NCBI RefSeq assembly: GCF_021869535.1
Contig: NW_026262669.1
Location: 7,688,001-7,752,000 of the forward strand
Length of the DNA stretch: 64,000 bases
Reading direction: 5' to 3'
Source of the DNA: Mytilus californianus
Lineage: Eukaryota
Part shown: positions 1-64,000 of the stretch, one piece after another
Layout: every line of letters starts with the position of its first letter
How positions within the stretch are numbered: position 1 is the stretch's first letter
The notes under the pieces: generated by a model
The model's database searches: none
The model's input: the letters and a program-made list of their open reading frames with translations, nothing else
Told to the model about the DNA's origin: nothing
Translations under genes and position numbers: made by a program

Positions 1-24
1 CAATCCACTCAAAGATAATTTTTA

Positions 25-470
25 TAGTGTGTTTCCCAGGAAACCATTTCGAGGTTCTCTGGAGGAACATTTCACTATATGGAAAATGTTGATATGCGTT
101 ACCTAGATGTTCATTTATCTGTGTGTTCCCACCACTATTATTTCAGTAAATGGTAAATTTAATTATGTGTTCCCAAGAAGAATATTCGACTAAATAATAA
201 ATTTTATCATGTGTTCCCAGGGGGGTCATTTAATTGTTCTCTATCATGTATTCCCCAAAAAGAACATTTTAATGTTTCCCAAAGTAACGTTTCATTAAAT
301 GGTTACTTTTGATATATGATAACCTAGATGCACATTATTTTGTGTGTTACCCATAGAATAGTTTCACTAAATGGCAATGTTACTATGTGTTCCCCAGTGG
401 AATATTTCACTAAATGATAACTTTTTTATGTGATCCCAAGCGGAACATTGCAATATTCCCCAGTAAAACA
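25..470. repeat. Degenerate tandem repeat, roughly 60-bp period
   Basis: Recurrent TGTGTTCCC(C)AG and TTTCACTAAATG(G) motifs at roughly 60-bp spacing. Highly diverged; period estimated by eye. Confidence 0.5.
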
Positions 471-2384
471 TTTCACAATCATTTTATCATGTGGTACATG
501 TTCATCTTATATATGTTTTGTTCTTCTCATCTTAAATTATTAGGCGTAAAACATCAAATGATACAAATAAGGTCTGGTATGGATAGTTTCTAATCATTTT
601 GCTCAGAACAACATGGCAGACAGGGCGAATTGTAATTCTCATTTGTCGATTTTCAGTTTTAAAAGCTATTCTGTGTTTTATGCATGCTATCCTGACGTTA
701 TCTCTTTATAAAGACGTTAACTACTTGTAATTACTTAAAGTATCAAATAAGTCAGGGTACATCTGGGTATAAGCCGTTAGTTTTCTCGCTTGAATTGTTT
801 CAGATTTGTCATTTGATACTATATAAAATCGTCCACTTTTCTGTCGGTGGGCTCACTTCAACATTTCTCATTAGTTTTTAAAATTTGTACAATTACAGAA
901 AATTGAATTTGCAGGTGAATCAAAGTCAACGTTTTATTTAGTTCAGTGCAATATTGATCTGGATGTTTAATAAACGTCAAACATCTTGTAGGGTATTTTG
1001 ATTCAAATTTTCACAAAAACTATATGGGTCACTAAATGAAGCTGATTGATTGGTAATTGCTCCAGTGGTAAATATTTCATTCATATTCAGGACGAGAATA
1101 GTTTAAATACGTTAGTATTGCATAGTTGGTAGACCGGGGTCAAACGTCACTCAAAAATTTACTACATCTTAAATAAGATGGTACATTGGAAAAGGCATAC
1201 ATGATTTAAAATGGTGTTTCTAAGGAGTCAACGATCAGTTTTGGTAAATTCAGAATCACGAGTATTACAAATAGGGTCATTACATTACGCACACTATTTA
1301 TACATGAATAGAAAACGACACGTGTACTTACATTTAAATTAAATACATATTTAAGGCAAATCCTTATCAATACATACTGGTCAATATATAATGGAACAAA
1401 TGGCGATTTTCTGTGACAGCCTGACTCAGAACATACATTTTCCATGGAAAACGGAGGATGAAATGTCGCCAAACCCCTATTTCAATTAAAATCTATTCAG
1501 AATCAAAGAATATATTTAAGGGTACATGTCCCTGATACAATTTGAAACAAATATGGAAATTGGCTTTGAAGAATCTAACTGATTGTTATTAGTTATTGTA
1601 TTGAACCAAAATTGGAATTTGAAACTAGTACATGTACAAAATACCAGAAACTAGTTCTCCCAAATTGATATATTTTTTATAATTTGGGGTACAATCAAAT
1701 TAGACAGCAACCAGCCAACTACTTAAGACGATAACAGCAATGTTCATCAAAAGAAAATTGCTGTGTCTATACCATATGTTACGGAAAAGTCATAAAATAG
1801 TTGATTGATCAGTGCATGCTACTGTGAATTGAGAATGTATTAAGACTAATCAATTACATGTTCCCTTTGGCTTTGTTTTCCACTGGTCGAGCTAATTGTG
1901 AAAATGAGAAAAACCGTATTTATCACTTGAAAGTACCGTAATCTAAAAATCGAAATCGTAAAGATCACACACAACTCTTTCTGTGCGGGCGCATTTAATA
2001 AGAAACAGATACATTGCATTTGACATAGGTATCAACAATTTGACACTGTTATCCAACTGTTTTTGTGATCCAAAGATAGATACAAAAAAATTACTCTCAT
2101 TGACATTCGTCATTCACATTTACACGTTCTAGTTATGCATCCTTTTATTAAAGTTCTGTTTTTCTTAAATATCTTAAGACCGTATCTCACTGCTGAAAAT
2201 AGTCTTTAAAAAAGTTAATCTAAATGTCCATCAGATGTATTTTTATCTTCAAATTTGTTTATTAGATTAATTTTACCAACATGACCAGTAGTATTAAAAG
2301 TAATCAAAACGCTCTAATGAGGGTCTTGCAATTAATTAGGGGGGGGGGTCCTTTTTATCTGTATTCCTTAACTTTTTAAGATAA

Positions 2385-2830
2385 AAAGAAGATGTGGTAT
2401 GATTGTCAATGAGACAACTCTCCACAAGAGACCAGATGACACAGACATTAACAAATATAGGTCACCGTACGGCCTTCAACAATGAACAAAGCCCAGTCAG
2501 CTATAAAAGGCCCCGAAATTACAAATGCAAAACAATTCAAACGAGAAAACTACCAGCCTAATTTATGTACAAAGTAATAAACGAAAAACAAATATGTTAC
2601 ACAGCAACAAACGACAACCACTGAATTACAGGCTCCTGACTTGGGACAGGCACATACAGAATATTGTGGTTTAAACTCGTTTGAAGGCTCCAACCCTCCC
2701 CCTAATCTGGGACAGTGGTGTAACAGTATAACATTAGAACAAAATATAAAGATCAATTGAAAAAAGCTTAACTCATCAGATGGATACAAATAGAAATACA
2801 TCTAATAAAAACACAGAGTAGAAGTGGACG
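2385..2830 (+). repeat. Interspersed repeat family A (head AAGATGTGGTATGATTG...GAGACAACTCTCCAC)
   Basis: The same sequence recurs at 18340-18960 (+), 17190-17460 (-), 20865-21128 (-), 56060-56215 (-) and 63805-63912 (-). Confidence 0.75.
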
Positions 2831-3329
2831 GCTACTTAAGACGTTTTCTCTATTCTTTTTTTGGCCTCTTATTTTCTATTCTGTATATCTTAGCACCCTA
2901 GTATTCTATAATCTTTTTCTCAATTCTTTATTTTTTTTTACCCATTATTCTTTACTCTTTAAACTCATCCATACCCTCTCTAATGGTTTCATACTTTTTT
3001 TATTTCATAACACTTGCAATTATCAATACATATTCTAATAGTAATGAATCATTTCTTCTATAAAAATTGTTTTTTCTTTAACGTTTTTAAGCCTCTGTAT
3101 ATCACAGCTTGTGTATAAGTCTAAACTTTCCATCAAATATATAGTAATATTTCATTTTTTCAAAACTGCTTTTTTTCATGTGTTATAAGTGTTGTCTATT
3201 AAATAATTTTTTATCAACGTGATCATTGATACTTTCAATACACACTAGTCATGAAAAACATATACCTTATTCATAACTCTGTTGAACCACATCGTGCTTG
3301 GATTTTTTTGCGCCAGAACCTATTCTTGA

Positions 3330-3620
3330 AGTTTCAAGAAAAATTTGTCATATCTCTGTGTGCTCTAGTTATACCAAACGAACCTGATGCAAATTTACTG
3401 TTATGCCATAAGTGTGGATTTTTCTATGACAATGCAATTGTACACATTTTAATACAATGCTGTAGCGTATCGTCAACATGAGACTTATTTTGAATAGATC
3501 TTATAAATATTGAACCTATTGAGTTTTCCGCAAAGCTTCATGATATGGAAGATACACACTTGACACTAACTCTGCTATCATGTAATAGTGACACATTCTT
3601 CCATCTTGAACAATCAGATG
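3330..3620 (+). pseudogene. Decayed non-LTR retrotransposon ORF2 C-terminus (CCHC-type zinc knuckle)
   Basis: Reads LLCHKCGFFYDNAIVHILIQCCSVSST*DLF*IDLIN. The CxxC-x9-H-x4-C spacing is typical of LINE ORF2 ends; in-frame stops are present. Confidence 0.45.
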
Positions 3621-3928
3621 CAAAAAATTTTCACGTACGTATGTGTAAAGTTTATTTATAGGTTCTGTAAGGAAACTGACAGTTAATTTAATTGAATAGC
3701 AATTACAACTAAACTATCTATGTAGACATTAATTGAATTATCTGAACAATTATTGAATCATTTCTATTAATTAATTAAATGATCAATATTTTTTTAAGTT
3801 AATTATTTATTTATTTAATTATTCTATTCAATTATTTTTTTTTTCTTCTTAATACTCTTATACTTAGCTATTATATTATATTTTGTATCTTATTCATGTA
3901 TAAAATACTCTTCTAAAGGAGAATTATA

Positions 3929-3931
<3 letters not shown>

Positions 3932-3961
<30 letters not shown>
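3932..3961. repeat. (TA)n microsatellite
   Basis: About 15 perfect AT units. Confidence 0.95.
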
Positions 3962-3962
<1 letters not shown>

Positions 3963-4374
3963 TGCCTATAAATAGCAGCACATGACATACAAATCTATGG
4001 GAGTGTGGATTAATCAGTACAGAGATTAATTCAATTACACAAATACAATTATAGATTGCCTAACAATGTAATTTTAACACACTATTTAGTATGTAAATAT
4101 AAGAATGTTTAAAATATTTACAAAATGATGAAAATAAACGCAATATTTCGCTAGACTAACTAGCTTTATCAAGCGTGCATCTATCCAGGTGAAATCGGAT
4201 GTAGATGATAAGAAACTTTTGCAGCTCAATGTATATGTTGCACTTGAATTTAGCTGCCTTGAAAATAATACATAATTTGGATGAAGTTCAAGATTTTTAC
4301 AAAATTGGTAGTTGAAGTTAGCAACGTCCATTGGCCAATATTACAGGATAAAAAGGACGATGCTGTGTACTAAA

Positions 4375-5409
4375 TTATTCTTTATCTTTCCTGTATCTTT
4401 TCTCATCTTTTTCGTTAAGACCATCAGGTTCTAAAGTGTGGAGTTGGTGGATCCAAAAATTTTCTCTTCTCCTTCTCGCCGTGGTGTCCCACTCGGTGTT
4501 GACTTCTATTATTTGAAAAGTAACATTATCAAAAGAATGTTTCGTTGAACGAAGATGTCTTGTGAGAGGACAGTTTTTGTTGGTTTTGTACCATGAACGA
4601 TGGTTATTGAGCCGAATATTAAATTTGTCCATTGTTTCTCCCACATACTGAATGCCACAAGTGTCACATGTTAATATATAAATTGAGTTCTCCGTTTTAC
4701 AGTTGGAATTTGAGTAGATGGTATAATTTTGTTTAGTAACGGAGCTGATGAAAGAACTGCTTGTATTGGCAGCTTTACAACACAAGCAGTTCCTTCGACC
4801 ACATTGTTCGTAGCAACCGGGAGATGAAGTAGGCTGCTTTGCTAATACAGAGGTCACTAATTTGTCACGGATGTTTTTAGGTCTTCTGAAGGCCATGACT
4901 GGTGGTGAGGAAAATACTTTTTTAAGATTTGAATCATTTTCTATAATTTTCCAATGCTTCTGAACAATGGAAGACACATTTTTAAAATCAGGATGGTAAG
5001 TGAGTACAAGGGGTGTTCTGTTAGCTGCTTTATTCTTATCTTTGTACTCTAGAAGTTCTTGGCGACTAGTTTTGTTTGCTTTTTCGAAAGCGCTATCAAT
5101 GATGTTGTTATTGTATCCTCGAACAACTAGATGTTTACGTAGTTGTCCAAGTCTAGCATTTTGCGCATTTTCAGTGGAGCATATTCTCTTGATTCGCAAT
5201 GCCTGGCTGAATGGGATGCCACGGGAGCAGTGTTTAGGATGGCAACTTTTGGGAGAAAGGAATTGATGTTTGTCCGTTTGTTTGGTATGAAGGTCCGTTA
5301 TAATGGTTCCGTTCTTGATGTAACTCGTAGTGTCGAGGAAGTTTATTTTCTCCATAGATGATTCATCATTGATAGCGCTTTCGAAAAAGCAAACAAAACT
5401 AGTCGCCAA
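4375..5409 (-). CDS. Penelope-like polyprotein C-terminal part: RT end/thumb, Cys-rich linker, GIY-YIG endonuclease
   Basis: INFLD and HPKHCSRGIPFSQALRIKRICS (PLE RT thumb); CGRRNCLCC linker; IYILTCDTCGIQYVGET...RLNNH and RENFWIHQLHTLEPDGLN (GIY-YIG). The first ~15 aa are read from the inverted arm, so native coding starts near 5363. Confidence 0.9.
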   Translation of the reverse strand: MATSFVCFFESAINDESSMEKINFLDTTSYIKNGTIITDLHTKQTDKHQFLSPKSCHPKHCSRGIPFSQALRIKRICSTENAQNARLGQLRKHLVVRGYNNNIIDSAFEKANKTSRQELLEYKDKNKAANRTPLVLTYHPDFKNVSSIVQKHWKIIENDSNLKKVFSSPPVMAFRRPKNIRDKLVTSVLAKQPTSSPGCYEQCGRRNCLCCKAANTSSSFISSVTKQNYTIYSNSNCKTENSIYILTCDTCGIQYVGETMDKFNIRLNNHRSWYKTNKNCPLTRHLRSTKHSFDNVTFQIIEVNTEWDTTARRRRENFWIHQLHTLEPDGLNEKDEKRYRKDKE

Positions 5410-5490
5410 GAACTTCTAGAGTACAAAGATAAGAATAAAGCAGCTAACAGAACACCCCTTGTACTCACTTACCATCCTGATTTTAAAAAT

Positions 5491-6093
5491 GTGTCTTCCA
5501 TTGTTCAGAAGCATTGGAAAATTATAGAAAATGATTCAAATCTTAAAAAAGTATTTTCCTCACCACCAGTCATGGCCTTCAGAAGACCTAAAAACATCCG
5601 TGACAAATTAGTGACCTCTGTATTAGCAAAGCAGCCTACTTCATCTCCCGGTTGCTACAAACAATGTGGTCGAAGGAACTGCTTGTGTTGTAAAGCTGCC
5701 AATACAAGCAGTTCTTTCATCAGCTCCGTTACTAAACAAAATTATACCATCTACTCAAATTCCAACTGTAAAACGGAGAACTCAATTTATATATTAACAT
5801 GTGACACTTGTGGCATTCAGTATGTGGGAGAAACAATGGACAAATTTAATATTCGGCTCAATAACCATCGTTCATGGTACAAAACCAACAAAAACTGTCC
5901 TCTCACAAGACATCTTCGTTCAACGAAACATTCTTTTGATAATGTTACTTTTCAAATAATAGAAGTCAACACCGAGTGGGACACCACGGCGAGAAGGAGA
6001 AGAGAAAATTTTTGGATCCACCAACTCCACACTTTAGAACCTGATGGTCTTAACGAAAAAGATGAGAAAAGATACAGGAAAGATAAAGAATAA
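5491..6093 (+). CDS. Inverted duplicate of the GIY-YIG endonuclease region
   Basis: 200 aa identical to the end of the minus-strand ORF except E>K (CYEQC vs CYKQC). Confidence 0.85.
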   Translation: MSSIVQKHWKIIENDSNLKKVFSSPPVMAFRRPKNIRDKLVTSVLAKQPTSSPGCYKQCGRRNCLCCKAANTSSSFISSVTKQNYTIYSNSNCKTENSIYILTCDTCGIQYVGETMDKFNIRLNNHRSWYKTNKNCPLTRHLRSTKHSFDNVTFQIIEVNTEWDTTARRRRENFWIHQLHTLEPDGLNEKDEKRYRKDKE

Positions 6094-6291
6094 TTTAGTA
6101 CACAGCATCGTCCTTTTTATCCTGTAATATTGGCCAATGGACGTTGCTAACTTCAACTACCAATTTTGTAAAAATCTTGAACTTCATCCAAATTATGTAT
6201 TATTTTCAAGGCAGCTAAATTCAAGTGCAACATATACATTGAGCTGCAAAAGTTTCTTATCATCTACATCCGATTTCACCTGGATAGATGC

Positions 6292-6330
6292 ACGCTTGAT
6301 AAAGCTAGTTAGTCTAGCGAAATATTGCGT
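6292..6330 (+). ncRNA. Variant minimal hammerhead-like motif in the Penelope 3' repeat (mirror copy at 4138-4176, minus)
   Basis: ACGC-TTGATAA-A-GCTAG-ttagt-CTAGC-GAAA-TATT-GCGT: 4-bp stem I, 5-bp stem II, GAAA core and palindromic AATATT stem III. The core has U3/A8 in place of C3/G8. Confidence 0.5.
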
Positions 6331-6597
6331 TTATTTTCATCATTTTGTAAATATTTTAAACATTCTTATATTTACATAATATATAATAGTTAATTGTTCA
6401 AAACTGCTTTATTCTGAATATTTATAAGTGTTGTCTAATAATCGTTTCTAATCAACGTGATCATTGATATTGACAATACAAACTGGTGATGAATAACATT
6501 AACCTGAGACAAACATAACCCATTGTCCCAGCATATACGAGGAGTATTGCACGTGTCGATAAAATCCGCATAGCTTTTTAAACTTTAAACAGGTTTG

Positions 6598-8492
6598 TCT
6601 AATAGGAAAGCTGATTAGAGAAAAGTGACAAATAGCCACGCCTACATTAAACTGATGTCCAATAAACTGCCTTCAGAAACATAAATTTCACAAATCAAAC
6701 ACGACAACAGAGATTTTGTTGCATATTTAATATTTAAAATTTGTTTATATATGTAATAAAACGTCATAAGTTTAATCGTGGGTAATTGTTGTGTACACTT
6801 CATGACTCTTCATAAGTAACGACATATCTGATAAATCCACTTAGGACAAAGATATGTCCTAAGATAATCGTTGGTCCTAGTCCTAGGTGCGCTTCGATAA
6901 ACAGGCCCCTGAATCAAACTCTCATTTTATACTGATAATATAAAACGTTACATGCAATTGTCCTCATCAATAAAACTGACCAATGTGAATTGTAGGAATA
7001 ATTCTATTTGGGACCTTACATTGTATAGCAGGTGGACAATTCCGTAAATTTAAACAAAATTCAAATTGTCGAAAAACCTCTGTGATTACGTACATGTGAA
7101 CATGTACATGCGCAGTGATCTTTAACATGTCGAATAACATATTCATTTGATTCTTTTTTAAAAGATGATGTAGTTAGTAAACAATTTTGGAATACAGCTG
7201 TCATTACATAGATCGAATAATCAGCATGCATTCATGTATACATTTACTTCTTCATATCAATAGTGTACGTCAACGCTCTAACATGTTGAGTATCTATGTG
7301 AACAGGTAATGCAATTATATATTCTTTTGAACATTTTTTTGTTTTTAGAATTAGAAAATATAAAGTAGACATATCCTTCGAACGCGCCGATCATTCTTAT
7401 TCTGTGTTTGCAAAAGTGGGATGCCGTTTTAAATTAAATATTTGCTTGTCAAACAGTTTGTTTTATTAAAGTTTAAAGTTGTGTGTGACGAAAATATCCT
7501 TCTCCGAAATAGGACCAAAAAAATTCAGATTGATAGTAAATAAAAAGCGTTGACGAACATTGACCAACTGCACAAAAATGCACTAATTACAGAAAAGGTG
7601 TTGCATGGTTAGTCTCATCGAATATCGATCGTTATGTTGGTCATGAAACTGATTTTGATTCTGATAGGATAATTGATATTTAATTGCATCGGCCCGATGA
7701 TGTGACTATTTTCGTCTTCTCTGTGTACCTACCTGCTTCTTCTCTCTCCATTGAATTGTTTAAAGAATAAGTAGATTTACTGCACGAACTGTATAGCGCC
7801 AAAATGGTATTGTAATTTTTTATGGTGATTTTAATACGAAAGTTCAAGGACCACGTGTCAGTTCCGTTCAAGACGATCGAAGCAAACTTTTGCAAAGAGT
7901 TTTAGATGATTCACTTTAGTTTTCATTAAGGCACTTGTTACGATTAACCGCAAAGTGTAGCAATAAGAACTAATTACTTTTTCGTCCAAGACTTACTGCC
8001 AAAATGTATTTCCGGACATGGAACTGATTTCATACGGAAATTGCAGGTAACAATAATACAAAATTTTACATACAATTTACAAATTATGTCTTTTTTGTAT
8101 GGAGCATCTTGATAAAATTGTACTGTCATTGCCACTATACGTTGTAAACGGTAAAGAGGTATTTTAGTATATTTGTATTATATTTGTAAGTTTGATATTT
8201 CTATATTTTAAATCATACTTTTTTATTTCAGAAGATATACTTAGATTTAATTTATATAGAAATATCAAACTTACACATATGAAATACAATACAGTACACA
8301 ACAAGTTCCCACAATTTAACTTATGACGTTTTATTAAATATATAAACGTTTTTCTAAATATTAAATACGCAACCATGCTCTGTTTCCGTGTTTAGTTTGT
8401 GAAATTTATGTTTCTGACGGCAGTTAATTGGACATCAGTTTAATGTAGGCGTGGCTATTTGTACCTTTTCTCTAATCAGCTGACCTGTTAGA
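6598..8492. repeat. Pair of ~115-bp inverted repeats (6598-6712 and 8378-8492)
   Basis: For example CAAATAGCCACGCCTACATTAAACTGATGTCCAAT versus its reverse complement at 8428-8462. About 90% identical by eye; no clear TSD. Confidence 0.8.
7585..7910 (+). pseudogene. Decayed LINE apurinic-type (APE) endonuclease fragment
   Basis: NYRKGVAWLVSSNIDRYVGHETDFDSDRIIDI*LHRPDDVTIFVFSVYLPASS...IFYGDFNTKVQG. The GVA, SDRI, VYLP and GDFN motifs are present, with stops and a frameshift. Confidence 0.65.
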
Positions 8493-8860
8493 GAAATATG
8501 AGTGCGATGATGCTTGAATACTTGCAATGAAATTTTAATAGTTTTTTTTTTCAATGTAACTTGTCAGAGATGGGACGATATTCTGCACGCGGCACGCAGA
8601 TTTGTCTTATATAATCGATCGGTCACATTGATAATATGCCATATATTACAAGCACTTCGTGGTGTTAACATCACCTGGACATTCGAACTTTGTTGAATGA
8701 GATTATAAACATAAGCAGTAATATACATATGTAATGATTATACAATATACATACATGTAAACATAATAAACGAATTTGGTAATTGTCATTATTTGCCGGG
8801 ATATACATATTTATCCCCTAAATAAACTGCTAATTCCCTGGGAGCTTATTTCGTACGGCA

Positions 8861-9677
8861 TCTATATTACTAAATGAATAGAGTTGAAATTTGGTGTCGT
8901 GTTTTCTTCCTTCACATAAAATCCCTGAATATTGTTTTATACCACAAAGGGGTAATGACCAGCGTTGTTTATTATCTGTTCATTTCGTCACCTTTGGGGG
9001 GTATTTGGGGATTAAAATCGGAACTTTACGACGTTCGGCTCTGAAATTTACGTGCCGTCACATTTCCGTCATTGCACGTCTGCCCAGGAAAATTGAATTT
9101 TATTTCGGAGCAGATACGCTAAATATTGACCTTACACTGAAACACTTTGTGATACACATTCCCTTGACGCTCTCATCAATTTAACAACTAACGAAGTCCA
9201 ATTTGTAAGCTTTCATGATGTAAATACGGCGAATCAAAGAATTCAATTTTATATATAACTAATATAGGATAATGGTGTTGATTACAAATTACACCACTCC
9301 AAGGTCTTTTGTTTTCCACATAATTACTATTACCAATAATTAACAAGTTCCGGGTCGAATCCGATACCGATACCAATAGTATATGTCTTCTTCTTCTCTT
9401 AGTAAATTCCTCCGTTGTCGGAGCACATTTGTCACACGGGCATTTAAAGACCTTTCTTAATTTCAATACTACTTATTTAAAAATAAAACATTAAGAACTT
9501 AAATACTAAAACAAAACGGGTATATGCATTCCTTCATAAGATATTATTGTCCTAAAAATATACAGAAATGCGAAAACCGTAATTGAATACCATTTACATC
9601 TATTAGTGCAAATGAGTTAATCTATTAATAAGGCGTACTGTAGGTCACGGATCCGCGATGTCGCGGGCGTATTCTAG
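8861..9677 (+). mobile_element. Non-autonomous Helitron (817 bp)
   Basis: 5' A|TCTATATTAC; 3' GC-rich hairpin CCGCGA-tg-TCGCGG (9653-9666) followed by CTAG|T (9674-9677); inserted between A and T with no TSD. Confidence 0.7.
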
Positions 9678-11099
9678 TAGACATTAATTGAATACTCGAT
9701 TATTGAATTCATTAAATTGATTTTCAGGTATTTTTGTCGGACATAATGTTACAAAATCATAAATATTTGACTCTTTCTGCATTTATCAGTACAAAAATAA
9801 AGTGACAAACGAAAGAGAACGCAACTCGACCATTACAGAAATAGTATACAATTTAAAAATAAAAAAAAAAATTTTTGGTGAAAATTTTTCATTCTATCTT
9901 TACTATGATTAAAATACAGAATACACTCTTTTCGTTTCGTGTCCACAGTTTACTCAAGGATTTGTAAATATATTTGAATATCTTATTTGAAAATCGTCGT
10001 TTTGTAAGCGTCTTACTATGTAGCTATGGATGGAGACTTTTGGTGACCTTTTATGTGTTAAACAGGATGAACAATATTCTTTAACTGTTATAAATTTCAA
10101 TTTTTAATTCTTACAAACTAATGAAATATTAACAAAAAATTATGCCTTGTATTTTTACGGAGATAGAATAAAAATTCCGGCCATTTTACCAAAAATAAAT
10201 AAAGAAACAACAGATTAAATATTGTATGTAAAAGTGATTTTTGGTCATCAAGGAAACTTTCTATGTGAAAACTTGCTATATTTTCCGAGAATGCAATAGA
10301 GTACATTTGATATGGAAACAGGAACAAATCGATTTTTCACATTATCTAAAATAGCAAAACAGAATCTGAAATCTTACCACGTGACTTGAAAAGTTTTGCA
10401 TGCAACACATAGACTGTCGTCCTTCCTTTAGGTTGTAGGTAGAAAACGACCTATGCTTAGCTCTGATCATTGACTGTCCAGCAAACAATATAACATGAAA
10501 TACAGGATGATATTAAACGAAAGTAAAAGAGAAAGATTTAATTATAAAATCAGAGCTTTTCTTAAATTCAACATTCAAATTATTATTTTGGAAAACAGCA
10601 GCATGCATGTTTTGATGTACGAATACGACTGATGTACTTAATATTCCTAACAATTAGCAATGTTGTCTCGACAGCTGGCTCTCCTCGGGATTGGTGTTTT
10701 CTTCTTTTCCACAAGCACACAGTATTAATGAGTTAAGTTGGGACATAGATTAACTTTGGTCGAATTCACAATAATTTCTTCTGGTAGACATAACCAATTG
10801 CCGATATACGCTCACCGTTTCATTCTAGAACAAAGCAATGCCTATTCATGTCACTTCTATATGTTCCTCAACACATATATTAACATATTTGAACTAAAGG
10901 TTAGAATTGTATCTTATATGAGTTATTTTCTTTCAGAACGATAGGTCATTCTTTCGAAGAATCAACCCGGACGATACCAAGTTTCAATGGAATATGCTTC
11001 AAGGCATAAAACATTGGTGTGTTTCCCTCGGTTTTAGTTTGTTACCCAGATTTGTTTTTGCATAATCGAATTATGACTATTGAACAGCGGTATACTACT

Positions 11100-11507
11100 A
11101 ATATTTTTGACACTTACGTCTGATGTTACTGATGTATAATTAAAAATTAAACTTCTGCTGGTTTTTTTGTATGTATACGAAATAATAGGTGGTAATGTGT
11201 TATCAAAATAGGGAAGTATAAAGTTTTGAACGGTAGAGCTATTAAATAAACTAGACAAGTTGATGAAATCAATACCTATATTAATGTATTTACTTTTAAG
11301 TAAATGCAGTTTATGATCTTTAGATTTATCTATACGCGGGAACAGCCATGAATATAGGCAGGAGATCTCAAGTTTATAATTCATACGATGTTTAATTAGT
11401 TGATTTCGATTGAAACGTTTGGCATGAGACTTATTGTTACGTTGTCTTTTATCAACAATATTCATGATATCAATATAAGAAGTTTGAGATATGTTCTCTT
11501 GTCCCAT
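11100..11507 (-). pseudogene. Fragment of the pre-RT region of a Penelope-like (probably Naiad-type) ORF
   Basis: KYINIGIDFINLSSLFNSSTVQNFILPYFDNTLPPIISYTYKKTSRSLIFNY resembles the segment that precedes the GPKYREP motif in this RT family (from recall, not a search). It lies just downstream of a hammerhead motif on the same strand. Confidence 0.5.
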
Positions 11508-11532
11508 ATATATACCTAGATTAAAAGTGTGT

Positions 11533-11576
11533 ACACCAGACGCGCGTTTCGTCTACAAGAGAATCATCAGTGACGC
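11533..11576 (-). ncRNA. Minimal type I hammerhead ribozyme motif
   Basis: Minus strand GCGTCA-CTGATGA-TTCTcttgtAGAC-GAAAC-GCGC-GTC-TGGTGT: complete core, GUC cleavage triplet, palindromic stem III, stem I with G-U pairs. The 10.1-11.1 pair is mismatched. Confidence 0.75.
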
Positions 11577-12261
11577 TCGAACAAAAAAAGATTTATGGTA
11601 TTCGTCAATGAAGCATACACTAAACGAAATATGTGCACGTACTATGTAATGGAAGAAAAACACTGACTTCGCTAGAATTTGTGATAATGATAATAACAGT
11701 GGCTGTGTCAGGTGATATACGCGTTCGAGCTGAATAATTTGGCTATGTAGATTGACGCCAAAATAATATGCTTCACTAATAAAGTTAAGAATATATCATA
11801 AATAGATTAAACGGTTGAAATGCATTTAGTACAATTTTACTATAAGATAACTGGGGTTGTGTTACAATGTAGCCACATTATTTGACATTCGTTCTTGGAA
11901 TAAGCAAAATGATACAATTTATCATATTTTCCACTCAAACTTAGAGGTAAGAGTTATTTAAGATATATATTTGAAGTGTTCTTAGATACAATTTCATTAA
12001 AAAAATGACCAGACATCCTTCTTGAAAATTATATCCATTGTCGGTTGTGTAAAATAATCATTGAATAAACAAGGGCAAACATAAAAAATAAAAACAATTT
12101 GTATAGTTTAAAACTTTTGAATAAATGAACCATAGATAAAATAAAAAAATAATAAGCCTATATAGATAAATGTTGTACATAGGTTTAAACAGATACAAAT
12201 TAATTTAGTGTGTTTGCAATATCAACACTGTTTATGACTTTAAAGCTGATATTGTCCTTAA

Positions 12262-12851
12262 GGTAGATTCATGGTATACCGCCATCTTGGATTGTACAAT
12301 TGCAGTACACAATCGGTCTAGATCTTGTCCCAAATCTGCAAATTTGGAGACAGATAGGCAATTTATAGGTTAGACTGTTTATTTAATGAAAGAAAACTTG
12401 GTGATTTATTGCATTATTAAAAATGTTTAAATAAATACCAAATAATTGTGTTTTTAGAATCATTTTTTCAACTTGGCCATTTAAGGGGAGATAACTCATT
12501 TAATAAAAAATTATACTGGACTGATTGGGAAATTTTAATTTTTTACTTGTAGCAAGAAAACAAGTTCGGTGACACCATTTTTTCTTTTTATTTTCTTAAA
12601 GCATATTATAAAACCTATCTTCTCATATTTTATTTCAAAATTCTATCTCATAGATTTCTTTTTATGAACAAAAATGTGTTTTTTCATGAACAATCTAAGC
12701 AAATTTGTGCAATTTCGTACGACCCGTAGCTTGAAAAATAGCACGGTGACCCATACTTTTTATTATATTTTTGGAAAAAGCATAGGAAAAACTTTATTTT
12801 GGCAAAGTAAAAAAAAATTCTATCTGAGGAAATATATACCTATGATCTACC
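12262..12851. mobile_element. Kolobok-like non-autonomous DNA transposon
   Basis: TTAA|GGTAGATTCAT ... ATGATCTACC|TTAA: TTAA target duplication with GG/CC termini. Confidence 0.6.
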
Positions 12852-13321
12852 TTAACAACAATTGAAAGTTAATTTGGTAACAATTTAAATAAATGTGTAG
12901 TTTATTGAAACTATATATTTACCGTTATCAATTTAAAGGTAAATAAAACAATGCATGCTCATTACAATGCCATTGCAACAATGTTTTATATGTGCTTATT
13001 CGCGTTGTGTTGATGCTAATTACGTCGACTTATACAATACGACTTCAATTAAACAAACAATATGAAATAACCTAATCTATTATAGTGAAGATTTTTTTTT
13101 TAAATGTTAAAAATGGTATTCAATGAGAGAACTTGACGTCATACAATTTTTACTGTTTCTGTGTTATTAATAAAAAGCGTCGGGTTCATGCTATACTGTG
13201 TTTTTGATTTACATGAATGTTTAAAGTTAAAGTATCTTTGGAAATCACATCTCTATAATAAATTTAATCGTTTTTATCAAAACTTGTCTATAGAATTATT
13301 GAAAACGTTCAGTGCTATATT

Positions 13322-14195
13322 TTTGTAATATGTGTTAGATTTTAATATAATTCTACTTTTTGGGAATGTGTGTTAGATTGTGAAATCCCACTTTTGGGTA
13401 ATATGCGTTAGACTTTGATATTTAATTTTTGAGTAATATACGTTAGATTGTGATATACCATTTTTTTTTATAATATTCGTTAGATTTTGACATTCCACTT
13501 TTGGAAATAAGCGTTAGGTTTTGATGTTCCATATTGAGGTTATACACTTCATTTTGAAATTCTACTTTTTGGGTAATGTGTGTTAGCTTGTGATATTCGA
13601 CTCTTTGGTAATATGCGTTAGATTTTGATTTTCCACTTTTTTAGGTAATATGCGTTAAATTTTTATATTCAACTTTCTGGTAATTTCGTTTGATTTTGAT
13701 ATTACACTTTTTGGGTAATATGCGTTAGGTTTTGATATTCCACTTTTGGAAAAAAGCGTTAGATTTTGATGTTCCATTTTTAGGTGATATAGGTAATTTC
13801 GAAATTCCACTTTTCGGGTAATATATGTTAGATTTTGATATTCTACTCTTTGGTAATATGCGTTAGATTTTGATATTCCACTTTGCTTGGTAATATGCGT
13901 TATATGTTGATATTCTCCTTTTTTGGGTAATGTGGGTTAGATTTTGATATTTACTTTATTGGTAATATGCGTTAGATTTTGATATTCCTTTTTTGGGTAA
14001 TATGCATTAGATTTTGATTTTCCACTTTTTGGTAATATGCGTTAGATTTTGATATTCCACTTTTCGGGTAAAATGCATTAAATTTTGATATTCCACATTT
14101 TGGTTATAGGCGTTAGATTTTTAAATTCCACTTTTTGGTAATATACGTTAGATTTTGATATCCCATTTTTTGGGGTAATATGCGTTTGATTTTGA
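13322..14195. repeat. Minisatellite, ~36-bp unit (GGTAATATGCGTTAGATTTTGATATTCCACTTTT), about 24 copies
   Basis: Directly visible tandem array with variable T-runs. Confidence 0.95.
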
Positions 14196-14237
14196 CTTTT
14201 TTCAAAAGTAAATTTCGTTTCAAATAAGTGCACCAAT

Positions 14238-14320
14238 GTCATAAATAACGTGTTATAATTTTTAATTTGGTCGAATCATCTGTTGACCTGTATCAGAAGC
14301 ACACGAAAACTTCAAAAGGT
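14238..14320 (+). promoter_or_regulatory. Possible core promoter and non-coding first exon of the secreted-protein gene
   Basis: The first coding exon has an acceptor (TTTTGCAG|14615) upstream of its ATG, implying an upstream UTR exon. The nearest good donor is AAAG|GTAATA at 14319, with an AT-rich CATAAATA motif near 14240. Confidence 0.25.
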
Positions 14321-14630
14321 AATAGCAAAGAACCATCATATTACACAAGAAGGAAGTAGTACCTACTTTAAAAAAAATACTTGTTTAAACATTGAGCTAT
14401 ATTTTTACAGGATAGGGTCTAAAATACATTCTTCCTTTTTCTTTAGCTTTTATTAAAATATAATACAATACAAATTATTTTCTTCTTCAAAAGATTTTTA
14501 CTAAAAATTTCTGGTTCATGACAAGATGGCTAAAACAAAACATTTAACGGGGAAATGATTAACATTTCGGATATATAATGATCATATGTTACACATATTA
14601 CGCATATTTTGCAGCTTAACACCATTAGAT

Positions 14631-14688
14631 ATGGCTCTTCGAAACATCCTGTTTTTGCTAACTATCGTTGGAATTGCTTATTCACAAG
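14631..14688 (+). CDS. Secreted Cys-rich protein, coding exon 1 (signal peptide MALRNILFLLTIVGIAYSQ)
   Basis: ATG at 14631; n/h/c signal-peptide pattern ending in AYS-Q; phase-1 donor AAG|GTATGT at 14689. Confidence 0.8.
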
Positions 14689-16464
14689 GTATGTTGGCAT
14701 TAATTTGTTTCAAACTGTTTATCCCTGATTCAAGTTCATCATCAACATGTCTTATAGTACCAGAATAAACATTTTTAATGTTATCATCTTGTCGTTAAGA
14801 TGAATAAGTATGGATATGAAAGTACAAGAGGAAACCATTAAAATTAGAGATTACATTTAGGCATGGTTGGAAGTTCAAAATACCTATTTTGATAGCATGG
14901 TCGGAAATACCTACTGTCAATTGACAAAATGTTGATAATACCTTCTGCAATTTTGAGTCAACAATTGAGTCCTTGGCTTTGATTTATAGTTGGCTTTTTT
15001 ATTTATTGAAATCAGTGTTATACTTACCAAAGTATGATATTTCCAAGATATAGACAATATTCTTACAATGTAGGAAGATATACAATTTATTTGTAGGACA
15101 AACAAATTTTCCTACAATGTACGAATACTGTTTTTATTCTGCATTCTAACATCCTGAACATTTACGTTTTAAAGTAGTTTTTGTTACTTCCCAACAGTTG
15201 AATTTGTATCAACATGACTTAAATGCTGACCGCAATGAGAACCACAAAATGAAATGTGAGGTAAACGATAATTTAAACAGAACCGTTGGCTGAAAACAGA
15301 ATCAGGATACAAGGAGACTATAAACTTGTACTATACTTTTATCGTTTTATGTTATCTGTACTCCTGTACTTATATAGAAGAAAGGTCGATCGCAGCTTGA
15401 AATATAAAAACAGGATTTTATCGTTTTTAAGACTTTACTTTAAAATATAAGAACACCAATCACTAAAGCCACTGGATGTTTACGTACATGAGTACCATGA
15501 CGGGTGCCACGGAGCAGCTGTTTTTAACCCTGTTTTTGATGGGGTTCGTGTTTTTTTAATCTTTGATATTTCTATGTAGTGTTTAGGGGACTTGGTCTTC
15601 TTTTCGTCTCTTTCGTTTTTTTTTGTTATGTGCTATGGTATTGTCGGTTATTTTTAGTTGGTACCTTCTCATTTTACCCCGAGGAAATATTGTACGAAAA
15701 TTAAGATAATTTCTGTTTTTATTAAACATTCGCCCGCCTGCGATTAAACGTGGTGATATAGACTGTTCAACAAAGCAAATTGAAAAAAGTTAATGTTCTT
15801 CCAAGAAATGTTTCATAATATCAGTTATGACATTGTACTACGAAAAAAATACAATAACAATTAATCATTACATTGAACTTATATACGACTTTTGTTAGAA
15901 TTTCCTTAGTAATGCTTAAAAGGATGTTCCCTACTCTGTTTAAAAAAAACCAAGCTTTTTATAAGACTTATATAAATTGATAGCATATAAATACCGGAAC
16001 TAAAAAGCAGAACAAAATGAAGGGTTCGTGACCTTGTCTTTGAGATATAAGCCATTGACAATCTGGCGGGAAATTATTCTTTCTTGATTGTTCATACATT
16101 TACCATTGGCACCTTTTTTTCTTTCAAAAACTATGAAACATTAACAAGGATTTTATGAGATTTTCAAATATGGCTTTTTAAACTATATGTTATAAAATAA
16201 TGAAAGGAAAAGTAGGGGCTAGCGGGCAAAATATTTATCAGCACTATATGGATAAAACCAGAAATTCCGAATATCTGACAAAAACATGAGGAGCAAACAT
16301 CCTTAATGATTATTATTAATATGATACATTTATAAGTAGATGTTATCAGATATTCTTCAAATATGTGAAATAGCACTGCCGATATCATCAGCTAGTCTTT
16401 TATCAAGTCATCTTCAGGCTTGCTAGGGAAACAAAGAAAAACATACAAATACAATCCGGTAATT

Positions 16465-16590
16465 CGATTGTCTGGTTGTCTGCCTATCTATATAGGAAAA
16501 TATCAGCTGCGCTCACTCGACAAAAAAGCTTTATAGTGTGACTCGCAGCTGATATTTTACAATATCAATATGCAGACAACCTGACAATCG
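16465..16590. repeat. 126-bp fold-back (MITE-like hairpin)
   Basis: CGATTGTCTGGTTGTCTGC...AAAATATCAGCTGCG / CGCAGCTGATATTTT...GCAGACAACCTGACAATCG. Confidence 0.75.
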
Positions 16591-16679
16591 TTACATCTTT
16601 GGAAAGGAAAATACCACAATTATTCACCTTTTGATTTAAATATTTTCAGAAAAAGAAGGTTCATTATTTTTTTACAGCA

Positions 16680-17845
16680 CTGAGTCGATACCTCTGCAAG
16701 TGGACTATCAGGTCCCGAGGGTATCATCAGCTCAGTAGTCGGTACTTCGGTACTGACATGATTTATAACAATCCTTTCTGAAAGTGTGCGTTTATTTAAT
16801 TTTGAATTATAAAGAAACTATGTTCGGGTATTTCACATCCAATTTTTTATGGTAATATTCTTTACAAAGCACAACAATGTCAGTATTCACCTCAAAAGCT
16901 AACAAAACCTTTAAACAGACTTATTAAGAAGGGATATAGTTACAATACTGTTGTCAGGTCATTAAAAATCGCATATTTTGGCTTTAATATTGATTCACTT
17001 ATAGGGTCTTTGCATCGGAATTAAACATATTTATTCTAAAACCAGTTGTTGGCATGACACGGGTTATGTTCTTCTCATATAGTTTAGGACGGTATAATAC
17101 TAAACCCCTAACAGGAGGGATTGTGCCTGATATTCATATGATGAAGACATAATCTTTCAATCAGTTTAATTGAGGTCTGGAGCTGGCATGTCAGTAACTG
17201 CTAGTAGTCTGTTGTTATTTATGTATTATTGTCATTTTGTTTATTTTCTTTTGTTTCCTATTCCGATATCGGACTCGGACTTCTCTTAAACTGAGTTTTA
17301 CTGTGCGTACTGTTGTACGTTTGTTTTTTCTACATTGGCTAGAGGTATAGGGAGAGGGTTGAGATCTCAAAAAGACATGTTTAACCCCGCCGCATTTCTG
17401 CGCCTGTCCCAAGTCAGGAGCCTCTGGCCTTTGTTGGTCTTGTATCATTTTTAATTTTAGTTTCTTGTGTATAATTTGGAGTTTAGTATGACGTCCATTA
17501 TCACTGAACTAGTATACATATTTGTTTAGGGGCCAGCTGAAGGACGCCTCCGGGTGCGGGAGTTTCTCGCTGCATTGAAGACCCATTGGTGGCCTTCGGC
17601 TGTTGTCTGCTCTATGGTCGGGTTGTTGTCTCTTTGACACATTCCCCATTTCCATTCTCAATTTTATGGTTTCAACTCCCTCAGGCAAAAATGACCTAAG
17701 ATGGGTTTGGCTATATTTTTAAGGTATATTTTTGTCATATAGCTCTTCAACTTTTTCGGATCTTGCACATGCTTGGCTTTCAAATATTCGGCGGCTTTAA
17801 GCGTTCCTGATGAAGGTTTATCAAGAGAAGCGCTTCGAACGTTTT
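16680..17845 (+). mobile_element. Composite Penelope-associated repeat (RT tail remnant, family A module, hammerhead-like motif)
   Basis: 16870-17020 reads HLKS*QNL/TKPLNRLIKKGYSYNTVVRSLKIAYFGFNIDSLIGSLHRN* (with a frameshift), like a PLE RT end. Its sub-modules recur at 37683-38010 and 39370-39450 in reverse. Confidence 0.5.
17801..17841 (+). ncRNA. Hammerhead-like variant (class with A-GG...CC-A stem II), decayed copy
   Basis: GCGTTC-CTGATGA-AGGTTTATCAAGA-GAAGCGCTTC-GAACG; better-preserved copy at 37683-37724 (minus). Confidence 0.4.
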
Positions 17846-19444
17846 TTTTTTTTTTTTTTTCACTCGGCTGAAAATTTAGGTTGATCAACATTTGTGGTTA
17901 AACTATTTTACCAAAATATCTGAAATGTTAATCAGTTATCCGGTGACAAATCTGTCATACATACCAGGATAAGACCATACAAACGTAATATCAATAAAAA
18001 AAAACCTGCTTTGTACTACATTTTGTAGATCTATAAACTGATAAGGATTTGTATTGTGCTAGTTCAAAAGGTTATAATCCGCAAGATATGTCAACTTGCC
18101 TTATAATTCTATTTGAGTGAGCAATTGCCGGTCTGTGCATCTCCTCTAATTACCGTGTGTTTTGCGGAAACGCAGTGAAAAAATTGTGCAAGTCTTTGTG
18201 TTTGACTTGGCCGTGAATCAAACCAAATACCGTTACCAATAGACCACAGAGGCAGTTATATCTTCTTTTGAAATGAATTTGAAATTTAGAAACATTTGGT
18301 GCATAATGGGAGCCTAAGAAAATTAACTATTTAAAAAAAAAAGATGTGGTAGATCGCCAGTGAGGCAACTCTCCACCAGAGAAACCAAATGACATAGAAG
18401 TTAACAATTATAGATAACCATACGGCCTTCAATAATATCAAAACCCATGCCGCGTCGTCAGCTATAAAAGACCTTGCAATAACAAATGTAAAACAGTTCA
18501 AACGAGAAAACTAACGGCCTGATTTATGTACAAAACAATGAACGAAAAACAAATATGACAATTAACACCAAACGACAACCACTGAATTACAGGCTCCTGA
18601 CTTGGGACAGGCACATATAGAATATGTCAAATAAATATTGTGGCTGTTTCAACTAGTTTGCTGGCTCCATACCCAACCCTTAACATAAGACAGTGGTTTA
18701 ACAATACAACGTAAGTACAAACTATAAAAATCAGTAGAAAAGGGCTTAACTCATCAGATTGATTCAAAGCAAAAAAAAAAACAAAAACAAAACAAATCGA
18801 ACAAAAACACAGACTGGACGTGGCAGGGTATTTTTACAACCCCACAACAAAAAAGGATACCAAGTATAGATCTGTGAGTACTGGCAGTCGCACTGACAGC
18901 TAGTTCAAATCTAATAACAACTAATAAAAACATGAATCTAAGACCAAAAGATCAATCAGTACAACATCTAATGGATAAGGTAAAAAGACGGCAATAACAG
19001 TCAGAGAAAAACGGGACCTTGTGAAATGCTAATATACAGGTATCGACATTTTAGAGCCTTGATCGTGCATATGTTTATTACAATAAAACTTAATATGATT
19101 TTGATTTACTGATATTTATATCAAGAACACCAATATTCAAATATCTAATGACAGGGTTGAAAAGGTAACCTTTTAGAACAATTTTTTAAAGGATCGTTAG
19201 TTTCACCAAGATCGTGTCTATGGAAGAATTTAGTAAATATTTTAAGTAGTTTGTGGTAACGAAATCCCTGACTTAGTGATTAGCCTGTGATATAATTGCG
19301 AATGGAGACGGGGAATGTGTCAAATAGACACCAACCCGACAAAAGAGCAGAAAACAGCCCAAGACCATCAATGGGTCTTCAACGCTGCGAGAAAATTCCG
19401 AACCCAGAGGACTCCTTCAGCTGGTTCCTAAACAATAATGTATA

Positions 19445-20540
19445 CTAGTTCAGCGAAATGGACACTAACATACATAGATTACGGTCATTGAAATCCAAAT
19501 CGTCACTACGGACACGGACATAGCAAACAAGTTGTGATATATAAAAACCGTATGATGCTGTCAGAGGAAATACACCGACCATAAAAGGTAAATTAATAAT
19601 ATGGAACGAAAAATCGTCCTTTTTGTCGTAAATTTTTGTGTAGTTTCCCGTGTAAATCTGAAATAAAACTGAAATATCTAAATCTAGGAACATACAGTTA
19701 TTATTGTTTATATTTGATTTATTCAGTGTATGTGCCTTTTGTTAATTTCGGCAGTATACTAAAAACATTTTCTGTTTTTAAATGACAAAAACATATCATC
19801 AAGATAACGGTAAGTGTTTTTATTTATCATTTTAATGCAAATTTAATGAATTTGGCCATAGACAGTTACTAATAACAGTACAAGAACAAGTCTGCTATTA
19901 AAGGCGGACAATTGGTGCCCATAGGAATACATTCAACCTATGTTAAAGAACGTAATCTATTTAAAATATAAATGTTAATTCCACTATTTCCATATGTTTT
20001 ATTACAAAAGTTAATGATAAGTTGTTTGATAGTAGGTAAGGAACTAGTTAAAAGCACTGACAGATTAGTTGTAGAGCATTGACTAGAGGTTGAGATGAAA
20101 CGATCTTTTACAGATTGCTTTGTGTAGTTTGGGTAGCCAATACATAGTAGGCCCCAAGTTGTGACGTGGTTATGATATGATTGTTTACTATACGACTTTC
20201 TGTGGAGTGCACAGTACTTGAAGTTTGTTTCTTATTCTAGAAATAGACGTATTATGTACTCATATTTCTTAATTATTTTCAAAATGTGATAGCCACAACA
20301 TTCATACTTTTGTTTAGATAAACGTCTTGAAATTTTTTATCAGATTTTTACCATTTACACCGATTTTACAATACGATGAAAGAGCGTCTTTTATGACCTG
20401 AGGACACTGTTTTCAATCTGTTTTAGAATGAGGTCGATATTCTGGTCCTTTTGTCAAAAACCTTTTTACCTCTTGGTCTTGAACGATATGGAGGTCACCA
20501 GTAATTACATTGCAATTGGGATCATATCTCAAATTCGACG
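19445..20540 (-). pseudogene. Decayed Penelope-like reverse transcriptase (in intron 1, antisense)
   Basis: VITGDLHIVQDQEVKRFLTKGPEYRP; MYWLPKLHKAICKDRFISTSSQCSTT; IPMGTNCPPLIADLFLYCY; KIYDKKDDFSFHIINLPF...YGFYISQL. Confidence 0.8.
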
Positions 20541-21730
20541 GTTCACAGTCTCCATTTTTTTGGGTATTTTTTTATATTTTTCATGATGAAACGTGAAATT
20601 ACATACTGCAGTATTAGGCACAAATTACAAAAATTAAGTAACACTTACATGATTGATCATGTCATAATGATATAATTAGATATAAATATTACAATTGATT
20701 TTGTTACATTACATTCCCAAAAAATGTGAAAAAAAATTTCTCTGATTTCTGAACAAAATGTACATAGTTGAGATTCTTTTGATTTACATGGTAGAATCTT
20801 ATGAACAATCTTAAAATGAAAATTTTGTTAAAACGAATTTCTGGTTATAATAAAAGGCATGTAGGAATCTGATGTTCAGTAGTTGTCGTTTGTTGATGTG
20901 GTTCATAAGTGTTTCTCGTTTCTCGTTTTTTTATATAGATTAGGCTGTTGGTTTTCCCGTTTGAATGGTTTTACACTAGTAATTTTTTGGGGCCCTTTAT
21001 ATCTTACTTTTCGGTGTGAGCCAAGGCTCCGTGTTGAAGACCGTACTGTGACCTATAATGGTTTACTTTTATAAATTTTGACTTGGATGGAGAGTTGTCT
21101 CATTGGCACTCATACCACATCTTCTTATATCTATGTAGTAAATAGTATTCCAATCTTCAATCTTCATATTTAAATCTATTTGACATTTATTACGGGAAGA
21201 TAAAGCTTTATTATCTATCAAAAACAAATTTATAGAAAAATTTACAAGATCTCTCAAGTTACAATAGTATAAATGTTTACACTGACGTCTAATGTTGCTG
21301 AGGTATAATTAAAAATCAAACTGGTTTTTGTTTGTATGTATGAAAAAAGGTCCTTCTGTGTTATTAAAATATGGAGATATAAAGTTTAAAATGGTATTGA
21401 ACAGAAACATTTATCGAAATGTCCGGTGTTGGATAAGATTCCCAATACACCTTCATTTTTATATCACTTGGTCCTTATTCTTATTCTAATAGTGATAGCG
21501 ATATCATATGTTTTATCTTCCAATGAAGCATAACAATTATTAGGAAATGGCGTTTATGTATAGAACTTATAATATAATTACAGAACATGTACTCAGTATG
21601 AAAACATACAAACAGCGGTATATCCTTATAGTATAGTCTACTTCATCTAGGTTATAAGAAACAATGCATGGTACGCATCACATGTTTTACAATTACCCTT
21701 TACTTAGCCTTTATGACTTTTGTGATTGGA

Positions 21731-21774
21731 GCGTCCTTGGTGAGTCTTTTGAAGATCAAACGCGCTTCTGACGT
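21731..21774 (+). ncRNA. Decayed hammerhead motif
   Basis: GCGTCC-TTGGTGA-GTCTTTTGAAGAT-CAAAC-GCGC-TTC-TGACGT aligns to the 11533 and 54077 motifs but the core is mutated. Confidence 0.45.
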
Positions 21775-21942
21775 ACAGAAATTAAAGCTTGATATATATG
21801 ATCAGTTACATTACATGTTGTTGTGAATTGATATTTCTGCTTACTTGAGACATTTTAACATTTGTCTGTCTGGCATATGTTCTGTGTCATGTTTCTGACG
21901 CTTACACTTTTGACAATTACATATATCAATTTTGTTTTGCAG

Positions 21943-22129
21943 AAATACCTTCATGTTTGTATCCATGTGCTTGGAGAGGTGATGCTATTCCTCTTCTGAT
22001 AGAAAGAGAAAGTATATGGGTCATTAATACACCAACCGTCGGTATATATACAAATACATCGAGTCCAAAAGGAGATCAAAGAACAACATCTGAATGTATC
22101 ATGCGGGATGGACCTTTCTTCATAATAAG
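21943..22129 (+). CDS. Secreted Cys-rich protein, exon 2 (EIPSCLYPCAWRGDAIPLL...SECIMRDGPFFIIR)
   Basis: Acceptor TTTTGTTTTGCAG; 187 nt open in the phase dictated by exon 1 (phase 1 to 2); donor AAG|GTAGGA. Confidence 0.85.
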
Positions 22130-22642
22130 GTAGGATTTTAATTATTTATAAAGGTGGATATATACTCAAATCAAATATCCTTCTACATTCTCCAAGGCAA
22201 ATATTATCCTGGATTTTTGCAATTCCTTGATAAATGACATTTCGAAATCTTTTTGATGTAGGTCTACGATTTATAGGGTGCCTGACTAATTTTTGAATCT
22301 CAATACAGTAAATGCTGATTAATTAAGATATTTCAATAAAAGAAACATGAACATCACATGTAATGTGCATTCAAGAGATACGATTAAGTTCAGTTTTTAT
22401 CAACTTCCTTTTATATATATATTTCCAAAATGACTAATGCATAAAAAAAAGAATAATTCACCCTCCATTTTGTAACTGATTTTGCTTAAACGTTATGCAA
22501 TATCAGTGGAAAGTCAGTAAAGTGTATATCACTAACAAATGTAGTTATAAATCAAACAAGTCAAGTCGTACTGTCAACTATTATTTATGTCTCATATATG
22601 AAGGACCTTTCCTGAAGTCTATAAATCTGAACATCTTTTCAG

Positions 22643-22716
22643 AGGAGACGGAGTGTTTGCCTGCTTTAAATATATACCAATATCTGATACAGAATGGTAC
22701 TACTATATGACAGAAG
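22643..22716 (+). CDS. Secreted Cys-rich protein, exon 3 (RGDGVFACFKYIPISDTEWYYYMTE)
   Basis: Acceptor CTTTTCAG; 74 nt open, phase 2 to 1; donor AAG|GTATTG. Confidence 0.85.
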
Positions 22717-23349
22717 GTATTGATATATAGTTTTACACTTAATTGTTATTAATTACAAATGAAGTAGTAAGTAGGAAACTGATCAGGAACGGTATCCTCT
22801 ATATTGTACTACATTCAATTCAAAATACAGAAGCATTTACCACATTGTAACATATAAAATATAAAAATTACAAAGGCCAAGGATAATCAAAAACGGAAAG
22901 CCCTCTATCAAATGGCAACACCAAAAGCTCAATCAATCACACGAATGGAAAACAATTGTCTGATAATCTTGAATAAGTTTCATTTGATTTGCAATGTACT
23001 ATTACATTTTCGATTATACTTCAATTTATATTTGGCTATTCTTTTTTATTTCCTTTTTTTTTTGTCATGTAGCTTCTGACGTTTCTATGAATTAATACAT
23101 CACTGGCTTTCAAACGTTTTTTGACATAAAACTCTTTGATTATACCAGACAAGGAGTTGAAGAGAGACAACTCTTGCATATTTTATACTAGTAGTTTCAT
23201 AGAATGAATCAATATATATGGGCGGAAGCCTTTACTTTTAATAAAAAATGTTTGTTCAATTTATTTACACAAAATGGATCTTCATTACCCAATTCATTGT
23301 AAATAGGTTGTTACTGCTTATATTTATTGTATTTGTATAGAGAACTTCG

Positions 23350-25250
23350 GTGAATTACTGCATTCGAAAAACATTTCCAAAATACAGAACTCCCCAGCCC
23401 ATCAACTGGAAAAAGAACTTCAGGTTACTGATGTATGCAGTTGAAAACTATGCTAGAAAATGGGTAAAGCGCATTCAGAAACTACGATGTTCTATGAACA
23501 CAAGGGTGTCTAACCCATTCAAGAATCCGGAGGTTGTGGTTGATTTATCCTCTTTGCATGACAAATATGTCGTTGTTCCAGCAGATAAAGCCTCCAATAA
23601 TATTGTCTTCGTATGTAAAAACCATTATTTGCAATGTCTCACAGAAGAGCTCGGAATAAAAAGCACAACTGGTAATCCTACATATTCTTTAATATCATTT
23701 ACAAAGGATGAAATTTTACAAAATCACACATCTGTCCTTCTTTCATTTGGTATTAACATCAAAGAAAACGAAGAAAATCTACCGGCATTATACTGGATAC
23801 CAAAACTTCACAAAACTCCGTATAAAGAACGATACATAGCTGGATCTTCAAGATGTTCGACTTAACATCTTTCTAAAGTGTTGACTACTATTCTTTTTAC
23901 AGTAAAAGATGGCCTTCAAAAATATTGTGACTAGATATATTCAACCAGTGTTGTCAATCAGATGCGGATTCTCAAAAATTCTAAAGATTTACTCATTAAA
24001 CAGAGCTTTTTCTATAAAAATAGGAATCGTAGATTTAAAAATTTCTTGTTTTGGGTTATTATAATTCTTATTTTGTGAAGAACCACACTGATTCTATCAG
24101 AAAATACAGTGAAGATGATATTATCAAAATGCTGGACTTTTTAATCGACAATATATTTGTTGAGTTTGGAGGATTGATATTTCAACAGACAGTCGGTATT
24201 CCAATGGGTTCTAATTGTTCAACCCTTCTGGCCGACTTGTTTGTGTACTCGTATGAAGCAGAATTCATTCAGAACCTTCTAAAAGACAAAAAGAAAAAGC
24301 ACCTTGCTAAATTCCTTAATTTTACTTTCAGATATATTGATGATGTCCTATCACTGAATAACCAATATTTCAGTCATTACTTGCATCTCATATATCCCAG
24401 TGAACTTGAAATTAAGGATACTACTGATACAGGAAGGACTGCTTCATACCTTGATCTTTTCCTCAATATTGACAGAGATAAACGACTTCACACTAAAATC
24501 TATGACAAACGGGATGATTTCAACTTCCCAATTGTCAATTTCCCATTTATTAGCAGTAACATACCCTCAGCTCCTTCGAATGGTGTTTACATATCTCAAT
24601 TGATACGTTATGCTCGAGCATGTTCACACTATGCTGACTTCATATACATGAGTGTGCTTCTTACGCAGAAACTGCTCCAACAGAGTTATGAGAAGGAAAG
24701 ATTAAAAATGACACTCCGTAAATTTTATGGGACACCATCACGAATTGGTTGATCTTTACGATGCATTTTTACCACGTCTAAGATTGTGGTTTAACATCTA
24801 TGTCGTCTGTCTGCTAAGTACCGAACGTGACCTATTTCCGAATATGACTGTTATACCGAGTGTGAATTTGCATTGCTATACGACGTGTCTCGGTATTTTG
24901 TACATCCAACATTCATGTATTTATTTTTGAAGTTTTTGTTATGGTTTCGGTTGAATAATGTTTTATGTATTATCGTGTGTTGTCCAAATAAGTATAAAAT
25001 TGCCTTTCAATACCATCATTGTCATATTTGAGAATATGACTGTTATACCGAGTATGAATTTGCATTGCTATACGACGTGTCTCGGTATTTTGTACATCCA
25101 ACATTCATGTATTTATTTTTGATGTTTGATGGTTTCGGTTGGATAATGTGTTATGTCTTATCGTTTGTAGTCCAATATCATCATTGTCATGAAAATTGTT
25201 TAGGCGAGTATTGTGAAAATAATTGTATAAAGTTCGAAATTGCATGTTAG
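23350..25250 (+). mobile_element. Decayed Penelope-like retroelement (RT plus 3' UTR) in intron 3
   Basis: FPKYRTPQPINWKKNF; VVVPADKASNNIVFVCK; LYWIPKLHK; QQTVGIPMGSNCS; FRYIDDVLSLNN; KIYDKRDDFNF. Interrupted by stops and frameshifts; the 3' UTR has a 190-bp-period tandem duplication (24840 and 25030). Confidence 0.9.
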
Positions 25251-25419
25251 TTACGTAAGCGCATCATTGTTTGTGATATCCTGTGGTGTTTGTCGTTGAT
25301 TGAATATGTTCGTTGTTGTTCTGTGGTTTGCATGTTGTGTTGACTATTATATTATTTGTTTGTACGTTTCTCTGTGATGAATGTTCTTGCGTGTGTTTGT
25401 GCTGTTTTTTTGTAACGTA

Positions 25420-25740
25420 GTGTTGTCATTTTAGCTATAATTTTTAACATTGTCATAAAGCGGAAGGTTTGGCTAGCCATTAAACCAGGTTCAACTCACC
25501 ATTTTTTCTTAAAATGTCCTGTACCAAGTCGGGAATATGGCATTTGTTATCAAATAGTTTGTTTCTATGTATGTTGGCGTTTGGTTTTTTTTTTGCACTT
25601 CAGTGTTCCTGTTGTTCCTTTGTTTTCCTCTTATAGTTGATGTGTTTCCCTCGGTTTTAGTTTGTAACCCGGATTTGTTTTCCCTCAATCGATTTATGAC
25701 TTTTGAACACCGGTATACTACTGTTGCCTTTATTTATAAA
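25420..25740 (-). repeat. Interspersed repeat family B (AATAAAGGCAACAGTAGTATACCGCTGTTC...)
   Basis: Other copies at 34040-34410 (+), 44760-45130 (+), 59740-60130 (+); partial copies at 11017-11100, 47540-47640 and 50695-50765. Confidence 0.8.
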
Positions 25741-26136
25741 TTACAAGGTGTTCTTTGTCGATAAATTGCATGTTTCATTTAATAGTATGTGGCTAGCGTG
25801 TTGAACCTTGTAAGCAATGTCATGAATACTTGAGATATAGTTATGGTATTTTGATAGTTTGCTGGACTTGCATCGTCAGTTAAACTTAGTTTCAACTGAT
25901 TGAAAATAGCTTATATACATTCCTTCCATATTCGTCGTCTCTTGCTTTTCTTTTATATTCAGGATGTGACAAAAATAAAGAAATTTACAGATTTTCTTAT
26001 ATAAATTATATAATTGTATTATATAAATATATTTGTGTTTTAAATTTCGATTTGCATTACGAATTAAATTTCCGTTTTTGATTCTACTCTATTTAACTCA
26101 ATTATCCATTTTTGCCATAATGATATAATTTTGCAG

Positions 26137-26208
26137 CCAGTGCGGATCTGAAGGACTTCTGTACTCTGTGTGATGGTACCAAAATGGCTGGTCCGTTTTA
26201 TATGACAG
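26137..26208 (+). CDS. Secreted Cys-rich protein, exon 4 (ASADLKDFCTLCDGTKMAGPFYMT)
   Basis: Acceptor TTTTGCAG; 72 nt open, phase 1 to 1; donor CAG|GTAATA. Confidence 0.8.
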
Positions 26209-27074
26209 GTAATATACAAACTTTAGTATTTTATCACAACACAAGTAACTTATTTGCATCTATTTTTGTGAAATAATCTACTTTTTATCCTTTGATAAGA
26301 ATCTGTTTAATTGTTCCAAACATGCATGTTTCCAAATATTTTTTTACAAACATATACATTTCGGTTACGTCATGGATGTTCATATCCATTGCATTAATTG
26401 GATTAACAACACTCTAGCATTTTAAACAAACTAAATGCGTTGTTCTTTTGTTTTATGTTACAATAACGCAAGTGCAGGGAGTAATTTTGAGTGAGCATTT
26501 TTAGTTATAAATTTCATAATGGGTGAGCATTTGATACGCTTGATAACAATTCAAGTTATTTGATTTCAATATAATAGTAAACGATCCTTTGGAAACTTTT
26601 TTTATCATTATTGAAATCACTTAACGAGTTTTGATATCATGCGATATCCAATTTTGACAAGTTGTTTAAACAATTTTTTTTCCTAGGGTAAACATTATCT
26701 TTGTCCTGTTGAAATAATGTGATCAATTAAAATATAAGACCGCTTAAGGTATTGAGAATATTGTTTCAATATCCATGCCTACTGTTAACTTCAAATATTG
26801 TCAACTTTTTTTACGCTCAGAAAATGGAATGGAATGGGAGATTATTGACATTTAATATGCATCTTTGACATGACGTATAGCCAATATCAATGAAGTGATT
26901 TGTATCCCATTGCAGAATAGGCCAACTCAATTTACGCATTTTTCGTATCACTTATTTATATTACACTCCGTTAAATGTGATACAATTGATGAATACTAAT
27001 GCGGAAAATAGATAACAGGCCACAACCAGATTTAAAAAATCAACCTTTTCTTACTTATCCATAGCAAACGTATG

Positions 27075-27440
27075 CATATTGATGTTCCTTTTCTTTCCTT
27101 GTTTCCAAAATAAAACACATTATACTATTAAAGCAGAAGGAACTTTGAAGAGGGTTGATTATTCCATTGATATCGTCTATCTCTTTTTCTATAATCTAAA
27201 GGTCAACTATTAAGTGCCGAGAAATATTGAAAATCGTAACAAACTTATAGATATTGATGCTCCTTTGCATTCCTTGATATCCAAAAATAGTACAAACTAT
27301 ATATTTGATCTATTAAAACATAAGGGACTTTTGTCTTGAGATGTTCGATTATTACATTGATATCTGCTATCTCTTTTATACAATCTAAAATTTATCTATC
27401 AAGTGCTGAGAAATATTCAAAATCATAGCAAACTTATAAA
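27075..27440. repeat. Old tandem duplication, ~175-bp period
   Basis: ATATTGATGTTCCTTT...AAGTGCCGAGAAATATTGAAAATCGTAACAAACTTATA repeated as ATATTGATGCTCCTTT...AAGTGCTGAGAAATATTCAAAATCATAGCAAACTTATA. Confidence 0.65.
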
Positions 27441-28972
27441 TAAATATCTTGGACAATATTCGTCATAAAAAAATTGGGAAGCTATGTTTCAATGTATGTG
27501 TATGTTTATATACATTGACGATCAAAGAATCTTGCAAAATTCAATAAATAATATACAGAAAGAACATTGAAGTTCATTTAGATAATACACTATTTACCTA
27601 TGTGATATATAAATGAAGGACTTTCACTAAGTCAATACGTTGTATTTTGAATAGTGTGTTAGAATATATTGACACAAGAACCTTGTCCTCGATCAATATA
27701 ATCTGAAAAAGGTTCGTATATTTTACTGACCTCGTTAAAAGTCTATAAAAGTGGGACGAAATATACCAGAGGGACAGTCAAACTCATAGATCGAAAACAA
27801 ACTGACAACGCCATGGCCAAAAATAAAAAGAGAAAAACTGACAAATAATAGTACAGATGACACAACATAGAAAACTAAAGACTAAGCAACACGAACCCCA
27901 CCAAAAACTGTTAATTATGTATAATTAATACATATTGTTTTGTTACCTTGAATTCGAAAATAACAAAATAGTATAAATCTATCATATAACACCCTTCTGA
28001 TCTTCATGAAACATAAGTTAATAACATACTCGTATTTCTTTTTTTAATTTTATCTAATAAACATGATATATTTGAATTTAGTTTAAACAATATTTTTCAA
28101 AAGTGCACAAATTACAATTATACAAAGAAATATAGGGATTCGGAAACAAGAGGAACTTATGTAAATTCGTTTCCTTATGAGGGAAATATTTGTGTTTAGT
28201 ATTCATTATTGTCTACACCTCTTGCATATAATGCAAAACTACCAAAATACAACCCCAATGAAGACCAGGTCAACAACATACTACCTTAATAAAGATCAGG
28301 TGAAAACATACAACCTCAATAAAAATCAGGTCAACAAAAACAACCTCAATAAGGATGAGGTCAACAATATTAAGATATGAGCCAATGCTTTACCAAAAAC
28401 AAAAACAAAAAAATAAGGCTACAATAAGTCTAACTCAATGATAAAAATACATATATAAGATATGTTAGGGTCATTCTTTGGCTCAATTCTTTTTTGTCAA
28501 AACAAATAAGCATGTTTAGTTCAAATATGTCATGGTGAACACCAATGACGTCTCAGCATGAAATTTATCAGTATATCATGACTGATATAATTTTGAAAGG
28601 CGTAGATAATTTAATTAATTTTGAAATTTCAGAAGCCAAATAATGGCCCATATAATTAAACATTTGAACAGTCTTCTTGTTTTTTTAAGAAAATAACCTA
28701 AATGGATTGTATAGCAGGCTAAAGGCTAAATATACCCTCTCCAAAAATAAGACTAATGATGCACCATTTGGAGTTTATATTTCTCTAATTTTCATGCTTT
28801 TTCACATTTCTCGATAGGTGTGAGAAAAATATTTTTCGTTTCTATAGAAAACTTTGTTCTCGGCAATTGATTGGTCGAAATTTAATTATGACGTCAAATT
28901 TTCTTGGAATGTATATTTAAATATTATTTAATCATCGTGCTTATCATTATCTTCTCATTTCATTTTTAACAG

Positions 28973-28978
28973 CTGGTA
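28973..28978 (+). CDS. Candidate 6-nt micro-exon (CTGGTA) of the secreted-protein gene
   Basis: Long pyrimidine tract TTATCTTCTCATTTCATTTTTAACAG|CTGGTA|GTAAGTATG; frame-preserving, phase 1 to 1. Confidence 0.4.
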
Positions 28979-29753
28979 GTAAGTATGTTTAAATTACATT
29001 ATTTATTATAATTACAAACAACTTTTTATATATTTGTATTTGTGAATATACATGCAGTATAAAAATAAACGGTAGGACGCATGGTATAGACATGCAAATG
29101 TTGATGTGTGTTTGCACGTAACACAAAATTAACAGACCCATATTTTGCCTGAACAAAGTCAGGCTTCATTATTTTTTATTGTTTGTATATTAGAATAGAA
29201 ACATGTGGTACAATTGCCAATAAGCCAATTATCTCTCTGTGTTAAATGGAATGTTTATCAGTTTTCTGTTCAAAGAATTCGGGTGTTTTTGAATGAGGTG
29301 ATGTGTTATTGATTACATTATTATTTGGTGATTACAGATATCATTGTTTTTTTCTTTTTACCAAATTTTTAGAATTTTAATGGATCAATTTAAGAATATA
29401 ATGTTTATGAACATAGTTGCCTAACAGTAAGCACGTTTTGATTGGCATTGATGGTTATAGCGAATTTGTTGTCTCTGAGGTACAAATTATTTCTTGGGTC
29501 AAGGCAATAGTAGATAGCTAAAAAACAACAAACTCACCAGTTGTTCAGTGTTTTTTGTAACTAACCAAGAACACTCTTAAAGTAACCTCCATACACTATC
29601 CTACAAACAGACATGTTGTATAAGAATACATTATTGTCCGTTTGTTGTTTGTATACATTAGATTTACCGTTATCTTGATTGTGATCCTTGTGTTAAAATT
29701 TGCATTTACATATTTGCACTTACTATATATTACCATACTCTACATTATACTCA

Positions 29754-30001
29754 GAGGTGCCTCGGTGGTCGAGTGTTCTAAGTAGTCGAGCTTCTGATCA
29801 CTGACATGTCAACATTGAGTTTGAATCCCGAACGAGTCAGGTGTGCTCAATTTCAATCTTAATTTCCTAGGATTGTAAGTTTTCCTACCGAAGATCGGTG
29901 GTTCTCTCCGCTGCATCCCGACTTCCTTAACCAATAAAAACTGACCAACACGAAATAACACAATAATGCTGAAAGTGGGGCTAAACACTAATCAATTAAT
30001 C
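29754..30001 (+). mobile_element. tRNA-derived SINE
   Basis: A-box-like TGGTCGAGTGT (29766), B-box-like GTTTGAATCC (29819), core GGTGGTTCTCTCCG...CCAATAAAAACTGACC and an (AATC)-like tail. Confidence 0.7.
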
Positions 30002-30369
30002 AGTATTCACAGAAAAAGAAAACGAGAAATAACCCAAAAGCACGCTGTTATCATGTCTTACTTTTTTCTTTTCATATATATTTTAATAAAATATGAATTC
30101 TCATGAATAAGGAGACAGACACCTACAGTTAACTTTTTTTACTGTATATTCGATAATTTCAATGTTTTCTTTCCATTTGAAACACCAATATTCACTGAAG
30201 TCATTTTCGGCACAAAAAAAAAATTAGTATGAACGTGTCTGTAAAATATGAATTCAACACTATTTACAAAGGTAATAGTCTTAGGAACTATTGACTGGCA
30301 AATAGTCTCTGAACGGACTATGGAATGAATAGCACGAAAAGTATATAAAAAACTGTAAAAGCTATATTT

Positions 30370-30433
30370 TATTATTATTATTGTTATTATAATAATTATT
30401 ATTATTATTCTTATTATTATTATTATTATTATT
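30370..30433. repeat. (ATT)n microsatellite
   Basis: Imperfect ATT run ending 37 nt before the predicted terminal-exon acceptor. Confidence 0.95.
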
Positions 30434-30470
30434 AACTTTAAATGAACCATTCAAGGCAGACCATCGTCAG

Positions 30471-30658
30471 CTGATAGAACTAAACCAATCGGCTGTACTC
30501 GGCCTTTTACATGTCAGAGCAAAAACAACCAACAGGTGTGCTGTTCTGATGAGGAACCATTCGACAGTGGAATGAACTGTAAACGGCAACACCATAACAG
30601 ACGACAGAGTAGATATAGGTCATATGGTAGATATAGGTCATCCAAATCAGCTCATTAA
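30471..30658 (+). CDS. Secreted Cys-rich protein, probable terminal exon (DRTKPIGCTRPFTCQSKNNQQVCCSDEEPFDSGMNCKRQHHNRRQSRYRSYGRYRSSKSAH*)
   Basis: Locally GC-richer open frame of 61 codons in phase 1 after acceptor TCAG|30471 (alternative AAG|30456, same phase); five Cys; TAA at 30656-30658; AATAAA 50 nt downstream. Confidence 0.65.
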
Positions 30659-30707
30659 ATGTGCATATCAAAATCAGTTGGGATACAGTAATATGAAGAA
30701 CAGAATT

Positions 30708-30713
30708 AATAAA
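30708..30713 (+). terminator. Probable polyadenylation signal
   Basis: AATAAA 50 nt after the predicted stop; a second AATAAA lies near 30742. Confidence 0.45.
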
Positions 30714-31539
30714 ATTTAGTCAAGAGTTGGAAGATCAATGAAATAAAAGCCAAATATGATCACAACTTTTGAGTTTGCCTTTCCTTGACCATGTTGAAAA
30801 TGAAAATAACATTTTACAAATTTGGTGCGTCCGAGTGCTATTTTGGATGTACCTTCATCATGATGGCGCACATTCTAGAATGTAAAAGTCTAGGATGTAT
30901 ATACAGGAATAATATGACCGAAATGATCTGTGACCTATTAAAGTAATTTTCAATCCTTTTTTTTTATGGTGAATATGCTCATCTATTTTTGTTTTTGACG
31001 GCCCGAATTAATTTTTTTATCATTTAAGTAAGAGGATATAAGAGGTATACCTCTATAAGATTGCAATTCAACGACTCAAATTAATAAAAAAAATGAAGGT
31101 CAATATATAGTTTTCGACAAAAGCATGATGTATAAGAGAGGCGATACATACCAAAGGGACATTCAAACGCATAAGTCGAAAATAAACTGACAAAGCCATA
31201 TGCCAAAAAAAAAGAAAAAAAGAAAAGGACCAAAAGACAAAAAACAGTACACAAATACAACTTAGAAAAATTACAGACTGAGAAAAATGAAAAATGAACC
31301 CATCAAAAAGCGGGGTAATATCAGGTGCTCTGGCTTGTTAATATACAATATATAATATACAATAAGCCAGGCTGTACATTGCCTCCACATAAATGACAAA
31401 GAGAGGCGAAAGATGCCAAAGGGACATTCAAATTCATAAGTCGAAAATACACTGACAACGTCATGGCTAAAAACATAAGTCGAAAATACACTGACAACGT
31501 CATGGCTAAAAAAAGAAAAAAGACCAACAGACAAACAGA

Positions 31540-32345
31540 CAAACAATAGTACACACAACGCCACATAGAAAACTAAAGTCTGAGCAACACAAACCCTTCC
31601 AAAACCTCAGGGTGATCTCAGGTGCTCCGGAAGGGTCAGAAGATCCTGCTCTATATGTGACACCTCTCGTGTTCCTCATGTAAGTACAAACCCGGTAATA
31701 AGTCTTAATCGGTAGGTCACATTCGGGGAAAAGGGGTCGGGATTGTAGTTACGACATATGAAACATATCCGCTATTATCCGTGAAACGGATATTCCATAA
31801 CGGTCAATCAAGTCATGATGGCGTCTGTAAAACCCTCTATACAAGCCCTGGAATATTGTATCAACTGGGAAATATATACTCCATATGCAGCTGCTGCTTG
31901 AATGATGCTACATAAAATGGAATGTTCACAATTTCGGAAGCTGAAATCATCACTATTGTCGTAAAGTCTAGTTTTCAACCGACCCTCATTTCTAGATGTC
32001 AAAATATGAGGCTGACATAACTGTATCCGTTGTATCCTTTATCTCAAGTTCGATGGGATAGAAGCGTTCAACACAGTCACCAAATTTTAAATTAGTTAGT
32101 GAGAGGACATCATCTATATAGCGGATAGTAAAGTTAAAGGATACTGCTAACTTCTTTTCTTTCTTCCTAAGAAGTTCCTGTATTACGTCGGGCTCATATG
32201 AATAAAGTAGTAAGTCGACAAGAATAGAGACACAGTTGGTTCCCATGGGAATGCCGATAGTTGGTTGAAAAACACGTCCTCCAAACGTAACAAATATGTT
32301 GCCAATCAAGAAATCAAGCATCTTGGTAATGACAGTTTCAGAGAA
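31540..32345 (-). pseudogene. Decayed 5'-truncated Penelope-like RT with 3' module
   Basis: MLDFLIGNIFVTFGGRVFQPTIGIPMGTNC...IRYIDDVLSLTN...ELEIKDTTD; AAYGVYISQLIQYSRAC. Confidence 0.85.
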
Positions 32346-33294
32346 TTTTTTGTTTGAATCAGAGTGATTTTTTTCAAAAGTATGATTAATCCCTCCCTAA
32401 AACAAGATACTTGTATCGACGTTAGCCATTCCTTTTTTTATGAAACAAAGCATTACCAAGTCTTCAATTTGTCTTTTAGTTTGGACAAGGTAAGACAAAT
32501 TTCAGAGAGACAAACAATTGAACAAAAAAATAAAAATCAATTCGTCAAAATTTAACGTTTGTACTTACGATTATACATTTTTATATCCGCCAGAATAGCG
32601 TGTTAAGAATTATTAAACCTTGACAAGAAAAAAAAAAAACAACATGTGTTTGCTTCATGTCAAGATATAAGACAAGAGAGTGAGTACCTGTCCCCTAAAA
32701 TCAAATACTGATATTGAAAAGTAAAACAAAATAGAAATGCTTGAAGCATGATTAAATTCAGAGTAACATTTCTTGCTATTTGCATGTTGATCTCATTGAG
32801 TATCCTTCTATCCTTGAATAACGGAGGTCGTCGGTGCGATGGTCAGCCGGTTATAACCACAAATTTTAAAAGTTTTATTTACCTGCCAATCACCTAAGCG
32901 CACGGTATTAAGAAGTAAGAGCAAAAACAAGTCATCAAAGAGTGAGAATTACAGGTTCTGGTATTGTGATCCTTCATCGTTCTGAATGTTACAATGAACA
33001 AGCTTGTTTAAAATCTAGCTCAGAAGTCTATCTTATACACAGCAGGGTTCATATACACATCACATCAACATGGTCACGTACTGATTTGCATGTAATATTT
33101 GATAATGAAGTTAAACACATACCTATTTAAATATTTAATACATTTAAACAAATAGCAAATACAACAAGTATCAATTGATAGTGTTTTCTCGGAATATTTT
33201 AAAACATTTAGAAAACAGAGATGTCAATTAAAATAACCCGATATTGTTGTGACGTCATTCTATTGTTGTATCCGTTCTTTATTTAAGTGATTGG

Positions 33295-33403
33295 ACTATC
33301 ATTTACCTGTAGGTAACCATCATGTTACCTTTAACTGTCCAATATTTTAAAAATATTGGACAGCTGGAGGTAGCATAATTGATTCTTACAGGTAAATGAT
33401 AGT
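33295..33403. repeat. 109-bp imperfect palindrome
   Basis: ACTATCATTTACCTGTA ... CTGTCCAATATTTTAAAAATATTGGACAG ... TACAGGTAAATGATAGT. Confidence 0.8.
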
Positions 33404-33705
33404 TCAGGGACTGAAAAAATCCATCAATTCACACAATTTGTTTCTTCATTTTAAAAAATATTTACAACGAAAGAACAAATGACAATTACACTATTAAGAT
33501 CACATTACAATACAATAATTTCGTCACTCATCAAGATGGTTTTCAAAACACTTTTAAATTGATTTTAACACTGCCAGCGTCAATACTTATTTCACATTTT
33601 TCTCACTTTATGGGTTGTCTCTTTTAGTACCAATTTGATTGACAATGCTCGTTGTAACTTTTGTTTTTCGGTGCATTAAAGTATGTCTTTTTGCACAAGC
33701 TTTTT

Positions 33706-33785
33706 TTATATTCTCGTCCGTCTTTTGATATACAAATCGACATCTTTGTTGTTCTCCTTAAGCTTCTTCCTAACATCATTTTCAG
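33706..33785 (-). CDS. Candidate terminal exon of an unidentified minus-strand gene (xENDVRKKLKENNKDVDLYIKRRTRI*)
   Basis: Very strong acceptor TTTTCTTTTTCATTTTTTTCATTTTCATTGTAG and purine-rich coding-like sequence. The phase-0 frame is also open, so the reading is ambiguous. Confidence 0.3.
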
Positions 33786-36618
33786 CTACAATGAAAATGA
33801 AAAAAATGAAAAAGAAAATGCTTCTAACGCTTGATATAGGTAATGCCGCAATACGAAGACTACAAGCAAATGATTTCATTACCATAATTTAGAGAAATCG
33901 TTCATCTGAAGTAGATGTTTTAATTAGTGTTGATGTGCAAGCCACATATTGTTTCTTGGACAAAATAGCTAATTAAGAATTTGATCAACAACCTTAACCT
34001 CACCCCGTGTATAATGTGTAAATCGAGAACTTGCTTAATGAATAAGGGCAACAGTAGTGTGCCGCTGTTCGAAATTCATAAATCGATTGAGAAAAAACAA
34101 ATCCGGGTTACAAACTAAAACTGAGGGAAACACATCAAATATAAGAGGAGAACAAAGACACAACAGAAACACTAAAATGCAACACACACAGAAACGAACT
34201 ATAGGATAACAATAGCCATTTTTCTGACTTGGTACAGGACATTTTAAGAAAAAATGGTGGGTTGAACCTGGTTTTGTGGCTAGCCAAACCTCCCGCTTAA
34301 ATGGCAATGTTAAATATAAAACTAAAATGACAACATTACATGACAGGACTACAATGCTAATAAATGGAAGAGCATACAGGACAGAGAAACACACAAATAA
34401 ACAATACAATAGAACATTACGACAAGCTAATAGTTATCAAAGATGCAAGGCCTAAAGATAAAGAGCATTGATGACCTTAAATTCCAAAAAGTTGTGCCAA
34501 ATACGGCTAGGTTATCTGCCTGGGATAAGAAAGAATTTAGTATTTAGAATAATTCATATTTTTGCAAACAGTAAATTTATAAAATATAAAAATGACCATA
34601 TAATTGATATACATGTTAACACCGAAGTGGTGACTAACTACAGAATAAAAAACGAATACGTAAAACAACCTAGATCAGCACATAAAAAAGCTCCGCCGAC
34701 CAACGCATTGTATGTCCGCCGAGAATATCGACGCACAAAAGTGACGTCACAGGTAAATTTAAAAAAAATTATGAATTCATGAACTAGGGGACTACAACAG
34801 TTTGTTTTTTTTTTAATTTTCAGGTGTCGGCGTTGATTTGCTATTTTTTTTATTGAATCTGATTATAATTATTGTCTGTAAAGGAATCTAATACAAAACT
34901 TTGCTTATTAACGATGGTGCATACGAGAAACAGAAAAAAACCACAGGTTAAAGAAATCAATCGAGTGTCTGATTCTCACTCGAAGTGATCGTTTTTTGTT
35001 TTGTTTTAAGAAACCGATGTAATCTCTTGAAATTGCATAAACGTAGGTGCTAGATTTAATCATATATTTGTTAAATTAGTTTATAGACAGTTTGTAAATG
35101 TGTTATATAAATTTGAACATAAAAACCAATCCTGCATTGAATTGAATGAAAAAGGGGGAGTTAATATTAAAGAGTTTTTGCTATATATAACGTAAAAATA
35201 CGAAATACTTACGTTTCTTTCCAATGTACTTATGAACAGTTTCAAACACTTGAGATCTCAAAAGTAAAATTGATTGAATACAACAAATATACTTAAGCAC
35301 ACAAACAACGATATGTACACTAACAATGCTTTGTTTTGAAAGAAAAGAAAAAAAAGCCTTGCTTGCTAAGGAAAATCGAGGGACAAAAATATTTTTCAGG
35401 AACGTAAAAAATAAACAACAAAAAAGGACAGCAATACGCAAATAAACTAGAAAATGAGCGACATGAACCTTGCAGAGAAAAACTAAAAAGGGGGGGGGGG
35501 GGAGGGGGTGGGGTCGGGGGTATTCAGGTGGTCCAGTTTGGGTTAACAATAAGTAAACTGTCTTTCTCTTGCTAGGCAACCGCAGAGTCTAAGTCAATTT
35601 CTGTGAACAAGGAAGGAAAAAGAGGACCTTCGTCATACGGGAAAATTATAAATCCGTATTTTTTTTTCATGTATTATAGATGAATACGTCTGAACGATTT
35701 CTTGATCACCAGATATTTCATGACGATGAATTTAGATATTATAACTATATTAGTTCATTTTTGCAAGTAAAAGATATAATATTTGGATAACAATTCTCTT
35801 AAAATTCATTGAAATAATATAAAAGGGGAAAATTCCGATGAACAACAAAATAATTTCAAATGCTTTCACGCTTGTTATCTCGTCATGTGTGTGTTCATTC
35901 ATTATATTCAATAGTGTTGGATTTGAAATAAAATCGACTGTGGTGCACTCGATGTGGTTGAACTTGTTTCTGCAACGTGAACCTGTCTTCAAGCTTCATG
36001 AGTTTAGTTTTTTTTTTTTAATCTTTTCTCATTCACCTTATGAGAAATAAAACCCTAGAAGGAATAAGGAAGCAATATATAAGAGAGGACTACATTTTAA
36101 TATATATATAACAAATGTCATTATTAGCTGCTATAACTAAATCCTCCTCGTTGTCCACACTTCAATCGGATATATTTGAACACAGATTTGATATTAATCC
36201 AAAGTTTGAAACAAATCAATCGCTTGTATTACTATATTCGACATCGCTATTTCCTTGTCGGAAAGGATTATGCATTAAGAATATAATTCCATCGTCTTTA
36301 TCCATTTTTAAACACCAAACGCATGTGATGGAATTTTCGGAAAATACATAATGTAGTCCTAGCGCACGCAGAAAGCATGATACACAATGTTTTAGGTCTT
36401 CACTTACATATAGCTATACATGTAATTTACCTTCAACTGTACTCTATGTTTTTCCATTGTTGAAGTTGAGCTACTGTTTACAAGGACCAACATGCAGGAT
36501 AATATCAATAAATTTTCCCCAAAACAAATTACAGACTTCATGAAAATAAATCTTATCAAAAGTTCGTATTTGTTTACTTTTTTCACCTTCTTTGACAAGT
36601 TAAACAATGTTTTAAGTA

Positions 36619-36686
36619 AGATATAAGCCTCTAACAGTCCATTCTGTAAAATGTTTTACAGACTGGACTGTTAGAGGCTTATATCT
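36619..36686. repeat. 68-bp near-perfect hairpin
   Basis: AGATATAAGCCTCTAACAGTCCA-t-TCTGTAAAA-tg-TTTTACAGA-c-TGGACTGTTAGAGGCTTATATCT. Confidence 0.9.
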
Positions 36687-37682
36687 TTCACATACTGTGA
36701 AAGTACTTTCGTGGAAAACAAATTTTCGCGGTTTCCGTGGATGGCTTTATCCAAGAATTTTAGTGTCCAACGAAATATAACATCTGTTGTCCAAATCAAA
36801 ACATACGGTCATAAATAATCTAGAGGATTCATTGAACTATATACAACTTCAGACAGGATTTTACCCATTCAATCTTTAGAAAACTTAAACTGAACGACTT
36901 TGAACCTTTTAATTCTCATAAAAGAAATAGTTTTGATTGATAAAAGTCAGACTTCCGGTGATGATATGCGATGATGAAGTGTTCGTTTTATCTCCTCATA
37001 AATTTCATACGCAAACAAATAATAATTTCATATTGGGCTTGTTTTTTTTTCATTTTATAAGAATTAATTCAACTATTCATTTTACATTTGTAGCATTTTT
37101 TCTTGTAATTGTTTTAATTTAAGTGTCATGTTTATGGTCCAATAACACCTTTCATGATCATTAATCTGTTGATTATTTGATCTCAGATAAATAAGTGTCA
37201 TCACTTCTAATTACACGTGTGCAACAATTTAAATGTTTTTTTTGCACTTTCCTTAAATCGAAACAATTTGTCAGCAGCTTTTTTTCCGAAAGCAATTATC
37301 ATATTAAAACTGTTATGAACGTTGTCAGTAATGAAAGACATACAAGTAAGTGAAGATGAACACCTTATTTTGCGATGTCCCACAAATCATTTTATAAAAC
37401 AACATATGATTATTTTCATGAATCTCTGTTTCATGTGACTTCAAATTCCTCACTCGATTTTTGCTGAAAAAAACTAAAATCCACGAATTTAAGAACTCAC
37501 GAATATGTAACTTTTGATCAAACCACGAAAATCGATACCCACGAGTAAAAGTACCCTTGCCATTATTTACAATATATTTTAAACTTACCAATTTGAAATC
37601 ATGCTATATAGTTTTTATACATTGATATTTTTTCCTGCATTATCCACTTTTAAAAAATGAAAACAACAAGTATAAATTGCAT

Positions 37683-37724
37683 GCGTCCGAAGCGATTTTC
37701 TGGATTTACCTTCATCAGGAACGC
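37683..37724 (-). ncRNA. Hammerhead-like variant, type I topology
   Basis: GCGTTC-CTGATGA-A-GG-taaat-CC-A-GAAA-ATCGCT-TC-GGACGC: 6-bp stem I, UUC triplet, extra A on each side of a 2-bp stem II. Confidence 0.5.
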
Positions 37725-40700
37725 TCAAAGCCAAGTATTTGAAAGCCAATGATAATTACGAACAGAAACAGTTGATGAGCTATATCACCAAAAATGAACT
37801 ACATAAAAAAAAAGAAAATAAAAACATAGCCAAATCCATCTAAGGGAAACTCTGCCTCAGTTAGTTGAAACCTTAGTTTCTTTTGATTTCAAAATTTATT
37901 AACGAACACTTTACGAAAAGTTTGTTATAAATGATGTCAGTATCAAAATGCGGACTATTGAGCTGATGATACTCTCGAGTACTAATAGTCCTCTGACGTC
38001 ATACAACAATGGGTGTTTCAAATGGTTGTCGATGTTGCATCAAAACAATCGAGAATTAGTAGAAAAAGGAAATGTTTTTTTCGTTTTCTTCTTCATTTCC
38101 ATGTAAAAGTCCATGGTCAATGTAATAAAAGGAATAAATAATCCAAGAATTTAAATAGTTATTTTATCATTCTTGAAAACGTAAAAAGATAATGCATGTT
38201 GACTTTTATGTTTTCCCTTTTGGTCAAGATGTAACAATGCATTATTTGATTAATGTGTTTGTATTTCGCCCTTGATGTTCTTTTTTTAGAAGGATTTTTT
38301 CCCCTAGAAAACTTACATTTGGTACTGCAAATACTCCTGCATCGACAATTAATAATATATACGGTCATTTTCAAAAGCAAAAAAACGTTTTACTACATCC
38401 AGGTACAGATGGGATCATTAAGATTTAGAGCGATCTTTTAGAATATTTGGTTTCCGGATAAAATAAGTAGATGTGTTATGATATCCAATGAACCATCTAC
38501 CCACAAGATTTTAAATTAAGCAGATGCAAATGTTCTTCAAGGTTCTTATTGATTTGGTCTTGAAAAGAAGGTTACTCGTGATTCTTGTGTAAACGGGATA
38601 CTCGTTTTTTTGTACAAATATAAAGGGATGGTTTATTTGATTAGCTTTTTTATAGCATTGCGTTCATTGCCTCTGACCAAATGTGTTCTTCCCCATTTGA
38701 GTGATATATGTGTTTTGTTCTATAGTAATTCATGAATGCAAATTGCGACAACAATAAAATCCAAATTATAATTAATACACAATAATGAATGCGTTTGTTT
38801 AATTTGTTGTACTATATCAAAAAATCGAATACTATCGTGATAAAAATAGGTAATCGTGTATTATTAAAGATCTACATAATAGTAAATCTACATTCGGTAA
38901 CTTTGACAAAAAATATGTTAAACTTGTTGATTAAATTTCAGAAGACAATCCTTTTATTGATACTATCGAATACAATTAAATATCCTAAATTATGCAAATA
39001 AAAGTAATTCGTATAATCACACTCAAAAGTTCCTATAGGGTGAAACATACAATGCAATATCCAATTATATGATCAATTAAGACGTTTCTAAGATCATCTC
39101 ATAAGATGGTTTAAGGTGGGAAGGTAATGGTGACCATTGTGAAGGTCTGGATTTACCTTCATTAGAACTCTCAAACTTAAACAATTGAAAGCCAATGATG
39201 TATTAGTACTTGAACTCGTGACGAGCTATTTGTCCAATAGCTAGGGACGTATGAGGAATAGCCAAATATGTCTATGTCAACTTTTCCCTGGGGAGTTCAA
39301 CTATTGGTTCCTTTATATTTTAAAAATATCAAAATAGGAATTCCTAAAAGGTCCATGTATGTGAAAAAGCAGTAAGTACTGAGGCACTGGTTACTAACCA
39401 ATGACACCCTCCGGAACTAGCAGTCCACTATAAGCTGTAACGACCCAGTAAACATAAACAAGTTTTGTGTATACTTGATGATTAAGGAGACATAATTTAA
39501 CTCTTTTTTTCGACTATTCTGGTGGTTGTTGCATTTATACATTCATGTTGATTTCTCATTGAAAGGTATCAAATATCTTAAAACAACAAAATAACCATAT
39601 GAAAAACTACATGAGTTCATCCCTAATGGGCGTGTGTTGCTCTTTCACGGGAGTTTTGTTCTGTCTTATTTTAACTGCGGATTTTTGTTTAACTGCTTGC
39701 TTTGCTTATGGTGGTGCATGGCGTTCTTCAATCTATGTGGTGGTCTTTTCACTAGAAAGCTTCAATATTATTCGTTGTCTGCATGGTTCATCCTCACAAA
39801 TACCGACACGCCGCTCGCAGAATATGAAATATTAACTACATTGTACAGATTATGATTTTAAACGTCATCAAAACTACTTTGTTTGTATAATCTTTTAAAA
39901 AGAATAAGGTAGAACCGCTTCTGTCAGAAACTGTTATTTTTTTTTCAGACGAACTGTTCTACTCGTTGTTCTATAACAGTTCTCCTGACATTTCCCGCGC
40001 AGATTTTGAGAGAGGTTTGACCTGAGACCAACACTAAATCCATATTTACAAAAGGAACCGAAACAAGAATGCTATGTTTGAACTTAATCACCATTGTACA
40101 CATATGCTTGAACTACATTTGTATTCACATATGAGCAACAGCCTTGCAAAAATAAACTTTACTCACTAAAACATATTTTACAAGATATCTGTCTGTGTTT
40201 ATTGCTTACAACCGTATGTTGACCTCCAGGTTTGTGGTTATATGTGAATATCTGTGTATTGTTGTTGATGTTGGGCTTACACGTATCACATATCTAATGA
40301 TTTCATATCGACACTACCAAAGCTAACATTAAACTTTACGTTGTCCACCTTTTTTTAAAACAAGTTAGAGAATTAGATAAAAAATGGTTTTGAGTTATCT
40401 CCAATTGAATACTTTACTACTATAGCATCAACACTGATATAATTTTAGTGAATGATATACGAAAAGTGGAACAATTGAATCTTTCTCTCTGTTATGCTTG
40501 TGATTTGTTATTTATTACTTGCAGAAGGAGATATTTCTCATATCACACTGCACGGAGTGTTAAAAGAAAAAAAAAACAGTGATACGAAAAATGGTTTAAT
40601 TTGATTTAATTATCCAGCATGATGAGATGATAATACAACATTTTTATTTTTCTATTTATTAGTTCATTGATGAAGTTTAAAAAGATGTGCAGTTATTCAA

Positions 40701-42491
40701 TAGCAACGGACATATGTGATTTCTTCAATAATATACAAAATAATTACAATTTGCAACTGAAAATCATCTTTTTCTCAAATTCTATAAAATGTTGAAGCGA
40801 GCACAAAGTTTTAAAAATGTCTGCTGTTTTTGTTTGATACCGGAACAGGACATATGACGTCATGCTGGTATGTGCAAAAGTCTAGATCAACTTAGATTTT
40901 TTTACTTAACACAATGAGAGTTGTAACCATAAGAAATATAGGTATAACAACTTTTGATAATTGGATATCGCTTAACTCGGAAACAAACTTGTTATGAAAC
41001 CTTTAGATATTGAGTATACTAGTATTTCAAAGGTAAAATGAGTGAACATCGTTTTAATATCGAAATGTGTTTTAATGTAAAGAGTCATATCTACGCAATT
41101 TAAAATAGAAACACAACATTTGAACATAGGTTAGCTACTCTTTGGTTTCTTGTGGATATTGTTTCGTTGACAATCATACCATATCTCTTTATTTTATATT
41201 ATGTTGCTGCTTATTTATCAAACCCTTATGTATGATTCTTTGAAAGAAAACAGCATAATTAACAGCAAAACCGGCTAACGTTTACCTTAAATGAATGTAA
41301 CTAGTCTTTTTAAGAACGTTTTGATAATTTCGCTCCTAACGTGTAAATTCATTCCTTGATAGCTTCAATAAATTTATGACCTACGACCGAGACATAAAAT
41401 ATCGAGAGGTAAAAATAATATTGATGAATATTATGTCCTCCACATATTATCAAAGGTGAATACGATTCATGATCGTTTGCATATGTCATTGTATGCTAAA
41501 ATTTATTTATTTATTCACATAGTTTATACATGTTATATTCCTCATTTGATCCTACTAATGAATAAAGTAGGTGTTGCTTGTTTGTTTGTTTTTTTTTTGT
41601 TATCTTTTAATTTAAAGCGTCTTTTGCCAAAAAAAAGTAAAATATTATGTAACTCATTGTTTGAATCATATATTATCCACTGTATTTTATATCTATTGTA
41701 TTATCCTTTAAAATAAATGATTAACGCACACTTTAAAAAAGTCAGCAATACATATTATCAAAAAAGACGTTGTTACGAAAGTAAAACAAACACACACACT
41801 TAAACCCAAATACAATGAATTCTAAAGCTTGGTTGTATTATAAATCAGGTCGTTATTTTGTTTTTATTTCATTTTATCATATTGTGACCTTTTATATCAT
41901 ATTTTACGATTTTGCGATGGCTACATGGTTACATGTTATTGTCAAAATCTTTGTCCTTTGGTCTTTGGATATTTATCTCATTAGCAATCATAAGACATCT
42001 ATTTGTTTTTATATCGCAATGCTTTGCAAAAAATGATACATACTTATAAAACTGCAAAGTGTACAATGTTAGCTGTGAAAATGAAATAGGATTGTGTAAA
42101 TACCTTAATAGATATGGTGTTACGAAACAATAAACTGTACAAGTACTTGTGATTTGTTTACTGAAGTTATATTGTACTTACAGGTGTAACTTGCACTTAA
42201 ACAACTAAATAATAATCAATGGGGTTAAAAATTGAAATTGATTATAAAACCACAAACTTCCCAATCAAGAAATAATGCTTATATTTACAAAATCTGACTG
42301 AATATTTTTTCCAACTGTAAATCAAATTTGCATATCATGATATGTTAAGAAATGTCACGTTAGCAAAATCTAAATTGTTTGGATAAAAACATTGAAAAAT
42401 TATCGTCTTACAACTAAATACTGATCTATCGTAATGCTACCATCCATTCTAAAGTACACGTAAGAATGTCAGTCTGAAACAGGACCTAATA

Positions 42492-42697
42492 CTGTAAATT
42501 CAGAAATTATTGCGAGGTTTTTATTATTGCGACAAATGCGACAGAGTTGTAAACGCAATAATTTAAACTCGCATTTTGAAATATTTTATATGAACTAAAC
42601 AGGATTTTTCTCAAAATCGTAAAAATTAAAATCGCATTTAAGTCTAAAATGACAAAATCGCAATAATAAATGCACGCAATAATTTCTGAATTTACAG
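42492..42697. mobile_element. MITE with 23-bp TIRs and TA target duplication
   Basis: TA|CTGTAAATTCAGAAATTATTGCG ... CGCAATAATTTCTGAATTTACAG|TA. Confidence 0.85.
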
Positions 42698-45382
42698 TAA
42701 TGCAGATCATTTACAATCTCTTGGCATATTGGACGTGTGAAATAAGTATTCCAAAATTCTCAATCTCATTTATTTCAATCTTTATTTCAGTGTTGCAAAA
42801 CCAAATTTCTTTAAAATAGATTTCTATCGTACAGCAGTAAAACACTTACATATGTCAACCGAGGAACATACTCTTTGGATGTTAAAGATTTATTTCTAAA
42901 ATAAGTCAAACCTCTCTTTTAGAATTTCCTTTCAATCGTTTGCCTCACAAACCATGAATATGTTTTAATAACATTAATGGTACCAATCTGTATGCACCAG
43001 ATGCACATTTCTCATCTAAAAGTTTCCAACATGCGTTACGCAATAGCATTTAAACAATTCCTTAGATGTTTAGCTGTTTATATCTTTTTTTTTAGTTTGC
43101 TGTACAAATGACATTCGATCTATTACAAGTTTAGATAAAAATTCAAATTTGTTCATACCTTTTTTTATCTTGTAATAGCACATGCTGAAAATAACTTAGT
43201 TTATGAAAAATATTTAATGTAAAGAATGAGAACTAATCACTTTTTCAGATCAATTTATTTATAGATTAAAACATCATATATATTTACATATATAACTACA
43301 ATCGTAGTGCAATGCCTTGTTATTATATCTAATGGAATTGTTACGATAAACAAATATCGTGAACAAGCACTTACATGGGTTCGAATTATTGAGTTTCATC
43401 AACAATTGAGGCGGATCATCAATTTTCCACAATCAATAAATTAATAAAAACATCAATAATGGTGTTCGTATAATTTTTTTGTTTTTTTTTTCAATTAAAT
43501 GTTCCTCTACTTGAGTAAATACTTCGTAATGAAATGATTTAATACATTATATTACTAGACCAATAGTGTTTACGAATTATGGACAAATCTTAATGACCAG
43601 TCTATTTAAGTCCTATCAATATGTCTTTATAAATTTTAATAGGCATTAGATAACGTATGGCATACGTCAGGACTGTTTGATTCATTGTGCTTTCTTGATA
43701 TAACTTTAAAGGAAATTCATATTGTTCTGAAAATAAAACAGATAAGAGAAACAAATAAAACAGCACGGAGTACTGTTATTGTGTAAATGCCTTCAATGAT
43801 TTTCAACTCATTGATCAAAGAAGGTTCATTATAGGCGATTTTTTTGAAAAGAATCTGGAAACATTCTCATTGGATATGATTGTAGACTATCAAATTACTT
43901 TTAAAAAAAATTTAATAAGGAATATTTAAAAAGCTGTTTTAATCTGAATAACAATAATACAAACTTGTATTATCTCACCAAGATAACTACATAGTAAAAA
44001 ACTTGCTAAATCACAATTTATTAGAAAAATATCGAGATATTTCAGAATGAAAAATAAACAAGCATGTAAATGCCGCCATTTAGGATAACACCTAGCGTTA
44101 CAAAAATATACACAGGTTCTATAAAGATCCATTTCAGATACCACGTCAGGAATGTGACAGTTGTTTTTCATTCGTGTGATGTGTTTGAGCTTTTCATTTT
44201 GCCATTTGATGAATTTTCCTTGGAATCTGCCACATTTGTGTTGTATTTTGGGACACTTGTAGTTGTACATGTATGTGGTAACAATTATTTAGTCTTCTTT
44301 GAAAGACTTGTTTTATTCACCACATATGGGGTTTTTTTATACGAAAAGTGCGTCTAGCGAAACAAATGTTATACATGGTATCTCTGATTTTGTTTTTTAT
44401 AAAATATGAATTTACATTTTATATATGTGTGAACTAAACTAAGAGTTCTGATATTATTTGAAATCAGAAATGACAATGACTTGTTAATATCTATCGAAAT
44501 TTCAACCATTGAACAGTTTGTTTAACTTAATCATTTCGACGTTATATAACAATAACACGGAAAAAAAAATATCTTCTTTGATTTAAATTATTACATTCAA
44601 GTTTTCCATTATGAACATGATGAAAGTAATGCTTTTATCTAATCGGTGTTGAATCATCACCGCAATAGATTAAACACCTGTCATTGTTTTCCTCAAAACT
44701 GTTTTTTTGTCTTTCTTTCTTCAATTTAATATAATAAGAGAGAGGCGAAAGATTTCAAATAAAGGCAACAGTAGTATACCGTTGTTCAAAAGTCATACAT
44801 CGATTGAGAGAAAAACAAATCCGGGTTACAAACTAAAACCGACGGAAACACATCAACTATATATAAAAGGAAAACAACGAAATAACAGAACACAGAAGTT
44901 CAACAAAAAACAAACAACAATGCAACATTCATAGAAACGAACTATTAAATAACAACTGCCATATTCCTGACTTGGTACAGGACATTTTAAGAACAAATGG
45001 TGAGTTGAACCTGGTTTTAGGGCTAGCCAAACCTCCGCGCTTTTTAGCATTGTTAAATATACCGCTAAAATGACAAAATTACATGACAGGAACAGAGTAC
45101 AAATAAATGCAAAAACACCAAAGACAGAGAAATACATAAATAAATAATATAATAGTACATTTCGAAATGTTAACCACAGAATAACAACGAATAACTAAAA
45201 TAATTTAGGACAGTACACAAACACAGCTTAATAGAATTACGAAGTGTGTGTCTGTAACACGAATGGATCAACGCCACAAAAAGTAATGTCGCAGGTAAAT
45301 TTCTAAAAATTGGATATAAATCAACATAAGGTTTGTAATTATGTTATTTGATGTATTTTATAACAATTACAAAAACATTAAT

Positions 45383-47321
45383 TTAGTTTAAACATATTTT
45401 ATTTGCTAAATATCAGCAAAATGGATGAGACACAAGTAAATCATACTTATGAAGTCTTCTCCATATTACAATACAAGTATATATACAATAATAACATTAT
45501 GAGCATGCATGTAAAGCTAACAAATTCATTAAATATTATACGAACTATAAATAAAAAAGAAAAAAAGAACAAGAAGAATGGAAAAGGAGGGGAAAAAAAA
45601 GAAGCAAATTATATTTTCTGTGATGTTGACTTAGGTTTGATGGTGATGATCATCCGTGCCGGTAGCAATAATATTTTATGAAGGTACTAGAAATCTGTTA
45701 GACCTTTTAATAAAATCTTGAACATGTTTGAAAATTAGGAGATTTTGTTCATTCGAAAGTTCAAGATCTCCGCAAGTTAATAGTTTAGTATCAATAATAA
45801 AGTTTTCAGTAAGCCAATTAAGATTGTTAAGTAAAATTTCTCTACATGTAGTGTATTTTGGGCAAACTAAAAGAAAATGATGAACATCCTCAATATCAGA
45901 CCCACACTGACACGAAGGATCCAGTATAATGTTAGCTTTGAAAAGGTCAGAGTTCAAAAATGAAGCGGAACATCGCAATTGAGTTAAAATAATATTCAGT
46001 TTCCTCGGACCGTACATATAATACGGCGCAACTCTACTCTGAACACTTTCATTTTTCAATTCTCTCTTAAATTTAGATATAGAGTCGGTGTTTCGAATTT
46101 TTAAGTCAAGCTTATTCCATTCTCGTATTGTGGATGGAATAAAAGATTCAGTGGTAAGGGAAAGTCTACAAAATGGAACAATGATATTTTGACCGTTTCG
46201 CAACGGATAGTTGGTTGTACTTTGTATACATGGGGGGACAAGATTACACAGGTACTGAGGTGCATGTTTTTTATTTATATTATAAAACATCTGTAATTTT
46301 CTTCTTCTTCGTCTTTCATATAAAGATTCCCAGCCAACCTCAGAGTACAGAGTATCAGTTTTAGTGAAGATTGGTAGACCTGTTACAATTCTTGCGGCTT
46401 CCAATTGCAAATTTTCTAATTTATTTGAATAACATATCCCACAATTATCCCACACTTCCGTGGCATATTCAAAAATGGGTCTAATAAAAACTAGATAAAG
46501 TTTTTCTAAATTATTACGAGACAGTCGATATTTAAGTTTACGCAGAACATTAAGGTGTTTCTTTACACTTGTAATTATACTTTCAATATGATTGTTCCAT
46601 TTTGCGTCACAACTAAAGGTAACTCCCAGGTGCTTATGCGATGTATTTATAGGGATAGTTTTATCATTTAGGGAAAAGTTGAGCTCTGGTATCTCAATAT
46701 TTGAAAATATCATAATTTCTGTTTTATCAGGATTAAATGACATAAGCCATTTAGTTGACCAAACATCCAGCTCTTTCAGGTCGCGGTCGATCACAGATTT
46801 AATCTGTTCACCATCGCTACCGGAATAACTGAATGAAGTGTCGTCTGCAAATAGCCTACACAGCGATGTAAGCTTATCAGCAATATCATTAATATATAAA
46901 ACAAAGAGAAGAGGGCCCAAAACAGATCCCTGGGGTACACCTGCTGACACATTACAAAAGGAGGAGGACGAATTATTCAGTACTACTCTTTGTTTCCTGT
47001 CATGCAGATAATCTTCAAACCACTGTAATAAGGTTCCGTCAATACCATAGGCTTTTAGTTTGTGAATAAGACCTCTATGCCAAACTTTGTCAAACGCTTT
47101 AGAGAAATCACAGAATACAAAACAGTTTATTTCTTTTTTTTCCAAAGAGTTTAAGATGCAGTTGTATATTTCTAAAAGTTGATGGACGGTTGAATTTTGG
47201 GGAAGAAATCCGGATTGATATTCATAAATTAATTTGTTAGCGTGTAGATGATTATACAAGTGCTTAAAAACAACTCTTTCCATTACTTTTCCAACACAAC
47301 TAATAAGAGAAATTGGTCTGT
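45383..47321 (-). mobile_element. Young 5'-truncated CR1/L2-group LINE with 12-bp TSD
   Basis: TSD AAAAACATTAAT at 45371-45382 and 47322-47333; uninterrupted ORF2 remnant; 3' UTR 45383-45675 ending AATAAAATATGTTTAAACTAA on the minus strand. Confidence 0.9.
45676..47283 (-). CDS. LINE ORF2 remnant: reverse transcriptase plus C-terminal CCHC region
   Basis: The frame extends upstream as YRPISLISCVGKV. Motifs VFCDFSKAFDKVWH, GVPQGSVLGPLLFVLYINDI, LFADDT, KHLGV and CQCGSDIEDVHHFLLVC. Confidence 0.95.
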   Translation of the reverse strand: MERVVFKHLYNHLHANKLIYEYQSGFLPQNSTVHQLLEIYNCILNSLEKKEINCFVFCDFSKAFDKVWHRGLIHKLKAYGIDGTLLQWFEDYLHDRKQRVVLNNSSSSFCNVSAGVPQGSVLGPLLFVLYINDIADKLTSLCRLFADDTSFSYSGSDGEQIKSVIDRDLKELDVWSTKWLMSFNPDKTEIMIFSNIEIPELNFSLNDKTIPINTSHKHLGVTFSCDAKWNNHIESIITSVKKHLNVLRKLKYRLSRNNLEKLYLVFIRPIFEYATEVWDNCGICYSNKLENLQLEAARIVTGLPIFTKTDTLYSEVGWESLYERRRRRKLQMFYNINKKHAPQYLCNLVPPCIQSTTNYPLRNGQNIIVPFCRLSLTTESFIPSTIREWNKLDLKIRNTDSISKFKRELKNESVQSRVAPYYMYGPRKLNIILTQLRCSASFLNSDLFKANIILDPSCQCGSDIEDVHHFLLVCPKYTTCREILLNNLNWLTENFIIDTKLLTCGDLELSNEQNLLIFKHVQDFIKRSNRFLVPS

Positions 47322-50300
47322 AAAAACATTAATATAAGGGACATTCAAGCTTATAAGTCGAAAATAAACTGATAACGCCATTACTAAAATAAAAAAGATC
47401 AAATGTCACGAACAATTTAGAGGTCTTTGCTTTTCATATCGTAAAATATACATTCAATTTTATTCAAGGTACATTAATAAGCTATAAAATCATGTAATAC
47501 CCGTAAAATAACAATTGAAACTATAAACACATGTTATACAAACGGGAAGTTTGGCCAGATATAAAACCAGGTTAAGCCCGTTGTTTTCTTCGTAAAATGT
47601 CTGTTCCAAGTCAGGAATATGACAGCTGGTTTCCACTCATTCCGTTGGTTTATAACGTTTTTATCAAGTTTTTATGTACTTTCCCTTTTTGAATTAACCT
47701 TGGATTTCGATATTTTCGTGTTAATTTTTATACAAAGTCCATTGTCTAGGACGTTATTTATACCTTTTACCTTATGCGTTTTATAACCATTACCAAGGTG
47801 TCTTTCAATCTTTCCGGTCAGATGTAACAAAGAACCAGGTTACGTTCCTGAGCAAGTCCCACTCTACGGCCTTAGACATCATGTTATGCTCATGGTGTAT
47901 AAGGTCAAAGTTCTAGGTAAACAAAAACAAATTGACCTTGAGGTTTTATCAAGGTGACATGAATTGATGATCAATGATGAAGATCCTAGGTGTCTACGAC
48001 GTACGGTGTCTGAATTGCAGTATTCAAATGACATTGGTTAATTTTCAAAGGGGCATATTGAATTTTTTCGATCCAAATATATCGAAGTACCAGGGAAATT
48101 TCCTGAACAAAATCCACTATTTGTTTTTTGTCTCCCTTTTAGAATTACGATTTTTATCCAATAGCATTGTTTTGAGGTTTAGGGCAGATAACTCCAGACC
48201 GACAGTGATATTTCGGTTACAGAGGCAAATGTTATCAAGGTTTGACCGAAGAATAATAATTATTATCTGAAAAAATACAATTAGGTCTTTCCTTTTTGGA
48301 AAAACTACTTGATTGGATATAACATCTCGCGAGCAAATCAAATGAGTCAAATCCTTACAACTAATTTTTATAATTTGTTTTTAAGTTTTGGTGTCCAAAT
48401 GATATAAATGGAAACGAGTATAGGTCACTGTACATTTTCCATCCATTTAACCATACTTGAACAAAGCAAGAAAAAATATCCATGACAATGAATTTTAGAA
48501 ATATTTTCAAAGTTTTATGTTACAACATGTACTTTTTTCTATATAATCGTTCTACCTCGTAATTGATGTATGTTATTCAGAAAACACATGTGGTGGCCGC
48601 TGAAATCAATCATATTGGTTTATACTACTTGGGTTATGGGTAACTAAGTATTAACTCTTAAATAAAAGAAAAAGATAAAGATGAACGTGGTACAGAGAAA
48701 CGCAGGTGAAAACCCGAGTACCTGTTACCCAGAACACATATATTTGACTGTTCATAAGCAAGATACCAAAACAACAAGAGTTGTTATGGCTATATGCAGG
48801 GTCATACAAAAGGGGACACTATATATTTCAACCAAGTGACTCTAATTGACTTTTAAACCGTATTATACATGATCAATAATTACATTCATACGTATACCAA
48901 ATCACTCTGACCAATATTGAAGGTTTGGATGCATGGTTAAAGAAAATTATGCAATTGCGCTCAATTTTCATACTAGTAGCTGCTGTGAAATAATTGCACA
49001 ACACAAAGCTAAAGAAACATTCAAAAGTGTCAAGTAATAAGTTGCTAATGGTGATCCTTTTAACAAGTCAGAAAAACTGAAAATCTGATTTTAGTTCACT
49101 ATGTTTGGCAGCTAATAACAAACAGTTCAGAGGGTATACAAAAGCTAAAAAACACATTAGTATAATTAAAACGGTTTAAATCATGACCAAGATAAAATTA
49201 AAAGCAAACAACGCCAATGACACATTCACATAGGAAGGGCCACACACAAATTTATATGTTTAGCAACCTCAACCTCAAAACAGTGATGATCCCCCTTTTT
49301 TACGGAAGACCCGTCATAAATGAGGACAATTGCAATGTCAAATGACAAATATTTTCGGTCATGTCTGAAATACATACCATAAACGTTTATTTTTAGCGCC
49401 GAGGAAGGTCGTCCTTATTATGCTAGATCATTAAAGATAAAATCAAAGTTAAGCTTTGTGTTAAGTAGCTTTCCTGAAGGCAGCACTCCTATGTCAAGGA
49501 AGTTAGGATTGTAAATAATATAAACGCAAGCCCTGGAATATCAAATCAACTTAAAATATACACGTCATATGCAAATGCATGTACATTTCCCACAAAGGCA
49601 CGGCAAATATAAACAATAGACGTAGGAGCAATTTAAGTGTTTACAATAAAAAGGAGTAGCAGGTAGATCGATATGTTCCAATATAGAAGATTCAATCATC
49701 CCCTTTTGATTTCATCAGTTCATGTAATAATTGTCTTCTTGCTAGTTCTGAAGTGACAGTATTTTATTTAACAGATCGATAATAAATATTGTGTACCATT
49801 ACAATTCAGAAATAGTTTGTAAAATTTATAATTTTAACAAGCCAATCAATAATAAGTCTTACAGTAAGTAAAACACCAATTGTCATTTTTTTTTCTTAGT
49901 TGTTATCTATTTTAGATGTTTGTTTAATAAATCAGTATAGAATCCCATTTTGTCTGTAGTGTAGCCAATGTTGTGGTAATTTGTGAGTTCAAACCAAATT
50001 GCCTTACTTTAAAATTGAGTTCCTATTGGCTTGATTCCAATATGAGAGTCATCTTATATTTATCGATGACGGTCCATTCCCGATACATGCAAAGCATGAG
50101 TTGTTTACCCTGTTCACACCTCCAGTCTCACTCGTTAAACTCTTTTTCTTTTTACATTGATTGATAACTTCTTGATGGGTGAATGAGATTTAAACATTCT
50201 TACTCGGAAAACTATTTTCCTATAATATCAAAATTGTCTTACAATCTGCTGATAATTCTTTAAAACAGTGCTCCTAACACCTTTAGTACAGTTTCTGTTC

Positions 50301-50791
50301 TATTCTCACACTACTTTAAACTGATATGTGCCAACAAGTGTTGGACAGTTTACTCTGAAAAAAAAGTCCGACAGTTCTTTCACTAAAACACTTCAAAAAA
50401 GATGAATTTCATTCTTCATTTTTGTTTTTTTTATTTATTTAAAACTCCTTTATTTATTTCAATTCGATCATTAATATTTCCAAAACGATATGATAAAATA
50501 TCGTTTTCAATTCGTTGTTATTATCTAAGTTTGATCATTTTTTTCAAATTATCATTATTTTCGTTATCAGTTTTTGGTTTACTTTTGCTTAAAAATTTGC
50601 ATGCTTTGTTGTTATTAGAGCATATTAAATCAATCACATAAAAAATAATATGGTCATTGTGTAATCTAAATATAGTACTTGTAATATCAAAGATAAAGGC
50701 AACAGTAGTTTACCGATGTTCAAATCTAATAATTCGATTCAAAAGTCAAATCTGGGTAACAAACGTACTGTAAGGGAAGCGCATGAACTTC

Positions 50792-51946
50792 GAAATAGGC
50801 GAGACCGGTGGCGTCTACTGGGTAAGCTTCTCCTGCTGTGCGTGCATCATCAGCCATGTGAAATAGGCGATACCGGTGGCGTCTACTGGGTAAGCTTGTT
50901 CTGCTGAGCGTGCATCATCAGCCATGTGAAATAGGCGATACCGGTGGCGTCTACTGGGTAAGCTTCTCCTGATGTGCGTGCATCATCAGCCATGTGAAAT
51001 AGGCGAGACCGGTTGCGTCTACTGGGTAAGCTTCTCCTGCTGTGCGATCATCATCAGCCATGTGAAATAGGCGAGACCGGTGGCGTCTACTGGGTAAGCT
51101 TCTCCTGCTGTGCGTGCATAATCAGCCATGTGAAATAGACGAGACCGGTGGCGTCTACTGGGTAAGCTTCTCCTGCTGTGCGATCATCATCAGCCATGTG
51201 AAATAGGCGAGACCGGTGGCGTCTACTGGGTAAGCTTCTCCTGCTGTGCGTGCATAATCAGCCATGTGAAATAGACGAGACCGGTGGCGTCTACTGAGTA
51301 AGCTTCTCCTGCTGTGCATGCATCATCAGCCATGTGAAATAGGCGAAACTGGTTGCGTCTACTGGGTAAACTTCTCCTGCTGTGCGTGCATTATTAGCCA
51401 CGTGAAATAGGCGAGACCGGTTGCTTCAACTTGGTAAGCTTCTCCTGCTGTGCGTGCATCATCAGCCATGTGAAATAAGCGAGACCGGGTGCGTCTACTG
51501 GGTAAGCTTGTCCTGCTGAGCGTGCATCATCAGCCATATGAAATAGGCGATACCGGTGGCGTCTACTGGATAAGCTTCTCCTGATGTGCGTGCGTCATCA
51601 GCAATGTGAAATAGGCGAGACCGGTGGCGTCTACTGGGTAAGCTTCTCCTGCTGTGCGATCATCATCAGCCATGTGAAATAGGCGAGACCGGTGGCGTCT
51701 ACTGGGTAAGCTTCTACTGCTGTGCGTGCATCATCAGCCATATGAAATAGGCGGGACCGGTTGCGTCTACTTGGTAAGCTTCTCCTGCTGTGCATCATCA
51801 GCCATGTGAAATAGGCGAGACCGGTTGCGTCTACTTGGTAAGCTTCTCCTGCTGTGCATGCATCATCAGCCATGTGAAATAGGCGAGACTGGTGGCGTCT
51901 ACTGGGTAAGCTTCTCCTGCTGTGGGTGCATCATCACCCATGTGAA
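50792..51946. repeat. GC-rich minisatellite, 68-bp unit, 17 copies
   Basis: Unit GTGAAATAGGCGAGACCGGTGGCGTCTACTGGGTAAGCTTCTCCTGCTGTGCGTGCATCATCAGCCAT; one unit is 4 bp shorter; copies are highly similar. Confidence 0.97.
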
Positions 51947-52656
51947 TCCATACTCAGTCAAAATGACACAATTGGAAACTATAAACAAGCAAAACTAAGT
52001 TCTGTTGTTTAAGTTTGAAAATTTTTTTTTGTAATTCAGAATATGTATGTGATTATAGAAGTACAATATATGGACTATATAACATGCACGCAACCGTTCA
52101 AGGAGATTATGTCAAAGTAATAATACATGAAGACTATTTTTAAACTACTTGACCTTAATCTAAAATATATCTTCATTCCAGTTAATTAACTATGACTTCT
52201 TTGACGAATAGAACTTTTTCTAAATCCTGATAAAAAAGATTATTCTGGCAGTTCTGAAGACAAGTTGGGACTGATCCCATGCACCCACTCACCATCGTGT
52301 TTTACAATGTTTTAGCTTTTCAAAGTATTAAAAAGGGTCTCTGAATAGTTTGTTTAAATATCATAAAAAACATACATTGCAATGCCATAAAGTAAAAAAT
52401 ATAACGATGAATGAAACATTAATATTTATGGTTCAGGAAATTACTCGTATATAGAAGATTGAATTCTATAGCTGATTCTTTTCAGTCATAAACACCGGAT
52501 CAATGATTAAGCTCCAAAGAAATATGATATTTTAGGAATACTAGTAAATAAAATTTACAATTCGCCTAGTGTTCTCAGAAATGTAGGTTAATCTTGACCG
52601 AGAATGGCGACTTCATTAGTTTTGATAACTAATATATAACGAAAAGAAACACTTAA

Positions 52657-53224
52657 GGTTTATCATAACCTCTTGGCTGATATGGCCTTATTTTCACCAC
52701 AAATTTTACTCTGAGTACAGACAAACCTGTGCACCTGGAAAAGTTTTTAGACATGGCAGTAACTAGATATTTTAAAAAGCATTTTATGTTTCAGAAAATT
52801 ATAAACTTTTCTGGATTTTGCTATTCATTTTTTTTTTATTCCTGCAGAAGGTGCCATAATAAACCAAGTTTGAGAAGCTCCCCTCATATAATAAATGTAA
52901 TGAGTAGTATTGATTTAAATGAACAATAGATGGACAATAGATATCTGCAAACAATAGGTGATTTAAACTGTGTAACTGAGTGGACCGTATCAAATTAAAC
53001 TCTTGTGTTTGTTTGTTTTTTTGCTATCTTCTGCACACTGTAACAAAAATGCACATCAAAATCCAGGTAAGTTTTTAATTTTCTGAAACATAAACTACAT
53101 TGAACTTTTATATATCTAGGTCCTGCCATGCTTAAAATTTTCCTAGAAGCATCAGTTTGTCTGTACTCGTAGTAGGTGTTATGGTTTAAACACGACCATA
53201 TTTTTTAATTCCTTTTGATGAACC
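52657..53224. mobile_element. Kolobok-like fold-back element with long imperfect inverted arms
   Basis: TTAA|GGTTTATCAT ... ATGAACC|TTAG. Internal arms GAGTACAGACAAAC...ATGTTTCAGAAAATT...CTGGATTTTG match the reverse complement at about 53055-53170. Confidence 0.55.
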
Positions 53225-54076
53225 TTAGTTTTACTCTTTTCATAAATGACGAATATCACGATACACGGAATTAATTAAAAAGTTTATTGACCTACTCTGT
53301 TCTCAAAACGCAAACCAAATACGGGAAAGTTGAAGGATCAACAATTTAATAAGCTCCAGTTTCTGTCATAATCAGTGATTGTCTTCTTTTATATTTTGAC
53401 ACGCCTACTTTTAAAATAGTACAAACGGTACTACTTTACTGTGCCTGATGTCCATTTTGACAATTATTGTTTCATCAGTGATGCTCCTTGCCAAAATATT
53501 AAAAAATCCACAACCTTAAACAAAAGTTAAAGAGCTGTTACAAAGGACAATAAGTAAAGCCATAAAAGTGAGAAGGTTAAACTATTTGAAAAAGCGCATA
53601 TGTGCTGCTTTTGTGACAGACAAGTGCATTACACAATATTTCGTTGTCCCATTATAACATGATGGAATTTTTTTTTATGAAATCAGCAACTGGTTTAACA
53701 TGAAAATTTTTTAAGTACTTTAAAAGTTTGTTTCATGGAATTCAGTAATTCACACATCTTCAGTAATGTCGAATGCTGAACTATTTGATAATACAAAATA
53801 TAATACAAATGTTTGAAGCGTTAATAAAATCTATTAATATTAAAGAAAATGATCTATTTTAAAATTTAGTTTTTGAATGAATTCAGTAATTTACTTGTCG
53901 ATATTATATAAGATAATTTAATGTGGGATGTGAGACAAGCAGACAACAAACTAAGCACATACACACACAAGACAAAAAAACGTCAAAAAAGTTTTTAGCA
54001 AAGATATATGTGCCTTTATCATAATTGTGTCAAACTTTAAATAAACTCACCATAAACTCAAGGGTTAAAATTCTAT

Positions 54077-54122
54077 AGGCCGGACGCACGTTTCGTCTAA
54101 AAAAAAGACTCATCAGTAACGC
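54077..54122 (-). ncRNA. Minimal hammerhead ribozyme motif
   Basis: Minus strand GCGTTA-CTGATGA-GTCT-ttttttt-AGAC-GAAAC-GTGC-GTC-CGGCCT: intact core and stem II, weakened stem I. Confidence 0.75.
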
Positions 54123-54693
54123 TCGAATAAAAAAAAAAGTTAAAAAGGCCACAATAAAATACAGACAAAATAATCGTTATCGTACAACTTCTAACGCGCA
54201 CATAGTTAGTCCACAAGGCGCGGAAAGCATGTAGAAGAGGTGTAGTGTTGTTTTTGTTTTTGTATAAATATTCATCATTTTTGTCATCCTTTCCTTTTTC
54301 ATTTCTTTAATTTATATTCTATGCAAGTTTGATTGCTTATTATTCTCGCATACACCTACGTCTGGTTGTACCAAGCTTAGTGTATGGACGAAGGGAAGAA
54401 TATAAATCACTTAATTTAATATTATTTCATTTCTCAAACAAAATGCTATATTGAGTCTATTATAAACGTATTACAACGATATATTACTTAGTCACAATGC
54501 ATTATTCAGTCAGATATAACGTAAAGAGCAATTAAAGCATAAACATATATATATAAAACGCAAATAAAAGAATTTAAATGATGATTTTATAGCCAACATT
54601 CAGAATTGAAACAACAATGAACACGATCAGAACTAAAACGGTTTTGTAATAAAAAAGGTACTGATTTACAATTGTATACTGTTTTTTCAAATG

Positions 54694-55135
54694 AATCATT
54701 TGCCAAATATGGGCAACCAGATGATATTTACAAATTTTGATATAAATCATTTGCCGAACATGGGCAATCAGATGATATTGACAAATTTTGACATAAATCA
54801 TTTGCCAAACATGGGCAACCAGATGATATTGACAAATTTTGACAAAAATTATTTGCCAAACATGGGCAATCAGATGATATTGACAAATTTTGACATAAAT
54901 CATTTGCCAAACATGGGCAATCAGATGATATTGAAAACATTTTGACATAAATCATTTGCCAAACATGGGCAACCAGATGATATTGACAAATTTTGACATA
55001 AATCATTTGCCAAACATGGGCAACCAGATGATATTTACAAATTTTGACATAAATCATTTGCCAAACATTGGCAACCAGATGATATTGACAAAGTTTGATA
55101 TAAATCATTTGCCAAACATGGGATACCAGATGATA
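54694..55135. repeat. Minisatellite, 51-bp unit, about 8.7 copies
   Basis: Unit ATGGGCAACCAGATGATATTGACAAATTTTGACATAAATCATTTGCCAAAC; explains the 17-aa periodic ORFs on both strands. Confidence 0.97.
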
Positions 55136-55522
55136 TGTGTATATTTACCATCTCGTTACTGTGTGTATATTTACAAACTCGTTTCTGTGTGTATATTTAC
55201 CAACTTGTTACTGTGTGTATATTTACCAATATGTTACTGGTGTGTATATGTACCAACTTGTTACTGTGTGTATATTTACCAATATGTTACTGTGTGTATA
55301 TTTACCAATATGTTACTGTGTGTATATTTACCAACTCGTTACTGTGTGTATATTTACCAACTCGTTTCTGTGTGTATATTTACCAACTTGTTACTGTGTG
55401 TATATTTACCAATATGTTACTGTGTGTATATTTACCAACTCGTTTCTGTGTGTATATTTACAAACTCATTATTTTGTATATATATACCAACTTGTTACTG
55501 TGTGTATATTTACCAACTCGTT
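55136..55522. repeat. Minisatellite, 26-bp unit, about 15 copies
   Basis: Unit TGTGTGTATATTTACCAACTYGTTAC; three units give the 26-aa periodicity seen in all three + frames. Confidence 0.97.
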
Positions 55523-58500
55523 CGCTAAACCCGTGTCTGAAATGACGTTATAGATTTCTTGAAAAAATCTCTGTATAACTGGTAAATTATTATGTCACGG
55601 TTTTCCTTTCCATAAATTACTTAAAATTTTAAATAATTTCTTTAATATATACAAATATTTTTTTGAAGTACGCCTGTACCTGTAGAATTCTTATTAACAA
55701 AACGGGATATCACATGCTACTTTTTACGGTAATGAAGTTTATAAAGCAGGTACATTTAAATGTGATTTAAGTATATGTACATATCCTTTGAATAAGTGTA
55801 TTCTTTAGTGATATCATTTTAACACCGTAGTAAGATAATTGAATATGATTTGTATTGACACTGACACTGGATTTTTGTTTTTAGTTATGGTCCTAAACCA
55901 TGTCGATACTGTGTACTTATATTTTGACAGTGCAGACTGTTGATGATGTCTTTTCAGTAGCTTTCAGTAATTACGAGTACTTTTAGATCGAAACTTGTTT
56001 TAGTGGTTCATGCCGATTTTATCAGTCATGTCAGATCCAGCTGTCTTTTGCAGTTTGATCTTGTGTTTGGGCTGTTATACCATTGTTCCAGGTAAGGGGA
56101 GGGTTGGGAGCCCGCAAAAATGTTTAGCTCCCGCAACATTCGATGTGTGGTTGTATGTACCTGTCCAAAATCCGGAGCCTGTAATTTAATGGTTGTCGTT
56201 GGTAACTGTCTGATATATATATCGCCAATCCTGGGACTAACAGATAAATGCAATAGTACCAGATAAATGAGAAAAAAATTCGTTTGAAATTTTTTTACAA
56301 TTTGTCTTGTCAAGTTACGACCACAATAATGATTGTAAAATATAATGATTTTCCTATGATTTGCAAATAAATTTATCCGTGTGTTGTTCCGTTTACTTAA
56401 ACTCGTTAACTAGAGGCTTTTTTTCACCGGACTCCCGACTATTAGACGTAGTTATTAACCTTGATATCACATTTTAACACAACATTAAACAGAAATTTTA
56501 ATTATTGTGAGAACATCAGAGTCTCTAAGACATGTTTTCGTCTAAAAGCATGACAAAATTTTAGTTAATATGTATGTTCACAATATATTTATAGTAAATT
56601 TGAAAACGACACTTTTTTAAAGGACCATTACTCTACTACATACTGTGTATTTAAAATAAAACACGCCCACTGATTTCAATAAATATTAAATATACACGGT
56701 CACCACGTGTTCGCTGTTGATCAATGAATATTCATAGATTTGTATTAGTAAGTAAGATAAGGTATGTTACACCTATGTGGTTCATATTAGACAACGAAGC
56801 TACTGTATGTACTGACTAATGGTTTCTTAATCGGAATTGTAATATAATTTATTAACAAGTTTTACGAGCACTAGCACGGTTTTTGAGTTGACGTTTAGGT
56901 GATATCATCGTCATAATTGTGACAACATTAGAATTTCCTTTCTTGTAATCATTATTAATTTCCTACATGGTATCATACGTTTTATAATTTCTCAAAAAAC
57001 AATTGTTTTATTCTTATATTTTCAGCCTTAACATTTGCTATTTTCCTGCAAATTCACCATGTTTGGAACACGATGATTTCATTCATATGATTGTATTGCG
57101 CATGAACATTTCACAGTTAAGTCGACATGGTACATGTAGTGTTTATATAGAGAATAATACATGACAAAATCCGTATCACATGCCGTATCATCCTGAGATA
57201 CCAATATCAGCCCAAGGGCCTTTTATACGCTTTATCATATATTTAAACAGGAGAGTATATAGCAACAGTCCGAGAGACTCCGTATAGAATACAAACGAGA
57301 AATCCGAGTAGGGGTGCGATAAAGGGGTGGGATAAAGGGTAGACATGCGATAAAGGGGTATGATAAAGGAAGCGCATCAAAGTTGAGCGATACGGATTAA
57401 ACAGCAAGCTATTTATCAAATATTCAAAACTACTGTATTTACCACTAAATATATGATAAAGTGTTTATATAGTTTGCGAATACGGTTTCTGCAACTTGGT
57501 CCACCGAAGCGTAAACCAATAAAAACTAAAACGGTCAATGCAATTCAAGTATGTGTAGATATTCAAATCATATGTGAATTAAAACCAAATGTGACTTACC
57601 AACAGATTTTCAAAAACGACAGGTGCAATTACTGGAGCGCTCAATGTCGTCCCTGGTATAAGTTGAATGTGTGTTCAGTGTTCTGCTTTTTCCAGCATTT
57701 TTGCTTGTGACTGTGACTCTTTTTTTTATTGCACTACATGCACTAGTAGTAGAGTGACAAATCAAGAAAAAGGTGCTTATTTTACGACTTTTAGGGACCG
57801 GCATAACTACAGGCTGAGAATGATTTTTTTGCAAAGCCAATACATTTATCTTTCTTTTTCACCCGGTCGTAGACATTTCGTACGGGGCAGTTTTTCATAA
57901 AATGGAAAATAAAAGACATGTTGATTTTTTCATTCAAAATGCAACTCGACAAACTATTTAAGTTTGTCTCTTTTTATAGTCACCAAACGCCTGATTTTGC
58001 ATTTAATGAAGAGTTTGAGTACTAATTTATATTGTAAAACTATAATTTCTTCTAGTTTGCCTTATTTTTGTCCGTTTTTACTCAGTTTTAAGAATATGCA
58101 GTCTGTTCTATTTCAGCGGAGTGGTTACAACATTTGTAAATTTTCATTGCATCGATATCTTCCATATTTGTATGGCTAAAAAGTAAAAAAACTTTATTTT
58201 TTACAGTTATGAGACCTCTCCGGCCCGTTTTTTTCTAATAAATTCACGTTTTCGACATATTTGAGTACACATAATTATTCTCTAAATTTACGGATTAATT
58301 TCTACTTCCGATACGATGTAGATTTACTTTTAATTGCCGAATCGCTTTAGAAATTCATCATACTATTGTTCGTGTTTTTGCCAATTAAACATGACAGTAT
58401 TGATAATTTTGTATCACAGGTTTATTTGCTAATGTTTTAAACAGAATTTGACTGATAAATTTTTGCCAACAATAAAAATCAAATTGGAGCGGATAAGTGT

Positions 58501-59739
58501 CTTCCCGGGAATATATACCTACGTTTTTAATTTTACTCGGAGTTAAGTATCTTTGTGATTTTACTTTTTTAGTAGTCCACTAATGCAAGATTTTTTCAAT
58601 TATTTGTACTAGTCTGTTCTATCCATAAAAAAATGCACATGCCTTCTGACTGGACTGATATTATGTTCTTCAAGCACAAATCGTAGAAACGCGACAAAAA
58701 TGAAAATCTGCGTTTCACTGAATCTGACGAAGGGCTCCAAAGAATAATAAAATTATCTAAACGACATTAAGAAAAAAAAACCTTTTCACAAAGCCGTTTG
58801 ATACATATCTTGCATTGTTATTTTTTTTAACTTAGCAATCCGAAGAAAGAAGATTTAACGATGAGTTGAATGTTTTACCTGAACGAGAAGGTTTCTCATT
58901 GCCTGTTTTGTGCTATTCTTGAAGACTTTCTTGTGCACAAAAAAGCCTTCTTCATGTCTTTCTTTTGATGAAATACTGATAATTAATGCTGCTTCCTACT
59001 TCATCAATTGAAAATAAAGTAGGATTCAGCCAAACTACAGTGTGTGTTTGAAAAAACCTTTATGCAAAATCAGTCGTTATACGGAAAAAAAGGGCAGGAA
59101 AAATCAATTGTTTGGTTTCAGTTTTTCACTGATTTTGGAAGCCTTTCAAGCAGCTAACTATGTAGAATAGGGATAAAGGCTGACAGAAATTGAAACTGAA
59201 ATTGAGACAATAACTAGCAATGATGACCACACATTACATACAGCTACTTCAATAGTTCCTACTTAAATGTAGTCATTAGAAACAACAAATGGGAATTACC
59301 CAACAACATGTGAAATATCTATTTCATATCCAATTCAACACTGCTTGCTTGCTTAAGAAGTTCTGATTGTGGATAGTTTCTTGCAGTGGTTAGGGTATTT
59401 ACTTCTGATTTTTTTGACGACAAGAAGTCTAAAGTCGTAGCAATAGCAGAATGTATAGTTACATTAAGCAACTGTTTTTTATAGCATTTGATCTAAAATT
59501 GGCATTACAACTACACAATGACTTTTGATAAAAATAATGTAAATGACAATCTAAATTCCCATGGCTTTCGTGCATGATACTCGGAGGTACGAAAATATTT
59601 CACTAGGTCACAGAATTAAAATATGCAAAATAAAAACATGTCATCTCTACCTTATGGTATTGCTGCATTTGAAGAAGGTGTTCATATAAAATAAGCGGGA
59701 GCTTATTATATTGACATCAATGCTGAGTCAATTGATGGC

Positions 59740-61560
59740 AAATAAAGGCAACAGTAGTATACCGCTGTTCGAAACTCATTAATCGATAGAGATAAAAACA
59801 AATCCGGGTTACAAGCTAAAACTGAGGGAAACGCATCAAATAAGAGGAGAACAACGACACAATAAAAGCACAACATTAAAATGTAACACACACGGAAACG
59901 AACTATAATATAACAATGGCCATTTTCCTGACTTGGTACTGGACATTTTAAGAAAAAAATGGTGGGTTGAACCTGGTTTTGTGGCATGCCAAACCTCCCG
60001 CTTTCATGGCAACGTCAAACACAACACCAAAACGACAACATCACATGACAGGACCCCAATACAAATAAATGGGAGAACATATAGGACAAAGAAACACACG
60101 AATAATAGCTAACAAAAGGTACTAGGCTTAAAATTCAATACGCCAGACGTGCGTCTCGTCCACACAAGACCAACCAGTGATGCTCAGATGAAAAAAGTTT
60201 GAAAGCCAAAACAAGTACAAGGCTGAAGAGCACCGAGGACCAAAACTTCCAAAAAGTTGCGCCTAACACGGCCAGGGTTTTCTGCCTGGGACAAGAACAT
60301 CCTTATTATTTAGAATAATTTATAATTTAGCAAACAGTAAATTTTATAAAATGACTATATAATAGATATACATGATAAAACCAAAGTGGGGACTAACTAC
60401 AGAATAAAAACGGATACATTACATAAAACAAATTAATCCAACACATAAAATTACACAGCTGAGTTAGCCAAAGCCTCAACGCACAAAGTGACGTCGCATT
60501 TGAAATTCTAAAACAACACACAAAGTGACGTACCATTTGAATTTGTAAAAATATTTCCCAAAAATAAGATAGGATTAGGATTGATTCAAGATTAGATTTG
60601 TAATACTGACATTACATTTATTAATAACAATGAAAATTACAATACTTATTAATATCAAATTGTGGTAGTAATTAGATAATTAATTGTATTATCTAGCTAT
60701 GTCGGTGTTTTTTCTGAATCAAACTGTAAACCAAATATATCGTATAGATTTCGTTGAACCAACCTAAAATCTAATAAATGAAGGGGATGATTAATTATCT
60801 TTACCATAATACACGAATATAACAGAAAAGACGTTAAGACATTTGACAAAATCCGACGAGAATAACAAATATAACATCAAAATTAAATACATGAATTTGG
60901 GATAGAAAAGTACCGTGACAAGTCTTATTGCAATGCGGTTTCACACTCAGCAAAACATTCACAATCGGGAATAAGTCACGTTCGGTAATTAAAAGATCAG
61001 ACGACGTAATGACAAACCACAATCTAACACGTGGTAAAAATGTCCTTAGTTAGTTTGGACAAAGACACATCGTATGGACTAACCAATTCGTGATGGTGTC
61101 CGTAAAATTTACGGAGTATCATTTTTAATCTGTCCTCCTCATAACTTTGTTGGAGCAGTTTCTACGTAAGAAACACACTCATGTATATGAAGTCCGTATA
61201 GTGTGAACAAGCACGAGAATAACGTATCAATTGAGATATGTAAACACCATACGAAGGGGCAAAGGGTATGTTACTGCTAAAAAATGGGAAATTGATAATT
61301 GGGAAGTTGAAATCGTCCCGTTTATCATAGATTTTCGTGTGAAGTCGTCCATCTGTGTCAATATTGAGGAAAAGATCAAGGTATGAAGCAGTCCTTCTAG
61401 TATCAGTAGTATCCTTAATTTCAAGTTCACTGGGATATATGAGATGTAAGTATTGGCTGAAATATGGGTTTTTCAATCGCAAAATACTTTTCACTTCAAA
61501 CTTATGACTGTCTTTCAGTAGAAAACAGACGCTACAAACACTATCAAAATTTGCTTTAAA
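59740..61560 (-). mobile_element. 5'-truncated Penelope-like element remnant: RT end, 3' UTR, hammerhead module, family B module
   Basis: 61085-61490 reads YFSQYLHLIYPSELEIKDTTD...KIYDKRDDFNF...YGVYISQLIRYSRAC, nearly the same as 24360-24700. The 3' UTR at 60830-61080 matches 24780-24950. The module order resembles 23350-25740. Confidence 0.65.
60140..60183 (-). ncRNA. Hammerhead motif inactivated by clustered A>G changes
   Basis: Minus strand GCATCA-CTGGTTG-GTCttgtgtgGAC-GAGAC-GCAC-GTC-TGGCGT versus CTGATGA and GAAAC in the 11533 and 54077 copies. Confidence 0.7.
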
Positions 61561-64000
61561 ATTCAACTTGAACTAGACAGATCTTTAACGTTTGATGATT
61601 CTAATAATAAACTTATATATGCTTACCAACCGACAAGCTAAAAAAACGTATTGACTTCATTTTTTATATGATTATGGGGAGATTCAGTTTTGTTTTAAGT
61701 AAAAATTCGATTCTTCGGACAAGTCTTACATATTTATCCAACTTATTCCAAACAAACCTTAGATCTAATACCTATTTCTGCAGAAAACACTTTCGAAATT
61801 TACCCAATTCGGAAGGGAGGACAGCTTTTACAAAGGATGTCAGAGTTCAAATTTGTATATACGTTTCTACCTTATGCTCCAGTCACATATACCAAAAATA
61901 GCAACAGCTTTTTGTATAAATATCACTATGAAATAGTGTTTGGATATATTCAGCAAAATGCTGTGCAAACGTTTGACCAGCAATTGCATGCTGGTTCCCA
62001 ATAAGAAATATGGTCTATGACAGACGTTTATAGTCCCACATTATAAGAATGTAAGAATGCCATGGGCCTTCTTATTTTATAGCAACAGTTAGTAAGTTAT
62101 TAACATCAGCTGGGCTAGATGATATCTGTGTTGACTCTGTAGTTTATGCTCGCAATACAGTAAGCATCATTATTTGCGAACTGTTTAATCGTAGTGTCCT
62201 AAAATTAATAATTCCCCTATGATGCTCTCATATCTCCATTATTTAAAGCTTTTTACAATTGATATAGAAACACAAACTGTATAAAAAGCATTGAACCAAA
62301 AGTATGGACGCCGTTTTGACTGTCGAAGATCATGTTTTGTCTTATCCAAAAGCATTAAAGGCATTGATGATTTCTTTATTGTTCAAAAGATCACATATTT
62401 GCATGAAGAATTGAGAACTTATATCGGTTTTCTTCAAGCATCTATGTCATCATATTTCCTTCAAGAACCTTGTTTTACATGCAAGGGTAAAGAGCTTGAA
62501 ATAAATGTTGTGTATTCAACATACAGAGTTCGGCTTGCCCAAGTATTTGATCGTGTAGAGGGACCGAGGCACGTAGGAATCATCTTGCTCACCAAACAAT
62601 TTCTGAAGAAGACGAGGATGAAAACGATGTCTGAACAAAATATGTAAAGTCAGAAATTTTGGAGATTTATGTCGTATACATACACTACAGTAGAACTCAT
62701 GGATGGTGTTTACATCTTTAACTATGTTTAATGTTTAAACCCAGATAAGAACAATGAGAAGCCCGGTTTTCTGAAAAGGTTATGCACTTTGCATTTAAAG
62801 CATCCTTACATCAACTCTTTCTGAGGACTTCATAGTAGTCTGCTGATGACAAAATTCCTGCCATATAATCTCAATGTTCACAACAGAAAAACCATTTTAT
62901 TCAGTTACTTAGTGAAATATTTGCCGCTTGCAACCGGTATATATTTCAACAAAAACAAAATAAACTTCGATTCTTCTTAGGCAACTGCGTGAAAAACAAT
63001 AAATATATCTTTAAATGTACAGGTAGTGTAAAAAATATCAATTGAAAGCCATTTCCTGATTTGTCTTTGCCTTTTCTTGTTGCCCACCTATATTTCCCTA
63101 AATATGGGCTTGTGATGATTAATTTTTTTTTTCAAATTGACTCGAAAGTGAACTGATTTTGTTTATTCTTTCATTAAAAGGAGTAATGTCTGGTCTATTT
63201 CACATTTCAGATATTATTTCCTGACTTTTTACACTAACGAAAAACTAATCTTCCGAACTTTGACCTGAAATTTTACAAATTTGCACCATTTTGTGATTCT
63301 ACGACCAGGCAAAATATAAAGTTTAAACATTTCTTTAAACGAAATTTCATAATTTAACCTGCAGTTAGGGTGGTCCATTAAAGTTGAAAATTTGTTGGCT
63401 TCGTCACTCCACTATAGAGCCTTACAACTCAGTCAGGCAACAATGTCCTTTGAATATCTTTACTTTTTGGCTACTAGTGTGTGTGTCTCGTTATTCAGGA
63501 AAACGTGACTTGTCCAATTAATAAATTCTATACGTTTGTATTACATGTTAATTTCATAATGTTGATTGATTGATTGATTGACTGATTGATAAAACAAATA
63601 CTTCATGCATATTTAAATTACCAATAAATACAATGCATACAGTTAGGTTATGCAAAGAAGCTTAATCGGGTTAAACGAGTCGGACAAATAATGTTGACCG
63701 TCACTGAAAAAAATGAAAAAATAGGCTACATACGAACTGAAGAAATATATAAAAATATATATTGTTTTATATTTTGCATAGCTTTTTTTACCTGACTAAG
63801 TTGTATGATTTTGCTTATTGTCACCGTACGGTGACCTATAGTTGTTAACGTCTATGTCATTCGGTCTCCAGTTGAGAGTTGTCTCATTGGTAATCATACC
63901 ACATCTTCTCTTTTTAATAAAGATGTACTGCCATTGAGATTCATCAAAAGGAATTGAAAAATATGGCTTTGTTTACACTACAAAATCTACTATGAGTAAA

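What the first reader, a model, noticed from the sequence alone, without database searches (positions are those of the whole stretch)
14631..30658. Uncharacterised ~194-aa secreted Cys-rich protein gene invisible to the ORF track
Five exons (six with the micro-exon) with canonical GT-AG sites join with compatible phases (1, 2, 1, 1, 1) into MALRNILFLLTIVGIAYSQ-EIPSCLYPCAWRGDAIPLLIERESIWVINTPTVGIYTNTSSPKGDQRTTSECIMRDGPFFIIRGDGVFACFKYIPISDTEWYYYMTEASADLKDFCTLCDGTKMAGPFYMT(AG)TDRTKPIGCTRPFTCQSKNNQQVCCSDEEPFDSGMNCKRQHHNRRQSRYRSYGRYRSSKSAH. It has a signal peptide, 11 Cys, an N-glycosylation sequon (NTS at residue 57), a beta-strand-like aromatic-rich core starting CxxPxxWxG, and a separate C-terminal Cys cluster. 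I cannot assign it to a named family. It may be a lineage-restricted extracellular protein (shell, byssus, mucus or immune role are all unproven possibilities).
Basis: partly seen in the sequence, partly recalled or inferred. Interest (0 to 1): 0.72.

Follow-up and report, generated by a model that had tools for sequence, protein, structure and literature searches.

The report
Unannotated mussel secreted barrel-protein gene
This is a real, spliced mussel gene for a small secreted, disulfide-rich protein from an uncharacterised family seen so far only in Mytilus; its relatives' models look like a lipocalin-type beta-barrel, and its function is untested.

Summary
The exons exist as described, all with GT-AG sites and the stated phases. 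A poly(A) RNA contig about 95-99% identical to the window joins coding exons 2-3-4. One correction: the last acceptor is at 30456, not 30471, so the product has 199 aa, not about 194. A non-coding 5' exon ends at 7305. That RNA contig skips the ATG/signal-peptide exon, which rests on homology only. One sampled RNA run of the window's own species gave no reads on coding exons 2-4.

The gene belongs to a multigene family. A tandem array of nine or so collinear paralogues, plus one outlying copy, lies on another contig, and more distant clades lie elsewhere. In 1.84 billion representative proteins, every named hit is a Mytilus "uncharacterised protein"; a few unnamed contig-derived hits could not be assigned to a species.

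There is no Pfam or PDB sequence match. AlphaFold models of two homologues both resemble eight-stranded lipocalin-like barrels (best Z 8.2). TIMP/NTR folds do not appear among the top matches.

Most likely it is a secreted barrel-type binding protein with a small Cys-rich C-terminal module and a strongly cationic Arg/Tyr/Ser tail.

The parts
7273..7305 (+). 3' end of a non-coding 5' exon; its start is unknown. Donor CAG|gtaatg at 7305/7306.
   Evidence: The 30-nt 5' loose end of RNA contig X1, plus CAG, matches here at 25/30 and is followed by a GT donor. By eye, the same exon is read as N-terminal extension in the M. edulis model P0009 (..SNNLRLFGN|S vs window ..SNMLSIYVN|S). The in-frame ATG at 7283 is absent from the X1 sequence, so I read this exon as UTR.
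14615..14688 (+). ATG / signal-peptide exon. Acceptor ttttgcag|CTT, ATG at 14631, 19 codons plus 1 nt, donor AAG|gtatgt, phase 1.
   Evidence: Sequence. It is 15/23 identical to the N-terminus of P0009, including five residues upstream of the Met (E 8e-07). No RNA seen here confirms it: contig X1 joins the 5' exon directly to 21943.
21943..22129 (+). Coding exon: CxxxC motif, conserved N-x-S sequon, ECxxRxGPF motif. Phase 1 in, 2 out.
   Evidence: RNA contig X1 piece 21940-22127, with a 2-3 nt boundary ambiguity. Ten paralogous matches at 53-66% identity. Splice sites.
22643..22716 (+). Coding exon (..CFK..SDTEWYYY..). Phase 2 in, 1 out.
   Evidence: It is contiguous with the neighbouring exons in RNA contig X1. 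Paralogue matches are collinear.
26137..26208 (+). Coding exon (..FCxLCDG..GPFY..). Phase 1 in, 1 out.
   Evidence: It is contiguous in RNA contig X1, with 1 difference in 74 nt. Paralogue matches are collinear.
28973..28978 (+). 6-nt micro-exon CTGGTA, phase 1 to 1. It adds Ala-Gly and turns the next split codon into Ser.
   Evidence: The loose end of X1 behind 26208 reads CTGGTA and then GCAGACCATCG... There is a single site in the intron, with ttttaacag| and |gtaagt flanks; my estimate of the chance expectation for that 10-mer in this intron is about 0.002. The distant paralogue P0016 encodes the same linker with three phase-1 micro-exons of 15, 18 and 12 nt.
30456..30658 (+). Last coding exon: linker RPSSADR, PIGC Cys module, cationic tail, stop TAA at 30656-30658. 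The transcript runs to at least 30678. AATAAA lies at 30708-30713.
Evidence: The X1 loose end fixes the acceptor at aag|GCAGACC, i.e. 30456. Nine paralogue matches.

Best explanation
A seven-exon gene with six coding exons, spanning at least 7.3-30.7 kb of the window, encodes a 199-aa secretory protein. It belongs to an unnamed multigene family so far found only in Mytilus.

Architecture:
- a 19-residue signal peptide; by the -3/-1 rule, cleavage probably falls after AYS;
- a domain of about 110 residues pinned by six invariant cysteines (CxxxC .. EC .. C-x-K .. CxxC). In models of two homologues this folds as an eight-stranded up-and-down beta-barrel of the lipocalin/calycin type;
- a short linker encoded partly by a 6-nt micro-exon;
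- a small Cys-rich module (PIGC..C..CC..C);
- a 25-residue tail with net charge +9, rich in Arg, Ser and Tyr.

Shown:
- the exon structure;
- splicing of four junctions in poly(A) RNA of a near-identical allele or close relative;
- retention of all ten family-invariant residues;
- family membership.

Inferred:
- The protein is secreted.
- The barrel acts as a binding module for a small ligand or a protein partner.
- The cationic tail holds it on anionic extracellular material such as matrix, byssus, shell organics or microbial surfaces.

The confidence value refers to the combined claim of real gene, this family and barrel-type secreted binder. The specific binding-and-anchoring mechanism alone I put at about 0.3.
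For: - **Gene model:** exons, phases and GT-AG sites are. RNA contig X1 joins coding exons 2-3-4, the micro-exon and the last exon; the DNA control run X3 shows no such joints. The micro-exon site is unique.
- **Paralogues:** collinear copies have the same exon order and donor positions.
- **Homologues:** annotated Mytilus homologues join the exons identically (P0001, P0005, P0008, P0009).
- **Conservation:** invariant residues C, C, C, R, G, F, C, K, C, C across 24 sequences are all present in the window's exons.
- **Signal exon:** homologous to the N-terminus of P0009.
- **Fold:** the P0022 model has pLDDT 79.6 and pTM 0.77. Its best structural matches are Tp0751 (Z 8.2, rmsd 2.8 over 94 residues), OmCI (7.2) and ERABP (7.1), and about 45 of the top 50 are lipocalin-like barrels. 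The independent P0001 model gives the same ranking at lower confidence.
- **Tail composition:**
Against: - **No RNA for the ATG exon or from the window's own species:** the only RNA contig found skips the ATG exon and has no in-frame start upstream of coding exon 2. That isoform cannot make the secreted protein. RNA run X6 of the window's own species gave no reads on the three exons laid (6% of the run read). Twelve further runs labelled with that species hold none of the sampled words.
- **X1 may be another species:** it differs from the window by about 5% in coding exon 2 and 17% in the 5' exon, so it may be another allele or a sister species.
- **Weak fold matches:** Z is 5-8 and Foldseek E is about 0.1. 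The tool itself warns that this range may mean only a common arrangement.
- **Fold shown for homologues only:** the window's own joined protein was not folded.
- **Lipocalin features missing:** no lipocalin sequence motif or Pfam hit.
- **Odd Cys number:** 11 cysteines leave one unpaired.
- **No functional data** of any kind.
Confidence: 0.6

Rival explanations
1. A TIMP/NTR-like metalloproteinase inhibitor. On this reading the family is a divergent branch of the tissue-inhibitor-of-metalloproteinase expansion known in pteriomorph bivalves, and blocks a metzincin protease with its N-terminal Cys region.
For: - UniProt names one distant member (A0A8B6BKG2, in the P0019 cluster) 'NTR domain-containing protein'.
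- In the distant clades the first Cys follows the predicted signal peptide directly, and there are 12 Cys in two modules of TIMP-like size.
- TIMPs are greatly expanded and diverse in Pteriomorphia, with shell, byssus and immune roles (PMC10755359).
- Potempin E, a beta-barrel protease inhibitor, is among the structural matches (Z 6.7).
Against: - No Pfam TIMP or NTR hit at E up to 10 on the exons or on ten family members.
- No TIMP or NTR chain among the top 50 of 48,161 chains for either model, so Z is below 5.
- The motif is CxxxC, not CxC.
- The window copy and its clade carry four or more residues before the first Cys. From established TIMP biochemistry, such an extension abolishes MMP inhibition.
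- The window protein has 11 Cys, not 12.
Confidence: 0.07
2. This copy is transcriptionally silent or non-productive in this genome: an intact-looking but unused paralogue, or a locus whose transcripts skip the start-codon exon.
For: - X6 gave no reads on the exons, and the other runs of the same species label hold no words.
- The one RNA contig lacks the ATG exon.
- No identical protein from this species turned up, although its RefSeq proteins are in the database. P0016 matches the genome exactly exon by exon.
- Several array paralogues carry stop codons.
Against: - All six coding exons are open, all twelve splice sites are canonical, and all ten invariant residues are kept.
- The ATG exon is conserved with M. 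edulis and M. galloprovincialis models.
- Only 6% of one run was read, tissues are unknown, and contig assemblies drop rare isoforms.
Confidence: 0.13
3. A byssal, adhesive or matrix component. The Arg/Tyr/Gly-rich cationic tail would behave like the small foot protein mfp-3 (Tyr to DOPA, cation-assisted adhesion), and the barrel would be a cargo or cross-linking domain.
For: - Tails in the clade are Arg/Tyr/Gly/Asn-rich with net charge +6 to +14, for example RYRYNR..RYGK..GYGYRK in the array copies.
- From my memory only, this composition resembles mfp-3.
- The family is Mytilus-restricted and tandemly amplified, like the foot-protein genes.
Against: - There is no tissue or proteome evidence.
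- The tail is absent from several distant clades (P0022-P0025), so it is an add-on and not the family's core function.
- The window copy's tail is Ser/His-rich with only 3 Tyr and 1 Gly.
- No paper mentions any family accession.
Confidence: 0.12
4. An immune effector. On this reading it is a secreted pattern-binding or antimicrobial protein whose cationic tail, possibly released at the KR/RR dibasic sites, attacks microbial membranes.
For: - The tail is strongly cationic, with dibasic sites directly after the last Cys.
- The family is lineage-restricted and tandemly duplicated, and some copies are pseudogenised. That pattern is typical of Mytilus immune gene families (CRP-I and myticalin papers listed; titles and abstracts only).
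Against: - There are no expression or challenge data.
- The architecture differs from known Mytilus AMP precursors.
- The structured domains are the conserved part; the tail is not.
Confidence: 0.08

Closest known systems
Mytilus 'uncharacterized protein' models P0008/P0009 (M. edulis) and P0010 (M. galloprovincialis)
   Same: They share the signal peptide, the GIPSCxYPCAWRGDAIP.. start, the Cys framework, the exon joins and the KRQHH.. tail start. The window gene is their best match in this genome.
   Different: Identity is only 62-75% per exon. Their models lack the 6-nt micro-exon. P0008 has a spurious 118-aa N-terminus, and P0009 reads through into the intron after the fourth coding exon.
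Tandem-array paralogues (contig C121, 71.92-72.13 Mb) and their orthologues P0001, P0005, P0006
   Same: Same exon order, donor positions, ten conserved Cys, N-x-S sequon and PIGC module, plus a cationic Tyr/Arg tail.
   Different: Identity is 45-66%. They have no micro-exon, a longer Gly/Tyr-rich tail and a different signal peptide. Several copies carry stop codons.
Lipocalin / calycin beta-barrels (Tp0751 pallilysin 5JK2, tick OmCI 5HCC, ERABP 1EPA, ApoD, RBP4)
   Same: All are secreted. The homologue models show an eight-stranded antiparallel barrel with a short N-terminal helix. Z is 6-8 over 94-110 residues, and lipocalin-type barrels fill the hit lists of two independent models.
   Different: No sequence similarity, no GxW/SCR motifs and no Pfam lipocalin hit. 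The disulfide pattern differs (six Cys in the barrel). There is an extra Cys-rich C-terminal module and a tail. Z is below the level that proves common ancestry.
TIMP / NTR module proteins
   Same: Similar size, a two-module Cys-rich secreted layout, an expansion in pteriomorph bivalves, and a database label on one distant member.
   Different: The defining features tested here were not met; see the membership test.

Membership tests
Unnamed Mytilus CxxxC / ECxxRxGPF / PxGC secreted-protein family | N-terminal signal peptide on its own exon, joined in phase 1 | tested here: met
   ATG exon 14615-14688. It has a hydrophobic core and is 15/23 identical to P0009. SignalP was not run.
Unnamed Mytilus CxxxC / ECxxRxGPF / PxGC secreted-protein family | Ten invariant residues of the N-domain (C, C, C, R, G, F, C, K, C, C) | tested here: met
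   The invariant columns come from the 24-sequence alignment A4. All are present in the window's exons.
Unnamed Mytilus CxxxC / ECxxRxGPF / PxGC secreted-protein family | C-terminal P-x-G-C Cys module on the last exon | tested here: met
   KPIGC..C..CC..C in 30456-30655. It aligns with P0008 and the paralogues.
Unnamed Mytilus CxxxC / ECxxRxGPF / PxGC secreted-protein family | Conserved exon order and intron phases | tested here: met
   The exon hits are collinear on about ten loci. The donor positions are the same. P0016 also has phase-1 micro-exons in the linker.
Lipocalin / calycin | Eight-stranded antiparallel beta-barrel | tested here: inconclusive
   The test used models of homologues, not the window protein. 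Best Z is 8.2 and 6.3, and lipocalin-like chains dominate the top 50. Foldseek E is only about 0.1.
Lipocalin / calycin | Sequence signature (Pfam lipocalin models; GxW in the first strand) | tested here: not met
   No Pfam hit at E up to 10. The Trp of the IW motif is not conserved in the distant clades.
Lipocalin / calycin | Binds a ligand in the barrel cavity | not testable with these tools
   This needs recombinant protein and binding assays.
TIMP / NTR | Match to the TIMP or NTR profile | tested here: not met
   No Pfam TIMP or NTR hit at E up to 10. The PDB sequence profile search found no TIMP. The PROSITE label seen in UniProt for one member could not be re-run.
TIMP / NTR | Mature N-terminus begins with Cys1 in a C-x-C motif | tested here: not met
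   In the window protein the signal peptide ends ..AYSQ, and E-I-P-S precedes the first Cys. The motif is C-x-x-x-C.
TIMP / NTR | OB-fold N-domain | tested here: not met
   No TIMP or NTR chain is in the top 50 of 48,161 representatives for either model.
DUF7042/7043/7044 animal proteins | Match to the Pfam model or a profile match | tested here: not met
   The Atlas feature score is only 0.83. PF23069 hits other loci of this genome, none in the window or the array. hhalign probability against a DUF7043 protein of this genome is 0.3%.

The most novel reading that the evidence does not exclude
The family is a Mytilus-born (or there unrecognisably diverged) class of disulfide-locked lipocalin-like barrels. 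Each barrel is fused, through a linker built from phase-1 micro-exons, to a small Cys-knot-like module and to interchangeable cationic Tyr/Arg tails. On this reading it is a modular kit in which one binding barrel is targeted to different extracellular surfaces (byssus or plaque, shell matrix, microbes) by tail swapping among tandem copies.
Probability: 0.15. Interest if true: 0.6.

Novelty: new variant of a known kind. Interest (0 to 1): 0.36.

Why it matters
Mussels owe much of their biology (wet adhesion, shell building, strong mucosal immunity) to lineage-restricted secreted protein families, many of them still unnamed.

This locus adds a correctly spliced model for one such gene, including a verified 6-nt micro-exon. 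The gene appears to be missing from the protein set of its own genome.

The work ties about ten array copies and several distant clades into one family. It also gives the family a first structural hypothesis: a lipocalin-like barrel, a Cys module and a cationic tail.

That makes the family testable by tissue expression, proteomics, ligand screens and structure determination.

It is not a surprise to a specialist. Homologues already sit in databases as hypothetical proteins, and no function is shown here.

Tried and rejected
- **Pfam.** Nothing on the four large exon peptides or on ten family members.
- **PDB sequence profile.** Only chance hits, to an antibody heavy chain and the oestrogen receptor.
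- **TIMP/NTR reading.** Prompted by a UniProt label. Rejected on profile, N-terminal motif and fold.
- **DUF7042-44 lead from the protein atlas.** Rejected.
Rejected in favour of 30456, on the RNA contig and on homology.
- **Upstream ATG at 7283 as start codon.** Rejected, because it is absent from the X1 sequence.
- **Raw RNA reads of the species' own run X6.** No reads fell on the exons; they fell only on the repeat in the intron.
- **Third word search, with the wide alignment.** No new members.
- **Literature search by accession.** No paper found.
- The joined 199-aa model was not built, searched, folded or passed to a signal-peptide predictor. All searches were exon by exon by reference. 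The fold rests on the database homologues P0001 and P0022.
- **dN/dS.** Not attempted: the paralogues are too diverged, and no orthologue DNA was at hand.
Full report
**Observation**

Reading the boundaries base by base gives the following:

| Exon | Coordinates | Boundaries |
|---|---|---|
| ATG exon | 14615-14688 (ATG at 14631) | donor AAG\|gtatgt |
| Coding exon 2 | 21943-22129 | ttttgcag\| ... AAG\|gtagga |
| Coding exon 3 | 22643-22716 | ttttcag\| ... AAG\|gtattg |
| Coding exon 4 | 26137-26208 | ttttgcag\| ... CAG\|gtaata |
| Last exon | ends at TAA 30656-30658 | |

The 11 cysteines, the NTS sequon at N57 and the CLYPCAWRG start are all there.

**RNA evidence**

Only one read-laying run was allowed, limited to 6,000 letters, so I laid four runs on 21750-27700.

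Run X1 is a poly(A) RNA-seq library labelled 'invertebrate metagenome' (2016). It holds a 595-nt contig at depth 26. Consecutive letters of that contig lie on 21940-22127, 22641-22714 and 26135-26208. That is coding exons 2, 3 and 4 joined at the predicted GT-AG sites; the 2-3 nt offsets are letters that fit both sides.

Behind 26208 the contig runs on with CTGGTA and then GCAGACCATCGTCAGCTGATAGAA. The second part is the window from 30456. CTGGTA occurs exactly once in the intron, at 28973-28978, between ttttaacag and gtaagt.

The junction reads YMT-A-G-S-RPSSADRTKP, and the CDS is 58+187+74+72+6+200 = 597 nt, or 199 aa. Homology agrees: the extra PSSADR stretch aligns with PSSSDR of the M. 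edulis protein P0008.

The DNA control run X3 covers the stretch at normal depth and shows no exon joints.

**The 5' end**

They match window 7273-7302 at 25/30, followed by CAG|gtaatg. I estimate the chance of such a match in the window at about 4e-6.

This is a non-coding 5' exon. The M. edulis model P0009 reads the same exon as an N-terminal extension and then continues through ..SLTILE-MDLRIPLLLLTIAGIVYS. The window's ATG exon matches that at 15/23, including residues upstream of the Met (E 8e-07). It also has an acceptor, ttttgcag|CTT, at 14615.

So the gene has seven exons. The signal-peptide exon is supported by cross-species conservation. The only RNA contig I could see skips it, and as it stands has no in-frame start.

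Run X6 holds raw RNA reads of the window's own species; 6% of the run was read. It put no reads on the three exons laid. Twelve further runs with that species label hold none of the sampled words.

X1 differs from the window by about 5% in coding exon 2. It may therefore be a divergent allele or a sister species. Expression of this very allele is not shown.

**Family**

Searching the window's own genome exon by exon finds the four larger coding exons again. They lie in the same order and orientation on nine or so loci within 206 kb of contig C121 (71.92-72.13 Mb), plus one at 69.66 Mb. Exon-2 identity is 53-66%, and a few copies carry stop codons. Similarity starts and stops at the splice sites, and the donor positions are the same.

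Word searches and one exhaustive HMMER profile search of 1.84 billion representatives found 19 relatives. All that carry a name come from Mytilus edulis, galloprovincialis, trossulus, coruscus or californianus, and are called uncharacterised or hypothetical.

Full-length models (P0001, P0005, P0006) join the exons exactly as here. P0008, P0009 and P0010 are the closest, at 62-75%, and the window gene is their best match in this genome.

More distant clades (P0015, P0016, P0019, P0022-P0025) share:
- a first Cys right after the signal peptide;
- CxFPC, ECxxRxGPF, YxCxK and LCxxC;
- a PxGCNxPxxCPI..CxGCE..DDGxCC module.

Ten residues are invariant across 24 sequences, and the window keeps all of them.

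P0016 is a RefSeq protein of M. californianus. Its exons match this genome exactly. The assembly size also fits my memory of that species' reference. Yet no identical protein for the window gene or for the array copies came back. They appear to be unannotated there, although the search has limits.

In the P0016 gene, the linker between the N-domain and the Cys module is encoded by three phase-1 micro-exons of 15, 18 and 12 nt, each with AG/GT flanks. The window's 6-nt micro-exon therefore sits in a family-typical place.

**Named families**

- Pfam gives nothing, even at E 10.
- The PDB sequence profile gives nothing credible.
- UniProt labels one distant member as NTR-domain-containing. TIMP expansions are well known in pteriomorph bivalves (PMC10755359). 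But the TIMP/NTR profiles do not hit, the motif is CxxxC, and the window clade has residues before the first Cys. No TIMP or NTR chain appears in the top 50 structural matches.
- An atlas lead to DUF7042-44 (score 0.83) failed both the HMM test and the profile test.

**Fold**

Two AlphaFold jobs were run on homologues from different clades:

| First sequence | pLDDT | pTM |
|---|---|---|
| P0001 | 60 | 0.55 |
| P0022 | 79.6 | 0.77 |

Both models show a short N-terminal helix, eight strands, and a short helix at the CxxC.

Exhaustive structural alignment ranks lipocalin-type barrels first in both cases:
- For P0022: Tp0751 at Z 8.2 (rmsd 2.8, 94 residues), OmCI 7.2, ERABP 7.1, potempin E 6.7, and ApoD and RBP4 at 6.5. 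About 45 of the top 50 are lipocalin-like barrels.
- For P0001 the best Z is 6.3, with the same kinds of match.
- Foldseek agrees in kind but weakly, with E about 0.1.

This supports a calycin-like barrel as topology. It does not show common descent. The C-terminal module is confidently modelled in P0022 but could not be searched alone.

**Mechanism**

I commit to the following. The protein is secreted. Its disulfide-locked barrel binds a ligand or partner. Its C-terminal Cys module and its tail (net +9, Arg/Ser/Tyr-rich) hold it on anionic extracellular material.

Rivals:
- a TIMP-like inhibitor (0.07);
- a silent or non-productive copy (0.13);
- a byssal or adhesive role through an mfp-3-like tail (0.12; the resemblance is from memory only);
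- an immune effector (0.08).

The last two are specialisations of the main reading, not contradictions of it.

**Verdict**

The finding is a good gene call with one wrong acceptor. The gene is a new, apparently unannotated member of an uncharacterised Mytilus-restricted family, and the family now has a structural hypothesis. It is moderately interesting and not categorically new.

**Limits**

Noticed in passing
window 4375-5409 (-) and 5491-6093 (+): Two head-to-head ORFs with GIY-YIG nuclease domains (Penelope-like retroelement remains) lie about 1.2 kb upstream of the gene's 5' exon.
   Followed up: partly
window 23340-25930 (intron between coding exons 3 and 4): A very high-copy repeat with a weak reverse-transcriptase ORF (24051-24752). 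DNA contig depth reaches about 2.5 million, against about 90 for unique sequence. It is transcribed on both strands in RNA run X6, with sharp read ends near 25482 and 25737.
   Followed up: partly
window 45676-47283 (-): A 535-aa ORF with a full RVT_1 reverse-transcriptase domain (E 2.5e-30), i.e. another retroelement.
   Followed up: no
window 22716 / 26137-26208 (run X2): The 513-nt contig of run X2 covers coding exons 2 and 3. It shows no depth on exon 26137-26208, although about 236 nt follow. The length would fit skipping of that 72-nt, frame-preserving exon, but the relevant rows were not shown.
   Followed up: no
G000:C121:71.92-72.13 Mb and 69.66 Mb: A tandem array of nine or so paralogues spaced about 20-25 kb apart, plus one inverted outlier. 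At least three exons carry in-frame stops (72110029, 72047764, 69660361), so the array mixes intact and decaying copies.
   Followed up: partly
L042 (G000:C35:7340800-7348800, minus strand): The RefSeq gene LOC127723090 (P0016) encodes residues 132-147 with three consecutive phase-1 micro-exons of 15, 18 and 12 nt. A partial second copy of the GCNRPMNC segment lies about 50 nt upstream of the last exon.
   Followed up: yes
protein cluster of P0019: The 90% cluster of this family member also contains dCTP pyrophosphatase 1 proteins. The probable link is a fused 420-aa M. coruscus model (P0040). That suggests the two genes are neighbours and were merged by an annotator.
   Followed up: no
window 14000-14195: A 35-bp tandem repeat (5.5 copies, 82% matches) lies about 420 bp upstream of the ATG exon.
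   Followed up: no
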